In this document: in pieces, positions 1 through 64,000 of the stretch
Layout of the letters: each line of letters starts with the position of its first letter
Position numbering within the stretch: the first letter of the stretch is position 1
Origin: a virus
Length of the DNA: 64,000 bases
IMG/VR virus record: IMGVR_UViG_3300034105_001970
Direction: 5' to 3' (one strand)
Notes under the pieces: generated by a model
Told to the model about the DNA's origin: nothing
What the model saw: the letters and a program-made list of their open reading frames with translations, nothing else
Databases searched by the model: none
Translations under genes and position numbers: made by a program

Positions 1-658
1 AAATCCAACACTATTGGCATCTGATATAAGTGTTATGGAAGCAACTCCAGGTAGTTTTTTAGCATCTATATCTATGGGACTTAGTAAATCATCGTTAGCA
101 GGTGATGTAAGTTATAGTGCGGGATTGATGGTGAATAGCAATTTAAGTTCAATCGTAATGACGGGTGGTATAACAAAAATGGGAATGACGGATGATGGAC
201 AATTAGATGCAATACATTCATACGGAACTGGAATTGCATACTTAGGTGGAAACTATATGAATTTATTAGGATATACATACATCAAACCAACTGCAAAAAA
301 AGGAACATATGGTTATAATGTGGGTGTAATCAATCTACTCCTTAAAAACGATGAGACGGGTGGGTTTGAATACAATATGGCTACATCGGCAATCGTGTTT
401 TGGACTAAACCTTATCAGTATAATAAAAAATTAACAATATCACCACAGGTATTTACAATGTTTGCACCTATAAGTTATAATAGTGCAACGGGTGTAACAA
501 CAGTTAATAGACATATGGGATTTTTATTAGGTACAGCATTTGACTATAAAATTAGTAAGAGATTTGGATTTTCAGCTAACTACAAATTAAGTGGAAATAC
601 GAAAGCATTTTCTGACTTTTTAAGTAATTTTCAGATAGGCTCTAGAATGATATTATAA
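1..658 (+). CDS. hypothetical beta-strand-rich protein, 5' partial (reading frame open to window edge)
   Basis: ORF is called from TTG at 14 but the frame stays open upstream to nt 2; alternating hydrophobic/polar pattern, Gly/Tyr-rich. Confidence 0.4.
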   Translation, partial: NPTLLASDISVMEATPGSFLASISMGLSKSSLAGDVSYSAGLMVNSNLSSIVMTGGITKMGMTDDGQLDAIHSYGTGIAYLGGNYMNLLGYTYIKPTAKKGTYGYNVGVINLLLKNDETGGFEYNMATSAIVFWTKPYQYNKKLTISPQVFTMFAPISYNSATGVTTVNRHMGFLLGTAFDYKISKRFGFSANYKLSGNTKAFSDFLSNFQIGSRMIL

Positions 659-693
659 TTTTTTATAATATATAAGTGATATTCTCTCTATTT

Positions 694-725
694 TTTGGTA
701 AATTAAGTAAATAGTCGTATATTAG
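694..725 (+). promoter_or_regulatory. Bacteroidota-type promoter
   Basis: TTTGGTAA-N20-TATATTAG upstream of nuclease gene. Confidence 0.45.
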
Positions 726-730
726 AGTAT

Positions 731-1603
731 ATGGCAAGAGTAAGTTATTCACAATACACAATGTGGGCAAATTGTCCACAACAATACAAGTTAGCATACA
801 TAGATAAACTAAGTGAGTCTAAATCAAATATCAATATGGTATTTGGGACAGCCATGCACGAAGTTTTGCAACATTACCTTACGGTTTTCTATGGTGTAAG
901 TAAAAAACAAGCAAATCAATTAGACCTAAACCTAATGTTATTAGAATCTCTTAAATCTAATTTTAAGAAGGAACAAGAGAAGTTTAGTGATGGTGAAGTA
1001 GTTTGTACCAAAGAAGAATTAGAGGAGTTCTATGGGGATGGTATTGAGATTTTAAATTGGTTTAGGAAACATGGTGATAGATTGTTCTCAAAGAAAGGAT
1101 GGGAGTTAGTAGGAGTAGAAAAACCACTTAACTTAAAAGTAAAAGAGAATGTAAGTTATATGGGATTCATCGATGTACTTTTGAAGCATAAAGAAAGTGG
1201 TGAATATTATATTATAGATTTTAAGACAAGTAGAGGTGGTTGGACAAAAGATATGAAGAAGGATAAAACCAAAATCAATCAATTATTACTTTACAAATAT
1301 TTCCTATCTATTCAGTATAAGATAGATATTGAAAAAATTAAAGTAGAATATCATATCATCAAAAGAAAGATAAACAAAGATTACGAATTTCCAATTCCAC
1401 ATATGTCAGCATTCGTACCTGCGCATGGAACTAATACTACATTAAAAGGATATAAGGATTTTATGCAGTTTGTAGATTCAGTATTTTTAGAGGATGGTAA
1501 TTATAATTTACAAGCAAATTTTGAGCCAGTTCCCGGTGAGAAAAATAAAAATTGTAGATGGTGTGAATTTAAAGAGAGAAAATTGTGTTCTTTATTTAAA
1601 TAG
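731..1603 (+). CDS. PD-(D/E)XK nuclease, Cas4/RecB-like, with 4-Cys cluster
   Basis: D..IIDFKT (D-x-EhK-like) core, QLLLY motif, one N-terminal Cys plus C-terminal CRWCEFKERKLC. Confidence 0.55.
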   Translation: MARVSYSQYTMWANCPQQYKLAYIDKLSESKSNINMVFGTAMHEVLQHYLTVFYGVSKKQANQLDLNLMLLESLKSNFKKEQEKFSDGEVVCTKEELEEFYGDGIEILNWFRKHGDRLFSKKGWELVGVEKPLNLKVKENVSYMGFIDVLLKHKESGEYYIIDFKTSRGGWTKDMKKDKTKINQLLLYKYFLSIQYKIDIEKIKVEYHIIKRKINKDYEFPIPHMSAFVPAHGTNTTLKGYKDFMQFVDSVFLEDGNYNLQANFEPVPGEKNKNCRWCEFKERKLCSLFK

Positions 1604-1642
1604 TTATATATATATACATATATAAAACAAAAGGAAAATATT

Positions 1643-1840
1643 ATGGCAGACAAAACACAATTAACATCTGTAAAAATATTAACTGATTTATACAAATCCT
1701 TTAAGATTCATACGATAACTGACGGGATTACGTTACAAAAATTAGTTAATAGAAGTTTAAACCTATATATGACAGATAATTCATATAGAGACAATTTAAC
1801 AAAACATTCAGAGTTACAAGTAAGTGGTTCACAATTTTAA
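1643..1840 (+). CDS. hypothetical small protein
   Basis: ATG ORF in intergenic space, + strand, between nuclease and GT genes. Confidence 0.3.
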   Translation: MADKTQLTSVKILTDLYKSFKIHTITDGITLQKLVNRSLNLYMTDNSYRDNLTKHSELQVSGSQF

Positions 1841-1856
1841 TGAAATAAAATAAGTT

Positions 1857-3260
1857 ATGGCAAAAAAGAAAATCCTGTTATTGGCAGATGATTTAAGAAT
1901 GAGTAGTGGTATTGCTAATATGAGTAAACAATTAGTAATGGGTTCACTACAACACTATGATTGGGTTCAATTGGGTGCAGCAGTAACACATCCAGAAGAA
2001 GGTAAAATTTTAGATTTATGTGATGATGTTCGTGGTAGAACCGGAATTGAAGATGCATATCTAAAAATTTATCCATCAACAGGGTATGGAACGGCAGAAA
2101 AGTTAAGACAAATATTAGAAATTGAAAAACCTGATGCTATTCTACACTTTACAGACCCGAGATATTGGATATGGTTATATGATATTGAACATGAAATCAG
2201 ACAACATACACCAATATTCTTTTACCACATTTGGGATGATTTACCAGACCCTAAGTACAATAGAGATTACTACGAAAGTTGTGATTGGATAGGTACTATT
2301 TCAAAACAAACATTTGGTATTACAAATAGAGTTTGGAGTTTAACCTCAAAAGATAGATGGAAACAACCTGAAAATTGGCAAGTGAGTTATGTACCACATG
2401 GTATTAATCCGGAAGATTATAAAGTAGCAGATGTACCTGCCGATTTCAAAAAGAAAATATTTGGGGATAAAACATATGATTTCGTATTGTATTGGAGTAA
2501 TAGAAATATCAGACGAAAACAACCGATTGAAGTTATATACGCATTCAAAGAATTTGTAGCAACACTTTCACCTGAGCAAGCTAAAAAGACCGTATTGTTA
2601 ATGCATACCCAACCGGTGGATGATAATGGTACAGATTTACCTAGAGTTATTGCAGATTGTGCACCTGAAATCAATGTAGTATTTGATACAGGTAGATGGA
2701 ATGAAACTGAATTAAACTATCTTTATAATATTGCAGATGTTACAATTAATATAGCATCTAACGAAGGATTTGGATTAGCAACTGCAGAATCTATTATGGC
2801 AGGAACACCAATTATAGTAAATGTAACGGGTGGTATACAAGACCAATGTGGATTTGTATTCCAAAATGAAGATGTGCATGGCAATTGGGATTATACAAGA
2901 CCATCGGATTATGTTAAGTGGGGTACTCTACATGATTGGAGATTATGGAAAGATAAATTAAAGTGGGGAGATTGGGTAACACCGGTTTGGTCAACATCTC
3001 GTTCATTTACAGGTTCAGTACCTACACCTTATATATTTGAAGACCATATTGATTATGTTGAAGTAGCAGATTCAATCCGTCATTGGTATGATATGAGTAG
3101 AGAACAAAGAAAAGAAAAAGGAATATTAGGTAGAGATTTTGCACTAGGAGTTGGTGGATTAAGTGTACAAAATATGTGTCAAACTTTAATCAATGGAATG
3201 GATGGTGCATTTACGAATTGGAAACCTAGAAAAAAATACGAATTATTCAAAATAAAATAA
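1857..3260 (+). CDS. glycosyltransferase, GT4 (GT-B) family
   Basis: NEGFGLATAESIMAGTPIIVNVTGG matches the GT4 E-x7-E/EGFG motif; preceded by TAAGTTATG junction. Confidence 0.7.
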   Translation: MAKKKILLLADDLRMSSGIANMSKQLVMGSLQHYDWVQLGAAVTHPEEGKILDLCDDVRGRTGIEDAYLKIYPSTGYGTAEKLRQILEIEKPDAILHFTDPRYWIWLYDIEHEIRQHTPIFFYHIWDDLPDPKYNRDYYESCDWIGTISKQTFGITNRVWSLTSKDRWKQPENWQVSYVPHGINPEDYKVADVPADFKKKIFGDKTYDFVLYWSNRNIRRKQPIEVIYAFKEFVATLSPEQAKKTVLLMHTQPVDDNGTDLPRVIADCAPEINVVFDTGRWNETELNYLYNIADVTINIASNEGFGLATAESIMAGTPIIVNVTGGIQDQCGFVFQNEDVHGNWDYTRPSDYVKWGTLHDWRLWKDKLKWGDWVTPVWSTSRSFTGSVPTPYIFEDHIDYVEVADSIRHWYDMSREQRKEKGILGRDFALGVGGLSVQNMCQTLINGMDGAFTNWKPRKKYELFKIK

Positions 3261-3263
3261 GTT

Positions 3264-4553
3264 ATGGCAGAAATTAAAAAACCTTTAGTAGTAGTTCAAG
3301 GACCGGTAGCAACGCGAAGTGGTTACGGAGACCATAGTAGAGATTTAGTTAGAAGTTTAATTAGTTTAGATAAATACGATATTAGAATTGTATCAATGAG
3401 ATGGGGTAGTACTCCTATGAATGGTCTAAATGCAAAAAATGATAGTGATAAACAAATCATAGATAGAATTGGATTACCTATTGATAGAACACCCGATGTG
3501 TTTATTCAAATTACAGTTCCTAATGAATTTGAAAGAAAAGGAACATATAATATCGGTATTTCAGCAGGTATAGAAACAACGGTTTGTCCTATTGATTGGA
3601 TACATGGTTGTAATAAAATGGATTTGATTATAGTTCCATCTGAATTTTCTAAAGATGTATTAATAAAAACATCGTATGTAGAAAAAAATAATCAAACACA
3701 ACAAGTTATTAATAATTTCAAAATTACAAAACCAATTGAAGTTCTATTTGAAGGATTTAATGATGCAACATTTGGTGCGGCAGAAGTTCCATATATTACG
3801 GAATTAGATGCAATCAAAGAAGAGTTTGCATTCTTAATTACCGGGCACTGGTTACAAGGTCAATTAGGACATGATAGAAAAGATATTGGAATGACAATCA
3901 AAAGTTTTTGTCACGCTTTTAGTAATGAAAAACAAAAACCAGCATTGGTATTAAAAACATCATCCGCTGGGTTTAGTGTAAGAGATAGAGAAGATATGGC
4001 GGGCAGAATAGAAACACTTACAAATGAATTTGGTGATAAGTGTCCTTCAATCTATTTACTACATGGTGATTTAACTGAAACCGAAATGCATGGGTTATAT
4101 GAACATCCAAAAGTAAAAGCAATGGTATCATTTACACATGGTGAGGGATTCGGCAGACCTCTATTAGAATTCAGTTTGACGGGTAAGCCGGTAATTGCAT
4201 CTAATTGGAGTGGTCATTTAGATTTCTTAAAAAGTGGTGCAGTATTATTAGAGGGTGAATTAAAACCCGTAGATAAATCGGCACAAAATCAATTTATTAT
4301 AGATGGTAGTCAATGGTTTTATGTAAATTATTCTAATGCAATTAATAAGTTAAAAGATATTTATAAGAACTACAACACATATAAAGTTGAATCTAAAAAA
4401 TTGGGTAAGTATAATAACGAAAATTTTAGTTTACAAAAAATGACTAAATCATTTGACACTATTTTAACTCAATATGTTCCAACAATAAAACAATTTATAC
4501 CATTGAATTTACCAACCCTTACTAAGATAAATGAATCAGATACATCATTATAG
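3264..4553 (+). CDS. glycosyltransferase, GT4-like
   Basis: HGEGFGRPLLEFSLTGKPVIASNWSG motif near C-terminus; starts 4 nt after upstream stop. Confidence 0.55.
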   Translation: MAEIKKPLVVVQGPVATRSGYGDHSRDLVRSLISLDKYDIRIVSMRWGSTPMNGLNAKNDSDKQIIDRIGLPIDRTPDVFIQITVPNEFERKGTYNIGISAGIETTVCPIDWIHGCNKMDLIIVPSEFSKDVLIKTSYVEKNNQTQQVINNFKITKPIEVLFEGFNDATFGAAEVPYITELDAIKEEFAFLITGHWLQGQLGHDRKDIGMTIKSFCHAFSNEKQKPALVLKTSSAGFSVRDREDMAGRIETLTNEFGDKCPSIYLLHGDLTETEMHGLYEHPKVKAMVSFTHGEGFGRPLLEFSLTGKPVIASNWSGHLDFLKSGAVLLEGELKPVDKSAQNQFIIDGSQWFYVNYSNAINKLKDIYKNYNTYKVESKKLGKYNNENFSLQKMTKSFDTILTQYVPTIKQFIPLNLPTLTKINESDTSL

Positions 4554-5076
4554 AAAATATTTTTATAAAGAAATAGTAACCTCTATTAATGAAGTTAAGA
4601 ATGGCGGATTTTATAGATTATATGGTTACAAATATGAAGATACAGGAGTAAGTGAATCATATAGTGCCGCAACAACCCCATTGTTATTGGTATTAGGTAA
4701 AAATTCACAAAAAGGATTGATACATTGTATAAAATTAAATGAACTACCATTAACTAGATTTTTAAAATTATATGATGATATTCAAAACCAAGCATACACT
4801 CGTGAATTAATTAAAGAAATCGAAGATAAAGATGCAACGTTTAATGAAAATTTAGGATATGACACGGGTAGGAAAGCAATCTTAATTGATAAAAGTGGTA
4901 GAACCTTTTATAAAAAATCAGTTAAAAATAATAGAGATTTGCAAAAATATGATGTATATCGCACTTACAAAAAGAAAAATGTAAAGATGATTAAAGAGTT
5001 GTATTTTGATGTATCTAAACTAAAACCAAAATTAGGATTCAAAAATTTTAATACAGATGAACAAGAAATAATATAA
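4531..5076 (+). CDS. hypothetical protein
   Basis: 181-aa ORF overlapping upstream gene end by 23 nt; no recognisable motif. Confidence 0.35.
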   Translation: MNQIHHYRKYFYKEIVTSINEVKNGGFYRLYGYKYEDTGVSESYSAATTPLLLVLGKNSQKGLIHCIKLNELPLTRFLKLYDDIQNQAYTRELIKEIEDKDATFNENLGYDTGRKAILIDKSGRTFYKKSVKNNRDLQKYDVYRTYKKKNVKMIKELYFDVSKLKPKLGFKNFNTDEQEII

Positions 5077-5077
5077 T

Positions 5078-5704
5078 ATGAAAATAAGTTATGCAATTAC
5101 GGTTGTAAATGAAATAAAAGAAATACAAACATTATTACCACTACTAATAGAAAACAAAAGAGAAGTAGATGAAATTGTTGTTCAATATGATAATCAAAAA
5201 GTGACGGTTGAAGTACTTGAATATCTTAATGATTTGACATTTGACAAAAAAATTGATAAAACAATTGGATATCCTCTGAATGGAGATTTTGGAACATACA
5301 AACAACATCTTACACAAAATTGTACGGGTGACTGGATATTCCAATTAGATGCAGACGAAACAATAGACCCAATATTAATACAGGGATTATCAAATATATT
5401 AGAAGGTAATGATACTATTGAAATGTTTTTTATTCCTAGAATTAATATAGTGAATGGATTAACAGAATCACATATTCAAAAATGGAGATGGAATGTAAAT
5501 GAGAAAGGATGGGTAAATTTTCCTGATGTTCAAGGTAGATTATATCAAAACAAACAATCTATTTTTTGGGCAGGTAAAGTACATGAACAATTACAGGGAT
5601 TTGAAAGTTATACAATATTTCCACAAGATGAAACATATTGTATTAAACACATTAAAGAAATAGAAAGACAAGAAAAACAAAATGCTCTTTACGAAACGTT
5701 ATAA
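5078..5704 (+). CDS. glycosyltransferase-like (GT-A/GT2-like fold)
   Basis: N-terminal beta-alpha (ISYAITVVNE..IVVQYD) and QLDADE DxD-like motif. Confidence 0.4.
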   Translation: MKISYAITVVNEIKEIQTLLPLLIENKREVDEIVVQYDNQKVTVEVLEYLNDLTFDKKIDKTIGYPLNGDFGTYKQHLTQNCTGDWIFQLDADETIDPILIQGLSNILEGNDTIEMFFIPRINIVNGLTESHIQKWRWNVNEKGWVNFPDVQGRLYQNKQSIFWAGKVHEQLQGFESYTIFPQDETYCIKHIKEIERQEKQNALYETL

Positions 5705-6186
5705 TGAATTGGATAATTTTCACAACCGAATGTAGTGGTAAAACAACATTTTGTTCACTAAACAATAATAAATTAAAAGATTATGATTTAGTGGATTGGG
5801 ATGTGATAAAAGCATTACCAAATGGTGAATATGAAAATGAAATATTATTAATAGATGTTATGTTAGAATTGGTTAATAAAGATAATCAGATTTATTTAAC
5901 AAATATATTTCCACCAAACTTTATATTAGAGTGTAAACATTATTATAAAAATATTAAATTTGGAATAATTAATTTGAAAGAAGAAGAATTAAAAATACAA
6001 ATTAAAAGTAGACATAACCCAAATTATAATTCAAATTACATTATTGAAAAAAATAATGAATTAAAAAAAATAGTTGATAAAAAAAATACATTTAAAAGTT
6101 TTAAAAGTTTTAAAGAATTTAAAGAATATTTTGAACCATCATTAATTAATATCAAACCGATGGTACAAAGAATAATAAGATTATGA
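5704..6186 (+). CDS. hypothetical protein with imperfect P-loop
   Basis: N-terminal IIFTTECSGKTTF resembles Walker A but lacks the first Gly; ATGA overlap with neighbours. Confidence 0.3.
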   Translation: MNWIIFTTECSGKTTFCSLNNNKLKDYDLVDWDVIKALPNGEYENEILLIDVMLELVNKDNQIYLTNIFPPNFILECKHYYKNIKFGIINLKEEELKIQIKSRHNPNYNSNYIIEKNNELKKIVDKKNTFKSFKSFKEFKEYFEPSLINIKPMVQRIIRL

Positions 6187-6824
6187 AAGAAGTAAGTGTA
6201 GTTTGTACAAGTTGTAATAGACCAGATTTGTTAGAGAAAACATTAGAAAGTTTTTTCAAATATAACACATATCTAATTACCGATTTCAATGTAATTGATG
6301 ATAGTGCTGTAATTGGTTGTAATGACCATTTAAAAGAAAAATTCCCATCGGTAAGTTTTTGGTACAACAAAACTAATATAGGACAAGTTGCAAGTATAGA
6401 TAAAATGTATGGATATGTAATTACTCCGTATGTTTTTCATATGGAAGAAGATTGGGAATTTTACAAAGAAGGATTTATAGAAGCTTGTTTAGAAATTATA
6501 GATTTAGATGATAAGATTATTTGTGTTCAAACAAGAGACCCAAATGATATAGGGCATCCACTTTTACCTGATGTATATTTAACTCCAATGGGAAATAAAG
6601 TACAAAGAGTAAGTTGGGGATTTGATGGACATTGGCACGGATTTACATTCAATCCTGCACTAAAGAAAATGAAAGATTATCCAGAAGATGGGTATAAACC
6701 AATAGGTAGAGAATTAGAATTAAGTAAATATTATTATTCATTAGGATACTTTGCTATGGCATTTACAGAAGGATATTGTAAGCATGCTGGGTGGGGTAGA
6801 CACATAAAAGATGTAGGCGAATGA
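6183..6824 (+). CDS. glycosyltransferase family 2-like
   Basis: VSVVCTSCNRPDLLEKTLESF and VIDDS (DxD) as in GT2 N-termini. Confidence 0.45.
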   Translation: MKEVSVVCTSCNRPDLLEKTLESFFKYNTYLITDFNVIDDSAVIGCNDHLKEKFPSVSFWYNKTNIGQVASIDKMYGYVITPYVFHMEEDWEFYKEGFIEACLEIIDLDDKIICVQTRDPNDIGHPLLPDVYLTPMGNKVQRVSWGFDGHWHGFTFNPALKKMKDYPEDGYKPIGRELELSKYYYSLGYFAMAFTEGYCKHAGWGRHIKDVGE

Positions 6825-7939
6825 GTTACGAATTAAAAGACATTTCAGTAGTAATACCAAGTTATAATAACTTAGAGTATTTAAAATTAGTATATAAATC
6901 AGTTAGAGATATTTCTGACGATATTGAAGTTATACTATATGGGGATGGGTGTAATGATGGAACAAATGAATGGTTATTATCATTAAAACATACAAATACA
7001 ATTACCCACATATATAGTGAAAAACTTGGACATCCTGTTTTATACGATTATGGATTTCAAATAGCAAGTAGACCTGTAATAGGGATTTTGCACGCAGATA
7101 TGATAGTTCACAAAAATTTCTTTGAGAATATTTTGAAGTATGTGGGAACAAATAAAATCGTATGTGGTATGTGTGTAGAGCCACCAATTCATCCAGCAGG
7201 TAAGGAAAAATATCAATTAGATGCAGGTACATATCCAAATGAGTTTAATCAATCTAAGTTTGATGAGTTCTATGAAACGATAGAAAAAAATACAACTAAC
7301 AATGGTATATTTGCACCTTGGTTTGTATTGAAAGATGAGTACATTAATATATTAGGTGGACACGATACAAATTTTCAAACAATCGAAGATGTTGATATTT
7401 TTCATAGAATGGTAATTGGTGGATTTGATATTATACAAAGTAGAGATGCATTAGTTTATCATTTTACACAAAGAGGGCATAAATTTGAAGGTGGTGATTT
7501 ACAAAAAGTACAAGATGATTATCAAAGTAGAATAGATACCGATACAAAAAAATATATTAGAAAATGGGGGTGTATATGGTATTTTGATATAAATCACAAA
7601 CCAATTCCAATGCCAAAATATAACATTGGGTTAATCATTTATAATGCACCACAAGATTTAGTTATATTTTTAGAACCATACTTTACAACTATATACACTA
7701 ATAATTTGGGTCAAGTTGAGGGTGTTAGTAAGTTAAAAGATATTAATGATGAACTTACCAATGATAGTTTTGTGACAATAAATGCAGAACATCTAACAAA
7801 CGAAAACATAGAATTTTTAATGAAAGTACCATATGTATTAAAACAAAATACACAAATTGGGCAATTCAAAATAGATATATTTAATCTATATATAAAAAAC
7901 TACAATGAATATCAGAATGAATTAATTAAAGTAAATTAA
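6821..7939 (+). CDS. glycosyltransferase family 2
   Basis: ISVVIPSYNNLEYLKLVYKSV...EVILYGDGCNDGT is the canonical GT2 signature. Confidence 0.65.
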   Translation: MSYELKDISVVIPSYNNLEYLKLVYKSVRDISDDIEVILYGDGCNDGTNEWLLSLKHTNTITHIYSEKLGHPVLYDYGFQIASRPVIGILHADMIVHKNFFENILKYVGTNKIVCGMCVEPPIHPAGKEKYQLDAGTYPNEFNQSKFDEFYETIEKNTTNNGIFAPWFVLKDEYINILGGHDTNFQTIEDVDIFHRMVIGGFDIIQSRDALVYHFTQRGHKFEGGDLQKVQDDYQSRIDTDTKKYIRKWGCIWYFDINHKPIPMPKYNIGLIIYNAPQDLVIFLEPYFTTIYTNNLGQVEGVSKLKDINDELTNDSFVTINAEHLTNENIEFLMKVPYVLKQNTQIGQFKIDIFNLYIKNYNEYQNELIKVN

Positions 7940-7969
7940 TCTTATATTTATATATTAGAGGAAATAACT

Positions 7970-8632
7970 ATGACAACAAACAATAGTGTAACAACTAAAC
8001 CGGAAGTACCAACCGAAGATGATTTTGAAGGAATGCCATCAGCCGCAATTACAGGTGTAAGTGCAGAAAACACAAACGAAGGACCATTAGGCACAATGAG
8101 AGATACAAAACCTACTCCAACAAATGATATTTTGTGGAAAGCAACAGGTAGAGTATGTGAAGGTAGAGGAATGACAGAAAGAGTTAAGATGTATGAAAAG
8201 AAAGGTGGTGGATGGAGAATGGGTAAGCATGTTGATGAAACTGTTTATACAACACTAAGTGAATTCTATAAAAACGAAATCAAACCTAGAAAAGAAGCAA
8301 AAGAGTTAATGGTTAAAAGAAGATTAACTCCAGAAAGTATATTAAGAGAAGAAGAACCGGGTGGTGATGTAGTAGCAAGTAATGGTACACAAGACCACGA
8401 AGTTTCAATGGCAAAGGCATCATTGGTGAGTATTGGTAAAGCAGTAAATGATTTAATGGGTAGATTGGGTGATACCGAAAAAGATATTCCAGGATGGATA
8501 CAAGACCATATCACAAATGCCGAAAACTATATTGTTCAGGCATCAAAAGGATATTATGACCAGGAAGATAAAAAATTAGGAAACAACATTCCAAAACCTG
8601 AAAATCAAACACAATATTCAAATGGAAAATAA
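7970..8632 (+). CDS. hypothetical acidic protein
   Basis: 220-aa ORF, hydrophilic, no motif recognised. Confidence 0.4.
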   Translation: MTTNNSVTTKPEVPTEDDFEGMPSAAITGVSAENTNEGPLGTMRDTKPTPTNDILWKATGRVCEGRGMTERVKMYEKKGGGWRMGKHVDETVYTTLSEFYKNEIKPRKEAKELMVKRRLTPESILREEEPGGDVVASNGTQDHEVSMAKASLVSIGKAVNDLMGRLGDTEKDIPGWIQDHITNAENYIVQASKGYYDQEDKKLGNNIPKPENQTQYSNGK

Positions 8633-8999
8633 AGAATTACAACAATACATACAAGACGTTATCCACTTACAAACTCAAGTTAAGTTCTTTCATTGGCAAA
8701 CTAAAATCTATGCAAAACATAATGCATTAGGTGATTTATATGATACGATTTCAGGTAACATAGATGAATTTGCAGAAATTACAATGGGAAAATATGGTAG
8801 AATCGCAGTGGATGGTTTGAGTTATACTTTCATCAATGTTTCCGATGAAAATGTAATTAGTGTAATAGATGGTGGTATTGATATTTGTACAAAAATAACA
8901 AGTGCATTAGATGCAAAAGTAGATACTGATTTACTTAATTTGAGAGATGAATTATTAGGTTCATTGAATAAAACTAAGTATTTATTAACTTTAAAATAA
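8622..8999 (+). CDS. ferritin/Dps-like four-helix protein (tentative)
   Basis: FHWQTKIYAKHNALGDLYD...IDEFAEI resembles Dps helix A/B pattern (HW..G..F..LH...D.IAERI). Confidence 0.3.
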   Translation: MENKELQQYIQDVIHLQTQVKFFHWQTKIYAKHNALGDLYDTISGNIDEFAEITMGKYGRIAVDGLSYTFINVSDENVISVIDGGIDICTKITSALDAKVDTDLLNLRDELLGSLNKTKYLLTLK

Positions 9000-9002
9000 G
9001 TT

Positions 9003-9845
9003 ATGTATAAGATATTAGCGGTTGGTACTTCATTTACACATGGATTAGCGTTACACTTCTATAAAAGAAAAGAACTAGGATTACCATTAGATTTTAATAC
9101 AATTACAAATGATGAGTTATATTTTAATTATAAACATTCATATTCTAGTATTTTAGGTAAAAAATTAGATTTACCTAATCAAATCGTATCAAGTTCGGGT
9201 TCAAGTAATTTTTTTGAAGGATTAGAGATTATAAAAAAATCAATTAATTCGATATATTTACCCGGTGATGATAAGTTTGACCATAATTTTTTTAAACCAA
9301 AGGTAGTTATATTGCAACTTACAAATGTTACACGAGATTTTTTTATATACGAAAATAAAATTTATAAATTAGATTTTGAAACATATGATGGTTTTTTAAA
9401 ATCAAAAAAAGAATTAATAGATAATATAGATGTTGTAGATAAAAAGGATTTTATAACTAAGTTAGAGTTGGAATTAGAATTATTTACATTAGATGAGGTA
9501 CGTTGGAGAAAAAATCAAAGTGCATATTTTATAAGTAAGATTAATATACTACATAAAATTTTAAAAAGTAAAGGTGTTATATTAAAAGTAATATCATATT
9601 CAGATGATTACAAAGAAAATTTGGATAAATTTGATGAGAATATATTTGTAAAAATTCAACATAATGGTATTTCATTTTCTAATATCTTTGATTTTGTAAC
9701 TATAAATAAATTAAGAGTAGTAGATGATTTAGGAATAGATGATTCGCATCCTAATTTTGAAGCACATGAAATTGTAGCGGATAATATATATAATAGTATA
9801 TTAAATGATCCTGGATATTATACATCATTTCATTCAATTATTTAA
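9003..9845 (+). CDS. SGNH/GDSL-hydrolase-like paralogue
   Basis: N-terminal ILAVGTSFTHG block and C-terminal DDSHPNFEAHEIVADNI (SGNH block V DxxHPN-like). Confidence 0.4.
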   Translation: MYKILAVGTSFTHGLALHFYKRKELGLPLDFNTITNDELYFNYKHSYSSILGKKLDLPNQIVSSSGSSNFFEGLEIIKKSINSIYLPGDDKFDHNFFKPKVVILQLTNVTRDFFIYENKIYKLDFETYDGFLKSKKELIDNIDVVDKKDFITKLELELELFTLDEVRWRKNQSAYFISKINILHKILKSKGVILKVISYSDDYKENLDKFDENIFVKIQHNGISFSNIFDFVTINKLRVVDDLGIDDSHPNFEAHEIVADNIYNSILNDPGYYTSFHSII

Positions 9846-9887
9846 TATTTATATTATAGTATTAACCCCCTTAAATACACAAAAACA

Positions 9888-10208
9888 ATGGACCAAAACG
9901 CATATACCGTATTAATAACCGCAATTTCAATTTTAGGTGGAGCATCTGCATGGAGATTCTATGAAAAAAGAGCAATGCATAAAGAAAGAGATGAAGATTT
10001 TATTAGACACGATTGTAAAGATAGAATTGCTAAATTAGAAGGATTATTAGAAGCAGCCGGTAAAGAAAAAGATGATTTACGAATGATGATTTTAGATTTA
10101 ACTAAACAAGTAGCAGCACTATCGGTTAAAGTTGAATTTCTTACAAAAGAAAATGAAAAATTAGCAAAAACATCAACTAAATCAGACAAGAAACAATTGA
10201 ATGGATAA
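9888..10208 (+). CDS. membrane-anchored coiled-coil protein (spanin-like topology)
   Basis: N-terminal TM helix followed by charged heptad-rich segment. Confidence 0.4.
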   Translation: MDQNAYTVLITAISILGGASAWRFYEKRAMHKERDEDFIRHDCKDRIAKLEGLLEAAGKEKDDLRMMILDLTKQVAALSVKVEFLTKENEKLAKTSTKSDKKQLNG

Positions 10209-10267
10209 GTTCAATATTAATAACGAAATCAGGGCCTAAATGGACGGTGATAGTATAATACTAAAAA

Positions 10268-10486
10268 ATGGAAAAACAGACAAAAAAGAGAATAACTGTT
10301 TTAAAAGATACATCACTAATGTTAGCGATGTTCTTTCTACCACTGGGTTACGATGCACTATTCAAACTAATGATGGAATTGACAGGTTCGTATTGGGGAG
10401 CAGACGTTATCTTTTACTCAATTTCAGGTTGTTTTTGGTTATCTTATATATTACTTACACGATATTTAAATAAACATCCTAAATGA
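10268..10486 (+). CDS. small membrane protein, 2 TM (holin-like topology)
   Basis: Two hydrophobic helices; ATGA overlap with next gene; preferred over overlapping frame 10240..10473. Confidence 0.3.
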   Translation: MEKQTKKRITVLKDTSLMLAMFFLPLGYDALFKLMMELTGSYWGADVIFYSISGCFWLSYILLTRYLNKHPK

Positions 10487-10803
10487 TACTTTTGAAAAAT
10501 TTATTAAATGAAGTTGTAACAAATAAAGAAATAATTTGTGACAAATGCAAGTGGTCTTGGGATATTATAGACGGTGGAAAAAATATCTATGTTTGTCACA
10601 AGTGTGGACATGATAATAAAAAAGTAAATGAAGAAGATGGACATGAAAACGATAGAGATATGGTAGTGGGTGTTGCAGAAATTGTGCATATGATTAGAGA
10701 TATGAAAAATAGAGAAGAAGTATTGCATTCTATGATTGAAAAATTCAATAAAGAGAATGTTATTTATAATAGAGGTGAATTTACAAAAATGTGTGGACTA
10801 TGA
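10483..10803 (+). CDS. zinc-ribbon protein
   Basis: CDKC...CHKCGH four-Cys ribbon near N-terminus. Confidence 0.4.
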   Translation: MILLKNLLNEVVTNKEIICDKCKWSWDIIDGGKNIYVCHKCGHDNKKVNEEDGHENDRDMVVGVAEIVHMIRDMKNREEVLHSMIEKFNKENVIYNRGEFTKMCGL

Positions 10804-11615
10804 TAAAGTTAAAAGATTTGTTAGAAGATACAGGTAAGCATTTAAATACAGGTCTTTCCGATACTGAAAAAACCGAAGCAGAACGTGATTTTAATCAACA
10901 TCACGCTACATCTACATACACTAAACATATGGGAGTACCTGCGGAAAAACATACCGTAGATTCTGATGATGGTGAACCAAATGAACCTGGTGCACAACAT
11001 TTATATAATAAAAACAAAGACAAAATAGATAGAGGATATGAGCCGGTTGATGGACATATTGAAGATGATAAGTTGAATGTAAAGGAATCAATGTTATTAA
11101 GAGATTTAATGGCAGAAGATAAGAAATTAAGAATATTTGATTTCGATGATACATTAGTAAAAACAAAATCATTTATTTTTGTAACACATAGAGGTGGAAA
11201 AAAATCTAAATTAAGTCCTGGGGAATATGCAGTTTATACACCAAAACAAGGTGACCAATTTGATTTTTCAGATTTCAACAATGTAAACGAACCCGAACAA
11301 ATACTGGGTTATACAAAATTACTTAAAAGATTTGTAAGTAGTGAAGGGGAACGTAGAGTAACTATATTAACTGCTCGTTCAGCATATGCACCTGTTAAAC
11401 AATACTTAAAAGATATTGGTATGGGTAGTATCTATGTAATGGCATTAGGTGATGCAGACCCACAAAAGAAAGCAAAGTACATTGAGGATATGATTAAAAA
11501 GGGATATGATGATATATTCTTTATAGATGATTCCCAAAAAAATATATCAGCAGTACAACAATTAGAAAAAAAATATCCAAACGTTAAATTTAGAATACAA
11601 TTAGCTAAGCTTTAA
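10791..11615 (+). CDS. HAD-superfamily phosphatase-like
   Basis: Motif I RIFDFDDTLV, motif II ILTARS, K..IFFIDDS motif III/IV. Confidence 0.45.
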   Translation: MWTMIKLKDLLEDTGKHLNTGLSDTEKTEAERDFNQHHATSTYTKHMGVPAEKHTVDSDDGEPNEPGAQHLYNKNKDKIDRGYEPVDGHIEDDKLNVKESMLLRDLMAEDKKLRIFDFDDTLVKTKSFIFVTHRGGKKSKLSPGEYAVYTPKQGDQFDFSDFNNVNEPEQILGYTKLLKRFVSSEGERRVTILTARSAYAPVKQYLKDIGMGSIYVMALGDADPQKKAKYIEDMIKKGYDDIFFIDDSQKNISAVQQLEKKYPNVKFRIQLAKL

Positions 11616-11653
11616 TTTGGTAATATAGTTTTTATTTATTAAATTAGTTATAT

Positions 11654-12415
11654 ATGAAAGGAATAAAGTTTTGGACAAAAGATGGTTTTGATGTTGCTAC
11701 CTGTAAATGGCGACTACACGAACGAGTTAATCAAAAATTTAATGGAAGTGGTTCAGACCAAAGTGGCAACTGCTGGTATACCTATAATGAATTAGGATAT
11801 AGAGGTGATTCTATTTACAAAGATGGATTTAGAATTATGAGTATTGGTGATTCACACACCGAAGGTGTTGGTGTTAACGATGAGGAAACATGGTCACATC
11901 AATTATGTAAACTTATACCGGGTGCAGTAGATTTGAATTTTGGATTTGGTGGTAGAAGTAATGACTATATTTTCAGATGTTTACAAACTTACTTTAAAAC
12001 AGCAAGACCACAATTAGTTAATATAATGTATACATATCCATCTCGAAAAGAATATTATACAGGTACTGGTGACTTAGAACCATTTCACGTTAATCCTTGG
12101 GGATATTTTTTAGAGGATGATTTGGGCAAAAAAGAGCATGCTGGTTTTTTAGAAATTACACAAGATGAAAATGATTTAATTAATTGGTATAAAAATCATC
12201 TATTGATTACATATTTTTGTAAATTAAATAATGTTCCTATGGTATGGAATGGTAGTTTCTTAAATGATACTACAATTAAGGAAGAAAATAGATTTGATGG
12301 TGATTATGACAATTTCATAGATAAATCGGCAGATATAAAACACGCTGGAGCAGAGCATAATAAAAAATATGCTAAAAAGTTGTATAATTTCTTAAAACAA
12401 AACGATGTCATTTAA
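11654..12415 (+). CDS. SGNH/GDSL-hydrolase-like paralogue
   Basis: IMSIGDSHTEGVGV block I and C-terminal GAEHNKKYAKKL. Confidence 0.35.
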   Translation: MKGIKFWTKDGFDVATCKWRLHERVNQKFNGSGSDQSGNCWYTYNELGYRGDSIYKDGFRIMSIGDSHTEGVGVNDEETWSHQLCKLIPGAVDLNFGFGGRSNDYIFRCLQTYFKTARPQLVNIMYTYPSRKEYYTGTGDLEPFHVNPWGYFLEDDLGKKEHAGFLEITQDENDLINWYKNHLLITYFCKLNNVPMVWNGSFLNDTTIKEENRFDGDYDNFIDKSADIKHAGAEHNKKYAKKLYNFLKQNDVI

Positions 12416-13247
12416 ATTTAAACAAATATATCTCAATGGTTGTTCGTTTATGTGGGGCATGGGACATTCTAATCCAAATACATTCCAATTTTTTGAAGAA
12501 ACAAACGATATAGATACATCACATCCTGTACATTATAACGGAAAAACACCATTTAATAATTACGATTGGGTTAGGCAAAAATTTAACATTGGTGGTAGAT
12601 TAAAAGAACATTATGGTATCAATGTAATAGATGAATCGATATATGGTGGTTCATTACAAAGAGCAGTTCGTAAAACAATGAATTGGATGCTAAATAATAA
12701 TGAATTAGTTAAAGATACTTTATTCATATTAGAGTGGCCGATTGGAGTTAGACGTGAAATGTATATTGAATTACAAAAACGATATGTAAATTATACGGCA
12801 AATTTTGATAACTACGATAGTATGGACCCGTATATTCATAGAGTATTAATTAATGAATTTGCACCAAACTTCTTTGCATCTGATATAGCTTTTTTAGAAG
12901 ATTTACATTCATTGATTGGCGTTATATCCTATATTAAACAAAATGGTGGTGAATATTTAATTTTATTAGATGAATTTCCGATAGAACAATTAAATGAAAC
13001 TACATTAAAATATGTAGGTGAAAATAAGATTAAAGATGTAATTGACAAATTAATACTACCAAATACTATAACATTTACACATAGTGATAAAGCAGATATA
13101 AAATCGTTGTTAGAATATTACAGAGATTATGAAAAAGCAACAATCACAAAAGATACAAATTCAGTAGAGGTGGATGAGCATAATTCAATTAGAGGTTCTA
13201 GACTTATTGCAGAACAAATAATAAAAAACATAAATGAACTTAGTTAA
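12405..13247 (+). CDS. SGNH/GDSL-hydrolase-like paralogue
   Basis: IYLNGCSFMWGMG block I variant and C-terminal VDEHNSIRGSRLIAEQI (block V-like). Confidence 0.4.
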   Translation: MSFKFKQIYLNGCSFMWGMGHSNPNTFQFFEETNDIDTSHPVHYNGKTPFNNYDWVRQKFNIGGRLKEHYGINVIDESIYGGSLQRAVRKTMNWMLNNNELVKDTLFILEWPIGVRREMYIELQKRYVNYTANFDNYDSMDPYIHRVLINEFAPNFFASDIAFLEDLHSLIGVISYIKQNGGEYLILLDEFPIEQLNETTLKYVGENKIKDVIDKLILPNTITFTHSDKADIKSLLEYYRDYEKATITKDTNSVEVDEHNSIRGSRLIAEQIIKNINELS

Positions 13248-13578
13248 AATTTTACAATCATTTCTGTTATTTACGGCAGGTGGATTTGGACATTGGTACA
13301 TTATGTATTGGCAATTTAAAACACCAAATTGGATTAAATCACCAATACCGTATCTATTAGCAGTAGTATGTACTTTCCTTTGGATTAAAGCATCCGAATA
13401 TGGTGTAGCTGGATTTGCTGGTAGTATGTGGAGTAATAGATTTTTATTCTTTGTTACGGGAGTATTTGTGGGTATTATACTATATCCATATCATTTCAAT
13501 CAACCATTTACACTCAAAGTATTGGTGCAGTGTGCGTTAGCGGTATCTATAATTTTAGTAAGTATTTTTTGGAAATAA
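13234..13578 (+). CDS. integral membrane protein (3-4 TM)
   Basis: Hydrophobic helices throughout 114 aa. Confidence 0.4.
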   Translation: MNLVKILQSFLLFTAGGFGHWYIMYWQFKTPNWIKSPIPYLLAVVCTFLWIKASEYGVAGFAGSMWSNRFLFFVTGVFVGIILYPYHFNQPFTLKVLVQCALAVSIILVSIFWK

Positions 13579-13599
13579 CAAAACTTAGTAGTATCTTTA
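13568..13599 (+). promoter_or_regulatory. Bacteroidota-type promoter
   Basis: TTTG-N20-TATCTTTAAGTATA (same extended -7 as 54869 and 58410 promoters). Confidence 0.5.
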
Positions 13600-13615
13600 A
13601 GTATAATTAATAATT

Positions 13616-13915
13616 ATGGCAAAAAAAGAAACGGACATTTATTTAGGTGGTGGTAGTAATATTAATATTAAAACTGCTAGTATAGTAAGTGTACAAAATA
13701 TTTTAAAGTTAATTACACCAAATGATGGTTCGATTCAATTAGATATAAAAATTGAAGCAGACTTTGATACTATACCTGCAAAATATCACGAGGTATTTTT
13801 AAATATGATATCAACAAAGTATTTGGATTCGGTATCGTTTGGAGATAATCCATTTAGTTTATGTCAACCACCACCAAAGAAAAAATGGTATCAATTTTGG
13901 AAATCTAAAATATAA
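13616..13915 (+). CDS. hypothetical protein
   Basis: ORF directly downstream of promoter 13568-13599. Confidence 0.35.
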   Translation: MAKKETDIYLGGGSNINIKTASIVSVQNILKLITPNDGSIQLDIKIEADFDTIPAKYHEVFLNMISTKYLDSVSFGDNPFSLCQPPPKKKWYQFWKSKI

Positions 13916-14062
13916 TTATGGAATATTTCGCAATAGGTATAATAGGAACAGGTTTATGGATGGCTTTCGAAATTTGGAGAGCACCATTAGTAGACCAAAA
14001 TGAAAATATAATTATGCCCGCAAAAAAATTAAAAGATTTATTTAAACGTAAACAGAAATAAT

Positions 14063-14380
14063 ATGAAAAAATTCTTTGGACCATTATTGACAGCAGGAAC
14101 ATTATTAGCATTACTATATACCGTCTATGGATATAGAGAACAAAATGAAAAATTAAAGAATGAATTAAATACAATATCACCTGGTTTTTTAGAAGGTGGT
14201 GATATTGAAAAAGCAAAATATATCGATTCATTAACAAATTTAATTGATTCATTACATGATGAGGCATTTATTTCCAATAATACATTAGGTAGATATGAAA
14301 TAAGTTTACAAAATTTAGAGGAAGTAAATCCAAAAGCAGCAAAACAATTCAATGATTTTTTAACAAATGAAACAGAATAA
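14063..14380 (+). CDS. signal/TM-anchored coiled-coil protein
   Basis: N-terminal hydrophobic segment then KLKNELN heptads. Confidence 0.35.
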   Translation: MKKFFGPLLTAGTLLALLYTVYGYREQNEKLKNELNTISPGFLEGGDIEKAKYIDSLTNLIDSLHDEAFISNNTLGRYEISLQNLEEVNPKAAKQFNDFLTNETE

Positions 14381-14672
14381 TATGGAAACGCAAAATTCAG
14401 TAGGAACAGATATGGGTGGCAGTTATGATTCAGTTCATAAATTATACGAAGATTGTATAATGTGTAGTAAAGAAACTACAATATTAAAATCAACACATGT
14501 AGATTTTAGATATGGTTATGTAGATGGAGCAGGACAATTATGTAGAGAATGTTATTTAGGTGAAGATAGAAATCTTATTACAATAAATAGTAGAACAATT
14601 TTAGATACACCCAACGATGCTGAATTAGGAGCTAAGGTTAGACAGGTGTATTGGGATATTAAAAACAATTAA
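14367..14672 (+). CDS. hypothetical Cys4 zinc-finger protein
   Basis: CIMC ... CREC pairs. Confidence 0.35.
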   Translation: MKQNNMETQNSVGTDMGGSYDSVHKLYEDCIMCSKETTILKSTHVDFRYGYVDGAGQLCRECYLGEDRNLITINSRTILDTPNDAELGAKVRQVYWDIKNN

Positions 14673-14690
14673 TAAACAAAACCAAAAATT

Positions 14691-14873
14691 ATGGCAAGTA
14701 AAAAAGAAGAAATTTTTGAAGCAATCAAATCATTGTTTCTAAAATTTGAAGAAGAACACAACAAGACAACAAAAGTATCTCAAAAGAATGCAAGAACTGC
14801 AATCGGTGACTTAAAGAAATTAGTAACTGATTATAGACAAGCTTCGGTAGAAGAAACTAAAAGTTCAAACTAA
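14691..14873 (+). CDS. hypothetical small protein
   Basis: 60-aa ORF ending just before terminator 14880-14908. Confidence 0.3.
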   Translation: MASKKEEIFEAIKSLFLKFEEEHNKTTKVSQKNARTAIGDLKKLVTDYRQASVEETKSSN

Positions 14874-14879
14874 TAAAAC

Positions 14880-14908
14880 ACCCTCACCTTAAAAGTGGGG
14901 GTTTTTTA
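14880..14908 (+). terminator. intrinsic terminator
   Basis: ACCCTCA / TGGGGGT stem (one G.U), 9-nt loop, then TTTTTT. Confidence 0.6.
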
Positions 14909-14929
14909 TATTCGTATATATTTATATGT

Positions 14930-15568
14930 ATGAAAAAATTAGTATTACTTGTTACGATTTGTGTATTTTTTGCAATAGGTGGTAGAGCACAAGATGTAGT
15001 TATTTTGAAACATACAAACTATACATCACATTTTAGTAAGTCAAAAAAATATCCAGTAATGGTAGAGTGGTGGGAAACTAAAGCAAAAGTTGGTTGTCCA
15101 AATCCATTACCTAGAAGAGATGCATTTCAGCCAGACCCACAAGCAATACTTGAAACCGATATTAAAGCAGACTATGTAGGTAGTGGATATGATAGAGGAC
15201 ATATGAGTCCTGCAGCATCCAATCAATGTCAAACGGCAGGTGTTCAAATTGAATCGTTCTATATGAGTAATATGTCGGCACAAACACATAGACTAAATGC
15301 AGGAGATTGGAAATCATTAGAAGTAATGACTAGAGAGTGGGCAGTGAAAGATGATTCGGTTCATATATGGGCAGGTAATGTGGGAGAGATAAAAAAGATA
15401 GGTAAAGTATCAGTTCCAAAACAATGTTGGAAAGTGGTTTACTATAAAAAATCAAATGAATGGATGGCTTTCTTATTTGAGAATGACCAATCTAAACCCG
15501 ATGGAATATATAATAACAAAGTTGAATTAGTTGATATAGAAAAATTGACTGGGTTGAAGTTTAAATAA
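14930..15568 (+). CDS. secreted DNA/RNA non-specific endonuclease (His-Me finger, Serratia NucA family)
   Basis: Signal peptide MKKLVLLVTICVFFAIGGRAQ; catalytic YDRGHMSPAASNQ (DRGH) motif. Confidence 0.75.
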   Translation: MKKLVLLVTICVFFAIGGRAQDVVILKHTNYTSHFSKSKKYPVMVEWWETKAKVGCPNPLPRRDAFQPDPQAILETDIKADYVGSGYDRGHMSPAASNQCQTAGVQIESFYMSNMSAQTHRLNAGDWKSLEVMTREWAVKDDSVHIWAGNVGEIKKIGKVSVPKQCWKVVYYKKSNEWMAFLFENDQSKPDGIYNNKVELVDIEKLTGLKFK

Positions 15569-15572
15569 GTTT

Positions 15573-16199
15573 ATGGAAAATGAAGGTTTCTTTCCCAATT
15601 TAGATGAAACATATAAAAAAGTAGATAACTCATCTAGGGGAACATTAAAAAGAGGATTAGGTAGTAGACAATTATTAGCAGCCGAAATTACGGAAGCACA
15701 AGGTAGGTCTCGTTCGGCAAAAGATACGGCAAGGACATTGGGTGTATCATACAACACATATAAAAAATATGCAAAGATGTATGGTATATTTGAAATTGAT
15801 TATAACCCTACGAATGTTCCTATTGAACGTAGATTAAAGCTGACGGTTGGTAAATACCCTTTAAGTGAGATTCTACAAGGTATGCATCCGAACTATCCTA
15901 TCTATAAGCTAAAGAGGAGATTGATTAAAAATGATGTGTTTCCTGAACAATGTAGCTGTTGTGGGTTTGAGGAAGTAAGAGTAACGGATGGTAAAGCACC
16001 CCTATTATTAGATTTCTTTGATGGTAATTGGCAGAACCATAAATTAGAAAATCTAAGATTTCTATGTTATAATTGTTTCTTTCTACTAATAGGTAAAAGA
16101 AAAATACCAAAAGATGGTCAATATGTGGAGCAGGGTATAGTGGGTGATGAGGATGAAGAAGAAAATATAGAAGAAGATTTGGAAGATTCAGAAATTTAA
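15573..16199 (+). CDS. HTH domain plus HNH endonuclease-like protein with acidic tail
   Basis: CSCCG...DGNWQNHKLENLRFLCYNCF (CxxC..NH..N..LCxxC HNH pattern); upstream helix-turn-helix-like segment. Confidence 0.45.
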   Translation: MENEGFFPNLDETYKKVDNSSRGTLKRGLGSRQLLAAEITEAQGRSRSAKDTARTLGVSYNTYKKYAKMYGIFEIDYNPTNVPIERRLKLTVGKYPLSEILQGMHPNYPIYKLKRRLIKNDVFPEQCSCCGFEEVRVTDGKAPLLLDFFDGNWQNHKLENLRFLCYNCFFLLIGKRKIPKDGQYVEQGIVGDEDEEENIEEDLEDSEI

Positions 16200-16210
16200 T
16201 GTATCTTTAA
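16179..16210 (+). promoter_or_regulatory. Bacteroidota-type promoter (inside 3' end of HNH gene)
   Basis: TTTG-N20-TATCTTTA. Confidence 0.45.
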
Positions 16211-16237
16211 TTTATAAACAAACTAAAAATAAAAGTT

Positions 16238-16465
16238 ATGGCAAAGTATTATGAAGTACAAGTAACGATGCACCACGAAGTAGATAATGGTAAAGGTGTA
16301 TCTAAAATTAAGAAAACAAAAGAAAACTATTTAGTAGATGCAATGAGTGTAACCGAAGCAGAAGCTAGAGTAGTTAAATTATTCGTAGATTCAGCGATTA
16401 ACGTTGATTATGAAGTAACCGGTGCTAAAGAAAGTAAAATTATTGAAGTAGTAAACGCTGAATAA
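16238..16465 (+). CDS. hypothetical small protein
   Basis: Driven by promoter 16179-16210 located inside previous gene's 3' end. Confidence 0.35.
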   Translation: MAKYYEVQVTMHHEVDNGKGVSKIKKTKENYLVDAMSVTEAEARVVKLFVDSAINVDYEVTGAKESKIIEVVNAE

Positions 16466-16467
16466 TT

Positions 16468-16707
16468 ATGGCAACTGAAACAAACCCGATAGTAGTTCTT
16501 AAAAGAATTGCACCTGGAGATAGATGGGTATTTGCAGATAGAAAAACAACAATTTATCCATCACTTACCGATGCATTAGAAGCGTATTATCAAGTTAATG
16601 GTGATACACAATATTTTATAGATGCAAGAGATGGGACAGTTAGTGTGTTTGAAGTTAAAGAATACGATGAACCAATAAAAACATTCTCATTATATGGTGA
16701 AGACTGA
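16468..16707 (+). CDS. hypothetical small protein
   Basis: 79-aa ORF, 2-nt spacing from upstream. Confidence 0.35.
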   Translation: MATETNPIVVLKRIAPGDRWVFADRKTTIYPSLTDALEAYYQVNGDTQYFIDARDGTVSVFEVKEYDEPIKTFSLYGED

Positions 16708-17062
16708 TAATAATTATAAAACCATCTTTTCTGATATAGATGGTACTTTAATAGAGCAAGTTAGATTTGAAGATTTAGACCCAAATGTAGTGACTGTACT
16801 ACCGGGTGTTAGTGAAAAAATGAATGAATGGTATGAAGCCGGCCATCACATTGTATTAACTACGGCTCGTCCTTGGGATTTAGAATTGATAACTAAAATG
16901 CAAATGATAACCGCTGGTATTCGTTATCATCAATTATTAATGGGTATTGGTAGACAAGAACGATACTTAATTAATAATAGTGAAAAACTAACACCGGATG
17001 TAAGTAGAGCAATTGGAATCTCAGTAAAAAGAGATGAAGGCTTTGGGAATATTACAATATGA
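16694..17062 (+). CDS. small HAD-like phosphatase (candidate heptose bisphosphate phosphatase, GmhB-like role)
   Basis: IFSDIDGTLIE motif I and VLTTARP motif II; translationally coupled to the HldC-like gene. Confidence 0.4.
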   Translation: MVKTDNNYKTIFSDIDGTLIEQVRFEDLDPNVVTVLPGVSEKMNEWYEAGHHIVLTTARPWDLELITKMQMITAGIRYHQLLMGIGRQERYLINNSEKLTPDVSRAIGISVKRDEGFGNITI

Positions 17063-17475
17063 TAAAAGTTTGGGTAAACGGAACATTTGATATAGTCCAT
17101 TTAGGACATGTTCAGCTCTTAAAGAAAGCAGCCGACTTAGGCGATTTCCTAATCGTAGGACTTGATGGTGATAAACGAGTTAAAGAATTAAAAGGTGAAC
17201 AAAGACCTATAAATAATTTAGTAAGTAGAATTACACTATTAGAGGCTATTAGATATGTAGATAGAGTTGTAGCATTTGATTCAGATGAGCAATTAGAAAC
17301 ACTTATCAAAACCATGAGACCTGCAATAATGGTTATAGGTGAGGAATACAAAGGTAAAAAAATTATAGGAAGTGAATATGTTGGTGAAATTGTATATTTT
17401 CCTAAAATGGAAGGATTCAGTTCTACTAATGTTATAAATCAATTATATAATGGCAAAGGTAACGGAGTGTTGTAA
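17059..17475 (+). CDS. nucleotidyltransferase, RfaE domain II / HldC-like (heptose-1-phosphate adenylyltransferase family)
   Basis: VWVNGTFDIVHLGH (HxGH), KELKGEQRPI, RYVDRVVAF, GEEY, EGFSSTN align along the whole length with RfaE-II/TagD cytidylyltransferases. Confidence 0.75.
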   Translation: MIKVWVNGTFDIVHLGHVQLLKKAADLGDFLIVGLDGDKRVKELKGEQRPINNLVSRITLLEAIRYVDRVVAFDSDEQLETLIKTMRPAIMVIGEEYKGKKIIGSEYVGEIVYFPKMEGFSSTNVINQLYNGKGNGVL

Positions 17476-17812
17476 AATACCAAAAGGTTGGGGACATGAA
17501 TTAATAATCTACAATGATGAAAAATATTGTGGAAAAGTATTAGTGTTTAAAGAAGGATGTAAGTTCTCTATGCATTATCATATGTTGAAACAAGAAACTT
17601 GGTATGTAAACAAAGGTAGTTTTATTTACAAATGGATAGATACTGAACGAGGGATTACCGAAGAAACTACTTTAAAGGTAGGAGATGTAGTTACTCAATA
17701 TCCAGGACAACCACATCAATTGATAGCATTAGAAGATGGTGAAGTATTTGAAGTAAGTACGGAACATTTTGATTCAGATAGTTATAGAATATACAAAGGT
17801 GATATATTATGA
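17450..17812 (+). CDS. cupin-domain protein (possible sugar isomerase/epimerase)
   Basis: G-x5-HxH-x4-E-x6-G (GCKFSMHYHMLKQETWYVNKG) and second cupin motif GDVVTQYPGQPH. Confidence 0.5.
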   Translation: MAKVTECCKIPKGWGHELIIYNDEKYCGKVLVFKEGCKFSMHYHMLKQETWYVNKGSFIYKWIDTERGITEETTLKVGDVVTQYPGQPHQLIALEDGEVFEVSTEHFDSDSYRIYKGDIL

Positions 17813-18126
17813 GTTTTATAATTACGTCTAGTTGTATCAGTTGTATCGATGGTGGGTGTTTAAAAGTTTGTCCTATGGATTGTATACATGGACCGATAAA
17901 TACGACAGGAATGGGATTAGAATCGATTGGAATGAGTGATGAGGATAAGAAAGGTAAACAATTATACATAAATCCAATAGAATGTATAGATTGTAGTGCT
18001 TGTTTACCGGAATGTCCCGTTGATGCCATTGTTTCTAGTGAGGAAATAGCTATACAAATGGGTGAGCGTCAATCAGTTATCGATAATTACGCATTTTTTG
18101 GGTTAAAATATTTGGAAAATCAATAA
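17809..18126 (+). CDS. 4Fe-4S dicluster ferredoxin-like protein
   Basis: CISCIDGGCLKVCP and CIDCSACLPECP cysteine motifs. Confidence 0.6.
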   Translation: MSFIITSSCISCIDGGCLKVCPMDCIHGPINTTGMGLESIGMSDEDKKGKQLYINPIECIDCSACLPECPVDAIVSSEEIAIQMGERQSVIDNYAFFGLKYLENQ

Positions 18127-18142
18127 ACCTTTCGTATCTTTA
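18111..18142 (+). promoter_or_regulatory. Bacteroidota-type promoter
   Basis: TTTG(18111)-N20-TATCTTTA(18135), 35 nt upstream of ATG 18175. Confidence 0.5.
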
Positions 18143-18174
18143 AGATATATTTATAATTAAACAAAACAAAAATT

Positions 18175-18423
18175 ATGGGATTATTTACATTCATTAAAGG
18201 ATTGTTTGCAAAAGCAACCGAATTAGAAAAACAAGTAGATTCATTTGTATCAGACGTAGCTAAAGTAGCACCAGATACCGCAACTAATTTAAGAAGCGAT
18301 TTGAACAAAGTTAAAAACGTTAAAAAAGTAGCTGAAGTTAAAGTAGCTGAAGTTGAGGCTAAAGTTAAAAAAGCAACGGCTAAAGTACCTACAACTAGTG
18401 CAAAAAAGAAAACAACCAAATAA
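18175..18423 (+). CDS. lysine/alanine-rich small protein (possible nucleic-acid binding)
   Basis: C-terminal KVKNVKKVAEVKVAEVEAKVKKATAK repeats. Confidence 0.4.
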   Translation: MGLFTFIKGLFAKATELEKQVDSFVSDVAKVAPDTATNLRSDLNKVKNVKKVAEVKVAEVEAKVKKATAKVPTTSAKKKTTK

Positions 18424-18455
18424 TTTGGTAGTTTCGAATATATTAAGTATCTTAG
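18424..18455 (+). promoter_or_regulatory. Bacteroidota-type promoter
   Basis: aTTTGGTAg -33 box, 20-nt spacer, TATCTTAG -7-like box. Confidence 0.4.
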
Positions 18456-18494
18456 ACATATAAACATTAAATAACAATAACAAAAACAAAACAA

Positions 18495-18653
18495 ATGAAA
18501 AAAATGTTAGCAATTGTTGCTATCGCATCTTTAACAGCATGTGGTGGAGCAACAACAACAGAAGTGAAAACGGATTCAACGTCAGTTCAAACCGATTCAA
18601 CATCAGTAGTTACGGATTCTACAAAAGTAGATTCTACAATTACTACTAAGTAA
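18495..18653 (+). CDS. small lipoprotein with DST repeats (52 aa; not in ORF track)
   Basis: MKKMLAIVAIASLTAC lipobox signal, then (T/V)DSTxV repeats; followed by strong terminator. Confidence 0.3.
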   Translation: MKKMLAIVAIASLTACGGATTTEVKTDSTSVQTDSTSVVTDSTKVDSTITTK

Positions 18654-18662
18654 TTTATATAA

Positions 18663-18689
18663 AGGGGATAAGAAATTATCCCCTTTTTT
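18663..18689 (+). terminator. intrinsic terminator
   Basis: GGGGATAA-GAAA-TTATCCCC perfect 8-bp stem with GNRA-like loop then TTTTTT. Confidence 0.7.
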
Positions 18690-18706
18690 ATTTATGGGGG
18701 TAACCA

Positions 18707-19144
18707 ATGATTAAATGGAAACGTGATATGCAAGAGAGTTACAATTTATATTTAGATGATATTAGAGAACCTAAAGCATCCTTTAAAAAAAGTGGTGATA
18801 GTAGGTATAAAGATTTAAAATGGAAAGTAGTTAGGTCTTATGGTGAATTTATAGGAACAATCGCACTTAATGGCCTCCCTAATATTGTATCGTTTGACCA
18901 CGATTTAGGTGAGGAACATATAAACTACTATTTTGATAATGGTGGTAGAGAAAATCCACCTGACCCATTAAAAGCAGATTTCAAAGAAAAAACGGGATAT
19001 GATTGTGCAAAATGGTTAATTGAATATTGTAGTGAAAATGGTTTACCAATGCCTACATATTTAATACATTCAGCAAATCCGGTAGGTGCTGAAAACATTA
19101 GGTCTATATTGAATAGATACAACGAAATACACCAATTTACCTAA
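18707..19144 (+). CDS. hypothetical protein
   Basis: 145-aa ORF; stop followed at +4 by 13-nt palindrome ATTGATAATCAAT. Confidence 0.4.
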   Translation: MIKWKRDMQESYNLYLDDIREPKASFKKSGDSRYKDLKWKVVRSYGEFIGTIALNGLPNIVSFDHDLGEEHINYYFDNGGRENPPDPLKADFKEKTGYDCAKWLIEYCSENGLPMPTYLIHSANPVGAENIRSILNRYNEIHQFT

Positions 19145-19147
19145 CTA

Positions 19148-19160
19148 ATTGATAATCAAT
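19148..19160. promoter_or_regulatory. 13-nt perfect palindrome ATTGATAATCAAT (operator-like)
   Basis: Same palindrome family recurs at 22023, 30042, 30067, 38530; flanking AACTAATTGATwATCAATG is conserved between the 19148 and 22023 copies. Confidence 0.4.
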
Positions 19161-19236
19161 GACTTATCTATATTAGAATAAACGCTAATGTGTAACTAAC
19201 TGAATATCAGTACCTTACAAAATACTTTCCAAAATG

Positions 19237-19268
19237 TTTGGCGGTTTCAGATATTTATCGTATCTTTA
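19237..19268 (+). promoter_or_regulatory. Bacteroidota-type promoter
   Basis: TTTG-N20-TATCTTTA; lies inside track ORF 19238, so the true start is probably ATG 19292. Confidence 0.45.
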
Positions 19269-19291
19269 TGTTTCATCAAACAATAATAATT

Positions 19292-19537
19292 ATGGGTAAG
19301 TTATTAATGATTAAATGTATTAAATGTAAAAACGATATGCCGCAACTTAGATATGAAAAATACGGATATCGAAATTGTATCAATTGTAGTTCGGTAGAAA
19401 AAGTTGGTGGGGTTGCAATAGCAAATCATAAGACGGGTAACGAAATACAAATTATGCCTGCTGCAGATGCTGCACGATTATATAGATTATCACAAAGACA
19501 AGGATATGGGGTATGTAAAGGTATGAAAAGCAATTAA
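19292..19537 (+). CDS. zinc-ribbon protein (start moved downstream of promoter)
   Basis: MGKLLMIKCIKCKND...CINC Cys4; upstream residues of track ORF are just the translated promoter. Confidence 0.35.
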   Translation: MGKLLMIKCIKCKNDMPQLRYEKYGYRNCINCSSVEKVGGVAIANHKTGNEIQIMPAADAARLYRLSQRQGYGVCKGMKSN

Positions 19538-19774
19538 AGATTTTTTTAATAAACGTGGAGCCACCACATAAAAAACTGGAAAACACAAAATGGTTACTTT
19601 AAAATCAAAGTTCGAATTTATCACGAATCAATTGACAGAAGCTTTAACAAATGCAAACACTACAAGTAGTGAGCAAAAGCGTACTTACTACACAAGTAGA
19701 GCGTTGTACTATTCTCAAAGATTACAACAATTAGCTAGTAGAGCTAAGATTTCTGCTTAATTCGCAGATAAACT

Positions 19775-19822
19775 AAGATAGTTTTGGAAACATGGTAGGG
19801 GTTCGATTCCCCTACTATCTTC
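19775..19822 (+). other. tRNA-like minihelix (acceptor-like stem plus T-arm), not a full tRNA
   Basis: AAGATAGT...ACTATCTT 8-bp stem enclosing GTAGGGG-TTCGATT-CCCCTAC (canonical T-loop TTCGATT); D and anticodon arms absent. Confidence 0.25.
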
Positions 19823-19856
19823 TAACAATATTTATTCACATATAAACTTAAAGAGT

Positions 19857-22001
19857 ATGAGTTGGTATGACAGTTTTAAGACGGGTACTTTAGATTATTT
19901 AACTAAAGGTTCGTACACTAGTAAAAAGAAAGAGAAAAAATCAGCGAGTTCATTTTGGGCTGATGAATGGAGTTCCTATGACACACCTACTACATATTGG
20001 GGTGGTGATACTTGGAAACCAAAAGAGTACAATAAGGTAGAAAGCAGTACTGCTGACCTTATTAAGTTGAATGCACATAGGAGAGCAATTGCTAACTTTG
20101 TGAACATTCTTACAAACAAAAACATTCCTGTAAAGTTTTCGCGTAAAGGTGATTCTTATACTGATGGTAAATCGGTAGTATTATCAGCTGAGGTTAAACC
20201 TGAAAAGTTTGATATCGCGGTAGGTTTGGCATTGCACGAAGCATCACACATTGTTCTTACGGACTTTGAATTAATGCCTGCTTATTCTGCACCAACCGAA
20301 ATGTTTAATAACTTTGCAAAAGCAGCGGGTTTAGATGTAAATGACCCTTCTTTTGATGGTACACAACATTATCGAAACAAAGAACAATTATTTGATGTAG
20401 TTAAATCATTGGTAAACTTTGTAGAGGATAGAAGGATTGACCAATATATCTACAATACTTGTCCAGGTTATAGAGACTATTATAGAGCATTGTATGATGA
20501 GTATTTCTATGATAAGACTATTGACAAAGGATTGATAAGTGATGAATATACGGATGAAACATTACAATCGTATATGTTCCGTATTATCAATATCACAAAT
20601 CAAAATACTGACCTTAACAAATTGAAAGGTTTGAAAGAAATCTACGAAACATTAGACCTTAAGAATATTAGTAGATTAAAAAATACAACCGATTCATTAG
20701 AGGTAGCAGAAAAGATTACCAACACTATCTTACAACATATCTTAGTTGATTTAAGTAAAGATGGTAAAGGTAAGGGTAATGGTGACCCTGCAGATGTAAA
20801 CGAAGCAGGTAATGAAACTGGAGCAGAGGCAGGTGATAAACAAAACGATGAAATGGGTGGTAGTGGTGGTGATGCACCTGTGATGGGTGAGAAAGGTGAC
20901 TCTACGAGTGGTGCTTCACAAACTGGTAATGGTAAAGATTTAATGAGTGATACTGCTAAGAAACAATTGGATAAACAAATCCAAAAGCAAAAGGACTTCG
21001 TTAATAACAATATCAAAAAGAAAGGATTAACTAAGAAAGAGGATGAAACCTTAGACCAAATGGCTGAGAGTGGAACTGAAATGCAATCCGTAGGTGATAC
21101 TAAATTAGAGAATGGTGGATATATTCAACCGGTTCAATGTATCGTATCTAAGAAAATGACCGAAGGATTGATGCAAGATAGTTCGTTCCCTTTCGCTAGT
21201 TTTTGGAATGATAAATGGAATAACTGGAATGCTGATACTTTACAAAGAGGTATCGTAATGGGTACTATTTTAGGTAAGCGTATTGCAGTTCGTAGTGAGG
21301 AAAGAGAAACAATCAATCCACGCCAAAAGAATGGTAGAATTGATAAGAGAATGGTAGCGGCATTAGGATATGATTATGTAAATGTATTCAGTACCAAAGA
21401 AGTAGATAGGTTTAAGAAAGTAATGTTGCACGTTACTATTGATGGTAGTGGTTCAATGAGTGGTAGTGTGTGGGATGATACATTAGCCGTAACAATTGCT
21501 ATTTGTAAAGCAGCATCAATGGTAAGTAACTTAAATGTACAAGTTTCTATCAGAGGTACGTGGGGTGATAAACCTTACATATGTATTGCGTATGATAGTA
21601 GATTTGATAAGTTTGAGAAAGTTAAGAGATTGTTTCCTGCATTACACGCCAATGGTACAACACCTGAAGGTTTATGTTATCAAGCGATACTTAAACATTT
21701 TGTAGAGAGCAACAAAGATATGGATTCTTATTTCTTAAACATATGTGATGGTGAGCCAACATTCTCAAATCAACAATGTTCTTATAGTGGTAGAAACGCT
21801 TTGTTACACACTAAGAAAATGGTAGGACAAATCAAAGATATGGGTATACAAGTTATGAGTTACTTTGTTGGTGGCAGTTCATATAGTAGTTCATCTGACA
21901 ACTTTAAAACAATGTACGGAAGTGACAGCCGTTTTATTGATGTTAAACAAATCGTTCCTATCATTAAAACAATGAATGAGCTTTTTATGAAAAAAGCGTA
22001 A
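19857..22001 (+). CDS. VWA-domain protein, CobT-like partner of MoxR-type AAA+ ATPase
   Basis: C-terminal MIDAS HVTIDGSGSMSG; central Gly/Asp/Lys-rich acidic low-complexity region; adjacent to the AAA+ gene. Confidence 0.6.
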   Translation: MSWYDSFKTGTLDYLTKGSYTSKKKEKKSASSFWADEWSSYDTPTTYWGGDTWKPKEYNKVESSTADLIKLNAHRRAIANFVNILTNKNIPVKFSRKGDSYTDGKSVVLSAEVKPEKFDIAVGLALHEASHIVLTDFELMPAYSAPTEMFNNFAKAAGLDVNDPSFDGTQHYRNKEQLFDVVKSLVNFVEDRRIDQYIYNTCPGYRDYYRALYDEYFYDKTIDKGLISDEYTDETLQSYMFRIINITNQNTDLNKLKGLKEIYETLDLKNISRLKNTTDSLEVAEKITNTILQHILVDLSKDGKGKGNGDPADVNEAGNETGAEAGDKQNDEMGGSGGDAPVMGEKGDSTSGASQTGNGKDLMSDTAKKQLDKQIQKQKDFVNNNIKKKGLTKKEDETLDQMAESGTEMQSVGDTKLENGGYIQPVQCIVSKKMTEGLMQDSSFPFASFWNDKWNNWNADTLQRGIVMGTILGKRIAVRSEERETINPRQKNGRIDKRMVAALGYDYVNVFSTKEVDRFKKVMLHVTIDGSGSMSGSVWDDTLAVTIAICKAASMVSNLNVQVSIRGTWGDKPYICIAYDSRFDKFEKVKRLFPALHANGTTPEGLCYQAILKHFVESNKDMDSYFLNICDGEPTFSNQQCSYSGRNALLHTKKMVGQIKDMGIQVMSYFVGGSSYSSSSDNFKTMYGSDSRFIDVKQIVPIIKTMNELFMKKA

Positions 22002-22022
22002 AAACACACTAAAACTTAACTA

Positions 22023-22035
22023 ATTGATTATCAAT
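22023..22035. promoter_or_regulatory. 13-nt perfect palindrome ATTGATTATCAAT (operator-like)
   Basis: Located 22 nt after the stop of the VWA gene; 21-nt context shared with 19148 copy. Confidence 0.4.
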
Positions 22036-22097
22036 GTGTTATACATTACCCTAAATGGATGTGTATAATGTGTTGATATTCAATAGGTTATAAATAG

Positions 22098-22130
22098 TTT
22101 TGGTAGTGTGGGCAGAATTTCGTATCTTTA
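22098..22130 (+). promoter_or_regulatory. Bacteroidota-type promoter
   Basis: TTTGGTAG -33, 21-nt spacer, TATCTTTA. Confidence 0.5.
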
Positions 22131-22176
22131 TGATATATCAAACAATAATTAAACAATAAACATTAAAAATTCAGTT

Positions 22177-23409
22177 ATGAGTAAAAAAGCAACACAAGAG
22201 TATGGTTACACAAATGAAGTGTACAAAGTAGAAAATCTTAAATCCCGTTTTAACTTAGTTAATACTGCGGGTGATGTATTAAGTAGTTCAGATTCTACAA
22301 TAGTAGGTAGTTCTTTACGAAAAAAAGCATCAGCACAAAATAAAGCAATTCGTGCGCATGTAAACAAAAACGGAGCTAAAAGCTATCGTATGGTAGAAAT
22401 GCAAGAATATACGGATATGTTGGTTAAGCCGATGAATACGGATATCGCTGAAACTATCGTAGAAAATCCAACGGAGCATAAAGATGTTATCGATTTCATT
22501 CATAAAGAGGGTATGGCGTTAAAACCTGCTAACTTAATTATGAACGAGTTGAAGTGGAAATATTTATTACGTTCAGCGGTTCGAGCGCGAAATATTATGA
22601 TGACAGGACCTGCGGGTAGTGGTAAGACAATGGCAGCTAAAGCATTAGTTGCGGCATTGAAAAGACCGTTTCATTACTTTAACTTAGGTGCGACGCAAGA
22701 CCCGAGGGCGGCATTAATTGGTAACACACACTTTAACAAAGCAAGTGGTACTTATTTTAGTGAGAGTGCATTCGTTAAAGCTATTAAGACACCTTACGCA
22801 GTTGTGTTATTAGATGAATTAAGTAGAGCTCATCCAGAAGCCGCTAATATCCTAATGACAGTGTTAGACCAAACACAAAGATACTTACGATTAGATGAGC
22901 AAGAAAATTCACCAATTGTTAAGGTGGCAGAAGGTGTTACCTTTATTGCAACTGCAAACATCGGTTCTGAATATACTGCAACGCGTGTAATGGATAGAGC
23001 ATTGTTAGATAGATTCGTGACAATTGAGGTAGATGTATTGAATGCTGAGCAGGAATATGAATTGTTAAAGATGTTATATCCTGATACGAATGATTACAAT
23101 TTGAAATCAGTAGCAGAGATTGCGGCACACACTAGAGACCAAATCAAAGGTGAGGCGGGTAAATTGACAACTGCTGTATCAACTCGTATTTCAGTAGAGA
23201 TGGCAGGTTTGTTGTATGATGGTTTCAGTTTGTTAGAAGCAGCTGAGGTAGCAATCTTCCCGTTCTATTCACAAGATGGTGGTATGGATAGTGAGCGTAC
23301 TTACATTAAGCAACTTATACAAAAATTCGTAGTAGATGAGAATGAAGGTGAAAAGTTATTCAACGAAGTGAAAGAGGAAGATGCGAATGACGATACTATT
23401 GTTTGGTAA
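22177..23409 (+). CDS. AAA+ ATPase, MoxR/CbbQ/CobS-like
   Basis: Walker A MMTGPAGSGKT, Walker B VVLLDELSRAHPEAANILMTVLDQ; pairs with upstream VWA gene. Confidence 0.7.
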   Translation: MSKKATQEYGYTNEVYKVENLKSRFNLVNTAGDVLSSSDSTIVGSSLRKKASAQNKAIRAHVNKNGAKSYRMVEMQEYTDMLVKPMNTDIAETIVENPTEHKDVIDFIHKEGMALKPANLIMNELKWKYLLRSAVRARNIMMTGPAGSGKTMAAKALVAALKRPFHYFNLGATQDPRAALIGNTHFNKASGTYFSESAFVKAIKTPYAVVLLDELSRAHPEAANILMTVLDQTQRYLRLDEQENSPIVKVAEGVTFIATANIGSEYTATRVMDRALLDRFVTIEVDVLNAEQEYELLKMLYPDTNDYNLKSVAEIAAHTRDQIKGEAGKLTTAVSTRISVEMAGLLYDGFSLLEAAEVAIFPFYSQDGGMDSERTYIKQLIQKFVVDENEGEKLFNEVKEEDANDDTIVW

Positions 23410-23466
23410 TATGTTATGAGGGTATAGTTTTATACATACTCATAACGACTATACCTAAATAACTAA

Positions 23467-23500
23467 GGGGGGTACAATTTGTACCCTCCTTTATTTTTTA
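23467..23500 (+). terminator. intrinsic terminator
   Basis: GGGGGGTAC / GTACCCTCC 9-bp stem (one G.U), short loop, TTTATTTTTT. Confidence 0.65.
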
Positions 23501-23518
23501 AATTAATAATAAAACAAA

Positions 23519-24121
23519 ATGGCATTAACAAAAAACGTAAGAGCTTTCATTAATCATGTGAAAGGACATTGTAAGGAAGTGGGGATTAGATGCCAAATAC
23601 GACCTGTAAAATATTTAGTATTGAGTGGTAATATAAGATGTAGTGGTTACTTTTGTGAGGAAACTATGAGATTAGTAGTAGCGGGTAAAAGTAAAGATTG
23701 GTTAGGTATATTAACACATGAATATGCACACTTAACACAATGGCAAGATAAGAGCACTAACATATGGAAAACCGGTTCGACCGGAGTGACCCATTTAGAC
23801 GATTGGTTGGGTGGTAAAAAAATTCGTAGTGTTAAGAAAGCAATAGAATGGAGTAGAGATTTAGAATTGGATAATGAGAAACGCTCGGTAAAGCTAATTA
23901 AGAAATGGAAACTACCAATTGACCTTAACGATTATATTAAAAAAGCAAACGCATATGTTCAGTTCTACAATTATATGAGATACTCAAAGAGATGGAGTAG
24001 ACCAGGCAACGCACCATATAGTAATAAAGCTATCTATGAAGCAATGCCCCCTAATTTCAGAATGAACTACAAAAAAATGAGTGACAAGTATATGAAATTA
24101 TACAAAGAACAAAATATATAA
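23519..24121 (+). CDS. HExxH-motif protein (possible zinc metallopeptidase, SprT/WLM-like)
   Basis: LTHEYAHLTQW; Cys-rich N-terminus. Confidence 0.3.
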   Translation: MALTKNVRAFINHVKGHCKEVGIRCQIRPVKYLVLSGNIRCSGYFCEETMRLVVAGKSKDWLGILTHEYAHLTQWQDKSTNIWKTGSTGVTHLDDWLGGKKIRSVKKAIEWSRDLELDNEKRSVKLIKKWKLPIDLNDYIKKANAYVQFYNYMRYSKRWSRPGNAPYSNKAIYEAMPPNFRMNYKKMSDKYMKLYKEQNI

Positions 24122-24153
24122 TTTGGTAAATCCAATTATATTTCGTATATTTA
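24122..24153 (+). promoter_or_regulatory. Bacteroidota-type promoter
   Basis: TTTGGTAA-N20-TATATTTA. Confidence 0.45.
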
Positions 24154-24175
24154 ATAAACACTAAAATTTAAAAGT

Positions 24176-26023
24176 ATGTTAAAAACAATTTTTACCATTT
24201 CAAATGGAAAAAAGAAAATAGAAATCAAAAAATCATTAAGAATTGCAGTTGAAGCATTGGGTAGTGATTTAAGATATATATTTGAAAATAAAGATAAATT
24301 TATTAATTCAACTAGAATCAATAGATATATTAAAGAACTAAAGAAAGCAGTTCGTAAAAATATGGTTACGGCGGCTACCAATGGATTTGGTACATCATCG
24401 CCGGTATATTATATTTCAGCGAAAACAATTATCAAAGTATTGAAAAGTGAATTAGCTACTAAAGAAATTTCAAAATTAAATGCAGAATTATCGCAAAAGG
24501 CAATATATGATACATCTATTGCTTATTTGAAAGATGATATTAACTATTTTTCTGAAAAGAGATTTAAAGATAAATATTTTTCAGTTAATGGGCAACATAG
24601 AATGACACAATATATAAGTGATTTGACTGGTAAATTACCAAAAACAAATGCTGAAATTCAATTTGCACCATTTATAGTTAATGATAAGGAAATAAAATTT
24701 GAATCTTTAAAAGATTTAGAAACAAAATGTACCTCAACAAATCCTTCAAAACAAATTAAAGAATTCAAAGGACTTTCAGTTGAAGAAACAACGAATATAT
24801 ATTTAAAATATTTAAGTGAATGCCCTATCAATATAATTGAAATTACTGAAGCAGATTCATTTGAAGATATAGCCAAATTTATATGGTATAGTAATTCATC
24901 CACTAGTTGGTCAGAATTTCTACATAAGTTTAAGTTAACAAAGAATCCATTTACAATTTTTGTTAGAGATAATATTGCATCAGAAACAACTGATAGTTCA
25001 GTAGGTGGGATATTGGAGATGTTATATGGTAAAGCAAATCCAGTAAAATTTGGAACAGGTAAGTTTCAAAAGAAAGATGGTGGATTTGAATATCTCATAT
25101 CAGTTATAGCAGATACATGTTATTATGATATAAAGCAATTACAAAGATTTGGATTTAAGAATGAACAACAAATGTTATCATCTATCTTAAGCAAAGATTG
25201 TGAAATAAGCGAATCGGATTTAAAGAGTATGAAATCAGATTTATTAAAAGTTGCTAAAGTTTTTAACAAAATTGGAAGTAACGAAAATAATAATGAAGCG
25301 TTAACTGCGATAATATCAAAACCATCAATGTTTATTTTATCTATATTTTTATATAACTATATAACTAAAGTATTTCAATATATGGATTCGTCTGGTAGAA
25401 TATGGAAACCAAAGATAGAATTAAGTAATTTAGAAAACGTTATTACTGATTTTATTGCAATATGTGAGTATTATAACAATCCAATGCATCCAATCAATAC
25501 ATATTATTGGGAAACAGAAGATGGTAAACAAACACTTGATAAGGTAAACCAATCTAGTCGAAGATATTTTACCTCTAAAGAAGAAATGGATGATTCTAAC
25601 TTTTTGAAAAGCTTCAAATCAATTGAAACAAAATGTAAGGAATCACAATATGATAAGAATAATATAGACAAAGCATTTCGCAAACATATTGGAGATAGTT
25701 TTGTAACCGGATGGCATGATAAACACGATACAATTGTTAATGTAGTTAATGAAAATTTGAAAAGTGCTTTTATTTCTAAAATGGAAAATAAGCAAGAGGA
25801 TGGTTACTTTAGTGACATTAATTGGACTGATGCAACTACTATGCCTTCATACACATCGTTTTTACCATCATTTGGAAATGCTTCAAAGAGAAAAGCAGAA
25901 TTATTTGGGAATACTAAACATAAAGGACATATTAAATCTAAATCAAAACGTGGTACTAACACAATTGATAATTTAGATTTGGAAAATCCATTAATGAATA
26001 TATCTACACAAAATGTAGTTTAA
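24176..26023 (+). CDS. large lysine-rich hypothetical protein with NGQHR (DGQHR-like) motif
   Basis: 615 aa; FSVNGQHRMTQY resembles the DGQHR motif of DndB/ParB-fold proteins; otherwise no match. Confidence 0.45.
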   Translation: MLKTIFTISNGKKKIEIKKSLRIAVEALGSDLRYIFENKDKFINSTRINRYIKELKKAVRKNMVTAATNGFGTSSPVYYISAKTIIKVLKSELATKEISKLNAELSQKAIYDTSIAYLKDDINYFSEKRFKDKYFSVNGQHRMTQYISDLTGKLPKTNAEIQFAPFIVNDKEIKFESLKDLETKCTSTNPSKQIKEFKGLSVEETTNIYLKYLSECPINIIEITEADSFEDIAKFIWYSNSSTSWSEFLHKFKLTKNPFTIFVRDNIASETTDSSVGGILEMLYGKANPVKFGTGKFQKKDGGFEYLISVIADTCYYDIKQLQRFGFKNEQQMLSSILSKDCEISESDLKSMKSDLLKVAKVFNKIGSNENNNEALTAIISKPSMFILSIFLYNYITKVFQYMDSSGRIWKPKIELSNLENVITDFIAICEYYNNPMHPINTYYWETEDGKQTLDKVNQSSRRYFTSKEEMDDSNFLKSFKSIETKCKESQYDKNNIDKAFRKHIGDSFVTGWHDKHDTIVNVVNENLKSAFISKMENKQEDGYFSDINWTDATTMPSYTSFLPSFGNASKRKAELFGNTKHKGHIKSKSKRGTNTIDNLDLENPLMNISTQNVV

Positions 26024-26034
26024 AACATACAAAC

Positions 26035-26066
26035 GGGGAGCAGAAATGTTCCCCTTTATTTTTTTA
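26035..26066 (+). terminator. intrinsic terminator
   Basis: GGGGAGCA-GAAA-TGTTCCCC stem-loop followed by T-run. Confidence 0.6.
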
Positions 26067-26093
26067 ATTCATTATTTATTAGTATATTTGAGT

Positions 26094-26381
26094 ATGGAAT
26101 TTAATAAGACAGACGAGGAACTAAAACAAATGACCGACTCGGAATTATTCGAGTACCTGGATGCTAAAGCCCTAAGTCTCAAACAACATATTGTACCACT
26201 CTCTCCGTACAAATTAAAACGATTTGCACACATTTCTACGGCAGTAGCAAATAGTGATAAGGGAACGGATGAAGTGTTCTCAGATGGGTTGTATGATAGT
26301 TTAAAACCAATTATAAAACAAAACGAAAGTGCATCTATTGATATACTTATTAAAAAGAGAGGATTAAAAGATGGGATTTAA
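26094..26381 (+). CDS. hypothetical protein (start moved out of terminator)
   Basis: Track ORF 26046 begins inside the terminator hairpin; first ATG after it is 26094 (MEFNKTDEEL). Confidence 0.3.
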   Translation: MEFNKTDEELKQMTDSELFEYLDAKALSLKQHIVPLSPYKLKRFAHISTAVANSDKGTDEVFSDGLYDSLKPIIKQNESASIDILIKKRGLKDGI

Positions 26382-26568
26382 TCATTGCCACATATCAAAC
26401 CTTAGTTCCGTAATGTGGGAATTAGAAACACATGGAATTGAAAAGTTTATAAAAAATTATTCATCATACGATGCATATAGTGGTGATAGTGAAGCAATAG
26501 AATTTATTGAAACAAAATTTAAAGAATATTATGAGCAAACAACAACTACCAACAAACACACCAATTAA
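26371..26568 (+). CDS. hypothetical small protein
   Basis: 65-aa ORF overlapping next ORF in another frame. Confidence 0.25.
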   Translation: MGFNHCHISNLSSVMWELETHGIEKFIKNYSSYDAYSGDSEAIEFIETKFKEYYEQTTTTNKHTN

Positions 26569-26824
26569 TGAAAGTGGTGATGAAGATTATTTATATGAAC
26601 AATTTGAATCACAATCAGCATTAACCGAGCAATATTGGGAAGCTAAAGTAGAGGAAACAATGGATAGGATAAATGCCTACTATGATACTCGTTTTTGTAC
26701 CGCCGATGTTGAAAGTGCGGTAGCAGAAGTTATAAAGGACGAAAGAATAGTATCAGAGGTTACACATAAATTAAACGAAATCTACTTACGAAGACAAGTT
26801 ATGAATATTCAATTAAATGGTTAG
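26507..26824 (+). CDS. hypothetical acidic protein
   Basis: 105-aa ORF; start may be downstream (MSKQQL at 26531). Confidence 0.3.
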   Translation: MKQNLKNIMSKQQLPTNTPINESGDEDYLYEQFESQSALTEQYWEAKVEETMDRINAYYDTRFCTADVESAVAEVIKDERIVSEVTHKLNEIYLRRQVMNIQLNG

Positions 26825-26826
26825 TT

Positions 26827-27243
26827 ATGGCATACAACAAATTCAGATGGTGGGCAACAGGTAAAAGAAAGAAACCCCTTTCAGATAGAGCACCTTTATT
26901 TGATAAGATACAAAATGGTGATTATGATTATTCGTTTATGTTTGGTGAAGCTGATAAAATGCGAGCAACCGCAAAACAGGCATATCAACAAACATATGAT
27001 AACTATGGTGGGACCGATGAAAAGAATCGTATAGAAGCAGCATTAGAAGCAAGTAGAATGAAACGATTAAAAGCTATTAAATTAGAATTAGAAGCACATA
27101 AAGACGAACAAAAGATACTTTATAAATTAGAACATGATTTTAAAACCGTCTTTGGTTTGAATATTTGGGATGAAGCAGTAGAAAAGTGTGGTGGCGATTT
27201 AATGAGTTTATATAGTTATTATAAGACATATGCAAGAGATTAA
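26827..27243 (+). CDS. hypothetical protein
   Basis: 138-aa ORF, stop-start spacing 2 nt. Confidence 0.35.
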   Translation: MAYNKFRWWATGKRKKPLSDRAPLFDKIQNGDYDYSFMFGEADKMRATAKQAYQQTYDNYGGTDEKNRIEAALEASRMKRLKAIKLELEAHKDEQKILYKLEHDFKTVFGLNIWDEAVEKCGGDLMSLYSYYKTYARD

Positions 27244-28486
27244 AATTAAGTTTACAGAATATAAAAGTAGTTGGGGTATCGTTGATTTAGACTTCTATTC
27301 AGAGGAAGGTCAAAACAATTATATTAGACAAGGGCATATGAAGCAATTTATATTCAGCGTACAAAAGTATGGTGATATAAAATTTGTAGAGGATGATGAA
27401 GTTTATTGTATGTTCTATACTGAATCAATTTCATCTGCAATACCTGGTTTCTTACAATTAGAGAAATCAAAAGAAATTTTAGACAAACTTAGGACTGGTG
27501 TTATAAAGAAGTTGATATTCTATGGTGAGGATATGGACTTTCTTACTGTCGGTGGTCCTGTACCTGAATTGGTATTTCACCTTAATCGTTTTTTCGGTGA
27601 CCAAATTGATAAGGTATTTATTAGTATCGCATCAAAGAATTGGTCGCATGATTGGGAAAATATAAATGTAATCTATAACTTAGGATGTTTACCTTACTTT
27701 TTGGAAAACAATATAGAGAAAATAGAAGCAGAAAATATTGTAGTTAATAGTTCAAATGCACAAAAACATTTCTATACTACTAACAACCAACCGAGAGAAG
27801 CAAGAATGCACTTATACAAACACTTATTAGATAATAGGATGTTAAGTAAGTGTGAAGCAACTTTCTTTTTTAGACATTGGGATGATGGTAAAAAGTATAT
27901 CACATATTCAGAAAGGGAACGAGATGGTAATAAAAAACTATTGGATGATATAGATGATTCATTTCAATTTCCTGTTAGAGTATTTCAAAATGAATTAGAA
28001 GGTGGACACTATTACAATTGTAAGTGGGTAAACTTTGAAAAGAATAATAACGCATTAATTGATTTGGTAATAGAAACACTAAGTGACCCGGTTGATTTTT
28101 GTTCACTAACTGAGAAGGCATTTAGACCTATCGTATGTAAGAAACCATTTTTGATATTTGGTAGTGCGGGTATCTATAAAGGATTAGAGGAATATGGATT
28201 TAAGTTGTTCCCACAATTATATGATGCAAGTATATTAGATGATACTACCGAATTTTATGAGATAATGGACGAGGTTAGACATGAGGATAACGCAAAAGCT
28301 ATATTTTATAAACGAAGGTTTGCTAAATTTTTATCCATATTGGATAACTTAGCAAGTATGGATATAGAAACGTTAAGAGAACTGGTTGATGAAACTTATT
28401 TTAATTGTGAGTACAACTATCATGTTTTAGTTAAACTAATAGAGAAAGAAAAGATTAATACTATAAAATTGTTTTCAGTTGAATAA
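27230..28486 (+). CDS. hypothetical protein, possible glycosyltransferase with FucT-like motif
   Basis: IETLSDPVDFCSLTEKAFRP resembles GT10 F-x-L/V-x-F-E-N-S...Y-x-T-E-K motif. Confidence 0.35.
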   Translation: MQEIKIKFTEYKSSWGIVDLDFYSEEGQNNYIRQGHMKQFIFSVQKYGDIKFVEDDEVYCMFYTESISSAIPGFLQLEKSKEILDKLRTGVIKKLIFYGEDMDFLTVGGPVPELVFHLNRFFGDQIDKVFISIASKNWSHDWENINVIYNLGCLPYFLENNIEKIEAENIVVNSSNAQKHFYTTNNQPREARMHLYKHLLDNRMLSKCEATFFFRHWDDGKKYITYSERERDGNKKLLDDIDDSFQFPVRVFQNELEGGHYYNCKWVNFEKNNNALIDLVIETLSDPVDFCSLTEKAFRPIVCKKPFLIFGSAGIYKGLEEYGFKLFPQLYDASILDDTTEFYEIMDEVRHEDNAKAIFYKRRFAKFLSILDNLASMDIETLRELVDETYFNCEYNYHVLVKLIEKEKINTIKLFSVE

Positions 28487-29576
28487 ATATTTTAGATATG
28501 AGAATAAAGAGTTTGTAGAATATGACCATTTACCATGTGGTTATATAAAACCTACAAAAGAATGTTTAGTATTAAGTATAATGGAAGATTCATCTCGTCC
28601 TAAAATTGAACGTATTGAATTATTCATAAAAAAACAAAACATTGAAAACGTATATTTAGATTTTATTTCTACTGAAAGTTATATTGATGTAAATACCTAT
28701 AAACGATTAGAAGCAGAGTTGAGTGGGTTTAATCTTAAAATACTGACGGTAAACATACTCAATTGTCAATTCAAATCGCATGTATTTTTTCCATTACACG
28801 CCTTACAATTAGCAGACAACTTTACAAAAGATGGGTTTATACAATCAAACAAATTTATACAATGGGATGTATTAAGAACTAAGAAACGATTAAAGAAATA
28901 TTTGTTTCTTAATCATCATATGAGAACTGAAAGGTTTAAAATATTTGAATCATTATACAACAATAATAATTTAGATGATGGTTTAGTTAGTTTTAATTGG
29001 ACATTGGCTAATGACAAGTTTGATAGTAGAATGTATGATGTGAGTAATTCGGATATGGAATACATTTTAAAATCAGATGCATATAAAGTATTACCAATAG
29101 AATTAGATGGTGATAACAATGCAAGTTATGTATTTGAAAATGATATTAAACATATAGCAAATCCTGTTTACTTTCAACCACAAAATACAAACGTAACGCA
29201 TTTTCATAATACTTACTTTGAAATTATAACGGAAGGATTTAGTTCACGTACACCCGTACATCCATACGCAGATAGAAGTAATATACTACACTATTCAGAA
29301 AAGATTTATAAGCCATTAATGTTTATGAATCCATTTAGTTTTTGGGGGCCTGAAAATACATTGGAACAATTTAGTAAGCATTTAGGATTTTCATTTGAAT
29401 GTCCTTTGTATCATTGTAATAATATGGGATATGATTTAGATGCATTTAATACTAAGGTAAATGAATTTGCTAGTTTATCATACTCCGATTTACATAGTAT
29501 TTATTATGATAACTTTGAAGAATTTGAACACAATAGAAATACATTAATTCGTTATTTAAAAAACATACAACTATGA
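28479..29576 (+). CDS. hypothetical protein, possible paralogue of 27230 gene
   Basis: FEIITEGFSS...HYSEKIYKPL weak version of the same motif; similar size; adjacent. Confidence 0.3.
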   Translation: MNKYFRYENKEFVEYDHLPCGYIKPTKECLVLSIMEDSSRPKIERIELFIKKQNIENVYLDFISTESYIDVNTYKRLEAELSGFNLKILTVNILNCQFKSHVFFPLHALQLADNFTKDGFIQSNKFIQWDVLRTKKRLKKYLFLNHHMRTERFKIFESLYNNNNLDDGLVSFNWTLANDKFDSRMYDVSNSDMEYILKSDAYKVLPIELDGDNNASYVFENDIKHIANPVYFQPQNTNVTHFHNTYFEIITEGFSSRTPVHPYADRSNILHYSEKIYKPLMFMNPFSFWGPENTLEQFSKHLGFSFECPLYHCNNMGYDLDAFNTKVNEFASLSYSDLHSIYYDNFEEFEHNRNTLIRYLKNIQL

Positions 29577-29977
29577 GTGAAAGAAAATATCTCCCAACAT
29601 TAGCGGAGTTAATTGACAGATTGAGTATAGCTCAATTAAAAGAAGTAAAGATTCCTGAACACAAAGCAGAATACGCACAGGAAATTGCGGATATCGTACA
29701 TGATATTCAATTGTGTTTAGATAATAGTGACAAGCCAATTAGTGGCGAAACGATTAGAGCAATTGTAGTATTATCACAAATCAATGCACATATTTGGCAG
29801 AATGAATCGAACTATCGTAAAGGAATTAAAGAGGGAAACAATTTAGAATTAACACATGGTATCAATGGTATCAGAAATGTAGCAAAAAATAAAATTCAGG
29901 AAGTTGTTGGTGGCAGAATGGATTATAAAATAGATTGTTTAGCGGCAGAGTTTAAAGATTGGGAAATTTCCTGGTAA
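29573..29977 (+). CDS. hypothetical protein
   Basis: 134-aa ORF with ATGA overlap; followed by 260-bp non-coding island. Confidence 0.35.
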   Translation: MSERKYLPTLAELIDRLSIAQLKEVKIPEHKAEYAQEIADIVHDIQLCLDNSDKPISGETIRAIVVLSQINAHIWQNESNYRKGIKEGNNLELTHGINGIRNVAKNKIQEVVGGRMDYKIDCLAAEFKDWEISW

Positions 29978-30036
29978 TAATACATAAAATAAGGGTTGAT
30001 ATTATATAAAAATGTAATATAATAACTCAAATTCCT

Positions 30037-30084
30037 AACCCATTGATTATCAAAGAGTTATAACTTATTGATTCTCAATGGGTT
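30037..30084. promoter_or_regulatory. 48-bp near-palindrome built from ATTGAT half-sites around central AGTTATAACT
   Basis: AACCCATTGA...TCAATGGGTT 10-bp perfect outer arms; 21/25 symmetric positions per arm; contains two ATTGATTnTCAA(T/A) copies. Confidence 0.45.
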
Positions 30085-30127
30085 ATATATGTCTATAACT
30101 TTTTACCCATATATAAAAAAATCATAT

Positions 30128-30245
30128 ATGTAACTCATTGATAGTCAGTCAAAAATCTTTGAAAAACCTAAAAATAGTTACTTTGGCCTGTTCAAAGTCC
30201 AATATAAAGTCGTATCTTTATGTATTGAGTCGAGAGAATGGGTAG
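30128..30245 (+). repeat. regulatory module, copy 1 (homologous to 38523-38625)
   Basis: About 110 bp shared with 38.5-kb copy; 41-nt core CAATATAAAGTCGTATCTTTATGTATTGAGTyGAGAGAATG differs at 1 position. Confidence 0.5.
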
Positions 30246-30426
30246 TCACATAGTAAAATTTTATAATATGAATAGTGTAACATTTCAGTTCAACATTGAA
30301 TTTGAATTTAAAGATGAATCTAAATTAGATAATCTGGCAAAACAATTACAAACAGTCTTAGATAGTTTTTCTATTGAAGATAGAAAGTTTGAAATAGTAT
30401 TTAAACATAATGAAGAAACTAAATAA
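30238..30426 (+). CDS. hypothetical small protein
   Basis: 62-aa ORF starting inside conserved module; followed by terminator. Confidence 0.3.
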   Translation: MGSHIVKFYNMNSVTFQFNIEFEFKDESKLDNLAKQLQTVLDSFSIEDRKFEIVFKHNEETK

Positions 30427-30431
30427 AAAAT

Positions 30432-30457
30432 TGTGGGTTTATCCCACATTTTTTTTC
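30432..30457 (+). terminator. intrinsic terminator
   Basis: GTGGG-TTTAT-CCCAC hairpin then TTTTTTTT. Confidence 0.55.
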
Positions 30458-30479
30458 TATAACAATTAAAAGCAAATAT

Positions 30480-31328
30480 ATGAATAACACAATGAAGTTT
30501 ACAACAATTGGTAATGCTAAAAAGCAAACGGGTTTATCTTATTTAGGTAGTGTAGCGAGCAGTTCAAAAATCGCTAAAGGGTTAAAGTACAATGAAATGA
30601 CTTACATATTGTATCTTGCTCCTGCTGAACAAAGTGGTTACAATGTTTGTCCGGGTTCTACGGCTGAATGTAGAGAAGCTTGTTTAACTGAAAGTGGACA
30701 CAATAGAATTGATGTTAAGAAAAACGCAATCAATAAAGCTCGTATCAAAAAAACTAAATTGTTCTTTGAGCAGAGAGAGTTCTTTATGGGTTGGTTAGTA
30801 GCTGAGATTAGTAAAGCTAAAGCTGATGCAATTGCTAAAGGTTTTACATTTTCAGTTAGATTAAATGGCACATCCGATATTCAGCCAACATTGTTTAAAT
30901 TCAATGGTAAAGTGATTTTCGATATATTCAACGAAGTGACATTTTATGATTATACTAAGGTTGCTAATCGCTTTAAGTTGTTAGATAAGTATTCTAACTA
31001 TGATTTGACTTATTCTTTTAGTGGTTACAATATGTTACAATCATTAGAGTTATTAGAAAATAATAAAGGTAGAGTTGCTATGGTATTTGAAGGTAAACAA
31101 TTACCAATATCATTTATGGGTTATAAAGTAATTGATGGTGATGCATACGATATGAGACACTTAGATGAGACGGGTGTAATTGTAGGATTGAAGTTTAAGT
31201 TTGTTAGAACTAAGATTGATACTGCACATAACAAATTCATTATCCCTATGGATAGCAAGTTTAGTGTGTATGATGTTAATCCAATGATAACAAAAGCCGC
31301 TCAAAGTAAATTAGTAAAAGTAAAATAG
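30480..31328 (+). CDS. hypothetical protein
   Basis: 282-aa ORF; Cys cluster CPGSTAECREAC; no family recognised. Confidence 0.4.
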   Translation: MNNTMKFTTIGNAKKQTGLSYLGSVASSSKIAKGLKYNEMTYILYLAPAEQSGYNVCPGSTAECREACLTESGHNRIDVKKNAINKARIKKTKLFFEQREFFMGWLVAEISKAKADAIAKGFTFSVRLNGTSDIQPTLFKFNGKVIFDIFNEVTFYDYTKVANRFKLLDKYSNYDLTYSFSGYNMLQSLELLENNKGRVAMVFEGKQLPISFMGYKVIDGDAYDMRHLDETGVIVGLKFKFVRTKIDTAHNKFIIPMDSKFSVYDVNPMITKAAQSKLVKVK

Positions 31329-31586
31329 TATGACAAAGAAACAAAAGAAATTCTTAGATAAAAAATTAGAGAAATTTTTGAAAAGATTAGAAACACCAAA
31401 AATCAAAGAAGTGTTTGTAAGATTAAAAGATAGATAATGAAAACGGCGTATGAACGAACTATCAAACGAAGTGACCAAAAAGAAGCGGGTGTGTTTGATG
31501 GTAGGTATAAACCAAAAGTTGTACCAAACAAAAAGAAAAAAGCTCAAAAGAATTGGGCTCGTAAAAATAAATAAAAACTATAATAT

Positions 31587-32075
31587 ATGAATTTAGAATT
31601 AACATTATTGGAATTGAATCAGTTGTATTATGCAACTAGTAAGTTAGTAGAACAAAATGAATCTCACTTAAAAGAGTTGGGTACAAATATTAGTAGTATA
31701 GAATACTTTACTAATGAATTAAATAAATCAGTAGTATTGAGAGATAAAATACAAACTGCTTTATATGATGAGTGTAAAAGTTTAGATGAAGCATTAGAAT
31801 ATGTAAGTAAGTTTAATGCAGAACAATACGATAGAGAACGTGATATTCTTAAAAATGCTATTGATGAGGAAATTGAACCTGAATATGATGGTGCGGGTTT
31901 TACCGAAGATGATAGAATAGTAAATGGTGAGTATAGAGTAATATCAAACGAAGATGCAGATGAAGATGCTAAACAAAGAGATTATAGTGCATTCAATAAT
32001 TATGCAGATACTCTAAAACAAGATGAACAAAGATATAACAATAAAAAATTATTCACATTAAACCAAAATAGATAA
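31587..32075 (+). CDS. hypothetical acidic protein
   Basis: 162-aa ORF, Glu/Asp-rich. Confidence 0.35.
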   Translation: MNLELTLLELNQLYYATSKLVEQNESHLKELGTNISSIEYFTNELNKSVVLRDKIQTALYDECKSLDEALEYVSKFNAEQYDRERDILKNAIDEEIEPEYDGAGFTEDDRIVNGEYRVISNEDADEDAKQRDYSAFNNYADTLKQDEQRYNNKKLFTLNQNR

Positions 32076-32076
32076 T

Positions 32077-32427
32077 ATGAGAACAACCGATGCAAAAGCA
32101 ATAGAGTATCTTAAAGGCAATCCTATTGTTGCCACATTTATTGATGAAGTGAATGCAAAACGATTAAAGTATTATACTACTGCTGATATGGTTAGACAAT
32201 ATAAGGAGTTAGTAGTTGAAATTGGTAATAAGTATATCCGTTTATGGACTGGAACTACTTGTTGGGGTTTCATTAGTAGAGTGGATGGTGATTTGAAAGG
32301 TGCACCGATTAAGAAAGGTGACTTATTGAAACCGGCAACTTGGAAAGCACCAGCAAAACATGCACGTGGTAACATAATAGATGGAACTGCACAATGGGGT
32401 GAGTACGGACCTTCTTATATAAAATAA
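32077..32427 (+). CDS. hypothetical protein
   Basis: 116-aa ORF, 1-nt spacing. Confidence 0.35.
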   Translation: MRTTDAKAIEYLKGNPIVATFIDEVNAKRLKYYTTADMVRQYKELVVEIGNKYIRLWTGTTCWGFISRVDGDLKGAPIKKGDLLKPATWKAPAKHARGNIIDGTAQWGEYGPSYIK

Positions 32428-32437
32428 AACAAACAAC

Positions 32438-33124
32438 ATGAGTATCAATAGAACAAAAACCTTTATCGCAACTATCCCAATGAAAAGTGAGGAGCAAGTT
32501 ATCGAAATTAAAAAAGTATTAGAGCAAATCTTTGGTTGGGTAGTATTGAAAGGTAGACATAATAACCGAAAATCAGTAGTAACAAATTGGAGTGTTGGTA
32601 AACAAAATGATGTACCTTGGCGTAAAGCAACATACATTGACATCTATTTGCATCCTAAGAATCCAAACTACAATAGTTCAAAAGGTATTCATAGACAGAA
32701 TATGAAGTTGAATGATAATAATGTAGTTATTGCTCGTATGTTAGGTAATATGAAATTGGGTTTAGCAGATGGATATTACAATACGATACAAGGTAAAGGT
32801 AGCAATGTGTATCAAACAATAATGAATTTATATTATCAAAACAAACAAAAAGCCGTAGTGACAAACACACCAAAAGTGCATCCACGTTCTAATCAACCAT
32901 ATGGGCAGATTACAAAACAAATATGGCAGTTTATGAATAATAGATTTGATGCAAGTTTTACTGAATTGAAAACGTACTATGATGTTGATATTAGGGGTAA
33001 CAAAACGATATTGAATGGTGGCAGTTTTATTCATCATCATCAATCATTAACAAAACATTCAGCAAAGCGTGGTTGGTATTTAGCTAAACAATTAAACGGC
33101 AAGTATGCATTGAGGGGATGTTAA
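32438..33124 (+). CDS. hypothetical protein
   Basis: 228-aa ORF. Confidence 0.4.
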   Translation: MSINRTKTFIATIPMKSEEQVIEIKKVLEQIFGWVVLKGRHNNRKSVVTNWSVGKQNDVPWRKATYIDIYLHPKNPNYNSSKGIHRQNMKLNDNNVVIARMLGNMKLGLADGYYNTIQGKGSNVYQTIMNLYYQNKQKAVVTNTPKVHPRSNQPYGQITKQIWQFMNNRFDASFTELKTYYDVDIRGNKTILNGGSFIHHHQSLTKHSAKRGWYLAKQLNGKYALRGC

Positions 33125-33125
33125 T

Positions 33126-33320
33126 ATGAGAACATTTTTATTATGGTATTTAGTAGCGTTATTTCCGTTGCTATTTACAATCAAAAAACAAATGAAAGGT
33201 AGAGCATTAGAACATGATGTAAAATACAATCTTTATGTATTCATTAAATGTTTATTTTACTTACCGAGATGGTATTACTTAATAATTACAGAAGCAATTT
33301 TTAAAAATAAAAACAAATAA
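33126..33320 (+). CDS. small membrane protein
   Basis: TM helix LLWYLVALFPLLFTI. Confidence 0.3.
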   Translation: MRTFLLWYLVALFPLLFTIKKQMKGRALEHDVKYNLYVFIKCLFYLPRWYYLIITEAIFKNKNK

Positions 33321-33321
33321 A

Positions 33322-33537
33322 ATGTTAGATACAATTAAAATGAAATTCTTTCTTAAAATGAGAGAAATTGAAGAACAACGAGAAGAAACAATGGGCAGTT
33401 TAGAATTTCAGAATTGGATGCGGGAGTTAAATATATCTCAATCATATGAGGACCCAACATTGAAACTAAATGCTGGTGACTTAATGAGACAATACGATAT
33501 GAAAAAATATTCTAACTTAAACTTTAAAAATAATTAA
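33322..33537 (+). CDS. hypothetical small protein
   Basis: 71-aa ORF. Confidence 0.3.
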   Translation: MLDTIKMKFFLKMREIEEQREETMGSLEFQNWMRELNISQSYEDPTLKLNAGDLMRQYDMKKYSNLNFKNN

Positions 33538-33538
33538 T

Positions 33539-33943
33539 ATGAACTTAATAGAATCGATTGAGAAATCAAAATGGATGAGCAAAGCAGGTTATCATAAAGA
33601 AGCCTTAGACTTATGTAATGAAGCCTTAACATACTTAACAAAGAAGGATATGGAAGGTGAAACAAAAGTGAAATGTTATACACCTGTTTGGGGTGAGCCT
33701 ATTGTTACTAAATATGGTAGAGCAAAGCGTGTTGATAGGTACGATAAGGTAGAAACAAAAGCAATAGAGTTTTGGAAAGATAGGTTCTATGATTTGTTAT
33801 TGTTATTCACACAAAGATACAATCGTAAGATGGGTATCAAACCAAAGAAAGAAAAACCATTTAAGAAACATGGTATTGAAACATTTATGAGTACGGCAAC
33901 ATTTGGTTCAATGGGAGCTGGTGGTAGAAATCATTTAGACTAA
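33539..33943 (+). CDS. hypothetical protein
   Basis: 134-aa ORF with basic C-terminus. Confidence 0.35.
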   Translation: MNLIESIEKSKWMSKAGYHKEALDLCNEALTYLTKKDMEGETKVKCYTPVWGEPIVTKYGRAKRVDRYDKVETKAIEFWKDRFYDLLLLFTQRYNRKMGIKPKKEKPFKKHGIETFMSTATFGSMGAGGRNHLD

Positions 33944-34098
33944 TGAAAACATATTACGATATAACCATAGTGACAAAGTTAGGTGATAGGGTAAATATAA
34001 ACAAATTATCTTATTCACATATTACACAATTGACCACTAATACGGATATAGAAACAATAATAATAAACAAAGAGTATTCAAAGAAAATAAAATAAGTT

Positions 34099-34434
34099 AT
34101 GACAAGTAAAATCAAATCAGTTTCATTCTCTTTACTTAAAAGAGAGTTTAATGTATCAGAGTTATTAACCAATATTCGTTCCGTTGGTCCTGTTGTATGG
34201 AGTTGGGGAATGTGTGAAATGAGTAGTTTAGATAATAAAGGTTTATTATTTAAAGTTAGTGGACATCATCACAAAGGATGGGTATTAATTACATTAGATT
34301 GGAGTGATACATTTGAGGTACACTTAATTAATGCAGATAGTTCAATTAAGAAAACATTTGATATGGTTTACATTGATAGTTTGATTGACACGATTGACAC
34401 CGCAGTTGAAAAGATTGCAGATTATCAATATTAA
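34099..34434 (+). CDS. hypothetical protein
   Basis: TAAGTTATG junction. Confidence 0.35.
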   Translation: MTSKIKSVSFSLLKREFNVSELLTNIRSVGPVVWSWGMCEMSSLDNKGLLFKVSGHHHKGWVLITLDWSDTFEVHLINADSSIKKTFDMVYIDSLIDTIDTAVEKIADYQY

Positions 34435-34444
34435 AAAATAAGTT

Positions 34445-34777
34445 ATGAAATTTAAATCACATTTCCCACCTGTTTCATATCAAGGAATCTTTGATAAACA
34501 ATGGTATGTTATATGTAGTTCCGATGGTGATGGCTGGGTTAAAGTAAATAGAAATTATCAATGGAGTGAGTTAGAAACATTATGGCATAAAATTGAGTAT
34601 GGTAAAAAACCTAAACTAATAAAAACAAAACTAAAAGAGTTTAAAGTAAATGGTAGTAAAGGTAATGTATATAAGGTAGTAAATGATGAAGGTATTTGGA
34701 CTTGTAGTTGCCCGGCACATGGTTTCGGACGTGGTAAAGATTGTAAACATATTATATCAATAAAAAATAAAAAGTAA
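34445..34777 (+). CDS. SWIM zinc-finger protein
   Basis: C-terminal WTCSCPAHGFGRGKDCKHI (CxC...CxH). Confidence 0.4.
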   Translation: MKFKSHFPPVSYQGIFDKQWYVICSSDGDGWVKVNRNYQWSELETLWHKIEYGKKPKLIKTKLKEFKVNGSKGNVYKVVNDEGIWTCSCPAHGFGRGKDCKHIISIKNKK

Positions 34778-34781
34778 AATT

Positions 34782-35159
34782 ATGGGATTAGACATGTACG
34801 CGTTTTCTACTAACGCAAAACCGAAAACGGATGTAGACTTTGAAACTAAGAATTTTAAACCAGAGGAAGTTTTCTATTGGCGTAAACATCCTAACTTACA
34901 TGGTTGGATGCAATCTATATATGATACAAAGGGTGGAACATCGGATAGTTTTAATGGTGATTGTGTTGTATTAGATACTTTTGATTTAGATGCATTAGAA
35001 GCGGATATTAGAGAAGGTAATTTGCCTGATACATCCGGTTTCTTTTTTGGTGAGAGTTCTAATGGTGATGAAGAAAATGAAAACGATTTGTTATTTGTTA
35101 CTAAAGCAAGGGAAGCAATAGCAAATGGTAAGACAGTATATTACACAAGTTGGTGGTAA
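34782..35159 (+). CDS. hypothetical protein
   Basis: 125-aa ORF. Confidence 0.35.
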   Translation: MGLDMYAFSTNAKPKTDVDFETKNFKPEEVFYWRKHPNLHGWMQSIYDTKGGTSDSFNGDCVVLDTFDLDALEADIREGNLPDTSGFFFGESSNGDEENENDLLFVTKAREAIANGKTVYYTSWW

Positions 35160-35254
35160 TATGAAAACAATAATAACAAAAGTTCTATTCATTCTTAGAG
35201 AGTGGATAAAACAACATCATGAAATGGAAAGAGTCACAAATAAAATAAAAAGTT

Positions 35255-35470
35255 ATGATAAAAAGTAAAAATGAAAAATTGGGAATTGAAATTGATTTGA
35301 CGGGACCTGATGGTAACGCGTTTGTATTGATTGGTATGGCTAGTAGATTAGCTAAGCAATTAGGATTAGATGGTAAAGCTATTCAAGCAGAAATGATGAA
35401 AGGTAATTACGAACATTTATTAGAAGTGTTTGATAGAGAGTTCGGCGAGTTTGTAACATTATATAGATAA
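35255..35470 (+). CDS. hypothetical small protein
   Basis: 71-aa ORF. Confidence 0.3.
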   Translation: MIKSKNEKLGIEIDLTGPDGNAFVLIGMASRLAKQLGLDGKAIQAEMMKGNYEHLLEVFDREFGEFVTLYR

Positions 35471-35488
35471 CATTAAAAACAATAAGTT

Positions 35489-35854
35489 ATGAAAAAAATA
35501 TTTCCAAAGAAAGAAAGAGGACCAATGATGCTAATGGATAAGGTATTTACTATTGGTGTGTTCTCCGCAAATACACAACAATATGTATGCACCAAAGTGA
35601 CCGATTTAGGAAATGATGGGACATATAAAAAATATGGAGTTCATTTCAACTGGTTACCAACAACATTTGCAGTACCGGAAATAATGAGAATGGATATTAC
35701 ATTAAACAATGGAAGTAATCACATTGAAGTTCAGTTATTTGAAAAACGACCGAATGGTTCATATCTACCTTTATTCCATAAAGGATATGATAAGGAAAGA
35801 ATATCATCGGTAGTAAATATTCAAAGTATGCTTAACGATTTAATTAAAAGTTAA
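35489..35854 (+). CDS. hypothetical protein
   Basis: TAAGTTATG junction. Confidence 0.35.
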   Translation: MKKIFPKKERGPMMLMDKVFTIGVFSANTQQYVCTKVTDLGNDGTYKKYGVHFNWLPTTFAVPEIMRMDITLNNGSNHIEVQLFEKRPNGSYLPLFHKGYDKERISSVVNIQSMLNDLIKS

Positions 35855-36231
35855 TGAAAACAAAAACATATTTTAGTGAGTTCAAAAGTGATGTTGCAGT
35901 TGCAATACTAACCAAAGATGACTACCGATATGAAGTAATGAAACCACTATTTGAACAATGTGGTTTTGGTTTCGCTGAGACAAGTTCGGGTTGTGTATTC
36001 ATAGATGGTGAAGTGAAATTGACCAAAGATGAATTGTGGTGGGTAGAAGCACATGAAGTAGCACACATAATGTTGAAACACACAAAGGATAGAAACGAAA
36101 GTGATGAAGTTGCGGCTGATATGTATTCAATCATATTACTATTAGATAAAGGGTATAAGAAAGCAGCACAATTAGTAGAGGATAAATTTGAAGAAAGACA
36201 TAAAAGAAAATATTATGAAACTAACAATTAA
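35854..36231 (+). CDS. small HExxH-motif protein (ImmA/IrrE-like metallopeptidase candidate)
   Basis: WWVEAHEVAHIMLKH. Confidence 0.35.
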   Translation: MKTKTYFSEFKSDVAVAILTKDDYRYEVMKPLFEQCGFGFAETSSGCVFIDGEVKLTKDELWWVEAHEVAHIMLKHTKDRNESDEVAADMYSIILLLDKGYKKAAQLVEDKFEERHKRKYYETNN

Positions 36232-36544
36232 GAACTTTGAAAAACTATTCCGTAAACAATGGGATGATAAAAACTACATTGAAGATATTGATGAAAGGAG
36301 AGATGAATATAGAATTAATGTATGGCGAGGTAATATGAGACATATCATTATATTAAATAGAAGGCCGGTAGAACTTAACCCATCAGCTATATCGGATGGT
36401 TATTACACAATTGGAAAATGGAGTAACGAAGCATTTTGTGTAAGATATCCCTATTGGATAAAGCATGAGGACATAGTGAATATAAATAGTCTAATGAACA
36501 AACTTAAATTACTAACGGATGAATGGACACCTAAATTATTATAA
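36215..36544 (+). CDS. MLTIKN-family small protein (N-terminus MKLTIKNFEKL)
   Basis: Track ORF starts at TTG 36188; first ATG 36215 gives family N-terminus with one inserted Lys. Confidence 0.4.
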   Translation: MKLTIKNFEKLFRKQWDDKNYIEDIDERRDEYRINVWRGNMRHIIILNRRPVELNPSAISDGYYTIGKWSNEAFCVRYPYWIKHEDIVNINSLMNKLKLLTDEWTPKLL

Positions 36545-36547
36545 GTT

Positions 36548-36952
36548 ATGAATTACAATATAATACTAGCAATCGCAATGGTATGTTTACCTTACGAAAT
36601 GGAACGAGAGGAATTAAGAATCAACACAATGATTGAAACGATTACTCCCGAAATAGTGACACTAACCACATATAAAGCAAATGCAGCCGAAACGGATAGT
36701 ACACCAAATATAACTGCGAGTGGATTTAAGATTACTAATCCAAAGAAACATAGAATTATTGCAGTTAGTAGAGATTTAAAAAAGAAATATAAGTTTGGAC
36801 AAAAGATTAGAATTGTTGGTGCCGGCAAATATGATGGTACATATAGAGTTCACGATGTAATGAACAAACGATATACGAAACGAATTGATATATTAATTGG
36901 AGCAAACGATAAACAAACTAAATTAAGAAAAATTAAAATTTATAAAATATGA
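36548..36952 (+). CDS. 3D-domain (MltA/YuiC-like) protein with N-terminal signal anchor; candidate peptidoglycan hydrolase
   Basis: TTYKANAAETDSTPNITASG...RIIAV...KIRIVG...RVHDVM...RIDIL matches 3D-domain layout (TAY...ITASG...D.G...RIDLF). Confidence 0.4.
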   Translation: MNYNIILAIAMVCLPYEMEREELRINTMIETITPEIVTLTTYKANAAETDSTPNITASGFKITNPKKHRIIAVSRDLKKKYKFGQKIRIVGAGKYDGTYRVHDVMNKRYTKRIDILIGANDKQTKLRKIKIYKI

Positions 36953-37476
36953 AAAAGCCAGAAAACTTTCACAAAGTAGATAACGAAAAAATTAAATTTG
37001 GAAATACTGAAATTGAAATTGATGTATGTAAAGAGGGATTCTTTGTTCAGCAACGATACGATGGAAGTTGGAAAAATTGTGTATTGTTTGAAATGAATTG
37101 GGATAAAAACCAATACAATGTTAAAATATGTGCAATTGGTGATGGTATGGATGGTTGGTATATACATGAAGATATGCCTATCGTAAAAGATTCAATTCTA
37201 ACGATAGAACGATTTAAGGAATTTGTTATCGATAGTATGTATGATGTGGCAAATAAAGTTAATTTAGAAGTGGTACAACCTGATACAATGGGTATGACTG
37301 ATATGACGTTAACTGAAATTAAACATAGTGTAGCGAGTAGTTCAGGTCCTAATACAACATATGAAGTGACCGAAAATGTACTTGGAACTAGTGATTGGAG
37401 TTGTACTTGTCCTGCATATCAGTATAGTAAAGAAACACCACAAACTTGTAAACATATTAAACAACTTAAACCATAG
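36949..37476 (+). CDS. SWIM zinc-finger protein
   Basis: C-terminal WSCTCPAYQYSKETPQTCKHI. Confidence 0.4.
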   Translation: MKKPENFHKVDNEKIKFGNTEIEIDVCKEGFFVQQRYDGSWKNCVLFEMNWDKNQYNVKICAIGDGMDGWYIHEDMPIVKDSILTIERFKEFVIDSMYDVANKVNLEVVQPDTMGMTDMTLTEIKHSVASSSGPNTTYEVTENVLGTSDWSCTCPAYQYSKETPQTCKHIKQLKP

Positions 37477-37479
37477 TGT

Positions 37480-37830
37480 ATGCTAACCATTAAAAACTTT
37501 AATGAACTTAAAGGTAATTATATTGAATGTGATGGTTATACATTATCCATTGAGGATATAAACGAAGGTACGGAAAAGTATGCAATAACAGTTTCATTGA
37601 TAAAACAAAATGGAACAATACAAGATTACATTGGATTTACTCTATTAAGGGATAGCAGTGCAAAATATAGTGGTAACTATGTTATGTATCAAACACACGC
37701 ATCTCATTTAAGAACCGAAGTGACTTTGAATTGTATTAAAAACAAAGATTGGTTTGGTTATATGATATGCCAAATGGCGGGTAACAATAATTGGCAAATG
37801 AAAATTAAACCTATTAAAGCATATAAATAG
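37480..37830 (+). CDS. MLTIKN-family small protein
   Basis: N-terminus MLTIKNFNEL; rest unrelated to other members. Confidence 0.45.
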   Translation: MLTIKNFNELKGNYIECDGYTLSIEDINEGTEKYAITVSLIKQNGTIQDYIGFTLLRDSSAKYSGNYVMYQTHASHLRTEVTLNCIKNKDWFGYMICQMAGNNNWQMKIKPIKAYK

Positions 37831-37831
37831 A

Positions 37832-37863
37832 TTTGGTAGTATCAGAAAAATTAACTACCTTTA
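37832..37863 (+). promoter_or_regulatory. Bacteroidota-type promoter
   Basis: aTTTGGTAg-N20-TACCTTTA. Confidence 0.45.
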
Positions 37864-37883
37864 TAGATTAAATAAAACAAATT

Positions 37884-38147
37884 ATGAAAACATTTAAAGA
37901 TATTGAATTTAAAACAAACCCTATGGGTGCTGAGTTTGGTATTGTAAGTAGAACTAAATTAGATAATGGATATGAAGTATCAGTAGTACAAAGTCCGCAC
38001 TCGTATGGTGGTGATATCGGATTGTATGAATTAGCTATTTTCAAAGATGGTGAAATATGTTACGATACGCCGATTACGAATGATGTACTTGGTTATTTAA
38101 GACCCGAAGATGTAATGGATGTAATTGCTAAACTTGAAAAATTATAA
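37884..38147 (+). CDS. hypothetical small protein
   Basis: 87-aa ORF. Confidence 0.35.
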   Translation: MKTFKDIEFKTNPMGAEFGIVSRTKLDNGYEVSVVQSPHSYGGDIGLYELAIFKDGEICYDTPITNDVLGYLRPEDVMDVIAKLEKL

Positions 38148-38148
38148 T

Positions 38149-38472
38149 ATGCTTACAATAAAAAACATAGAAAAAATGGTTGGTTATACTTGTAATAGCC
38201 GAACCATAAAAGAATTTTATAATCTACATAATCAAAGAATGAATTATGATTCTTATGTATTTGTATTTAAAGATGATGGTGCGGGCAAACCGGATTGTGA
38301 AGTTTATTTAGACAGAGATAAAAAACCACAAGGTAATTATAAACTATATGTTATGGGATGGGCAGCAGCTACCGAAGTCGAAATAGATAATTCAGATGTT
38401 AGAAGTGCAGCTGATTTGGCAACTATGATAACAAAATGTTTAGCAAAATTGGATAACTATAATTTTAAATAA
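38149..38472 (+). CDS. MLTIKN-family small protein
   Basis: Track ORF begins at TTG 38125; ATG 38149 gives MLTIKNIEKM. Confidence 0.45.
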   Translation: MLTIKNIEKMVGYTCNSRTIKEFYNLHNQRMNYDSYVFVFKDDGAGKPDCEVYLDRDKKPQGNYKLYVMGWAAATEVEIDNSDVRSAADLATMITKCLAKLDNYNFK

Positions 38473-38522
38473 TATTAGGTATCATATAATAAAAAATACT
38501 AATATGATAAGGTTATATTGAC

Positions 38523-38625
38523 GTAACTAGTTGATTCTCAATAAAAACTTTTAAAATTAGTTCACTTTGGGCATTGCCAATTCAATATAAAGTCGTATCT
38601 TTATGTATTGAGTTGAGAGAATGAC
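38523..38625 (+). repeat. regulatory module, copy 2 (homologous to 30128-30245)
   Basis: gTTGATTCTCAAT palindrome variant, TTCACTTTGGGC, then the 41-nt core with CGTATCTTTATG. Confidence 0.5.
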
Positions 38626-38652
38626 TACTCATATAATAAAAAATCATAATAT

Positions 38653-38991
38653 ATGCTAACACTAAATAATATAGAAAAATTAAAAAATACATACATTGGA
38701 AAATGGGAAGTCTTGGGAGTAGAAGTATGTGGTGCTAGTGAACATCACATAAACGCAGACCATTATAATATTCGTTTAAGTAGAAATAGTAATAGTAAAG
38801 ATAGTGTTGGTGCCGCTATTCAAATTGAAAGAAAAGCAGGGGAATTTGGTTATAATATTTGCGTATGTTATGAACACTATGATAAATTTATTTCAATTAC
38901 AGCATGGCCGAAAGATAGATTACTAGATAAAAAGAATTTCTTAGCTTCAATGCAAGGGATTTTAGATGCCGAATATGATAAACGTAAATAA
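38653..38991 (+). CDS. MLTIKN-family small protein (variant MLTLNNIEKL)
   Basis: Divergent N-terminal decapeptide; first gene after module copy 2. Confidence 0.4.
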   Translation: MLTLNNIEKLKNTYIGKWEVLGVEVCGASEHHINADHYNIRLSRNSNSKDSVGAAIQIERKAGEFGYNICVCYEHYDKFISITAWPKDRLLDKKNFLASMQGILDAEYDKRK

Positions 38992-39008
38992 AATATAAAA
39001 CCTAAAAT

Positions 39009-40118
39009 ATGAAATTAGAAACAATTTACAAAAAAACAAAGACCGGTGCAACGCAAGAATGGACAATTGAAGTAGTAGGTAATAAATACCGAACCCATAG
39101 TGGACAAGTTGGCGGTGCTATTACTACGAATGAGTGGACAATTTGTTATGGTAAGAATATTGGTAGAGCAAATGAAACTACGGATAAAGAACAAACGATG
39201 GCAGAGGCGGTAGCTAAACGAACTAAGAAATTAGAGAGTGGTTACTTTGAGAATATTAAACACATAAACAAAACACAATACTTTGAACCAATGTTAGCTG
39301 CAAAGTGGGAGGATTGTAAAGATAAAGTTACATATCCAATTTATTCGCAAGCTAAGTTAGATGGTATTCGTTGTATAGTGACAAAAGATGGTATGTTTAG
39401 CAGAAATGGTAAACCTATTCTTTCAGCGCAACATATCATGTATAGCTTATGGCATGTATTTGTAATGAATCCTGATTTGATATTAGATGGTGAGTTATAT
39501 GCCGATAAGTTCGCTAATGATTTCAATAAGATTGTATCTTTGGTTAAAAAAACAAAACCAACTAAAGAGGATTTAATTGAAAGTGAAAAAAGTATAGAGT
39601 ATCACATATACGATTTACCTAGTTCAGATAATAACTTTGTAAAAAGAATGTATGATTTAGGAATACTATTTGAAACATTTTCACAAGTAGGTAAGTATTG
39701 TAGAATAGTACAAACATATAAAGTTGATAATGCAGATATGGTTGAGGAATTATATGGTGGATATGTAGAACAAGGTTATGAAGGTCAAATCTTAAGAATA
39801 GATGGTAAGTATGAAAACAAACGAAGTAAGAATTTATTAAAACACAAATCGTTTGTTGATGATGAATATACTATCTTAGATATTGTAGAGGGTGAGGGTA
39901 ATAGAACCGGCACTGCTGGTTATATGGTATTTGAAACGATTGATGGAAAACCTTTCAAATCAAATGTAAAAGGAACATGGGATGAAACGGCTGAAATGTT
40001 AAAGAGTAAAAAGAAACTAATCGGTAAGCAAGCAACGATTAAGTATTTTAATTTAACACCTGATGGTATTCCCCGTTTTCCATATGTAATTAATATTGAT
40101 AGAAACGAATACGAATAA
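39009..40118 (+). CDS. ATP-dependent DNA ligase
   Basis: Motif I KLDGIR, motif III DGELY, motif IV EGQILR, motif V LLKHK, in the canonical order and spacing. Confidence 0.85.
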   Translation: MKLETIYKKTKTGATQEWTIEVVGNKYRTHSGQVGGAITTNEWTICYGKNIGRANETTDKEQTMAEAVAKRTKKLESGYFENIKHINKTQYFEPMLAAKWEDCKDKVTYPIYSQAKLDGIRCIVTKDGMFSRNGKPILSAQHIMYSLWHVFVMNPDLILDGELYADKFANDFNKIVSLVKKTKPTKEDLIESEKSIEYHIYDLPSSDNNFVKRMYDLGILFETFSQVGKYCRIVQTYKVDNADMVEELYGGYVEQGYEGQILRIDGKYENKRSKNLLKHKSFVDDEYTILDIVEGEGNRTGTAGYMVFETIDGKPFKSNVKGTWDETAEMLKSKKKLIGKQATIKYFNLTPDGIPRFPYVINIDRNEYE

Positions 40119-40121
40119 GTT

Positions 40122-40646
40122 ATGAGAAAGAAAATAATATTCATAGATGTAGATGGGCCTTTAGCGTGGGGAAATTGGGGTGATGGAAAGGTTATAATTG
40201 ATGAAGGAAATGTATCACCATTTACAATACCATATGCTTGGGATATACCTGAATGTGAAGCATTGAAAACTATATTAGATGAAACAAATGCTGAGTTAGT
40301 ATTGAGCTCAGATTGGAGAAATCATTTTTCATTTGACCAGATGCGTGCAATATTTCAACACTATGGAATACATCGTTCACATTTAATTGATACAACAACA
40401 TATCAATACCTGTGGGATAAGATGAGTAGATGTTCAAATGATTATATGAGAGCGGCACAAATAGCAAAGTGGGTTAAAGATAATAAGATTAGTAATTGGA
40501 TAGCAATTGATGATTTGAATGTAGCATTACACTTTAAGTTTATGAATATCCCACAATGGAGACACGTAAAAGTAAATGGTGAAATGCAATTCAAAGGTAA
40601 GTTAAGAAATAAGATTGATGAATGTATAACAAAATTAAATAGATAG
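40122..40646 (+). CDS. HAD-superfamily phosphatase (possibly nucleic-acid 3'-phosphatase partner of the ligase)
   Basis: IIFIDVDGPL motif I, LSSDW motif II, K...IAIDDLN motif III/IV. Confidence 0.45.
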   Translation: MRKKIIFIDVDGPLAWGNWGDGKVIIDEGNVSPFTIPYAWDIPECEALKTILDETNAELVLSSDWRNHFSFDQMRAIFQHYGIHRSHLIDTTTYQYLWDKMSRCSNDYMRAAQIAKWVKDNKISNWIAIDDLNVALHFKFMNIPQWRHVKVNGEMQFKGKLRNKIDECITKLNR

Positions 40647-40654
40647 TATGAAAT
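40626..40654 (+). repeat. 29-bp direct repeat, copy 1 (ATAACAAAATTAAATAGATAGTATGAAAT)
   Basis: Identical copy at 40864-40892; the two copies bracket the 71-aa gene 40648-40863. Confidence 0.6.
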
Positions 40655-40863
40655 ATATTTTTAGAGGTCATATTGTGTTTGAATACAAACCAGATGATAA
40701 ACGGGATAAAGTGGTTCAAGGTAAAATTCATGATGCAATTCCCGCATTTGATTTTTGTCATATGATTCCTGAGGATTATAAATTGTTAGGAGAATTTTTT
40801 GATAGGGTATATAGACATACTCAAGGTGAATTAGTTGAACTAAATGATATTGAAGTATATTAA
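40648..40863 (+). CDS. hypothetical small protein flanked by 29-bp direct repeats
   Basis: 71-aa ORF; repeats include the stop/start junction. Confidence 0.3.
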   Translation: MKYIFRGHIVFEYKPDDKRDKVVQGKIHDAIPAFDFCHMIPEDYKLLGEFFDRVYRHTQGELVELNDIEVY

Positions 40864-40892
40864 ATAACAAAATTAAATAGATAGTATGAAAT
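40864..40892 (+). repeat. 29-bp direct repeat, copy 2
   Basis: Perfect match to 40626-40654. Confidence 0.6.
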
Positions 40893-41116
40893 TTGAAGAA
40901 GCAGAACAAAAAGCACTTACTATTAAATGGCAAATAGGCACTTGTAATCAAGGAGAAAGATGTTGGTGTAGGACTATAAAGCCTATTGAACCTATACTTT
41001 TTGATGATGGGGATAGTCAAGATGAATATTGGATAGTTGGATCTGGGGAGTTGCATAAACATATTGCGGAGTATTTTGTTGAACTCCATAATAAAAACAT
41101 TGAAAATAAAAAATAG
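40886..41116 (+). CDS. hypothetical small protein
   Basis: 76-aa ORF. Confidence 0.3.
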   Translation: MKFEEAEQKALTIKWQIGTCNQGERCWCRTIKPIEPILFDDGDSQDEYWIVGSGELHKHIAEYFVELHNKNIENKK

Positions 41117-41121
41117 GTAAT

Positions 41122-41751
41122 ATGAATAAGTTAAAATTTGAATTAAAATACTTAATAAATCGTTTCAGTTGGTTGGGAATATTAAACTCACCATTCAAAC
41201 CATTTAAAGTTGGTTTCTATGCTGGTAAAATAGCAATAGGTGTTCCTTATTTCTTTCCTAGAAAATGGGTTAAAGGAAATAATAAACTGATAACTGCAGC
41301 GGTTACATCGGAAATAGCAACACAAAAGAAATACAATGAATTAAATCCTACGCATGCTCGTAAGATAAAATCTTTTGAGGAGTTATTTGAAGAAAAGAAA
41401 AACTATAACTTTGCAGTACCACTTAAAGTAGGATTCAGTTATTGTGGGTTGGGTTGGAAAATAAAGTGGACTGATACCGATTATAGATTTGAATGGAACC
41501 CTGTATTTTCGTTTGTGTTCTTTGGTTATCAAATAGCAATAACAATTTATAGTCCTTACCACGACCACTATTGGACAAGTTGGTTATATTATAAAAACCA
41601 TACCGATAAAACTAAATCAAAGAGAGAGAGAATAGAGCAATGTAAAAAAGAATTTGGACAAAAATGGGTTCGTAGTAAAGATGGCAAAGATGAGGTTGTG
41701 GATTATTACGAATGTATTTTGAAAAGAAAATATATAACAAATGAATTATAA
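41122..41751 (+). CDS. hypothetical protein
   Basis: 209-aa ORF. Confidence 0.4.
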   Translation: MNKLKFELKYLINRFSWLGILNSPFKPFKVGFYAGKIAIGVPYFFPRKWVKGNNKLITAAVTSEIATQKKYNELNPTHARKIKSFEELFEEKKNYNFAVPLKVGFSYCGLGWKIKWTDTDYRFEWNPVFSFVFFGYQIAITIYSPYHDHYWTSWLYYKNHTDKTKSKRERIEQCKKEFGQKWVRSKDGKDEVVDYYECILKRKYITNEL

Positions 41752-42091
41752 TAAAATAATCATAGGTATCTTATTTGGTATCTTAGGACAGATTGGTACA
41801 TTCTTACAATTACAAGGTAGTTACAAGTATGGTTGGTATGAGAAGTATCAATGGTTGGTTATATTAGCATCATTACCACTAGGATGGGTTTACATACAAA
41901 GTGTAAACTCATTCATAGCTGGGTTTGGTGGGCAGATATGGCCTTCTCGTTTGTTAGGATTTGGTATCGGTGTAATTATATTTACCTTGATGTCACACTT
42001 TTTATTCAAAGAGCCATTAAGTTTAAAGAATGCATTATGTTTAGGATTGGGATTTGTAATAGTAGGTATTCAATTATTTGTTAAAAATTAG
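41741..42091 (+). CDS. integral membrane protein (4 TM)
   Basis: Hydrophobic helices; embedded track ORF 41851..42084 is in another frame and was rejected. Confidence 0.4.
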   Translation: MNYNKIIIGILFGILGQIGTFLQLQGSYKYGWYEKYQWLVILASLPLGWVYIQSVNSFIAGFGGQIWPSRLLGFGIGVIIFTLMSHFLFKEPLSLKNALCLGLGFVIVGIQLFVKN

Positions 42092-42092
42092 T

Positions 42093-42638
42093 ATGAGAAT
42101 ATTAATTATTGCTAATATGAGGAGTGGTTCTACAACTTTATTAAAATGGTTGGGAATAGAGTTGGGGTACAAAACAATAAACGAATTACATAATCCACTA
42201 TTTCCGGTTGAGTTTGAGTTAAATAGTAATAACTTTATTGTTAAAGAAATACATCATCATATTAAAGATATACCAAATTATATATCAAAGTTTGATAAAG
42301 TAATAACACTAACACGTACTGATACATTTGATAGTGCAGTTAGTTTATTATATTGTGATGAAAAACCAAATTATGATTATCATTCAAAATATAAAATAAA
42401 TGATAAATGGATTTCAGACAGAATATATGAAATACATAGAATAGAAAGAGAATTTATTAAACAAAATAAAGATATCGTTAGTATAGATGCATTTCATATA
42501 ACATATGAAGGCATTTTTAAAACAAAAACCGAACTTAAAAAATTATGTGAATATCTAAATATAGATGTTAATAATTTAAAAGCAAGTGAATTGTTAAATA
42601 ATAATAACAGGTATCGTAATAATAATAAAATGATATGA
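42093..42638 (+). CDS. sulfotransferase-like protein (Stf0/Sulfotransfer_3-like)
   Basis: MRILIIANMRSGSTTL (PAPS 5'-phosphosulfate-binding-like RSGST) and TRTDTFDSAVSLLY 3'-PB-like; track start TTG 42078 replaced by ATG 42093. Confidence 0.4.
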   Translation: MRILIIANMRSGSTTLLKWLGIELGYKTINELHNPLFPVEFELNSNNFIVKEIHHHIKDIPNYISKFDKVITLTRTDTFDSAVSLLYCDEKPNYDYHSKYKINDKWISDRIYEIHRIEREFIKQNKDIVSIDAFHITYEGIFKTKTELKKLCEYLNIDVNNLKASELLNNNNRYRNNNKMI

Positions 42639-43846
42639 AAAATATAGTATTAGGAATTATATTAGTTATAGCGGTTAGTTGTAATAAAACTATACCGAGT
42701 GTGATACCACCAATTGTAGTAACACCGATTGTATTAACACCGACTGAATTACCAAAAATTATATATTATGGTAAGACATCATATGAATTAAAAAATACAA
42801 AAAACTTTATCAATATTGATTCACTTAGAACAAACCTTGGTATTAGGAATATTGGAAAATACAATGGTAATAGTAATAATGGTTGGGTATATGTAGATAT
42901 GAATAACGATGGATTAGAAGATATTTTTTATCCATACACATCGGATGGCGAATTTAATTCAAAACCAGATGTGTTTATAAATAAAGGTAAAACATATATT
43001 AGTGATAATAGTATGTTACCGAGTGACTACACCGGTAATCAAACAACAAGAAAAACAATTGTTGGTGATTTTAATAATGATAGTTTACCGGATTTGTTTT
43101 TATGTAATCATGGATATGAAAGTAATAACTATTGGCCAGGCGAAAACAACACATTGTTATTAAGTGACAAAAAAACAGGCAAATATAAAATAGGAACATT
43201 ACCTGATATTGGTAAATCCTTTTGGCATGGGGGAGCAAGTGGTGACTTAAATAAAGATGGTAATATTGATATCGTTGTAACTGCCGGAAATAGCATTAAA
43301 GTTTTATATGGTAGTGGCAATGGTAGTTTTAATGCAACCGATTGGAAATATAAAGGAGCATCCGGTTATTTAACAATTGAAATATTAGATGTAAATGAAG
43401 ATAATCAATTGGATATTATAATGACTGGGTTTGAAGGATTCCCAAATTCAGATAGGTATTCTAAATCTACTATATTTTGGAATAATAATAATGAATTTAG
43501 TAACAATACAATTATATGTGAACCAAATATAAATGGATGGGCATTGGTATTGGATATTGTAGCAGCCGACATCGATAATGATGGTACAACTGAAATAATA
43601 TTAAATAGAACAATCGATAGTGGTACTAATTGGTATAATGGATTTCAATTAAGTGTGTATAAAACAACTGATAATTATAAAACGTTTAAAGAAAACAATA
43701 TTATAACATATCAAACTAATTCAAAAGCATGGATGTCCAAATTAAATTTATATCAGAAAGATAATGTTTATTATTTAGATGGTATTACTATAAATGGAAA
43801 AATATATCATTGGAAACAAGACCCTATAACTAAAACATTTAATTAA
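42635..43846 (+). CDS. lipoprotein with FG-GAP / VCBS-type beta-propeller repeats
   Basis: Lipobox VIAVSC; five D-x-N-x-D-G-x-x-D/E loops (DMNNDGLEDIF, GDFNNDSLPDLF, GDLNKDGNIDIV, LDVNEDNQLDII, ADIDNDGTTEII). Confidence 0.5.
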   Translation: MKNIVLGIILVIAVSCNKTIPSVIPPIVVTPIVLTPTELPKIIYYGKTSYELKNTKNFINIDSLRTNLGIRNIGKYNGNSNNGWVYVDMNNDGLEDIFYPYTSDGEFNSKPDVFINKGKTYISDNSMLPSDYTGNQTTRKTIVGDFNNDSLPDLFLCNHGYESNNYWPGENNTLLLSDKKTGKYKIGTLPDIGKSFWHGGASGDLNKDGNIDIVVTAGNSIKVLYGSGNGSFNATDWKYKGASGYLTIEILDVNEDNQLDIIMTGFEGFPNSDRYSKSTIFWNNNNEFSNNTIICEPNINGWALVLDIVAADIDNDGTTEIILNRTIDSGTNWYNGFQLSVYKTTDNYKTFKENNIITYQTNSKAWMSKLNLYQKDNVYYLDGITINGKIYHWKQDPITKTFN

Positions 43847-44021
43847 TGAGCAGATATGATAGATTATTATTAGAGCAAGCGAGAGATTACTTTACCCGTA
43901 AACTTAAATTATTAGAATCATTAGATAAACATCTGACGGATAAAGGAAACTTTACAAAAGGTCAGCAAGATTTATTACGGAAACTTACAAAGGATGATAC
44001 TTATTCAAAAAAGTAGTACAT

Positions 44022-44219
44022 ATGAAATGGGAAAACAAATTAAAAGCAACTGGCTTCCTTTCGCTTAAAAACAAAGATGGTGATACATTTTCATATATTA
44101 AATTAGATGATGCACACAAAATAGCAGAAGCAGCCTATAATGAAGCATTGGATAAGGTATATGAAATTTATAAAGATGAAGCAGATATAGTTGATACGAT
44201 TAAAGATTTAAAAATATAA
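44022..44219 (+). CDS. hypothetical small protein
   Basis: 65-aa ORF. Confidence 0.3.
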   Translation: MKWENKLKATGFLSLKNKDGDTFSYIKLDDAHKIAEAAYNEALDKVYEIYKDEADIVDTIKDLKI

Positions 44220-44220
44220 A

Positions 44221-45378
44221 ATGACATTTTATTACGATTCTATTTATGGTTTAGATTTTAAATATTTTGAATCAATTGGATATAATCTTATAGAATTACA
44301 ACATAATGATTTTAGTTACATTGGTAATCTTAAAGATAATGATGTATTATTTACTACATTAGATACAATTGATAATATAAACAAATCGGTAAATCCAAAT
44401 ATAAAATTAAATATATTTTTGTTTATTAAACATGAATATTGTAATGAACATAGGCGTAAAGCAATTATAGAAAGTAGAAATACAAATCATACTATATATT
44501 TCTTAACAACGCATTTAGATGTGTATAGTATTGAAAATGATTTATCATTTAAAAATAGATGTTATCCATTTACAAACTTATTTTCAAAAGTAGCCTATAT
44601 ACCAAACAATAATAGAACAAAGAAGTTTAATTTCTTTAATAGGTCTATAAATTTACGAAGACTTAAAATATTTGAATTGCTAAAAAAAGCAGATATTCAA
44701 TTAAGCCAATGTTATTATACATTTGGTAATATAATAAAAAAAGATACGTTTGGTAATCTTTCTACAATACAAGATTTTATTAATTATAGAAATAGACCGG
44801 GTGGGGGACGTAGTGGTAATGATGATTTAATAATTGATACCGAATACTTAAATCAATTTGTAAATGAGTTTTTTATATATGAGAACAAAGATGCGGTAGC
44901 ATTAGGACAGATACAAAGCTCAGATACAAATGATATGTATAATACTATTAATACAAACTCATTAGATTCATATATTTCATTTACTATTGAAAGTAGTGGT
45001 GATAGTGGTGATGATTTAAGGTTGACAGAAAAAACAATTAGATCTTGGTTATGTAAAAATATATTCTTATCTTTACAATGTAATGGGTTTAACTCAGCAT
45101 TAAGAGGATATGGAATCGAAACATTTGAAGATGTATTTGGATTAGAAATTGGATGGGATGATAATAAAACGGAAACTGAAAGAATAGAAATATTTGTAGA
45201 TGCTTTAAAACGAATCAATGAATTATCAATTGATGAAGTTAAAGCAATATATGAATCGGATAATGTTCAACAAAGATTAGAAAAGAATTATAAATTTATA
45301 ATGGAAGGCTTTAATCCTACCAATACAATATTAGAAATAGAAAAATTAATTGGTTATGAAAATAATGTTCCTAAGTGA
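44221..45378 (+). CDS. hypothetical protein, possible glycosyltransferase with FucT-like motif
   Basis: ISFTIESSGDSGDDLRLTEKTIRSWL resembles GT10 FENS...TEK motif; similar size to 27230/28479 proteins. Confidence 0.35.
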   Translation: MTFYYDSIYGLDFKYFESIGYNLIELQHNDFSYIGNLKDNDVLFTTLDTIDNINKSVNPNIKLNIFLFIKHEYCNEHRRKAIIESRNTNHTIYFLTTHLDVYSIENDLSFKNRCYPFTNLFSKVAYIPNNNRTKKFNFFNRSINLRRLKIFELLKKADIQLSQCYYTFGNIIKKDTFGNLSTIQDFINYRNRPGGGRSGNDDLIIDTEYLNQFVNEFFIYENKDAVALGQIQSSDTNDMYNTINTNSLDSYISFTIESSGDSGDDLRLTEKTIRSWLCKNIFLSLQCNGFNSALRGYGIETFEDVFGLEIGWDDNKTETERIEIFVDALKRINELSIDEVKAIYESDNVQQRLEKNYKFIMEGFNPTNTILEIEKLIGYENNVPK

Positions 45379-46060
45379 CACTCATGGTAGACACCTTGAG
45401 ATTACTGAATTATATGGTGAATTGCCGTATGTAGATATTATTGTACATAGTGGGGATTGTACTCGTTATGGTGAATTTGAAGAAACTGATTTATTTATGA
45501 ATTGGTTTAGTAAACAAAATGCAAAACATAAAGTATTAGTAGCGGGCAATCATGATTTTGTATTACAGCAAACCGATAGGCGTAATTGGTTATTGGCAAA
45601 TAATTATGGAGTTACCTATTTAGAAGATAGTTTTATAAACATCGATGGGTTAGGTATCTATGGTAGTCCATGGTCTCCTGTATTTGGTATGTGGGCATTT
45701 ATGAAACAAAGAAATGCAGAATTAGATTCGGTATGGCAAAAAGTACCAACTGACGGAAGTGTAGATTTGTTAGTGACACATACACCTAGATATGGTAGAT
45801 TTGATGTGAGTGTGAGAGGCAACTATAATGTAGGATGTGAGATGTTAGCGTATAGAATCAATGACATACACCCTAAGGTCCACGTATTTGGACACATACA
45901 TGAATGTGGTGGAATGATTAAAGAGGAAACCGAAGTGCCGTTAGAGGGTATGATAAGTTTGAATGCATCGTTATTAAACATTCGTTATGTATTAGCTAAT
46001 CCTATTTGGATATGGGACACTGAAACAAATGATTGGAATTCAATAGAAATAAAAGAATAA
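45350..46060 (+). CDS. calcineurin-like metallophosphoesterase
   Basis: LSDTHG, GDCTRYG, AGNHDF, GHIHE motifs in order. Confidence 0.8.
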   Translation: MVMKIMFLSDTHGRHLEITELYGELPYVDIIVHSGDCTRYGEFEETDLFMNWFSKQNAKHKVLVAGNHDFVLQQTDRRNWLLANNYGVTYLEDSFINIDGLGIYGSPWSPVFGMWAFMKQRNAELDSVWQKVPTDGSVDLLVTHTPRYGRFDVSVRGNYNVGCEMLAYRINDIHPKVHVFGHIHECGGMIKEETEVPLEGMISLNASLLNIRYVLANPIWIWDTETNDWNSIEIKE

Positions 46061-46205
46061 GATATGATAATGAGTTATGTAATAGGAATCGGTTGCAGCT
46101 TTATAATGGCTGCAATCGTTTCATTTTTTTGGGTAAGGGGAATTGATTATATGAAAGAAAATCATCCCGATTACAAAGGTGAAGATTTTTTAAATTGGAA
46201 CGATA

Positions 46206-46877
46206 ATGAAAAATAAACTTTGGGTATTTGGCTGTTCGTTTTCAACCGGAATGAATTTGATTCAACCTACTGATGAAGATACATTAAGAATTAGTTGGCC
46301 GTATGTATTGGCGGATAAATTAGATTTAGAATTAGTAAATAGTGCACGTCCTGGACAATGTAATTGGGTATCTATATTGCAATTCATAGATAGGAGAGAT
46401 GAAATTCAGCCAGGCGATAAGGTTGTATTTGAATTTACATTCTTTGATAGGTATAATATTTATCCAACAAAAGCACAATTAATAGATTTAGAAGCTTATT
46501 TTAGTAGACATTCTAATGGTGGAACATTTGCAGATAATTTAGTAGAAATGAGGAAGGTTAATTATAATTGGTTTAATAAACAAGTAAACAATTGGTGTAT
46601 TAAAAAAAAAATATCAATTTACTATTGGAGTGCAGAAGGACAAGTTCATTCAGATTTTAAAAAATACAAAGAGATTATTACTTTTATACCTGCACCCAAT
46701 TCAACAAACGAATTTACAAACTATTCGTTTTATACAAAGTGGCAAGACCAATTAGAGGAACAACATATTATAGAACCGAATGGTAATATTGATAAACATT
46801 TTAATGAGTTAGGACATCAACGAATGGCTAATCATTTTTTTGAATATATTAATACTTATAGGAAATCGTTATTATGA
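46206..46877 (+). CDS. SGNH/GDSL-hydrolase-like paralogue
   Basis: LWVFGCSFSTGMN block I variant (Asp to Cys), DKHFNELGHQRMANHF block V-like; C-terminal 20 codons identical to next gene. Confidence 0.5.
   Translation: MKNKLWVFGCSFSTGMNLIQPTDEDTLRISWPYVLADKLDLELVNSARPGQCNWVSILQFIDRRDEIQPGDKVVFEFTFFDRYNIYPTKAQLIDLEAYFSRHSNGGTFADNLVEMRKVNYNWFNKQVNNWCIKKKISIYYWSAEGQVHSDFKKYKEIITFIPAPNSTNEFTNYSFYTKWQDQLEEQHIIEPNGNIDKHFNELGHQRMANHFFEYINTYRKSLL
46818..46877 (+). repeat. 60-bp direct repeat, copy 1 (3' ends of tandem SGNH genes)
   Basis: CAACGAATGGCTAATCATTTTTTTGAA(T/C)ATATTAATACTTATAGGAAATCGTTATTATGA; second copy 47588-47647; 1 mismatch. Confidence 0.7.
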
Positions 46878-47647
46878 ATAAGTTATGGATTTTCGGTGAT
46901 AGTTTTTCACATGGGCACGGCTTTAATAATTCTGACCCATTCTATGAAGTTACTTTATCCGATGATATTGATAAAAGATATTGGTGTGAAATAGTAGCAC
47001 ATGAATTAAATTTGGAACTACATAATCACGCTAGAGTAGGTGCATCCAATGACTATATATTGGACAACATTTTAAATAACGCAGATAAGATTGGAGAAAA
47101 CGATTATGTTGTAATCCAAGCTACATATTATAGTAGATTTGATGTTCCACACAAAAGCTCATTTAGTTTTTTACATACAATTGTTAGATATGATGATAGT
47201 AGACATATTAACGTAAACTTAATAGGTGATGATGATATGACTGACCATAAACACGAAACATTAGTAGATTTTGCAGTTTATTTTGCAGGATTACCGGCAT
47301 ACAAACACAGACAACTTAATAGATTTGAAAAATTAATAAATTTACTAAAAACAAAAAATGTTGTATTTTGGTGTTTAGAATCTCCAGATTCTCCAAATAT
47401 ACATGAAATTGAAATTCTAAAAAAACCATACTTTCTTAAATTTGAGAACAAATATATAGGTGGAGAGGATTGTTTCAAAGAACACAAAGCAACTATTTCC
47501 GATGAAAGTAATGGTAAGATGCAAGATGGACATATTGGTGTAAAAGGACAACAAATCATGTCAGTAGAAATACTAAAAAAGTTTAACCAACGAATGGCTA
47601 ATCATTTTTTTGAACATATTAATACTTATAGGAAATCGTTATTATGA
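46874..47647 (+). CDS. SGNH/GDSL-hydrolase-like paralogue
   Basis: LWIFGDSFSHGHG (GDS-x-x-xG), QDGHIGVKGQQIM (DGxH). Confidence 0.55.
   Translation: MNKLWIFGDSFSHGHGFNNSDPFYEVTLSDDIDKRYWCEIVAHELNLELHNHARVGASNDYILDNILNNADKIGENDYVVIQATYYSRFDVPHKSSFSFLHTIVRYDDSRHINVNLIGDDDMTDHKHETLVDFAVYFAGLPAYKHRQLNRFEKLINLLKTKNVVFWCLESPDSPNIHEIEILKKPYFLKFENKYIGGEDCFKEHKATISDESNGKMQDGHIGVKGQQIMSVEILKKFNQRMANHFFEHINTYRKSLL
47588..47647 (+). repeat. 60-bp direct repeat, copy 2
   Basis: See 46818-46877. Confidence 0.7.
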
Positions 47648-48375
47648 AAGTTTTAGTTATCGGTGATAGTTGTACTGATGTATTTGTATATGGTTATTGT
47701 AAAAGATTATGTCCCGAAGGACCTGTGCCAATATTTGAACCGAGTAGAACAATTACCAATATGGGTATGAGTGGTAATGTAGTAGCTAATCTTAAATCGT
47801 TGGGAGCTGAGAAAGTTGAGTTGGTTACTAACAAAGAACAAATTACAAAGACTAGATATGTAGAGGAAAAAGCAAATCATATGATTATCAGAATTGATAG
47901 TAATGATAAGGTTAGTAATTCATTTGATGTAAAAAGAGTTCCATTCAATGATTATGATGCAGTTATTGTAAGTGATTATGACAAAGGATTTCTATCATTA
48001 TCAGATTTGAAATTGATTAGTGATTCACATCCATTAACTTTTATAGATACAAAGAAACCATTATCAGCAGAAATGCGTAATTATACATTCATTAAGATAA
48101 ATGAAGTTGAGTGGGAAAATTGTAAAGGACAGGAATACGAAATGTGGCGAGAAAGATTAATTATAACAATGAGTGAACGAGGTGCAATGTATGATGGTAT
48201 TACATATCCGGTTAACAACGATATTGAGGTTAGAGATTTGAGTGGTGCAGGTGATACCTTTATGGCTTCATTAGTAGTTAGTTATTTAAAAACAAAAAGT
48301 ATAGAAGTTAGTATTGAATACGCAAATGATTGTGCAACAAAAGTTGTACAAAAACGTGGTGTAGTTACATTGTAA
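47644..48375 (+). CDS. PfkB-family sugar kinase, RfaE domain I / HldA-like (heptose 7-phosphate kinase family)
   Basis: VLVIGDSCTDVFVYGYCKRLCPEGPVPIF aligns with RfaE-I N-terminus (ILVVGD...SPEAPVPV); DLSGAGDTFMASLV anion-hole/GAGD motif. Confidence 0.7.
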   Translation: MKVLVIGDSCTDVFVYGYCKRLCPEGPVPIFEPSRTITNMGMSGNVVANLKSLGAEKVELVTNKEQITKTRYVEEKANHMIIRIDSNDKVSNSFDVKRVPFNDYDAVIVSDYDKGFLSLSDLKLISDSHPLTFIDTKKPLSAEMRNYTFIKINEVEWENCKGQEYEMWRERLIITMSERGAMYDGITYPVNNDIEVRDLSGAGDTFMASLVVSYLKTKSIEVSIEYANDCATKVVQKRGVVTL

Positions 48376-48410
48376 TAATAAAAACATATATTTATATAAA
48401 ACAAAACAAA

Positions 48411-48677
48411 ATGATAAATTTAGAAGCATTTGGACCATTTTTAGAGCACGCTGGAAATGTAGAATTAGTAGAAGCAAAATTATTTGGACTTATTGTATTA
48501 AATAAAGATAATACATTTTCAACAATAACAATTGCTGAAGACGAATTAGTGAAATACGAACATGTTAATTTTTTAGACATCGAAGATGATGAATTAAAAG
48601 AAAGATTAGTAGAAGAAGCACATTTAGTAAGTATTTCAAATCCAGCATGGCCTATTGCTAAGTTGATTGAATGGTAG
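48411..48677 (+). CDS. hypothetical small acidic protein
   Basis: Track ORF 48330 overlaps the kinase; first in-frame ATG after kinase stop is 48411. Confidence 0.3.
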   Translation: MINLEAFGPFLEHAGNVELVEAKLFGLIVLNKDNTFSTITIAEDELVKYEHVNFLDIEDDELKERLVEEAHLVSISNPAWPIAKLIEW

Positions 48678-48694
48678 TATATTAATACTAAATA

Positions 48695-49426
48695 ATGGTT
48701 ACACAAAATAAATTATGGTGCTTCGGTGATTCGTTTACCGCAGGTGATGGGTGTATTCGGTCACCTAAAGAAAACCCATATTCACCAACTACGATTTCGT
48801 ATAGAAAATATTTAAACAAACAGGATGGAGAGGAAATTCTAATCTATCCTGATTATGTGTCTAACCATTTCAATTTAGAATTAATCAATACAGCTAGTGG
48901 TGGTGCATCAAATGAAATGATATTTGATAATGTATTTACACATATAAAAGATATAAAGAAAGATGATTATATTATAATTGGAATATCTTATTTTGAAAGA
49001 TTTGATGTTTTCATAAATAATATATTATCACCAACTAACATAAATAGTATATCAACAACATCGGATATTGTATTTCAAAATAATGCTTTAAGTAGACAAG
49101 GATTATTAGAAATTGTAAACAATAGAAATAATAAAGTATTTAAAGATAGATTGATTCGACAAATCAAAGCAGTAAAATATTTATTAAATTCGATATGTGA
49201 TAATGTATGTATATGGACACATGATAATGATATATTAGATGGTGTAGATACCGACGTATTTTTAATACCAGATAAATATAAAAAATTTAGTTCATTTGTA
49301 TATGATAATAAAATGGCATTAGCACAAGAAACAAATGGTGAGGTTCCCGATGGACATTTTGGTGCACCCGGTCACAAACTTTGGGCAGATATTATAATAA
49401 AATATTTTGAAAATGGAACAAAATAA
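48695..49426 (+). CDS. SGNH/GDSL-hydrolase-like paralogue
   Basis: LWCFGDSFTAGDG and PDGHFGAPGHKLWADII. Confidence 0.55.
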   Translation: MVTQNKLWCFGDSFTAGDGCIRSPKENPYSPTTISYRKYLNKQDGEEILIYPDYVSNHFNLELINTASGGASNEMIFDNVFTHIKDIKKDDYIIIGISYFERFDVFINNILSPTNINSISTTSDIVFQNNALSRQGLLEIVNNRNNKVFKDRLIRQIKAVKYLLNSICDNVCIWTHDNDILDGVDTDVFLIPDKYKKFSSFVYDNKMALAQETNGEVPDGHFGAPGHKLWADIIIKYFENGTK

Positions 49427-50090
49427 TATTTGGATATTTGGATGTTCACATTCTACTACTATTTGGAAAGATGAAGCAAAAACCGATGGTATAAAACCAT
49501 ATGGAAAATATTTAAGTGAATGGTTTGATTTAAAATATAATCAACCGGATAAGAGTGGACAAGGTAATGATAGTATTGTTACCGAAATCTTTAAAAATAT
49601 CAATAACATAAAAAAAGATGATTTACTAATAGTACAATTTACACATTTTAGTAGGTCCGTTTGGTATGATACACAGCAAAAAGAAATATACAACGGTGCA
49701 TGGGCAGAACGTAAAGGAATTAATCCAAATCCAAATGATATTAATAATGAAAGTTGGTATAAAATTACAGACCTAAAATCACAACATCCAATAATACAAA
49801 CACATATTTTCTTAAAAGAATTAAGTAAATTGATTGGATTTAAATATTATGTGTTTTTCTATGAAGATTGGATGTGTAAAGATTACGAATACTTTTTTAG
49901 AGAGGATGTAAATTCAAAAGTTACAATAAAATTTGGTGATGAACAATTTAATACATTGGGTAGATACACTAAGCATTATAAATTAACAACTTTGGCGGAA
50001 AGTGGTGAAATGCAAGATGGTCATATGAGTACGGAATCACATAGACGAGTTGCAGAAATGATACACAAATACATAAATGAAAATGGATAA
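49407..50090 (+). CDS. SGNH/GDSL-hydrolase-like paralogue
   Basis: IWIFGCSHSTTI and QDGHMSTESHRRVAEMI. Confidence 0.5.
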   Translation: MKMEQNNIWIFGCSHSTTIWKDEAKTDGIKPYGKYLSEWFDLKYNQPDKSGQGNDSIVTEIFKNINNIKKDDLLIVQFTHFSRSVWYDTQQKEIYNGAWAERKGINPNPNDINNESWYKITDLKSQHPIIQTHIFLKELSKLIGFKYYVFFYEDWMCKDYEYFFREDVNSKVTIKFGDEQFNTLGRYTKHYKLTTLAESGEMQDGHMSTESHRRVAEMIHKYINENG

Positions 50091-50871
50091 GTTATACATA
50101 TATGGATGTTCACATAGTGCCGGCAATCTATTAGGATATTCACACTTTGAAGATCCAGGATTACCTAGAATAAAGAATGATATTAATTTTATGGAAACTG
50201 ACTATACCAAATGGTTAGGTAGAAAGGGAATGCCATTTTTTGAAATAATAGCAAATGAATTGAACTTAGATTGGATATTAAGAGCAGAAGGTGGTGATAG
50301 TAATTCACAACAATTTAAAAAGCTATTAAAAGACCTACCAAATATAAAAGAAAATGATGTTGTATTATTTCAATTAACACATTATCATAGATTTGAAGTT
50401 CCGTATAAAAACAATGAAGGAAAGTGGGAAACTACTGCATTTCAAGCCGGCGGTAGTTTAAAATATGATAATGATAAATATCGTCAATTTTATATGGCAC
50501 ATTTAGATTTTGAAGATTGGATATCGATAAATTCTGTTGTAATAATATTATCATTATTAAATTACATTAAAAGTAATGTAACTAAAAATGTATTTTTATG
50601 GAGTTATCCAAATATAGAGCAGTGTATAAAAGAAAATACATCTATATTAAATTTTCCTAATTTAATTAAATTTGAATGTGACAGAGGAATTGTAGAAACG
50701 GCATATGAATGTAGTAATCATATAGATTGGAATACTGATTTGATTATTGAATTTGAAACTAATAAAATAGTAAAAGATTCACATTTTGGAGAAACTGGAC
50801 ATAAATTTATAGCCAAAAACATACTTAATTACATAAATCATAATACTTATATAAAAGAAAAAGGAGATTAA
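50077..50871 (+). CDS. SGNH/GDSL-hydrolase-like paralogue
   Basis: LYIYGCSHSAGN and KDSHFGETGHKFIAKNI. Confidence 0.5.
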   Translation: MKMDKLYIYGCSHSAGNLLGYSHFEDPGLPRIKNDINFMETDYTKWLGRKGMPFFEIIANELNLDWILRAEGGDSNSQQFKKLLKDLPNIKENDVVLFQLTHYHRFEVPYKNNEGKWETTAFQAGGSLKYDNDKYRQFYMAHLDFEDWISINSVVIILSLLNYIKSNVTKNVFLWSYPNIEQCIKENTSILNFPNLIKFECDRGIVETAYECSNHIDWNTDLIIEFETNKIVKDSHFGETGHKFIAKNILNYINHNTYIKEKGD

Positions 50872-50874
50872 AAA

Positions 50875-51213
50875 ATGTCAGAATTAATAACAAGAGAAGT
50901 TAAATACGCTGGATTCAGAGAATTATCAGATGCAAATGAAGCATTGTATCAAGCTGGACAAGTTGGTGTTACATTAGTAAATGAAGATGGAACTATATTC
51001 ACAGCAGCTGTGTTAAGTATGGATGAGTTTGAAACCGACAGATACTTAGTTATCACTCCAAATGATAAAGTAAAAGCATCAGCAGCATCAGTAGCAAACC
51101 CTGGATATTGTTTTGTTTGGGATAAAGATGTGAATGGTGTGCATGCAGATGATGTACATGAGACAGGTGTTGGACCAGTTGTAGAAATTCCAGTAGAAGA
51201 AGTAACTGAATAA
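50875..51213 (+). CDS. hypothetical protein
   Basis: 112-aa ORF followed by terminator. Confidence 0.4.
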   Translation: MSELITREVKYAGFRELSDANEALYQAGQVGVTLVNEDGTIFTAAVLSMDEFETDRYLVITPNDKVKASAASVANPGYCFVWDKDVNGVHADDVHETGVGPVVEIPVEEVTE

Positions 51214-51235
51214 TATTATATATTTATATTAACAA

Positions 51236-51266
51236 TAGGGGTAATTAAAAAATACCCCTATTTTTG
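51236..51266 (+). terminator. intrinsic terminator
   Basis: TAGGGGTA / TACCCCTA 8-bp stem, 9-nt loop, TTTTTG. Confidence 0.65.
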
Positions 51267-51275
51267 TTTGGTATA

Positions 51276-51506
51276 ATGGATAACTTATTGTATATTTACA
51301 TTATGAATATATTTAGAAAAATAAAGCAATTCTTTAAGCCTGAATATCATTTCTTTATGTTAAAAAATGGCGAGGAGCTAGAACTAAGAGTATATCGTAA
51401 TGGTATAAGAGTTTCACAAAAAGAATTAATGACTACTAAAAGAGGCAGTAAAGTATTAGGTGATTATTTAGCAGAACAAAAAGCAAAAGAAACAAAATCT
51501 AAATAA
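51276..51506 (+). CDS. hypothetical small protein (start moved out of terminator)
   Basis: Track ORF starts at TTG 51264 inside terminator T-run; first ATG 51276 (MDNLLYIY). Confidence 0.3.
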   Translation: MDNLLYIYIMNIFRKIKQFFKPEYHFFMLKNGEELELRVYRNGIRVSQKELMTTKRGSKVLGDYLAEQKAKETKSK

Positions 51507-51507
51507 T

Positions 51508-51777
51508 ATGTTTCAATTAAATAGACAATTGATGAAGTTTAATGATAAACTATATATCGTTAAAAAAACAATCGATGGTGAACGCATAAATGATTTAGAA
51601 TTAGCCAAAGAATATTACGAAGCTGATTACATATTAAGACCCAAAACATCCAACGATTATATATTTTTAGAAACAATACAAGATTTAGAATATGAGCAAA
51701 TCAATGAGTCAAAAGGACATCCTATTGCAGAACATAATGAAGTCCGACAAGAAGAAGCAGAACAAGATAGTATCTAA
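51508..51777 (+). CDS. hypothetical small protein
   Basis: 89-aa ORF, 1-nt spacing. Confidence 0.3.
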   Translation: MFQLNRQLMKFNDKLYIVKKTIDGERINDLELAKEYYEADYILRPKTSNDYIFLETIQDLEYEQINESKGHPIAEHNEVRQEEAEQDSI

Positions 51778-51849
51778 CAATTCAGTTGGTAAAACTAATA
51801 CCAAAGGTACAATAGATGTAAAGGCTAAGAATAGAAAATCACAATAACA

Positions 51850-51881
51850 TTTGGTAGTTTGAATAATTTATCGTATCTTTA
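51850..51881 (+). promoter_or_regulatory. Bacteroidota-type promoter
   Basis: aTTTGGTAg-N20-TATCTTTA upstream of SPFH gene. Confidence 0.5.
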
Positions 51882-51895
51882 TAAAAATAAAGGTT

Positions 51896-52450
51896 ATGTT
51901 TGATAAATTAATAGCAGTAATACAACAATTTGGACATTCAATAATGCCCGTATTCGTAGTGGATATGTGGGAAAAGGCATTGGTATTAAGATTCGGTAAG
52001 TTTAATGATATAAAAGATCCGGGTTTACATTGGAAAATACCATTTGTAGATTCAGTATGGCATCAAACCATTGTAACACAATCAATACATTTGCATCCAC
52101 AATCAATCACATCATTAGATTATAGAAATATAGTAGTAAGAGCAATTGTTAGGTATGATATTGCAGATGCATATTTGTTTTTAACTAAGTTAGCACACCC
52201 GACTGATGTATTGGTAGACACAACGGGTGCAATGATTAGAGAAATTATTGAGGAACGAAATTGGGAAGACTTGATTGATATAGAAGTTGAATTAACCAAA
52301 ACAATTGGTGCTAAAGTTAAAGAGTGGGGTATTAATATAGAAAAGGTCACTTTAACCGATTTAGCTGAAATCAATTCAATCAGAGTTATAACCGATGGTG
52401 ATAACAATAGACAATCAATAGTTCCATTAACCGATACAACCAATAGCTAA
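51896..52450 (+). CDS. SPFH/band-7 (stomatin/prohibitin/HflK-like) domain protein
   Basis: N-terminal hydrophobic anchor; GLHWKIPFVDSV...VVRAIVRYDIADAYLF...IREIIEE pattern typical of SPFH. Confidence 0.55.
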   Translation: MFDKLIAVIQQFGHSIMPVFVVDMWEKALVLRFGKFNDIKDPGLHWKIPFVDSVWHQTIVTQSIHLHPQSITSLDYRNIVVRAIVRYDIADAYLFLTKLAHPTDVLVDTTGAMIREIIEERNWEDLIDIEVELTKTIGAKVKEWGINIEKVTLTDLAEINSIRVITDGDNNRQSIVPLTDTTNS

Positions 52451-52451
52451 T

Positions 52452-52733
52452 ATGAAAAGTAGACGTAACAAACACAAAGGGGATGGTGAAATAAGAAAAG
52501 TATTTATGCAGCAACTTATAAACACATTAAAGGATAGTGAGTTTATGGAAGGAGTAATGAATGAATTGATTGCATTATATAATCAAAATACAGATGAACA
52601 AAACCAATTAGAATTTGATGAAAGTATGTTACCTGATATGTTAGCGGTATGTGTAGAGAATGAGCAATATGAAATCGCAGCGAGAATACATAAACAAATG
52701 ACTAAAACCGAAACAAATGTTGAAGCAAGATAA
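52452..52733 (+). CDS. hypothetical protein
   Basis: 93-aa ORF. Confidence 0.3.
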   Translation: MKSRRNKHKGDGEIRKVFMQQLINTLKDSEFMEGVMNELIALYNQNTDEQNQLEFDESMLPDMLAVCVENEQYEIAARIHKQMTKTETNVEAR

Positions 52734-52977
52734 GGAAGGATATTATATAGTTGAATCGGCATTGGATTTAAAACAATACCATAGAATGACAGATTTAACT
52801 ATGCGAGAGAAAATTCAATTAAGAGCAGAATTGAATCCAGAAAAGGTAAAGGTAAAGAAATCAAACCCTAAACAAATGGATGGTGTTAAGAGTGATGAAC
52901 CTTTTGTAAAAACAAGAAAGATAACAAAGAAAGTAGACAGACCAGAGCCAACTGAATTTGATAAATGGTTTAATTAA
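52717..52977 (+). CDS. hypothetical basic protein
   Basis: 86-aa Lys-rich ORF. Confidence 0.3.
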   Translation: MLKQDKEGYYIVESALDLKQYHRMTDLTMREKIQLRAELNPEKVKVKKSNPKQMDGVKSDEPFVKTRKITKKVDRPEPTEFDKWFN

Positions 52978-53170
52978 TATGGAAAAACATTACGCAAAAG
53001 AAATAATAGCATGGGCAGAGGAAGCTAAAGAAACATTATTAATTCGTAAAGAAATAATATTAGATGATGATTTAACCGATGAACAATTAGGTGCTATTGT
53101 TAGAATAATGTATCGTGCAAAAGTAAGAGCAGAAAATGATTCAATTGAAAGATGTAAAAAATTTATATGA
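52958..53170 (+). CDS. hypothetical small protein
   Basis: 70-aa ORF. Confidence 0.3.
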   Translation: MINGLINMEKHYAKEIIAWAEEAKETLLIRKEIILDDDLTDEQLGAIVRIMYRAKVRAENDSIERCKKFI

Positions 53171-53994
53171 CAAACAAACATAATATAGAAATCGTATTTG
53201 CAACCGGATGTTCACATAGTGCAGGTGGCGGATTAGAAACTATTAAGTATGCAGACGATAAGGTAACATTAGTACGTGATATCTACAAAGAAAAATACAA
53301 TGTATGGTGGGATAATCAATTAGAAGTTACATATGCTAGTAGATTAGCAGATATGCTAGGATGTAAGGTAGAAAACAAAGCAGCAAGTGGTGGTGGAACT
53401 GGTAGAGCAGTTAGAGAGGCATTTGATTTTGTAAAAAGAAATTGGGATAAAAAAGATAAGTTACTATTGTTATTAGAATTACCCGCATACTTTCATAGAT
53501 TAGATATGTATTCAACCAATCTAAATAGTTGGGTAGTAGTAAATCATTCAGTTAATGAGAATGGTGTAAGAGACCATATATACGCAACACGTGGGTATTA
53601 TATGGATGGGCACCATGGTGATTTTAAAAATACAAATAAAGATGGTGCATTAGAAAAATACTTAGATAACTTTATAGATTATGATATTGAAGTTGCTAAA
53701 ATGAATAGAGAGGCAGAGATGTTATTGACATTTTTAAAATACCATAAAATTAAATTTATATATTTTGAAGGTGGTCAAAAACTAAAAGGTGTTTTGGATA
53801 AATCATTATTATCAAACGAATTAAATATAGAAGGGCATACTGATTTTCATCATTGGATAATGAAAAACGGATATACTATAAAGGATGAATTAGGTGCTGA
53901 TATATTAAACGATTTACATCCTGGTTATTTCGGCAACATAAAGTTTGCTGAGTTTTTATATGGATATGTAAATGAAAATTGGGATATATTATAA
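53167..53994 (+). CDS. SGNH/GDSL-hydrolase-like paralogue (divergent)
   Basis: IVFATGCSHSAGGG block I variant; C-terminal LHPGYFGNIKFAEFL. Confidence 0.45.
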   Translation: MTNKHNIEIVFATGCSHSAGGGLETIKYADDKVTLVRDIYKEKYNVWWDNQLEVTYASRLADMLGCKVENKAASGGGTGRAVREAFDFVKRNWDKKDKLLLLLELPAYFHRLDMYSTNLNSWVVVNHSVNENGVRDHIYATRGYYMDGHHGDFKNTNKDGALEKYLDNFIDYDIEVAKMNREAEMLLTFLKYHKIKFIYFEGGQKLKGVLDKSLLSNELNIEGHTDFHHWIMKNGYTIKDELGADILNDLHPGYFGNIKFAEFLYGYVNENWDIL

Positions 53995-54776
53995 TGAAAG
54001 GATATTTTTTACCAGATTATAATATTGCACTACAATTTACTAATAAAACAGGTAGTTTACAAATGATAAATACCTTTATGTTATTTTTTAATTACAATAA
54101 TATAAAATATGAGGAGGCTACTATATTATATAATTCACCTAATCCATTTGATGAAAAAACGCAATTTTATATTTTTACAAGAAATCCAATAGATAGATTT
54201 ATTACAACGTATAATTGGTTTATGAATTCAATTGATGGACCGGAAAATGTTTTAAATTTAAAAAAGAAATATAACATACCTGATATAGAATCATATATCA
54301 ATAACTATACTAAGATAATGTACGAAATAGATGATACACATTATCAACCACAAATATTTGAAATTTTAGCGTTTGAACGAAATAAGTTTAATTTTGATTC
54401 AAAATCAATAAAAGATTCTCTTTTTAAAGGATATAATACTAATTATACATTTCTAAATATGGAAATGATTTCAACATTTTTAGAAAATTTTACAAATACA
54501 TATCAATATTCGCATGGTAATCTTTTAGATTTATCGTTACCTAAAACGGATTACGAATGCAAACTAATATTAGATTTAATACCAGAATTTGTATCTATGG
54601 ATATAGAATCAAAAAAACATTTTAATTTTTTATATTTGGCAATTAAATCAATTTTAGACAAAGGTCATCATCATACTAATAGCAGAATTGAATTAGATAC
54701 TCCAAAACTCCGTGCAATTATAGGAAAAATACCTATTATTAAAATAGAAACACAATTATATGGATATTCTTTATAG
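53979..54776 (+). CDS. carbohydrate-sulfotransferase-like protein (Sulfotransfer_2-like)
   Basis: FTNKTGSL (5'-PSB-like K-T-G-S) and FYIFTRNPIDRFITTY matching the CHST 3'-PB motif F-x-F-V-R-D-P-F-E-R-L-V-S-A-Y. Confidence 0.45.
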   Translation: MGYIIMKGYFLPDYNIALQFTNKTGSLQMINTFMLFFNYNNIKYEEATILYNSPNPFDEKTQFYIFTRNPIDRFITTYNWFMNSIDGPENVLNLKKKYNIPDIESYINNYTKIMYEIDDTHYQPQIFEILAFERNKFNFDSKSIKDSLFKGYNTNYTFLNMEMISTFLENFTNTYQYSHGNLLDLSLPKTDYECKLILDLIPEFVSMDIESKKHFNFLYLAIKSILDKGHHHTNSRIELDTPKLRAIIGKIPIIKIETQLYGYSL

Positions 54777-54813
54777 TCCGTAAAAGTCTCATATAACAAA
54801 AATATTTAATATG

Positions 54814-54833
54814 TTGCATGTCATGCAAGTCAA
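54814..54833. promoter_or_regulatory. 15-nt palindrome TTGCATGtCATGCAA
   Basis: Perfect inverted repeat just downstream of sulfotransferase stop and upstream of terminator. Confidence 0.3.
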
Positions 54834-54840
54834 TAGCAGT

Positions 54841-54868
54841 AAGGGGTACATAAAAAGTACCCTTTTTC
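54841..54868 (+). terminator. intrinsic terminator
   Basis: AAGGGGTAC-ATAAAAA-GTACCCTTT stem-loop then T-run. Confidence 0.6.
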
Positions 54869-54900
54869 TTTGGTAAAATGGGTAATTTTTCGTATCTTTA
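54869..54900 (+). promoter_or_regulatory. Bacteroidota-type promoter
   Basis: TTTGGTAA-N20-TATCTTTA; ATG 54906 lies only about 6 nt downstream, so the transcript would be leaderless or nearly so. Confidence 0.45.
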
Positions 54901-54905
54901 AGTAT

Positions 54906-55136
54906 ATGAATACAATAGAAATACTAGGATATGTGGCTACAATAGTTACATTAATATCAATGATGGCTAAGAATATGAAACTATTGAGAATATTAAACTC
55001 AATTGGTTGCGTATTATGGATGTCATACGGAATTATACGAAATGATAATCCGGTTATAGTGGTGAATAGTACAATATTGATAATTCATTTAGTATCTTTG
55101 TATAAAACAAAACGAAATGAATCAATGGGTATGTAG
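54906..55136 (+). CDS. small 2-TM membrane protein (holin-like topology)
   Basis: Track ORF 54870 N-terminus is the translated promoter; MNTIEILGYVATIVTLISMM... two TM helices. Confidence 0.35.
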   Translation: MNTIEILGYVATIVTLISMMAKNMKLLRILNSIGCVLWMSYGIIRNDNPVIVVNSTILIIHLVSLYKTKRNESMGM

Positions 55137-55758
55137 TATATGTGGCAATGATACATCTAATACGGATTATGATTACTTAGTTAATTATGACCATATCAGT
55201 TGTTTATTAGGAGTATGGGGTGGCAAAGATGTACCAACAAATAAAAGTAAATTAAAGAAACCTATGAAAATTAAGAATTGGGATAAGACTAGTGGGTTTA
55301 CATACAAAGGTTATACGATAGTTAATCCAATACATAATGCAACAGGTGAATGTTATTATGCAGATGTATTAAATTTAAACTTACCACAAAAACCAAAATG
55401 GCATTTAGAATTATTATTGGGGTGTGGGGGCATAACACCTGCGTATGGTGAACACATACTTAAATTATTGGATGGCAACGGCTTGAATATAAAACACAAA
55501 ATAGAATTAGTTGATATTAGAACTATTGCTTTATTTAGAGTAAGGTATGAGGAAATAATTGATGAAATGTTAAGTAGACAATTAACATCAGCACCAACAC
55601 ATGGTGTTCATTCACCCGGTATAACTACAAATGGAACTAATATTGTTTACACTAATGGTAATACAACATATACACATGGTTCAATAGTAGATACAATAAA
55701 AGAGTTACAAAGACAAATTGATGAATTAAAATTACATACACCATCAAATCCTTTTTAA
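55117..55758 (+). CDS. hypothetical protein
   Basis: 213-aa ORF; N-terminal CSICGND Cys pair. Confidence 0.4.
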   Translation: MNQWVCSICGNDTSNTDYDYLVNYDHISCLLGVWGGKDVPTNKSKLKKPMKIKNWDKTSGFTYKGYTIVNPIHNATGECYYADVLNLNLPQKPKWHLELLLGCGGITPAYGEHILKLLDGNGLNIKHKIELVDIRTIALFRVRYEEIIDEMLSRQLTSAPTHGVHSPGITTNGTNIVYTNGNTTYTHGSIVDTIKELQRQIDELKLHTPSNPF

Positions 55759-55774
55759 CATTAATAAAAATACA

Positions 55775-56095
55775 ATGGAAACAAAAGCATTAAAAAAACT
55801 AAAAGAGGAATTAGAATATTGGAAATACTATGAATCAGTAAACAATATGGGTAAATGGTCTAAGCAAGTACGTGTGGATAAGTTAAAAGAACAAATCGAA
55901 AACTTAGAAACATTAACTGGATTTGCTGCACAATTTTATAGTGGTAGCGATGAAAATGAAAAGTTAATATTCACCGAAGGATTTGTAGAAGCAGTAAGGG
56001 TTATGGGTTCACTAGAACAAGATGAAGTTATTGAAAACGAAAGTGGTAGCTACGATGACTTATTTAATAAAAAAGGTATAGCACATAAAAACTAA
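55775..56095 (+). CDS. hypothetical protein
   Basis: 106-aa ORF. Confidence 0.35.
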   Translation: METKALKKLKEELEYWKYYESVNNMGKWSKQVRVDKLKEQIENLETLTGFAAQFYSGSDENEKLIFTEGFVEAVRVMGSLEQDEVIENESGSYDDLFNKKGIAHKN

Positions 56096-56176
56096 ATGAT
56101 ATGGATTACTCAATGATTGTATTTTGCGGAATGACAATTCTTATATTTGGCATAACAATATTAGATGAAAAAATAA

Positions 56177-56530
56177 GTGAGAACAAAAAAAGTAAAACAA
56201 AGTAATATGAAAAAAGTAATAGCAATTTTATTAGTATCGTTATTGTGGGTATGCTTAGTAAATGCACAGTATCCAAATAGAGACACAATACATTACAATC
56301 AATTTAGAGATTTGGTTGAATGGCAAAGAGAACATTGGAAAAATAGAATTGAAAAGGAAACGAATGAACAATATCAAATGATTTATATTGATAGGGCAAT
56401 CATTGATAAAAAGAATAAAAAAATATATCTTTATAGTTCATACGATTTAGTATCGGGTGATGAACATGGTATTGGTATAAATTTATTTGTTAAACCAAAA
56501 AAGAAAAAAACTAAGTTATGGAAATTATAA
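56177..56530 (+). CDS. secreted small protein
   Basis: Signal peptide MKKVIAILLVSLLWVCLVNAQ (probable start 56207). Confidence 0.35.
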   Translation: MRTKKVKQSNMKKVIAILLVSLLWVCLVNAQYPNRDTIHYNQFRDLVEWQREHWKNRIEKETNEQYQMIYIDRAIIDKKNKKIYLYSSYDLVSGDEHGIGINLFVKPKKKKTKLWKL

Positions 56531-56823
56531 TAACACTAATTGTATTGATTATTGTATGGTGTGTTGCATTTATGGTAGGAATAAAACAAGGTACAAAACA
56601 ATTAACCAATCAAATTAAAAAAGATGGTGGGTATTTTGATATGGAAATTACAGGAGCAGTTTACCCGTATAAAACTAGTTCACTAAATGATGACACAATG
56701 GGCTCAATTGGTAGTAAACCAAAAACACAAACGGATTATGCGAGAGAACATAGTAAGGAATTTGAAGCAGAAGTTCGTAATGTGATTATAACAACATTAA
56801 AAGAAAAACATAAAAAGAAATAA
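56518..56823 (+). CDS. N-terminally anchored small protein
   Basis: TM helix IIITLIVLIIVWCVAFMVGIKQG; paralogous N-terminus with next gene. Confidence 0.35.
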   Translation: MEIIITLIVLIIVWCVAFMVGIKQGTKQLTNQIKKDGGYFDMEITGAVYPYKTSSLNDDTMGSIGSKPKTQTDYAREHSKEFEAEVRNVIITTLKEKHKKK

Positions 56824-56826
56824 ATT

Positions 56827-57114
56827 ATGATAGTATTATTAATTATGGCATTTATTATCGGTTGGTTAGTAGGTGCAAAGCAAGAACAAAAACGTTTATT
56901 GAATCCAAAAGTGTATGCACCTGAACCGGAAGTTGTAGAACATTTACAAAAGTTAGCGGGTATCAAAGAACATGATAGCACAAAGGGTGTAGAAATTTTA
57001 TCAGAAATTAATACTAATCTTAGTAAGAAAAAAGATGTTAATGGTAATAAATTACTAACTGAACTTTTAAATGCAGCCAACATTGAAACAAAATCGGATA
57101 ACGATAAAAAATAG
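56827..57114 (+). CDS. N-terminally anchored small protein
   Basis: TM helix IVLLIMAFIIGWLVGAKQE. Confidence 0.35.
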   Translation: MIVLLIMAFIIGWLVGAKQEQKRLLNPKVYAPEPEVVEHLQKLAGIKEHDSTKGVEILSEINTNLSKKKDVNGNKLLTELLNAANIETKSDNDKK

Positions 57115-57364
57115 TGAGAACATTGTATTATCAGATGTAGGGAATGGTTGGTCTATAAATAAAATTAGAAGTTCACTCAATCATTATCATATCAGTATAA
57201 ATAATCGTGGTTATAACTATTTTATATATTGTACTATAAGCCGCAAACCTACACCTATTGGATTGTTCATACTAACATATGGTACGGAGTATATGGCAAT
57301 AACAAAAGACCAACTAAAAAATATGCGATATGTAGTTAGGTGTATAAACGGATTGATATGCTAA
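57071..57364 (+). CDS. hypothetical protein
   Basis: 97-aa ORF overlapping neighbours; low support. Confidence 0.25.
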   Translation: MQPTLKQNRITIKNSENIVLSDVGNGWSINKIRSSLNHYHISINNRGYNYFIYCTISRKPTPIGLFILTYGTEYMAITKDQLKNMRYVVRCINGLIC

Positions 57365-57654
57365 CAATTAAGAATTATATTGAAATTGTAAATACAAAGA
57401 TTAGAGATACGACTGTATTTATCCATAATGTTGAGGAAACTGAAACTCAATATAGAATAGTAGTGGCTAATAACCATAACATTGGATTTGAAATGAGTTT
57501 AGAGCGGACACCAATTGGACGAGGTGACACGGCATTATATGAATTATGGTATTGGGATAAGAATGGAAATGTTCAACGAAGTTTATTAGCAAAGAATAAA
57601 ATCGATACAAAGCGGAAAATGATAAAACGAATTACCGAACTTATAATTAAATAG
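57358..57654 (+). CDS. MLTIKN-family small protein
   Basis: Track ORF starts at GTG 57340; ATG 57358 gives MLTIKNYIEIV. Confidence 0.45.
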   Translation: MLTIKNYIEIVNTKIRDTTVFIHNVEETETQYRIVVANNHNIGFEMSLERTPIGRGDTALYELWYWDKNGNVQRSLLAKNKIDTKRKMIKRITELIIK

Positions 57655-57655
57655 T

Positions 57656-57985
57656 ATGCTAACAATAAAGAATTATATAGGTAACCCAATGACAGAAAGT
57701 GATTTTTTCCTGTTTGAACGTTGCACCATATATGATGTAGAGGAAAAAAAATTGGTATATGAATTTAGAATAAGGGATAAGGATTGCATACCATTGTGTT
57801 CTATCTATTTAGCAAGAGAAGCTAATCCTGAGGGTAAGTATGGTATGTGGGGTATAATTAATAGTTACGTTTATAGGACAACAGAAACTCGTTATATAGA
57901 TAAGGTATTAATAAAGAATTGGAATTGGGTAGCAACTGATATGAATGCAATTATTCAAGATATATCAAAAATGAAATGGATATGA
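57656..57985 (+). CDS. MLTIKN-family small protein
   Basis: MLTIKNYIGNP. Confidence 0.45.
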   Translation: MLTIKNYIGNPMTESDFFLFERCTIYDVEEKKLVYEFRIRDKDCIPLCSIYLAREANPEGKYGMWGIINSYVYRTTETRYIDKVLIKNWNWVATDMNAIIQDISKMKWI

Positions 57986-58359
57986 ATGTACATGATTGTA
58001 TTAGATGCAACAATCCAATTAACTATGATGATACTGACTGGTGCGATGTATGTGATATGAGTGTGTTTGATGACCGAATGATAAAACAAAATAATATGCT
58101 AACAATAAAAAATCCGCAACAATTAATCGGACAAGAATATAGTGATTGGTTAAAAGTAATTGGTGCAAACGAGAATCAATATCATTATGAATTTACATTG
58201 GCTAATAAAGAAATGAGCCAAATAGAAACTTTCTTATTACATAGAAAGCAAACCGAAAATGGATGTTATATACTGGAATATAATGGTCACACATTATGGT
58301 TAAATAAAGATGAGTTTGACACAACGGATAAGATTATAATTTGTATGCAAACAATATAA
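57976..58359 (+). CDS. MLTIKN-family protein with optional 40-aa zinc-ribbon N-extension
   Basis: CIRCNNPINYDDTDWCDVC precedes an internal MLTIKNPQQL at ATG 58096; either start is possible. Confidence 0.4.
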   Translation: MDMNVHDCIRCNNPINYDDTDWCDVCDMSVFDDRMIKQNNMLTIKNPQQLIGQEYSDWLKVIGANENQYHYEFTLANKEMSQIETFLLHRKQTENGCYILEYNGHTLWLNKDEFDTTDKIIICMQTI

Positions 58360-58360
58360 T

Positions 58361-58393
58361 CAGCGGGAAGGGGCGGGGGTTGAGCGAAGGTCG
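58361..58393. other. GC-rich island (GGGAAGGGGCGGGGGTTGAGCGAAGGTCG)
   Basis: Stands out in roughly 30 percent GC DNA; homologous element at 61535-61564; followed by TTTTTTTTTGATAGT. Confidence 0.4.
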
Positions 58394-58409
58394 TTTAACC
58401 TAATTTTTT

Positions 58410-58441
58410 TTTGATAGTTTCATATATATTTCGTATCTTTA
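58410..58441 (+). promoter_or_regulatory. Bacteroidota-type promoter
   Basis: TTTG-N20-TATCTTTA. Confidence 0.5.
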
Positions 58442-58461
58442 AGTATAAACTAATTCATAGT

Positions 58462-58635
58462 ATGGCACTAAGAAAAATTCTAAGAGCAATGAAAGCATCA
58501 TTGATTGCAGAGCAAGCTAGAATACCTAAAACAATATTAGGTAATTTCATACATAGATTTAAAATACATTCTATGGAAGGTAGAATATCTAAAATAGAAA
58601 CCGAATTACTCAAACGAAAAACAAAGAAAGTATGA
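58462..58635 (+). CDS. hypothetical small protein
   Basis: Track ORF 58411 N-terminus (IFRIFKY) is the translated promoter; first ATG after the promoter is 58462. Confidence 0.3.
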   Translation: MALRKILRAMKASLIAEQARIPKTILGNFIHRFKIHSMEGRISKIETELLKRKTKKV

Positions 58636-59501
58636 ATTTAGGATATGCATGTATTAATATGAGTTTGGGTAAAAAGGTCACTACAAACCGAACAATGATT
58701 AAGAGAACTTTTTTAGAAAAGGGACTGGATTATGTATCGGATTGTGTTATACAAAATGTAGCGGACTTAGAACGGATTATAGAATGGAATGAGCAGAATG
58801 GTATTAAGATGTATCGTATGAGTTCCGATATGATGCCATGGGCTACTGAATATCAATTTGAACAATTAAAAGATTGGAATGAAATTGCAATCATACTAAA
58901 AAGATGTGGTGATAAAGCAACAAAGTATGGACAAAGATTATCATTTCATCCAGGTCCTTTTAATGTATTAGTTTCACCAAAAGAAGCGGTAGTACAAAAT
59001 ACAATAAATGATTTAGAAGTGCATGGTAGGTTGATGGATGCGATAGGATTATCTAAAACACCTTACAATAAAATCAATATACATTGTAACGGAGTGTATG
59101 GTGATAAGCAAAGTGCGATGGATAGGTTCATAGATAATTTTAAACTACTATCTGATTCAGTAAAGAGCAGATTAACAATTGAGAATGACGATAAGGCGAG
59201 TATGTATTCAGTTAAAGACTTAATGTATATTCACAATGCAATAAAGATACCTATTGTATTTGATTATCATCATCACACATTCAATACCGGAAATTTAAGT
59301 GAGCAAGATGCATTAGAGTTAGCTATGAGTACATGGCCGAAAGGTATAACACCGGCAGTTCACTATTCTGAAAGTAAGATGGGTAGTAAGCCACAGGCAC
59401 ATAGTGATTTCATTGAAAGGATTCCTGAAACATACGGCAACATAGTGGACATAATGGTAGAAGCAAAACAAAAAGATTTAGCAATAATAAAATTTATATA
59501 G
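58632..59501 (+). CDS. uvdE: UV DNA damage endonuclease UvdE
   Basis: Full-length collinear match to the UvdE family: LGYACIN, YRMSSDMMPWATE, SFHPGPFNVLVSPKE, INIHCNGVYGDK, LTIENDDK, IVFDYHHH, VEAKQKD. Confidence 0.9.
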   Translation: MNLGYACINMSLGKKVTTNRTMIKRTFLEKGLDYVSDCVIQNVADLERIIEWNEQNGIKMYRMSSDMMPWATEYQFEQLKDWNEIAIILKRCGDKATKYGQRLSFHPGPFNVLVSPKEAVVQNTINDLEVHGRLMDAIGLSKTPYNKINIHCNGVYGDKQSAMDRFIDNFKLLSDSVKSRLTIENDDKASMYSVKDLMYIHNAIKIPIVFDYHHHTFNTGNLSEQDALELAMSTWPKGITPAVHYSESKMGSKPQAHSDFIERIPETYGNIVDIMVEAKQKDLAIIKFI

Positions 59502-59502
59502 A

Positions 59503-59628
59503 ATGAAAACAATAGCAACGATAGCATTGATAGTAGAAATAGCATGTGTATTGACGGCAGTAGTATGGATAACAATACTATTGATTAAAGCATCAAAATT
59601 GATTAAAGCATCAAAATCGAAGAAATAA
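59503..59628 (+). CDS. tiny membrane protein (41 aa; not in track)
   Basis: TM helix; C-terminus encoded by 17-bp tandem duplication (LIKASK x2). Confidence 0.25.
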   Translation: MKTIATIALIVEIACVLTAVVWITILLIKASKLIKASKSKK

Positions 59629-59629
59629 A

Positions 59630-59842
59630 ATGAAAACAGCATTAGAAACACTATATGATAACTATGGTAACGGAATGGACGAACTATGGAGAAAATCAGA
59701 TGTAGGTGATTTAGATGATTGGCTTTATGATAATTGGTTAGTGGAAGACTCTACCGGAAAATTTAGAATATTAAAAATAGAAGAGTTTGATTATTTACTT
59801 AAAAATGATAATAACTTCGCAAATAAATGGAATAACATATGA
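59630..59842 (+). CDS. hypothetical small protein
   Basis: 70-aa ORF. Confidence 0.3.
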   Translation: MKTALETLYDNYGNGMDELWRKSDVGDLDDWLYDNWLVEDSTGKFRILKIEEFDYLLKNDNNFANKWNNI

Positions 59843-60039
59843 TAACAATAATAACAATATACATAATAGGATTTTTCTTAACACTAACATTTTTTAAATA
59901 CTTTGGACTGAAAATTGGATTTGATTATGATAATCGTAAAATGCAATGGGATTTATGGCTTATAAAGAATGGTAATGATCCAGGATATGAGAATATAATA
60001 CTAATAAAGGAGATAAAAGACTTCTACTATTTTAAATAA
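59839..60039 (+). CDS. small membrane protein, paralogue of 60639 gene
   Basis: IGFFLTLTFFKYFGLKIGFDYDNRKMQWD; about 85-bp near-identical DNA shared with 60676-60760. Confidence 0.35.
   Translation: MITIITIYIIGFFLTLTFFKYFGLKIGFDYDNRKMQWDLWLIKNGNDPGYENIILIKEIKDFYYFK
59866..59951 (+). repeat. about 86-bp direct repeat, copy 1
   Basis: 3 mismatches to 60676-60760. Confidence 0.6.
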
Positions 60040-60044
60040 GATAT

Positions 60045-60398
60045 ATGATACAGAAATACAAAAAGAAGCCAATAACAATAGAAGCTATTCAGTTTAAAGA
60101 AGAGAGTATACCTACCATAAAAGATTGGTTAGGTGAGAATCTATTAGCAGAAGCACACTACAGTTCTCCGATACATTGGATATACCGAATAAAGACCCTA
60201 GAGGGAAATATGCTGGTAACTGAAGGAGACTTTATAATCCGAGGAGTGAAGGGAGAGTTCTATCCATGTAAGCCGGATATCTTCTACGCTACCTACAATG
60301 GACCGGTTAAAGTGATATGGGACCACACCACAGGAGAATATGACCCTGAGTATCTTAAACAACAAGACAGTATTGAAAAGCAGTTAAACAATAAATAG
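60045..60398 (+). CDS. hypothetical protein
   Basis: 117-aa ORF. Confidence 0.35.
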   Translation: MIQKYKKKPITIEAIQFKEESIPTIKDWLGENLLAEAHYSSPIHWIYRIKTLEGNMLVTEGDFIIRGVKGEFYPCKPDIFYATYNGPVKVIWDHTTGEYDPEYLKQQDSIEKQLNNK

Positions 60399-60414
60399 AA
60401 AAACTATAAAATAT

Positions 60415-60633
60415 ATGACACCAAAAGAAAAAGCATTAGACTTAGTAGAGGATATGTTCAACTGTCCAGAAACGGGTTACAACGAACATAAAATCGAATG
60501 TGCATTAATAGCTGTAGATGAAGTTATAGAATTTATGGAAGCTGATGATTTTGATAGTGATACTTGTTATTGGGCAAATCATTCTCAAATGAAATATTGG
60601 ACGGAAGTAAAACAAGAAATAGAAAAACTTTAA
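60415..60633 (+). CDS. hypothetical small acidic protein (MTPKEK N-terminus)
   Basis: Shares MTPKEKxxxLV N-terminus with 62764 gene. Confidence 0.35.
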   Translation: MTPKEKALDLVEDMFNCPETGYNEHKIECALIAVDEVIEFMEADDFDSDTCYWANHSQMKYWTEVKQEIEKL

Positions 60634-60638
60634 AATAT

Positions 60639-60890
60639 ATGATAACAGGTTACTTAATAATGATAATATATCCAATAGGATTTTTCTTAACACTAACATT
60701 TTTCAAATACTTTGGAGTGAAAATTGGATTTGATTATGATAATCGTAAAATGGAATGGGATGACTGGGAAAGTAATGAACAAGCATTTACTGCATTCTCT
60801 ATATTTTGGCCGGTGATAATACCTATGATTTTAATAATTGGTATTTTCAAAATGATATTCAAATTTGGAAAATGGTATCTTAAAAAGTAA
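60639..60890 (+). CDS. small membrane protein, paralogue of 59839 gene
   Basis: Track ORF 60564 overlaps upstream gene; ATG 60639 gives MITGYLIMIIYPIGFFLTLTFFKYFGVKIGFDYDNRKMEWD. Confidence 0.35.
   Translation: MITGYLIMIIYPIGFFLTLTFFKYFGVKIGFDYDNRKMEWDDWESNEQAFTAFSIFWPVIIPMILIIGIFKMIFKFGKWYLKK
60676..60760 (+). repeat. about 86-bp direct repeat, copy 2
   Basis: See 59866-59951. Confidence 0.6.
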
Positions 60891-61028
60891 AATTGACTAT
60901 GAAAATAATATACATGCAAAGGACAATTGAAATGATTGTTAAAAATGAAATTGAATTGTCAGCAGATAGTTTACTCAATACAAAACCGACAAGAGTTGAA
61001 ACACACAAAGAACAAAACTATTTAGTAT

Positions 61029-61211
61029 ATGAATTGGTTTAATATATTATTTCCTGTGTTAAAAGATTTAGAAGATTTGATAGTGGATGGGCAGACAACA
61101 AGTTTAGATACAATTGTAAGTAATAACATAGAATTAGCAAAGGAGTTGGAAGGTAAACCACCAATGAATGCACAACAAATAAAAGAATATGTTAACAATA
61201 AAGAATTATAA
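61029..61211 (+). CDS. hypothetical small protein
   Basis: 60-aa ORF. Confidence 0.25.
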   Translation: MNWFNILFPVLKDLEDLIVDGQTTSLDTIVSNNIELAKELEGKPPMNAQQIKEYVNNKEL

Positions 61212-61530
61212 ACAATTAGAAGGTTGGGCACATAACTATAAAGATTTACGAATAGGTGAAATAGGTGAAAGTGCCGACAATTATATTTTTAGAGTTGCAT
61301 ATAATTCAATACCATACACTATAAAAATATTTAGAACAAAACTTATTACAAACGAATATGAAATGATATTGAGGGATGGGGCAGATATAACACAATTCGG
61401 CAGAGCATGGATAAAAAAAGAACAATTGGAAATAAATCTAATAACCAATTCGTTTGAAAAACTTATTGTAAGTAGTAAACCAAAAGCAAAAGGAATTAAC
61501 AACCCGTTTTATTCAAACGGCCCATTTTAA
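61189..61530 (+). CDS. MLTIKN-family small protein
   Basis: MLTIKNYKQLEG. Confidence 0.45.
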   Translation: MLTIKNYKQLEGWAHNYKDLRIGEIGESADNYIFRVAYNSIPYTIKIFRTKLITNEYEMILRDGADITQFGRAWIKKEQLEINLITNSFEKLIVSSKPKAKGINNPFYSNGPF

Positions 61531-61534
61531 TAAC

Positions 61535-61564
61535 AAAGGGGCGGGGGTTGGGGGCAAGTCGAAT
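61535..61564. other. GC-rich island (AAGGGGCGGGGGTTGGGGGCAAGTCG)
   Basis: Homologous to 58361-58393; followed by TTTTTTTGATAGT as in first copy. Confidence 0.4.
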
Positions 61565-61584
61565 TAGGAAATTTTTTTGATAGT

Positions 61585-61620
61585 AAGGGGATATGTAGTT
61601 AATACTTAATCCCTTTTTTA
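61585..61620 (+). terminator. probable intrinsic terminator
   Basis: AAGGGGAT ... ATCCCTTT stem with 16-nt loop then TTTTTTA. Confidence 0.4.
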
Positions 61621-61652
61621 TTTGGTAATATCAAATATTTGTCGTATATTAG
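61621..61652 (+). promoter_or_regulatory. Bacteroidota-type promoter
   Basis: TTTGGTAA-N20-TATATTAG (same -7 variant as promoter at 694). Confidence 0.45.
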
Positions 61653-61673
61653 AGTTAATAAATAAAAAAAGAT

Positions 61674-62375
61674 ATGGAAAATCCAAGAGATATTAAAATA
61701 GAAATAAAAGAACATCCTGGTTATTTTGTGGATGGTACGGGATTGATATGTTATAAAAAAAATAGTGGTTTTTTTTATTGTAAAAAGGCAGACAAACAAT
61801 CCGCTTTCATTTTACAAAACGGAAAACAAATTACAATAAGTGAGAGTGAGTTCGCAGATAAGTATGTTCCGGGTTGGAGGCAATATAGAAAATCAATTAG
61901 TGAACAAACGCCAACATTGGATTCTTTACATAAATATTTACAAACAATCATTGAAACCAACGCGGAGTTAAGTCAAAAGGTAAAATGGTTAAACGAATAT
62001 ACAAATAAGATATTGAATATTAAAAATACACCGATAGAAAAACCTATACAAAAAGTTAAATCAAAACCGACTAATTCAGTTATTAAATTGGATAAAAGGA
62101 GAAAACCAAATACATGGAAAGGTGAATTTGACAATAGTAAAGTTGAATTGCCTTTAATGACAAAAACAAAATCGGATATAAGTAAAGAGTTTGTAAAAAT
62201 AAAATTAGATATTAAAAAATCTTTGAAACAAAAAGGATATAGTGAAAAAGAAATCAAAGAATTTGAACCACATATTACTAGTGAAAGTTATTTCCATGCA
62301 TCCGCAAATAAGTGGGAGCAATTGATAGAAAAATATGGAATAGATAAGGCAAGTGAATTATGGAATAAATATTAA
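61674..62375 (+). CDS. hypothetical lysine-rich protein
   Basis: 233-aa ORF. Confidence 0.4.
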   Translation: MENPRDIKIEIKEHPGYFVDGTGLICYKKNSGFFYCKKADKQSAFILQNGKQITISESEFADKYVPGWRQYRKSISEQTPTLDSLHKYLQTIIETNAELSQKVKWLNEYTNKILNIKNTPIEKPIQKVKSKPTNSVIKLDKRRKPNTWKGEFDNSKVELPLMTKTKSDISKEFVKIKLDIKKSLKQKGYSEKEIKEFEPHITSESYFHASANKWEQLIEKYGIDKASELWNKY

Positions 62376-62395
62376 CAATATAAAACAATAATAAA

Positions 62396-62542
62396 ATGGA
62401 TAAGTTAAAAAGGATTTGGAATGTAGTATTAGTGCCAACGGCATTTTTCTTAGGAGCAATTAATATGTGGATAGGTGAAACGGCAGTAGGTTGCATGTTT
62501 ATTCTATTTGCGACAAACGAAACAATAAATAAAGATAAGTAA
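62396..62542 (+). CDS. tiny membrane protein (48 aa; not in track)
   Basis: ATG ORF with one TM helix filling the gap. Confidence 0.25.
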   Translation: MDKLKRIWNVVLVPTAFFLGAINMWIGETAVGCMFILFATNETINKDK

Positions 62543-62767
62543 GTGCACTACGAGATAGTAATACCAATTGGAATAGAGGATAACTATTTTAATATAGGAA
62601 TAGACTTTTGGTTGCAACATATAACTGCGACAAACAAAGTCACAAATCGGGATGAAGTAATAATAAATTTGAAAGTAATAGGTATTCAGTTAGACAATAG
62701 ATTAATAAAAGATTATAAGATAGTAAAAGAAAAGAGTTACACAATAATAAAAATAAAATCAGTATGA
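62543..62767 (+). CDS. hypothetical small protein (GTG start)
   Basis: No in-frame ATG near the start; weak. Confidence 0.25.
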   Translation: MHYEIVIPIGIEDNYFNIGIDFWLQHITATNKVTNRDEVIINLKVIGIQLDNRLIKDYKIVKEKSYTIIKIKSV

Positions 62768-62955
62768 CACCAAAAGAAAAGGTAGAGGAATTAGTAGGAG
62801 AATTTTATAAGATAACTACACATGACCAAAGGGCAATGGAATGTGCAATGGTTACAATTAAAGAGGTGTTAATGAAAGTTAGACATTGGGCACCAGAACA
62901 TACAATAGAGTTCTGGGAAGATTGCAAAAAAGAATTAGAAATTAAAATGAAATAA
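62764..62955 (+). CDS. hypothetical small protein (MTPKEK N-terminus)
   Basis: N-terminal MTPKEKVEELV shared with 60415 gene. Confidence 0.35.
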   Translation: MTPKEKVEELVGEFYKITTHDQRAMECAMVTIKEVLMKVRHWAPEHTIEFWEDCKKELEIKMK

Positions 62956-62956
62956 T

Positions 62957-63208
62957 ATGAAATTAGAATTTGGATTGAGTGTATTTAGTAAAAGAGAAAC
63001 ACTATTAGGTATTGAGTTAACGACGCACAACGGAATAGTGGCAAGTGAGGATGCGTTATATGAACAACGAGTAGTGGAGTTTAGTATTGGAATTTGCTTT
63101 GCGATATTCACAATAGGTTTCTTATCAAAGGGCGAAAAGTTAGATACGCCGGATATGGATAATCTACAAAGAGCAATGAAATCATTTGAAAGTGAAATGG
63201 ACAAGTAA
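62957..63208 (+). CDS. hypothetical small membrane protein
   Basis: 83-aa ORF, one hydrophobic helix. Confidence 0.3.
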   Translation: MKLEFGLSVFSKRETLLGIELTTHNGIVASEDALYEQRVVEFSIGICFAIFTIGFLSKGEKLDTPDMDNLQRAMKSFESEMDK

Positions 63209-63360
63209 ACCCGTTCACATCTAACGATTTCGAAAGTAAAGTAATAATAATTCAGCAAAGAATGTATGTAAAGCAAACCCTAATATATGTACTATGTATA
63301 ATGATAGTATACATGGTATGGTTAAGAGAGTATATAAAGAATAAAAGAAAATAAGTAAGT

Positions 63361-63510
63361 ATGAATAAGAAAACAATAATAGAAGCAGTAGGGTTTATCC
63401 TAATGGTAGTAACTATATTAACCTTATTATGTGTACTATATGAAGTGAATGAACTGAAGGGATTAATGAAGGATGCAAGTAATTTTAGAAGTATAACATA
63501 TCGAAAATAG
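63361..63510 (+). CDS. tiny membrane protein (49 aa; not in track)
   Basis: ATG ORF with TM helix in otherwise empty gap. Confidence 0.25.
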   Translation: MNKKTIIEAVGFILMVVTILTLLCVLYEVNELKGLMKDASNFRSITYRK

Positions 63511-63513
63511 AAT

Positions 63514-63873
63514 ATGCTAAACATAAAGAACATAAATAAAATCCTAAATATAGCAGTGGATATGGAATGGTATATAAGAGGTGTAAGTTTAATAGATGGT
63601 TACAATAGTATAACAAAAAGAGAACAACCTGAGTACCTTATAACCCTATGGAATACACTAACGAATACTGAAATGAATGTTTATTTGGAACGAGATAGTT
63701 TCTTAAATGATTTCTATGGGTTATATGTAATAAAGAATGGTAATAAGCAAGAACAATTATTGAGGATAGAATGGATTAAAGATATGGATAGATTTTTAAA
63801 GCATATAAGAGCACTTACAAATGAAACTAATGGTATTGTTAATAAACAAGGAGTGGTTAGGGGATGTAAATAG
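63514..63873 (+). CDS. MLTIKN-family small protein (variant MLNIKNINKIL)
   Basis: Shares the DNA/protein N-terminal signature with the family. Confidence 0.4.
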   Translation: MLNIKNINKILNIAVDMEWYIRGVSLIDGYNSITKREQPEYLITLWNTLTNTEMNVYLERDSFLNDFYGLYVIKNGNKQEQLLRIEWIKDMDRFLKHIRALTNETNGIVNKQGVVRGCK

Positions 63874-64000
63874 TATGAGTAATAAACATCAAATAAAAAA
63901 TATATTCCTTATACACAATCTAATAAACGGAATAAAACAAAAAGGATTTGCAAGTCGTGCAACCCACATCTATTGGCGGGATATAGATAGTACAATAAGA

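Follow-up and report, generated by a model that had tools for sequence, protein, structure and literature searches.

A real and conserved gene at 53994-54776 of the window (the whole 64,000-nucleotide stretch of DNA analysed here, which comes from a large uncultured freshwater phage with a GC content of about 30%) encodes a protein whose predicted structure has a sulfotransferase-type fold. The protein is a credible new, divergent and previously unannotated member of a known enzyme class, and very probably a PAPS-type sulfotransferase. Most likely it is a soluble, cytoplasmic, PAPS-dependent enzyme from a small, very divergent and phage-restricted branch of the superfamily, with Sulfotransfer_2 (PF03567) as the nearest Pfam family. 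In regard to the acceptor, the chances of a carbohydrate, given a PAPS-type sulfotransferase, appear evenly balanced, while sulfotransferase activity and a sugar-related role, taken jointly, form the single most likely reading among those weighed below, one that we hold to be moderately probable.

Gene boundaries and the two PAPS-binding-type motifs

The mechanical ORF listing gives an ORF at 53979..54776 (+) with a TTG start and 265 aa, the interval used in the original prediction. This ORF is real, but its start lies 15 nt too far upstream. All homologues start MKG... at the position equivalent to the ATG at 53994, which shares one base with the stop codon of the upstream gene (TAATG), and public gene calls also use this ATG, giving 260 aa. 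Because homologue N-termini and public gene calls begin there, the ATG at 53994 and not the TTG at 53979 is the true start, and the earlier interval thus opens with 15 nt that belong to the end of the upstream gene. The gene and its elements are as follows:

53994..54776, + strand: CDS of the sulfotransferase-like protein (260 aa), starting with ATG
53979..53993, + strand: in-frame TTG extension, which lies within the 3' end of the SGNH-like gene upstream and does not belong to this gene
54042..54059, + strand: 5'-PSB-type motif N17-K18-T19-G20-S21-L22 (NKTGSL), in the loop that joins strand 11-15 to helix 18-34
54165..54212, + strand: 3'-PB-type motif F58-Y-I-F-T-R63-N-P-I-D-R68-F-I-T71-T-Y73 (FYIFTRNPIDRFITTY), strand 57-62 followed by helix 65-78
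54333..54353, + strand: D-x-H116-x-x-P-Q120 block (DTHYQPQ), a candidate element for catalysis or acceptor binding
54462..54464, + strand: Glu157, shortly after strand 151-155, another candidate for the general base
54666..54671, + strand: His225-His226 pair where the long helix 204-225 ends

Conservation was read from a family alignment (A2) of 29 members, with identity down to about 20%. Invariant across these sequences are G20, R63, P65, R68, H116, Q120, E157, H225 and Y258, and K18, N64 and H226 are conserved in at least 90%. NKTGSL had been proposed as the 5'-PSB, and this assignment was borne out: the sequence K-x-G-S lies in a strand-loop-helix of the predicted structure, it carries the conserved Lys of K-x-G-[ST]-[ST] (Arg in two members), and it persists in homologues with as little as about 20% identity. 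At the second hydroxyl position of the motif, this protein has Leu in place of Thr.

The proposed CHST-like 3'-PB likewise stood up to closer inspection. The RDPxxRxxSAY-type signature is matched by TRNPIDRFITTY, a comparison made with the real sequences of HS2ST and 3rnl only. In the alignment with the PDB-verified HS2ST sequence (FTRNPIDRFITTY versus VIRDPIERLVSYY), R63 corresponds to R164 and T71 to S172, and the block also aligns with RNPVDRAFSAY of 3rnl (LRNPVDRAFSAY). The spacing from R63, placed after strand 57-62, to T71, within helix 65-78, is the canonical 8 residues, and most of the 29 members have Ser or Thr at position 71. The original prediction would have failed had the motifs not been conserved in homologues, and both are retained down to about 20% identity.

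Among the 231 ORFs of the window, this one alone contains the core pattern R[DN]P..R..[ST]; composition-preserving shuffles of the whole ORF set give 0.011 expected occurrences, a rough guide only for a post hoc pattern. The pair K.G[ST] ... R[DN]P..R..[ST] appeared in 0 of 2000 shuffles, and this figure too is only a rough guide, the pattern having been defined after the sequence was seen. Conservation in homologues is stronger evidence for both motifs than the shuffle statistics.

In HS2ST, HS6ST, cytosolic SULTs and StaL, the catalytic base lies between the 5'-PSB and the 3'-PB. More generally, the sulfotransferase base (His or Glu) adjoins the sulfuryl group and is located between both PAPS motifs in many families; HS2ST has H140/H142 there. 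Among the 29 sequences, no conserved His or Glu occurs between K18 and R63, and the invariant H116 and E157 are both downstream of the 3'-PB.

Profile and structural evidence

The check that had been proposed, a search with the Pfam Sulfotransfer_2 HMM, gave no match to the window protein even at E<=10 (below the gathering threshold of 22 bits). Searches of Pfam, PHROGs and PDB sequences with this protein alone found nothing relevant and no significant PDB match. The connection is made by its relatives, 17 of 29 of which match PF03567 (best E=4.8e-5). Their matches begin at the 3'-PB block, and two of them score above the curated cut-off of 22, P0037 with 24.0 bits and P0049 with 23.9 bits, their matches spanning the 3'-PB block through the His block. 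Alignments of P0049, P0033, P0024 and P0046 reach through the DxHxxPQ region, to profile positions 165-215, and the relatives P0066, P0073 and P0074 carry precomputed PF03567 labels. Sulfotransfer_1 (PF00685, cytosolic SULT) does not match the window protein and matches two relatives weakly (2/29, best E=0.0011), and Sulfotransfer_3 matches one (1/29). Since the link to PF03567 runs via distant family members only, the protein is filed under the superfamily, closest to PF03567, and not as a formal member of that family.

When the family profile was compared with PDB sequences, the top 8 matches were all sulfotransferases, aligned at the 3'-PB block alone (best 3rnl, E=0.012). With hhalign, the family and the single HS2ST sequence aligned over 19 columns with a probability of 11%, which maps R63 and T71 and is insufficient as proof of domain-wide homology. 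A further homology search, seeded with the most Pfam-like sub-clade as a bridge to non-family proteins that are bona fide members of PF03567, returned only more family members. The predicted structure is a single alpha/beta domain with a central parallel sheet, closest to other sulfotransferases, so that the model is at odds with what would have spoken against the original prediction, the lack of a predicted sulfotransferase fold. The top 22 structural matches are all sulfotransferases, with a clear gap to kinases. In the Foldseek search against the PDB, sulfotransferases head the list, with a best E of 0.07 and no significant match. The core of the original prediction, a sulfotransferase candidate with 5'-PSB and 3'-PB motifs of the Sulfotransfer_2/CHST type, is thus upheld by the conserved motifs and the HS2ST and 3rnl alignments.

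The family comprises 31 representatives among 1.84 billion proteins, seen only on phage-like or viral contigs, some of them 265-316 kb long, and the window protein is kept at 45-94% identity on many independent contigs. Wherever the source gives a name, it is "hypothetical protein". A tblastn search of 50,697 deposited phage genomes gave no match to the protein, and the 8 kb around the gene gave none in the same genomes by blastn in distant mode. No relative was found by close-homologue alignment in 185,579 species-representative genomes, so the absence from cellular genomes covers close relatives only. Literature searches found no characterised member of the family.

Two explanations would take the protein out of the sulfotransferases altogether. 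The motifs might have arisen by chance in an AT-rich ORF whose function is unrelated, or in an ORF that is not coding, as motifs rich in Asn, Lys, Ile, Phe and Tyr are easily found in a genome of such low GC content. We give this next to no probability, and it is effectively refuted by the conservation on many independent contigs, by the shuffles and by the structural matches, with the motifs forming the most conserved parts of the family down to 20% identity and the fold agreeing independently. Alternatively, a sulfotransferase or P-loop-kinase-like fold could serve another role, as a nucleotide binder, a kinase-like enzyme with another donor, or an inactive binder. This is improbable: the loop is K-x-G-S and not the Walker A sequence GxxxxGK[ST], the R...S/T pair of the 3'-PB, specific for the 3'-phosphate of PAPS, is conserved, and kinases are absent from the 22 top structural matches. 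A Walker A kinase was rejected on the loop, the conserved motifs and these sulfotransferase-only matches. Furthermore, polar residues remain strongly conserved even where identity is about 20%, which argues for an active enzyme.

Gene neighbourhood and proposed function

The genes and sites considered together with the sulfotransferase-like gene are these:

53167..53994, + strand: SGNH/GDSL-fold enzyme, 275 aa, the translationally coupled upstream gene (1-nt stop/start overlap)
54841..54875, + strand: terminator-like hairpin and T-run (9-bp stem, 7-nt loop), 65 nt past the stop codon, a consensus match only
54870..55136, + strand: YgjV/SemiSWEET-like small membrane protein (76-88 aa), Pfam Imp-YgjV E=4.6e-9, 36.7 bits (cut-off 23.5)
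45350..46060, + strand: metallophosphoesterase, a possible distant partner, Pfam Metallophos E=1.5e-15

The upstream protein has the Ser, Gly, Asn and His of SGNH blocks I, II, III and V, together with an SGNH fold. Its transcription unit with the sulfotransferase-like gene is probably ended by the hairpin, as judged from its sequence; two terminator-like sites occur in 2.4 kb, where 0.6 are expected. The small membrane protein, encoded directly downstream, also scores 22.8 bits with MtN3_slv, just below the cut-off, and no known function of YgjV was found in the literature. A YgjV-like homologue (E=6e-16) lies 1 kb downstream of a family member in a 265-kb phage contig (L011/L012), and the SGNH and YgjV-like neighbours are both absent beside the gene in a 49%-identical relative. 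The window also encodes five GT1/GT2 genes and a PfkB kinase in addition to the metallophosphoesterase. Homologues of the latter (E=1e-29 to 1e-36) are found 1-4 kb from a family member in other phages (loci L007/8, L013, L014-16 and L019-23), where the gene overlaps a GT2 gene. In other large phages, this metallophosphoesterase and GT2 pair, or a sugar epimerase/dehydratase, recurs beside family members, and at L017 the neighbour is a putative GT2 by motif inspection only. The recurrent linkage could reflect shared phage ancestry instead of shared function.

We infer PAPS use, catalytic residue, acceptor class and biological role as follows. Solved sulfotransferases suggest, by analogy, that the loop following the second strand (K18-T-G20-S21) would hold the 5'-phosphosulfate of host-made PAPS, and that R63, where the next core strand ends, and T71, 1.5 helical turns later, would hold the 3'-phosphate. 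H116 of the DxHxxPQ block, or E157, may then deprotonate the hydroxyl or amine of the acceptor, which would attack the sulfuryl group with release of PAP. The acceptor would most likely be a sugar or sugar-linked intermediate made or trimmed during infection by phage enzymes, namely glycosyltransferases, SGNH esterase/acyltransferase-like enzymes and the metallophosphoesterase, and the product would be a sulfated glycoconjugate on the virion or the infected cell envelope. Tentatively, and with considerable doubt, this can be extended to a dedicated glycan-tailoring module of large and huge freshwater phages that makes such a sulfated glycoconjugate and whose sulfotransferase lineage has a non-canonical catalytic arrangement. 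The module would consist of the sulfotransferase-like enzyme, GT2s, the metallophosphoesterase, SGNH esterase/acyltransferase-like paralogues and the SemiSWEET/YgjV-like membrane protein, and DxHxxPQ or Glu157 would replace the base between both PAPS motifs.

Other readings keep the PAPS-dependent chemistry and change its purpose. The acceptor might not be a carbohydrate at all. Candidates would be small molecules, peptides or natural products (StaL and Teg12, for instance, sulfate glycopeptide antibiotics), tyrosines of proteins, as for TPST-like enzymes, and nucleotides or signalling molecules of the host; in this last case sulfation could, for example, inactivate a host metabolite or immune signal. 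We regard this as rather unlikely, though it deserves consideration. Sulfation might also be an activation step, after which the sulfated hydroxyl is eliminated or displaced, by analogy with the ST domains of CurM and olefin synthases, retinol dehydratase and LGS1. This is very improbable, as no thioesterase, PKS or other typical partner is nearby and matches to CurM-type proteins, retinol dehydratase and LGS1 rank under ordinary sulfotransferases.

Two parts of the earlier account concern the window as a whole. Two sulfotransferase families had been claimed in one phage region, but no second one was detected, either by Pfam on every + strand ORF of at least 200 aa or as a paralogue by the family HMM. 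As the target itself escapes Pfam, another very divergent sulfotransferase in the window is compatible with the Pfam result. The sulfated-glycan hypothesis is plausible from the gene context and stands as a proposal, with no ATP sulfurylase or APS kinase (PAPS synthesis) seen in the Pfam scans of the window. The availability of PAPS is an assumption, as assignment by marker gave no host, the best matches of a CobS-like marker being an uncultured 484-kb phage and a Microcystis phage (about 51% identity).

The family escapes routine annotation and lies beside sugar-modifying genes on phage-like or viral contigs, some of which come from huge phages. Sulfation alters the charge and recognition of surface molecules. 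An active enzyme could let phages place sulfate on their own virions or on the envelope of the host, with possible effects on adsorption, superinfection exclusion, the evasion of recognition by hosts or grazers, and freshwater sulfur flow. It would also provide a compact sulfotransferase scaffold (260 residues) whose conserved residues are unusual. Were the target an ordinary metabolite only, it would be a routine accessory gene.

Comparison with known sulfotransferases

No phage sulfotransferase with a characterised function and no report of bacteriophage-made sulfated glycans were found in the literature searched, and a phage-made sulfated glycoconjugate would, if true, be a first. Like the "auxiliary" sulfotransferases of cyanophages and OM43 phages (Sulfotransfer_3, PF13469), whose function is not known, the window family represents superfamily genes in aquatic phages; unlike it, those proteins fall into another Pfam family, and standard HMMs detect them. 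Among bacterial carbohydrate sulfotransferases, mycobacterial Stf0/Stf1/Stf9 and rhizobial NodH show no detectable sequence similarity to the window protein. They are longer, at about 270-390 aa, their genes are chromosomal, and the organisms that carry them usually encode PAPS synthesis themselves. With the glycopeptide-antibiotic sulfotransferases StaL and Teg12 (PDB 2ov8, 3mgc), identity is 9-10% over the structural alignment. Their Sulfotransfer_1-like family is not favoured by the profiles, given the two weak matches, and the window offers no antibiotic-biosynthesis context.

Animal CHST and HNK-1ST are type II membrane proteins with an N-terminal transmembrane anchor, a stem and a lumenal catalytic domain, whereas the window protein, in which no hydrophobic N-terminal segment was seen by inspection, has its first strand right at the N-terminus (MKGYFLPDYNIALQF; strands 2-6 and 11-15). 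From HS2ST, the family differs in having no conserved His between the PAPS motifs. PF03567 as a whole comprises HS2ST, HS6ST and CHST8-14/HNK-1ST, along with numerous uncharacterised proteins from bacteria and viruses. Compared with these, the window protein is below Pfam detection, 260 aa long, phage-borne and devoid of an N-terminal membrane anchor and stem, and its family has invariant blocks of its own, namely DxHxxPQ, E157, HH and a C-terminal GY.

The open reading frame and its family

The original prediction placed a carbohydrate sulfotransferase-like gene of the CHST type at 53979-54776, with NKTGSL as the 5'-phosphosulfate-binding motif (5'-PSB) and a second peptide as the 3'-phosphate-binding motif (3'-PB). 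A mechanical ORF of 265 aa with a TTG start is present there on the + strand (53979..54776), and it encodes both peptides, NKTGSL at nt 54042-54059 and FYIFTRNPIDRFITTY at nt 54165-54212. The start, however, has to be moved to the ATG at 53994, since all homologues begin with MKG... at the equivalent position and this ATG is chosen in the public gene calls of 18 contigs carrying the identical protein (P0001), resulting in 260 aa. The ATG overlaps the upstream stop codon by one base (TAATG).

Among 5.8 billion proteins, 20 relatives with 45-100% identity were retrieved by a word-indexed search, and every one of them that was named by its source was a "hypothetical protein". Only 31 members were present among 1.84 billion cluster representatives in an exhaustive profile search, and a few dozen more came from two subsequent profile searches, none of them outside the family. 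A search of 185,579 species-representative genomes of bacteria and archaea, with the close-homologue alignment as a query, returned no relative. In an alignment of 29 sequences, reaching down to about 20% identity, G20, R63, P65, R68, H116, Q120, E157, H225 and Y258 are invariant, and K18, N64, H226, E252 and G257 are conserved in at least 90% of sequences. Conservation within the family is thus highest in the two motifs proposed originally. Three further conserved blocks were not part of the original prediction: D-x-H116-x-x-P-Q120, E157, and H225-H226 together with a C-terminal G-Y. On one IMG/VR contig (L019) a member is split into two ORFs (7941-8471 and 8627-8764), and either a frameshifted pseudogene or a fault in the assembly may explain this; in L020, where the context is near-identical, the gene is intact.

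Probable placement among sulfotransferases

The check suggested with the original prediction, a search with the Pfam Sulfotransfer_2 HMM, was negative on the protein itself, which matched no Pfam sulfotransferase family even at E<=10, gave nothing useful against PHROGs and had no match among PDB sequences. Among the 29 family members, 17 matched Sulfotransfer_2 (PF03567; best E=4.8e-5), compared with only two for Sulfotransfer_1 and one for Sulfotransfer_3. The members P0037 (24.0 bits) and P0049 (23.9 bits) exceed Pfam's curated PF03567 cut-off of 22, with matches extending from the 3'-PB block through the His block (profile positions about 73-215 of 252), and three more carry precomputed PF03567 labels. 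The link of the studied protein to PF03567 is thus transitive, via its relatives, the protein being formally below the threshold. When the family profile was compared with PDB sequences, sulfotransferases took all of the top eight places, each aligned at the 3'-PB motif (best 3rnl, E=0.012).

The AlphaFold2 model built from 14 homologues (mean pLDDT 82, pTM 0.82) showed qualitative agreement with the sulfotransferase fold in Foldseek, not reaching significance (best E=0.07). In the model, strand 11-15 leads into helix 18-34 through a loop carrying K18-T-G20-S21. Strand 57-62 is succeeded by R63, and helix 65-78 contains T71, at a distance of eight residues from this Arg. The 5'-phosphosulfate- and 3'-phosphate-binding elements of solved sulfotransferases are arranged in the same way as these strand-loop-helix and strand-helix motifs. 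Alignment of the family with HS2ST by hhalign, the HS2ST sequence being verified against PDB 4ndz/3f5f, paired FTRNPIDRFITTY with VIRDPIERLVSYY, R63 with R164 and T71 with S172. With a single HS2ST sequence, this alignment covers only 19 columns and has a probability of 11%, so that it locates the motif and is not by itself proof of domain-wide homology. In HS2ST (H140/H142), HS6ST, cytosolic SULTs and StaL, the two PAPS motifs have the catalytic base positioned between them. The 29-sequence alignment shows no conserved His or Glu in this interval, and the invariant H116 or E157 may be a candidate stand-in.

Because transitive sequence evidence, fold and motif geometry represent three independent lines, the protein can, despite the negative direct HMMs, be assigned with good confidence to the PAPS-sulfotransferase superfamily, closest to Sulfotransfer_2. 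The family is best described as a highly divergent branch of a known, ordinary enzyme kind. Animal CHST enzymes of the Golgi have an N-terminal membrane anchor, while our protein has none and begins directly at the first strand of the domain, and is therefore placed outside the animal CHST group. The sulfotransferase call is supported, whereas two sulfotransferases in the region and a sulfated glycan were not established. Regarding the former, no other + strand ORF of at least 200 aa in the window matched a Pfam sulfotransferase family, in a search that misses the studied protein too, and the family HMM detected no paralogue in the window, leaving the second, different enzyme unconfirmed.

Genomic setting of the family

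The source is a large uncultured phage, known mostly from JGI and ENA metagenomes. The window has about 30% GC, essentially all credible genes on the + strand, positive GC skew in every 2-kb bin (1-64000), no tRNA genes, and no nucleotide match among deposited phages. A protein identical to the one studied is also encoded on a 95-kb contig, and the 64-kb window appears to represent a single replication/transcription direction within a genome exceeding 95 kb. The main features are the following:

39009-40646, 58632-59501, 14930-15568, 731-1603 (coordinates of the group), + strand, ATP-dependent DNA ligase and HAD_SAK_2 protein, UvdE (E=3e-64), non-specific DNA/RNA endonuclease, PD-(D/E)XK nuclease
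1857-7939, + strand, five glycosyltransferases (GT1/GT4-like 1857-3260, 3264-4553; GT2 5078-5704, 6183-6824, 6821-7939)
19857-22001 and 22177-23409, + strand, CobT-like (vWA) and CobS/MoxR-like AAA+ ATPase pair (PHROGs: phage auxiliary genes)
42635-43846, + strand, FG-GAP/VCBS-repeat protein, 403 aa
45350-46060, + strand, metallophosphoesterase
47644-48375, PfkB-type kinase
51896-52450, + strand, SPFH/Band-7 (stomatin/prohibitin-like) protein, 184 aa
53167-53994, + strand, SGNH/GDSL-fold gene, upstream of the sulfotransferase-like gene, 1-base overlap
54841-54875, hairpin and T-run downstream of the sulfotransferase-like gene
54870-55136, + strand, YgjV/SemiSWEET-like membrane protein, 88 aa (76 aa from an internal ATG), directly downstream
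Elsewhere in the window, GP88-family protein

The sulfotransferase-like gene is the last gene of a translationally coupled pair with the SGNH gene at 53167-53994. The latter belongs to a set of nine paralogues in the window (9003, 11654, 12405, 46206, 46874, 48695, 49407, 50077 and 53167), in which Ser, Gly and His of the SGNH blocks are invariant and several have Cys/Thr for the Asp of "GDS". The YgjV-family protein, with a SWEET/MtN3 score just below threshold, may represent a small, phage-borne transporter of the SemiSWEET type.

The window is also rich in genes for nucleic-acid repair and processing, where HAD_SAK_2, a "Swiss Army Knife" RNA-repair-type phosphatase domain, follows the DNA ligase. 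The CobT/CobS-like pair is as found in large myoviruses, and the closest deposited relatives of the CobS-like ATPase (about 51% identity) belong to an uncultured 484-kb phage (LR756508.1) and the 190-kb Microcystis phage Mel-JY01. A 160-aa ORF (5704-6186) that matched no Pfam family and whose N-terminus, "ECSGKTT", is P-loop-like breaks up the glycosyltransferase block, and the metallophosphoesterase gene overlaps that of a 385-aa protein (44221-45378) without detectable family. The FG-GAP/VCBS and Band-7 genes share one accessory region, and Band-7 also adjoins the locus in the 49%-identical relative.

In the syntenic phage with this 49%-identical homologue (L009/L010), both the SGNH and the YgjV-like neighbours are absent, so neither is an obligatory partner. 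On a 265-kb contig with GroEL/ES, T4-type RNA ligase, DNA ligase and UvdE (L011/L012), an NAD-dependent sugar epimerase/dehydratase gene comes after a roughly 25%-identical member, and then, 1 kb downstream of the member, a YgjV-like gene (L011 11844-12059; L012 8021-8236). On contigs of up to 287 kb (L007/8, L013, L014-16, L019/20, L021/22, L023) the member, often just after an RNaseH-like gene, precedes by 1-4 kb a metallophosphoesterase and a Glyco_tranf_2_5 (GT2) gene that overlap each other. The metallophosphoesterase of the window (45350-46060) is homologous to the one in this pair, and has the gene of the 385-aa protein as its overlapping partner in place of a GT2. Of the two genes immediately upstream of the member on a 316-kb contig (L017/18), one is metallophosphoesterase-like (LpxH, PDB 5b49, E=0.006) and the other GT2-like by eye only (IPSKNE and DAD motifs, without tool support). 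Since linkage to sugar-modifying genes recurs in different arrangements, a carbohydrate-related role is favoured. Alternatively, such linkage could result from common ancestry of these phages, which share other genes as well.

Proposed activity and known phage sulfotransferases

The conserved gene, the sulfotransferase-type fold of its product, the PAPS-type motifs placed in the structural elements expected for them, and the neighbouring sugar enzymes are consistent with the following activity. PAPS would be bound via K18/G20/S21 and R63/T71, and is assumed to be supplied by the host because the window showed no gene for PAPS synthesis. The acceptor would most probably be a sugar or a glycoconjugate on which the glycosyltransferases, SGNH enzymes and metallophosphoesterase of the phage act, and its hydroxyl or amine would be activated by the downstream H116 or E157; sulfate would then pass to the acceptor and PAP would leave, with the product presumably located on the virion or on the envelope of the infected cell.

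Other explanations differ in their probability. StaL/Teg12 are the best structural matches of the model, and a non-carbohydrate acceptor, as in these enzymes, is possible although rather unlikely. It is improbable that the sulfotransferase fold is kept without sulfotransfer, and considerably more so that sulfation is an activating step for elimination, as in CurM, retinol dehydratase and LGS1. Finally, that the motif resemblance arose by chance is hardly conceivable. Of the 231 ORFs of the window, none but this one contains the pattern R[DN]P..R..[ST] (shuffle expectation 0.011), and K.G[ST] upstream of it had 0 occurrences in 2000 shuffles, figures to be taken as a rough guide only, as the pattern was defined post hoc. 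Composition does not account for the combination of motifs.

Our literature searches found no characterised phage sulfotransferase, and none reported for jumbo/huge phages. Sulfotransferases have been recorded among the auxiliary genes of phages, Sulfotransfer_3 in cyanophage S-SRM01 and on contigs of OM43 phages being examples, and their function in phage genomes is stated to be unclear (PMC10580990). Unlike these, the family described here is missed by routine annotation, is nearest to Sulfotransfer_2, has its own set of invariant residues and has turned up solely on phage-like or viral contigs. It would provide a credible and testable case, opening the unexplored question of sulfation by phages.

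Follow-up and report, generated by a model that had tools for sequence, protein, structure and literature searches.

The ASFV MGF and poxvirus host-range families are strain-specific arrays of divergent paralogs in variable genome regions. The internal proteins of phage T4 combine variable bodies with a conserved N-terminal capsid-targeting sequence, a peptide that ends in the prohead-protease site (L/I)xE, and the type III secretion class I chaperones (CesT/SycH-like) are dimers with an alpha-beta3-alpha-beta2-alpha topology. Hyperplastic regions of T4-type phages carry promoter-early stem-loop (PeSL) cassettes, in which a sigma-70-like early promoter accompanies a stem-loop terminator, and which are described as abundant there (Arbiol et al. 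2010, PMC2839356; Comeau et al. 2014, PMC4122927).

Here, we compare these systems with a region (57340-63873) of an uncultivated large phage, analysed within a window of 64,000 nucleotides (the whole stretch of DNA under study, IMG/VR record IMGVR_UViG_3300034105_001970). GC content is ~30%, and one strand (+) carries all genes and every feature described below. The original prediction saw a hotspot of module shuffling and duplication, in which conserved N-terminal tags such as MLTIKN acquired new C-terminal domains. Almost all of the features it listed are genuine, with a corrected length for one tandem repeat, and none is explained as a chance pattern. The locus is a true hotspot of gain and loss and, very probably, a hyperplastic accessory-gene region dominated by an old, diversified single-domain family (MLT) whose tag is integral to the domain, with a repertoire that changes cassette by cassette, a G-rich joint and, by inference, a role in host interaction.

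Like PeSL-bearing regions, the locus is a cluster of small, presumably dispensable ORFs of unassigned function between conserved genes, near-identical phages vary in it by insertion, deletion and replacement, and a short intergenic motif lies at exchange points. The motif differs from PeSLs in being a candidate promoter only, with no consensus hairpin, an unrelated sequence and 1-2 copies per contig, and many breakpoints here fall instead at start codons or other direct repeats. With the T4 internal proteins, the locus has in common polymorphism and small phage proteins that are strongly conserved at the extreme N-terminus and variable beyond it, whereas the MLTIKN bodies are homologous, the N-terminus lies within the predicted fold and the protease-site motif is absent (the consensus M-L-T-I-x-N-h-x-K-L has no conserved Glu). 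Tandem divergent paralogs, strain-specific repertoires, a non-core location and a presumed host interaction recall the ASFV and poxvirus families, but the MLTIKN proteins come from a phage and are much smaller single domains.

An old single-domain protein family

MLTIKN-type starts, five as predicted, lie at 57358, 57656, 58096, 61189 and 63514, the last in the variant MLNIKN. A family profile adds a sixth, degenerate copy in ORF 57071-57364, which begins upstream of its tag (RITIKN at 57101) and overlaps the preceding gene, and four further members elsewhere in the window (36215, 37480, 38149 and 38653). This brings the window total to 10. Related loci of 12-20 kb carry 4-19 members each, and arrays in contigs of related phages reach 19 copies. 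Four copies are adjacent and in tandem at 57071-58359: the degenerate member, MLT1 (98 aa, 57358-57654), the strain-variable MLT2 (109 aa, 57656-57985) and MLT3 (from 58096), which is fused in frame to a Cys4 (CxxC...CxxC) N-terminal module of ~38 aa (whole ORF, 57982-58359). MLT4 (113 aa, 61189-61530), recognised by the family profile, and MLT5 (MLNIKN, 63514-63873) follow downstream.

Each of the six genes in the region aligns with profile positions 2-95 (E = 2e-18 to 4e-26; the degenerate member, positions 3-94). The family yields 376 matches in a 90%-identity database and 167 clusters (50% identity) among 1.84 billion proteins, and almost all matches are 87-120 aa long and aligned end to end. 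Residues L2, I4, N6, Y32, R50 and Y61 are near-invariant in an alignment of 149 sequences. When the tag was removed and all BLAST-detectable relatives were excluded from the profile, every window paralog still scored 24-61 bits, against 9-16 bits for the best of 1000 shuffled decoys; the degenerate member reached 44.5 bits (decoy maximum, 10.4). The family is old, because identity between paralogs of one genome never exceeds 38%; 43 subfamilies are spread over 17 loci. The MLTIKN genes are full-length copies of one old family of small single-domain proteins (~90-120 aa), homologous along their whole length. No sequence relative was found in Pfam, PHROG or PDB, and MLTIKN is a previously undescribed phage protein family, absent from database annotation.

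The tag within the predicted fold

AlphaFold2 models of MLT1 (pLDDT 94.7, pTM 0.85) and of the Cys4-MLT3 fusion (pLDDT 80.5), built from independent alignments, agree in topology. The predicted order is the tag segment, a short helix, a five-stranded antiparallel sheet and a C-terminal helix, with the tag at pLDDT ~94 in the MLT1 model and modelled as a beta-strand in the MLT3 fusion. These models place the N-terminal M-L-[TK]-I-x-N as an integral, structurally conserved piece of a predicted alpha+beta domain and not as a detachable signal. Foldseek returned nothing significant for the MLTIKN model in PDB and BFVD. Membership among the type III secretion class I chaperones was rejected, as sequence similarity, a significant Foldseek match and the central helix are all lacking; the likeness to these chaperones and to the alpha+beta sandwich of actin-capping protein is at fold level only.

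The proposal that new C-terminal domains were attached to conserved tags is therefore not supported for the MLTIKN genes, whose homologous bodies share Y32/R50/Y61 and the predicted fold, and for the MTPKEK pair described below, in which both proteins are full-length paralogs. It stands only for a pair of membrane proteins (TMa/TMb) and, in modified form, for the Cys4 module, which as an N-terminal unit joins different MLT paralogs, in frame and exactly at the tag Met: 125-aa proteins with the same Cys4-MLT3 fusion occur elsewhere, and one related locus (L001) joins the same module to another MLT paralog.

Duplicated small genes and repeats

The region is anchored by a UvdE UV-damage endonuclease gene (58632-59501; PF03851, E=3e-64), which passes the Pfam gathering threshold of 24 with 217 bits and is 72-95% identical across the compared loci. 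The small ORF g10 (57 aa, 58462-58635) precedes it, and its orthologs lie upstream of UvdE in L001. Behind UvdE, a 41-aa transmembrane ORFan (59503-59628) carries the predicted tandem duplication, with a unit of 18 bp instead of 17; at 59580-59617 the unit recurs perfectly 2.1 times and, being in frame, doubles the peptide LIKASK. The ORFan is confined to near-identical strains and has the duplication every time.

The genes at 59839 and 60639 that share an MITxI...FFLTLTFFKYFG start were likewise recovered, with 84% identity over 37 aa. Their DNA agrees over 88 bp at 96.6%, or over 106 bp at 92% (left copy 59847-59952, right copy 60656-60761), and then diverges abruptly. TMb (83 aa, 60639-60890) is a two-helix membrane protein and TMa (66 aa, 59839-60039) a chimeric one, matching TMb over its first ~40 aa and differing in its tail. 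Lone full-length TMb orthologs occur in four other loci (L001, L002, L004, L015), and TMb is the ancestral full-length form of the pair. The TMa tail weakly resembles residues 70-94 of MLT5 (12/27 identities, E=0.003) and is not significant against the family profile.

Between these two genes lie g15 (117 aa, 60045-60398), a member of the widespread phage family phrog_419 with GC of up to 47%, and MTPKEK-a (60415-60633), which is flanked by a 33-53-bp direct repeat (60371-60423 / 60595-60647). MTPKEK-a and the strain-variable MTPKEK-b (62764-62955) do form a pair, with 29% identity across 70 aa (E=3e-10), and each matches the phrog_21441 profile along its whole length (E=3.2e-9 for residues 1-72 on a 75-position profile, and E=4.5e-6). 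The duplication read from the sequence is recent for the 106-bp and 18-bp repeats only, and otherwise mostly ancient.

Gain, loss and replacement between strains

Full synteny among relatives would have spoken against a hotspot; locus comparison found relatives that are not fully syntenic, and strains 95-99.9% identical, compared for exact indels, differ in MLT2, MTPKEK-b, an 809-bp cassette and a g21 cassette. L018 and L021 lack precisely MLT2: their sequence jumps from 57658 to 57970 at the junction TATG|, start codon to start codon. In L002 and L003, the array has an MLT2 ortholog at another position. L046 lacks MTPKEK-b (jump from 62734 to 62926). The 809-bp cassette (59953-60761), delimited by the 106-bp repeat, takes in g15 and g16 together with the tail of TMa, the 5' part of TMb and the right copy of the repeat; it is carried by L042-L044 and missing in L020, L021, L022, L045 and L047 (99.2-99.9% identity), which have a single hybrid 80-aa TM gene instead. 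The g21 cassette (61585-62372), an insertion relative to L013 and L047, includes a 233-aa ORF (61674-62375) and a hairpin with a T-run (~61586-61625). In L013, a different MLT subfamily replaces the segment with g27 (a 49-aa TM protein) and MLT5 (63364-63868) between conserved flanks. All strain junctions leave ORFs intact. In more distant relatives, slots between conserved anchors hold zero to six genes, and anchor spacing ranges over 0-1392 bp (UvdE-g18) and 13-1427 bp (MLT4-g25).

A G-rich element at recurrent breakpoints

No other 30-mers of the region are as GC-rich as the two islands of the original prediction (58364-58393 and 61539-61568), which rank first and third in the whole window. 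They have AAGGGGCGGGGGTTG in common exactly, where 0.19 chance matches are expected, and each represents one copy of a G-rich element specific to the lineage, GGGGCGGGGGTTGGGGG...TTTTTTTGATAGT. Both intergenic copies are conserved: copy 1 (GGGAAGGGGCGGGGGTTGAGCG..GTCG..T9GATAGT) at 58361-58418, and copy 2 at 61534-61584, with GATAGT at its 3' end (61579-61584). Among 2.9 million viral contigs, the element has only 19 exact matches, all adjoining MLT genes at 1-2 per contig, and it abuts an MLT start codon in five loci. Its 3' end is a recurrent recombination breakpoint: as PeSLs do, it lies at indel and replacement boundaries, and the window departs from L013 and L047 exactly after GATAGT, where the g21 cassette begins.

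A conserved stem-loop terminator of the PeSL type was not found, as RNAalifold on 16 instances gave no consensus pairs and no consensus hairpin; among the window copies, a hairpin with a T-run belongs to copy 1 only. TTGATA followed by weak -10-like hexamers occurs after the element (58411, 61577); sigma-70-like sites number 60 against 57.7 in shuffles, no more than chance gives, and no strand bias was found for the Bacteroidetes -7 box. The element may act as a regulatory joint, a promoter/leader or G-quadruplex-type signal heading MLT runs, as well as a recombination joint.

Alternative explanations

Several features of the tag would suit a portable N-terminal signal for targeting or packaging, or a leader, shuffled onto unrelated C-terminal domains, much as the T4 internal proteins carry their capsid-targeting sequence. 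The hexapeptide is far more conserved than the body, most tag-less bodies are not detectably similar in pairs, 21-24 bp at the 5' ends keep 91-96% DNA identity while the remainder has diverged, and the Cys4 junction falls exactly at the tag Met, with different bodies in the window and L001. This reading is nonetheless largely refuted, and we consider it most improbable: tag-less profiles recover all paralogs well above decoys, Y32, R50 and Y61 of the body are conserved, two independent alignments give an identical predicted fold with the tag inside, the motif is internal and without Met where proteins have N-terminal extensions, and an (L/I)xE cleavage motif is absent from it. A somewhat better case, though still an unlikely one, can be made for conservation acting mainly on nucleotides or RNA, with ATGCTAACAATA as a cis element (a translational operator by which the family is co-regulated, or a joint for recombination or gene conversion) and the peptide secondary. 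After weighting by subfamily, 63% of genes use CTA for Leu2 (9% genome-wide), ACA and ATA reach 84% and 85% against 50% and 44%, only 1% of 74 other genes have C at +4, and recombination junctions fall exactly at the tag ATG. Against it, synonymous variants are common (Leu TTA/TTG/CTT, Asn AAT/AAC, Lys AAA/AAG), I4 and N6 are invariant as amino acids despite differing codons, and both the structure model and the hydrophobic alternation of L and I suit a role at the protein level. Given a codon choice so far from genome usage, the tag may additionally be constrained at the nucleotide or RNA level, a layer that can coexist with an integral tag.

The array itself could be taken for recent accordion amplification, the ongoing tandem duplication of one gene in an arms race, and both the four adjacent copies at 57071-58359 and the copy number of 4-19 per locus between genomes would fit. 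We give this very little credence, as the best within-genome identity is 38%, no DNA similarity extends past the ~20-bp tag, each window paralog is nearer to orthologs in other phages than to paralogs in its own genome, and near-identical adjacent MLT copies are lacking in all 17 loci; membership in this class was rejected. That the repeats and indels are metagenome-assembly artefacts, chimeric joins at repeats, is the least credible reading. The contigs L017, L018 and L019 do end in or at the left copy of the 106-bp repeat, which is hard for assemblers, but both alleles of the 809-bp cassette are spanned, with ORFs intact, in assemblies made independently from different samples by different pipelines (JGI, ENA). 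It also seems improbable, if less so than these two, that the MLT array has an 'expression slot' at its head, for which the G-rich element would supply the promoter/leader (or a G-quadruplex/R-loop signal). Recombination at the invariant 3' end of the element (GATAGT|ATG) and at ATGCTAACAATA would then swap the occupying paralog. Such a slot, a phage counterpart to cassette or expression-site switching, would account for the odd codon usage of the tag and the varied subfamilies directly after the element.

Implications

In the reading we prefer, an old family in a hyperplastic region, each genome holds its own assortment of old MLT subfamilies, and the repertoire changes by cassette-sized insertion, deletion and replacement. 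Such events end at start codons (TATG microhomology), short direct repeats, the conserved 5' tag-coding sequence or the 3' end of the G-rich element. The MLT genes may constitute a repertoire of protein-binding host-interaction factors, whose products would be dispensable, individually variable and directed against host or competitor targets, in take-over or counter-defence.

The locus contributes base-pair-resolution cases of gain, loss and re-joining of accessory genes between phage strains 95-99.9% identical. If real, the G-rich joint would be a second, sequence-unrelated form of motif-guided modular shuffling besides the PeSLs of T4-type phages. The original reading of the tag is corrected in that a conserved N-terminal 'tag' can be merely the best-conserved strand of an old domain. 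What emerges is a new phage family, with its 167 clusters, tandem arrays of up to 19 copies per genome and a confidently predicted fold, so far free of annotation; should its members prove to act in host interaction or counter-defence, they would be a rich source of new inhibitors.

Gene gain and loss between relatives

Every feature that the original prediction listed for the 57-64 kb region is present, namely MLTIKN-type starts at 57358, 57656, 58096, 61189 and 63514 (genes MLT1 to MLT5), matched gene pairs, a tandem repeat and GC-rich islands. Its reading of the region as a place of gain, loss and shuffling is borne out by strain-level presence/absence and by variable slots between anchor genes, and we conclude that the region is a genuine hotspot. 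Sixteen more distantly related IMG/VR loci share a common backbone, g01...g04...MLT3-UvdE-g18-MLT4-g25-g22-g26-g27 (g, numbered genes; UvdE at 58632-59501), between whose anchors lie slots of zero to six genes. Across loci, anchor spacing is 0-1392 bp from UvdE to g18, 40-1125 bp from MLT3 to UvdE and 13-1427 bp from MLT4 to g25.

The strain-level comparison used contigs 95-100% identical to the window. Two of these, L018 and L021, lack MLT2, with a junction (TATG|) that leads from one start codon to another. An 809-bp segment between 106-bp repeats, comprising the tail of the membrane-protein gene TMa (59839-60039), g15 (phrog_419), MTPKEK-a (60415-60633) and the 5' part of TMb (60639-60890), is missing from five contigs, where one hybrid 80-aa gene stands instead, and present in three; a further three contigs terminate within or at the 106-bp repeat. 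Since TMb is single and full-length in distant loci, the duplicated state of the window is derived. MTPKEK-b (62764-62955) is absent from contig L046. Contig L047, 99.2% identical upstream, begins to diverge from the window exactly after the GATAGT that ends the second copy of a G-rich intergenic element (61534-61584), and it is at this point, after GATAGT, that the window has the g21 cassette (a 233-aa ORF plus a hairpin with a T-run) as an insertion relative to contig L013. L013 also carries another MLT subfamily in place of the g27 and MLT5 segment, between flanks that are 86-98% identical.

Two observations concern the surroundings of the region. Part of g01 (55775-56043) is a non-alignable replacement in L018 and L021, with both sides 95-96% identical. 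The DNA just past the 3' end of the window (positions 4975-5100 of contigs L042/L043) is ~76% similar to window intergenic DNA at 30160-30276 and 38541-38652, and these ~115-bp stretches form another dispersed repeat in this genome.

One domain family behind the MLTIKN tag

The original prediction attributed the shared starts to conserved N-terminal tags joined to new C-terminal domains. For the MLTIKN genes this proved wrong: they are one domain family. A profile built from seven obvious copies retrieved ten members within the window, adding genes at 36215 and 38653 together with a degenerate copy, RITIKN, at 57101. Two first-cluster (36-39 kb) members lack the exact tag, 36215-36544 (MKLTIKN, start one codon upstream) and 38653-38991 (MLTLNN). 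Pairwise phmmer comparisons of tag-less paralogs were mostly non-significant, that is, below detection, so leave-out profiles were needed; the tag was cut from both profile and targets, and any sequence with a BLAST-detectable link to the target was left out of the profile. Under these conditions all ten window paralogs scored 24-61 bits, against 9-16 bits for the best of 1000 shuffled decoys. A common predicted fold agrees with this result. The AlphaFold2 model of MLT1 (pLDDT 94.7, pTM 0.85) runs from an ordered N-terminal segment through a short helix and five antiparallel strands to a helix at the C terminus, and that of the Cys4-MLT3 ORF (pLDDT 80.5), for which the alignment held MLT3 orthologs only, has the same order of elements, with the tag (MLTI) as a beta-strand. 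In proteins with N-terminal extensions the MLTIKN motif is internal and without Met. A 149-sequence alignment shows L2, I4 and N6 as near-invariant, together with Y32, R50 and Y61 in the body.

With the same profile, related loci yield 4-19 members apiece, the 19 being packed into about 9 kb of contig L002. Searches of 1.84 billion proteins gave 376 matches in the 90%-identity database and, at 50% identity, 167 clusters; nearly all of the proteins are 87-120 aa long and align end to end. No MLT paralog matched Pfam or PHROG, a PDB sequence-profile search came back empty, and Foldseek gave nothing significant in BFVD or PDB; a literature search for 'MLTIKN' found no paper, and one on multigene families nothing relevant. 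A 121-aa ORF at 35489-35854 contains '...EVQLFEKRPNGSYLPLF...', which resembles the family core L-x-R...G-x-Y-x-L, but lacks the tag; it may be a remote relative. Other neighbours of the first cluster, recognized by eye only, are a small HEVAH (HExxH) protein (35854-36231), a 3D/RlpA-like domain protein (36548-36952) and, at 36949-37476, a protein whose CxC...CxH motif is SWIM-like.

Modular exchange in neighbouring genes

The tag-plus-domain idea also fails for the MTPKEK pair, whose members are similar over their full length (29% identity, E=3e-10) and both match phrog_21441; MTPKEK-a is bordered by a 33-53-bp direct repeat. It does hold for TMa/TMb: their DNA matches over 88 bp at 96.6% identity (92% over 106 bp), beyond which the similarity breaks off sharply. 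A modified version of it applies to the Cys4 fusions. The Cys4 segment of ~38 aa (CIRCNN...CDVCD; window 57982-58095, contig L001 7866-7979) lacks its own stop codon, and its reading frame invariably continues into an MLT gene. In L001, with anchor genes 94-97% identical, the module is in frame with a different paralog, and MLT3 lies downstream of UvdE. AlphaFold2 models the segment as short beta-hairpins (pLDDT 64-72).

The TMa tail (59953-60039, LWLIKNGNDPGYENIILIKEIKDFYYF) has 12/27 identities with MLT5 residues 70-94 (63721-63800), with 31 nt at 77% and a pairwise E of 0.003, and does not match the MLT family profile significantly; TMa may be a chimera that joins the 5' end of TMb to the 3' end of an MLT gene. 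The region's tandem repeat is perfect, keeps the reading frame and comprises 2.1 copies of 18 bp. Just upstream of the region, the adjacent small membrane proteins 56518-56823 and 56827-57114 have in common an N-terminal TM helix and 'VG(I/A)KQ' (10/26 identities, E=0.004), and one gene of contig L009 is matched by both; they may form a further N-terminally matched pair.

A G-rich element as a candidate recombination joint

The two GC-rich islands, unsurpassed in GC content among the 30-mers of the region, represent one and the same element (copy 1 at 58361-58418) and share a 15-mer where 0.19 would be expected by chance. In the element, GGGGCGGGGG(T/C)TG(GGGG/AGCG) is separated by variable sequence from GTCG, after which come A/T-rich bases and T6-9GATAGT. 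One or two copies occur in every related locus, without exception intergenic and on the + strand, and among 2.9 million viral contigs scanned for the exact pattern just 19 stretches carry it, all adjoining MLT genes and some in contigs of 117-251 kb. GATAGT immediately adjoins an MLT start codon in five loci; elsewhere 19-25 nt or an inserted cassette lies between.

An intrinsic terminator or structured RNA was rejected as a general explanation: copy 1 has a hairpin, and the copies have no consensus secondary structure. The invariant 3' end appears to behave as a recombination joint, in which the element is analogous to the T4 PeSLs (PMC2839356, PMC4122927), although it falls outside the PeSL class. 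A GC-stemmed hairpin with a T-run (AAGGGGAT...ATCCCTTTTTTATTT) at 61586-61625 directly follows copy 2 and precedes g21, and a similar hairpin follows the element of contig L014 (about 12315-12350). In promoter scans, the Bacteroidetes-type promoter TAnnTTTG was equally frequent on both strands, and sigma-70-like sites numbered 60 against 57.7 in shuffled sequence.

Age of the family and constraint on the tag

Within one genome, no two paralogs exceed 38% identity; the 118 MLT genes from 17 loci form 43 subfamilies when grouped at 45% identity, with assortment and order varying by genome; and the match of the 57-64 kb region to the cluster at 36-39 kb, for which a dot-plot had been proposed, is confined at the DNA level to the ~22-bp tag-coding sequence itself. 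The paralogy is therefore old, with birth-and-death and reassortment, and does not stem from recent amplification.

Synonymous variation of the tag codons points to selection on the peptide. Those codons (e.g., 57358-57375, 57656-57673) also depart far from genome usage, with CTA at Leu2 in 63% (9% genome-wide), ACA in 84% (50%) and ATA in 85% (44%), and the C at +4 of the tag occurs in just 1% of other window genes. A further constraint may act on the nucleotide sequence or the RNA, for example through a translational operator or a recombination joint. The palindrome GTTAAC is ~three-fold depleted in the window (7 observed, 19.9 +/- 3.9 expected), for which restriction avoidance could be the cause. 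That CTA was chosen to avoid GTTAAC was rejected, the CTA:TTA ratio being the same with (32:15) and without (13:6) AC opening codon 3.

Genome setting and biological meaning

The window is AT-rich (GC about 30%), with every sizeable ORF on the + strand and a steadily climbing cumulative GC skew. Megablast against 50,697 phage records found no match to the region and no close DNA relative of the window, and tRNA and Rfam scans of the window gave no match. Among the genes that can be recognised are those for two glycosyltransferases, an AAA ATPase, a DNA ligase and UvdE; the majority of window proteins have no family assignment, and the only matches of a 714-aa protein, at 34% identity, are to a Microcystis phage and to an uncultured phage of 484 kb. 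The 74 gene starts of the window are preceded by A-rich sequence from -16 to -5 in which G is so scarce (4-12%) that there is no Shine-Dalgarno signal; T occupies -1 in 64% of them, and 91% have A or G at +4. Such contexts typify hosts that initiate translation independently of SD, Bacteroidota among them. A Flavobacteriaceae MAG bin contains one homolog, and a search of GTDB genomes for a host or prophage returned no MLT3 relatives.

We regard the descriptive part of this account as probably correct. As to function, the most likely reading, which we put forward only tentatively, is that the MLT proteins are a variable repertoire of small protein-binding factors, reshuffled as cassettes and directed against host or competitor targets.
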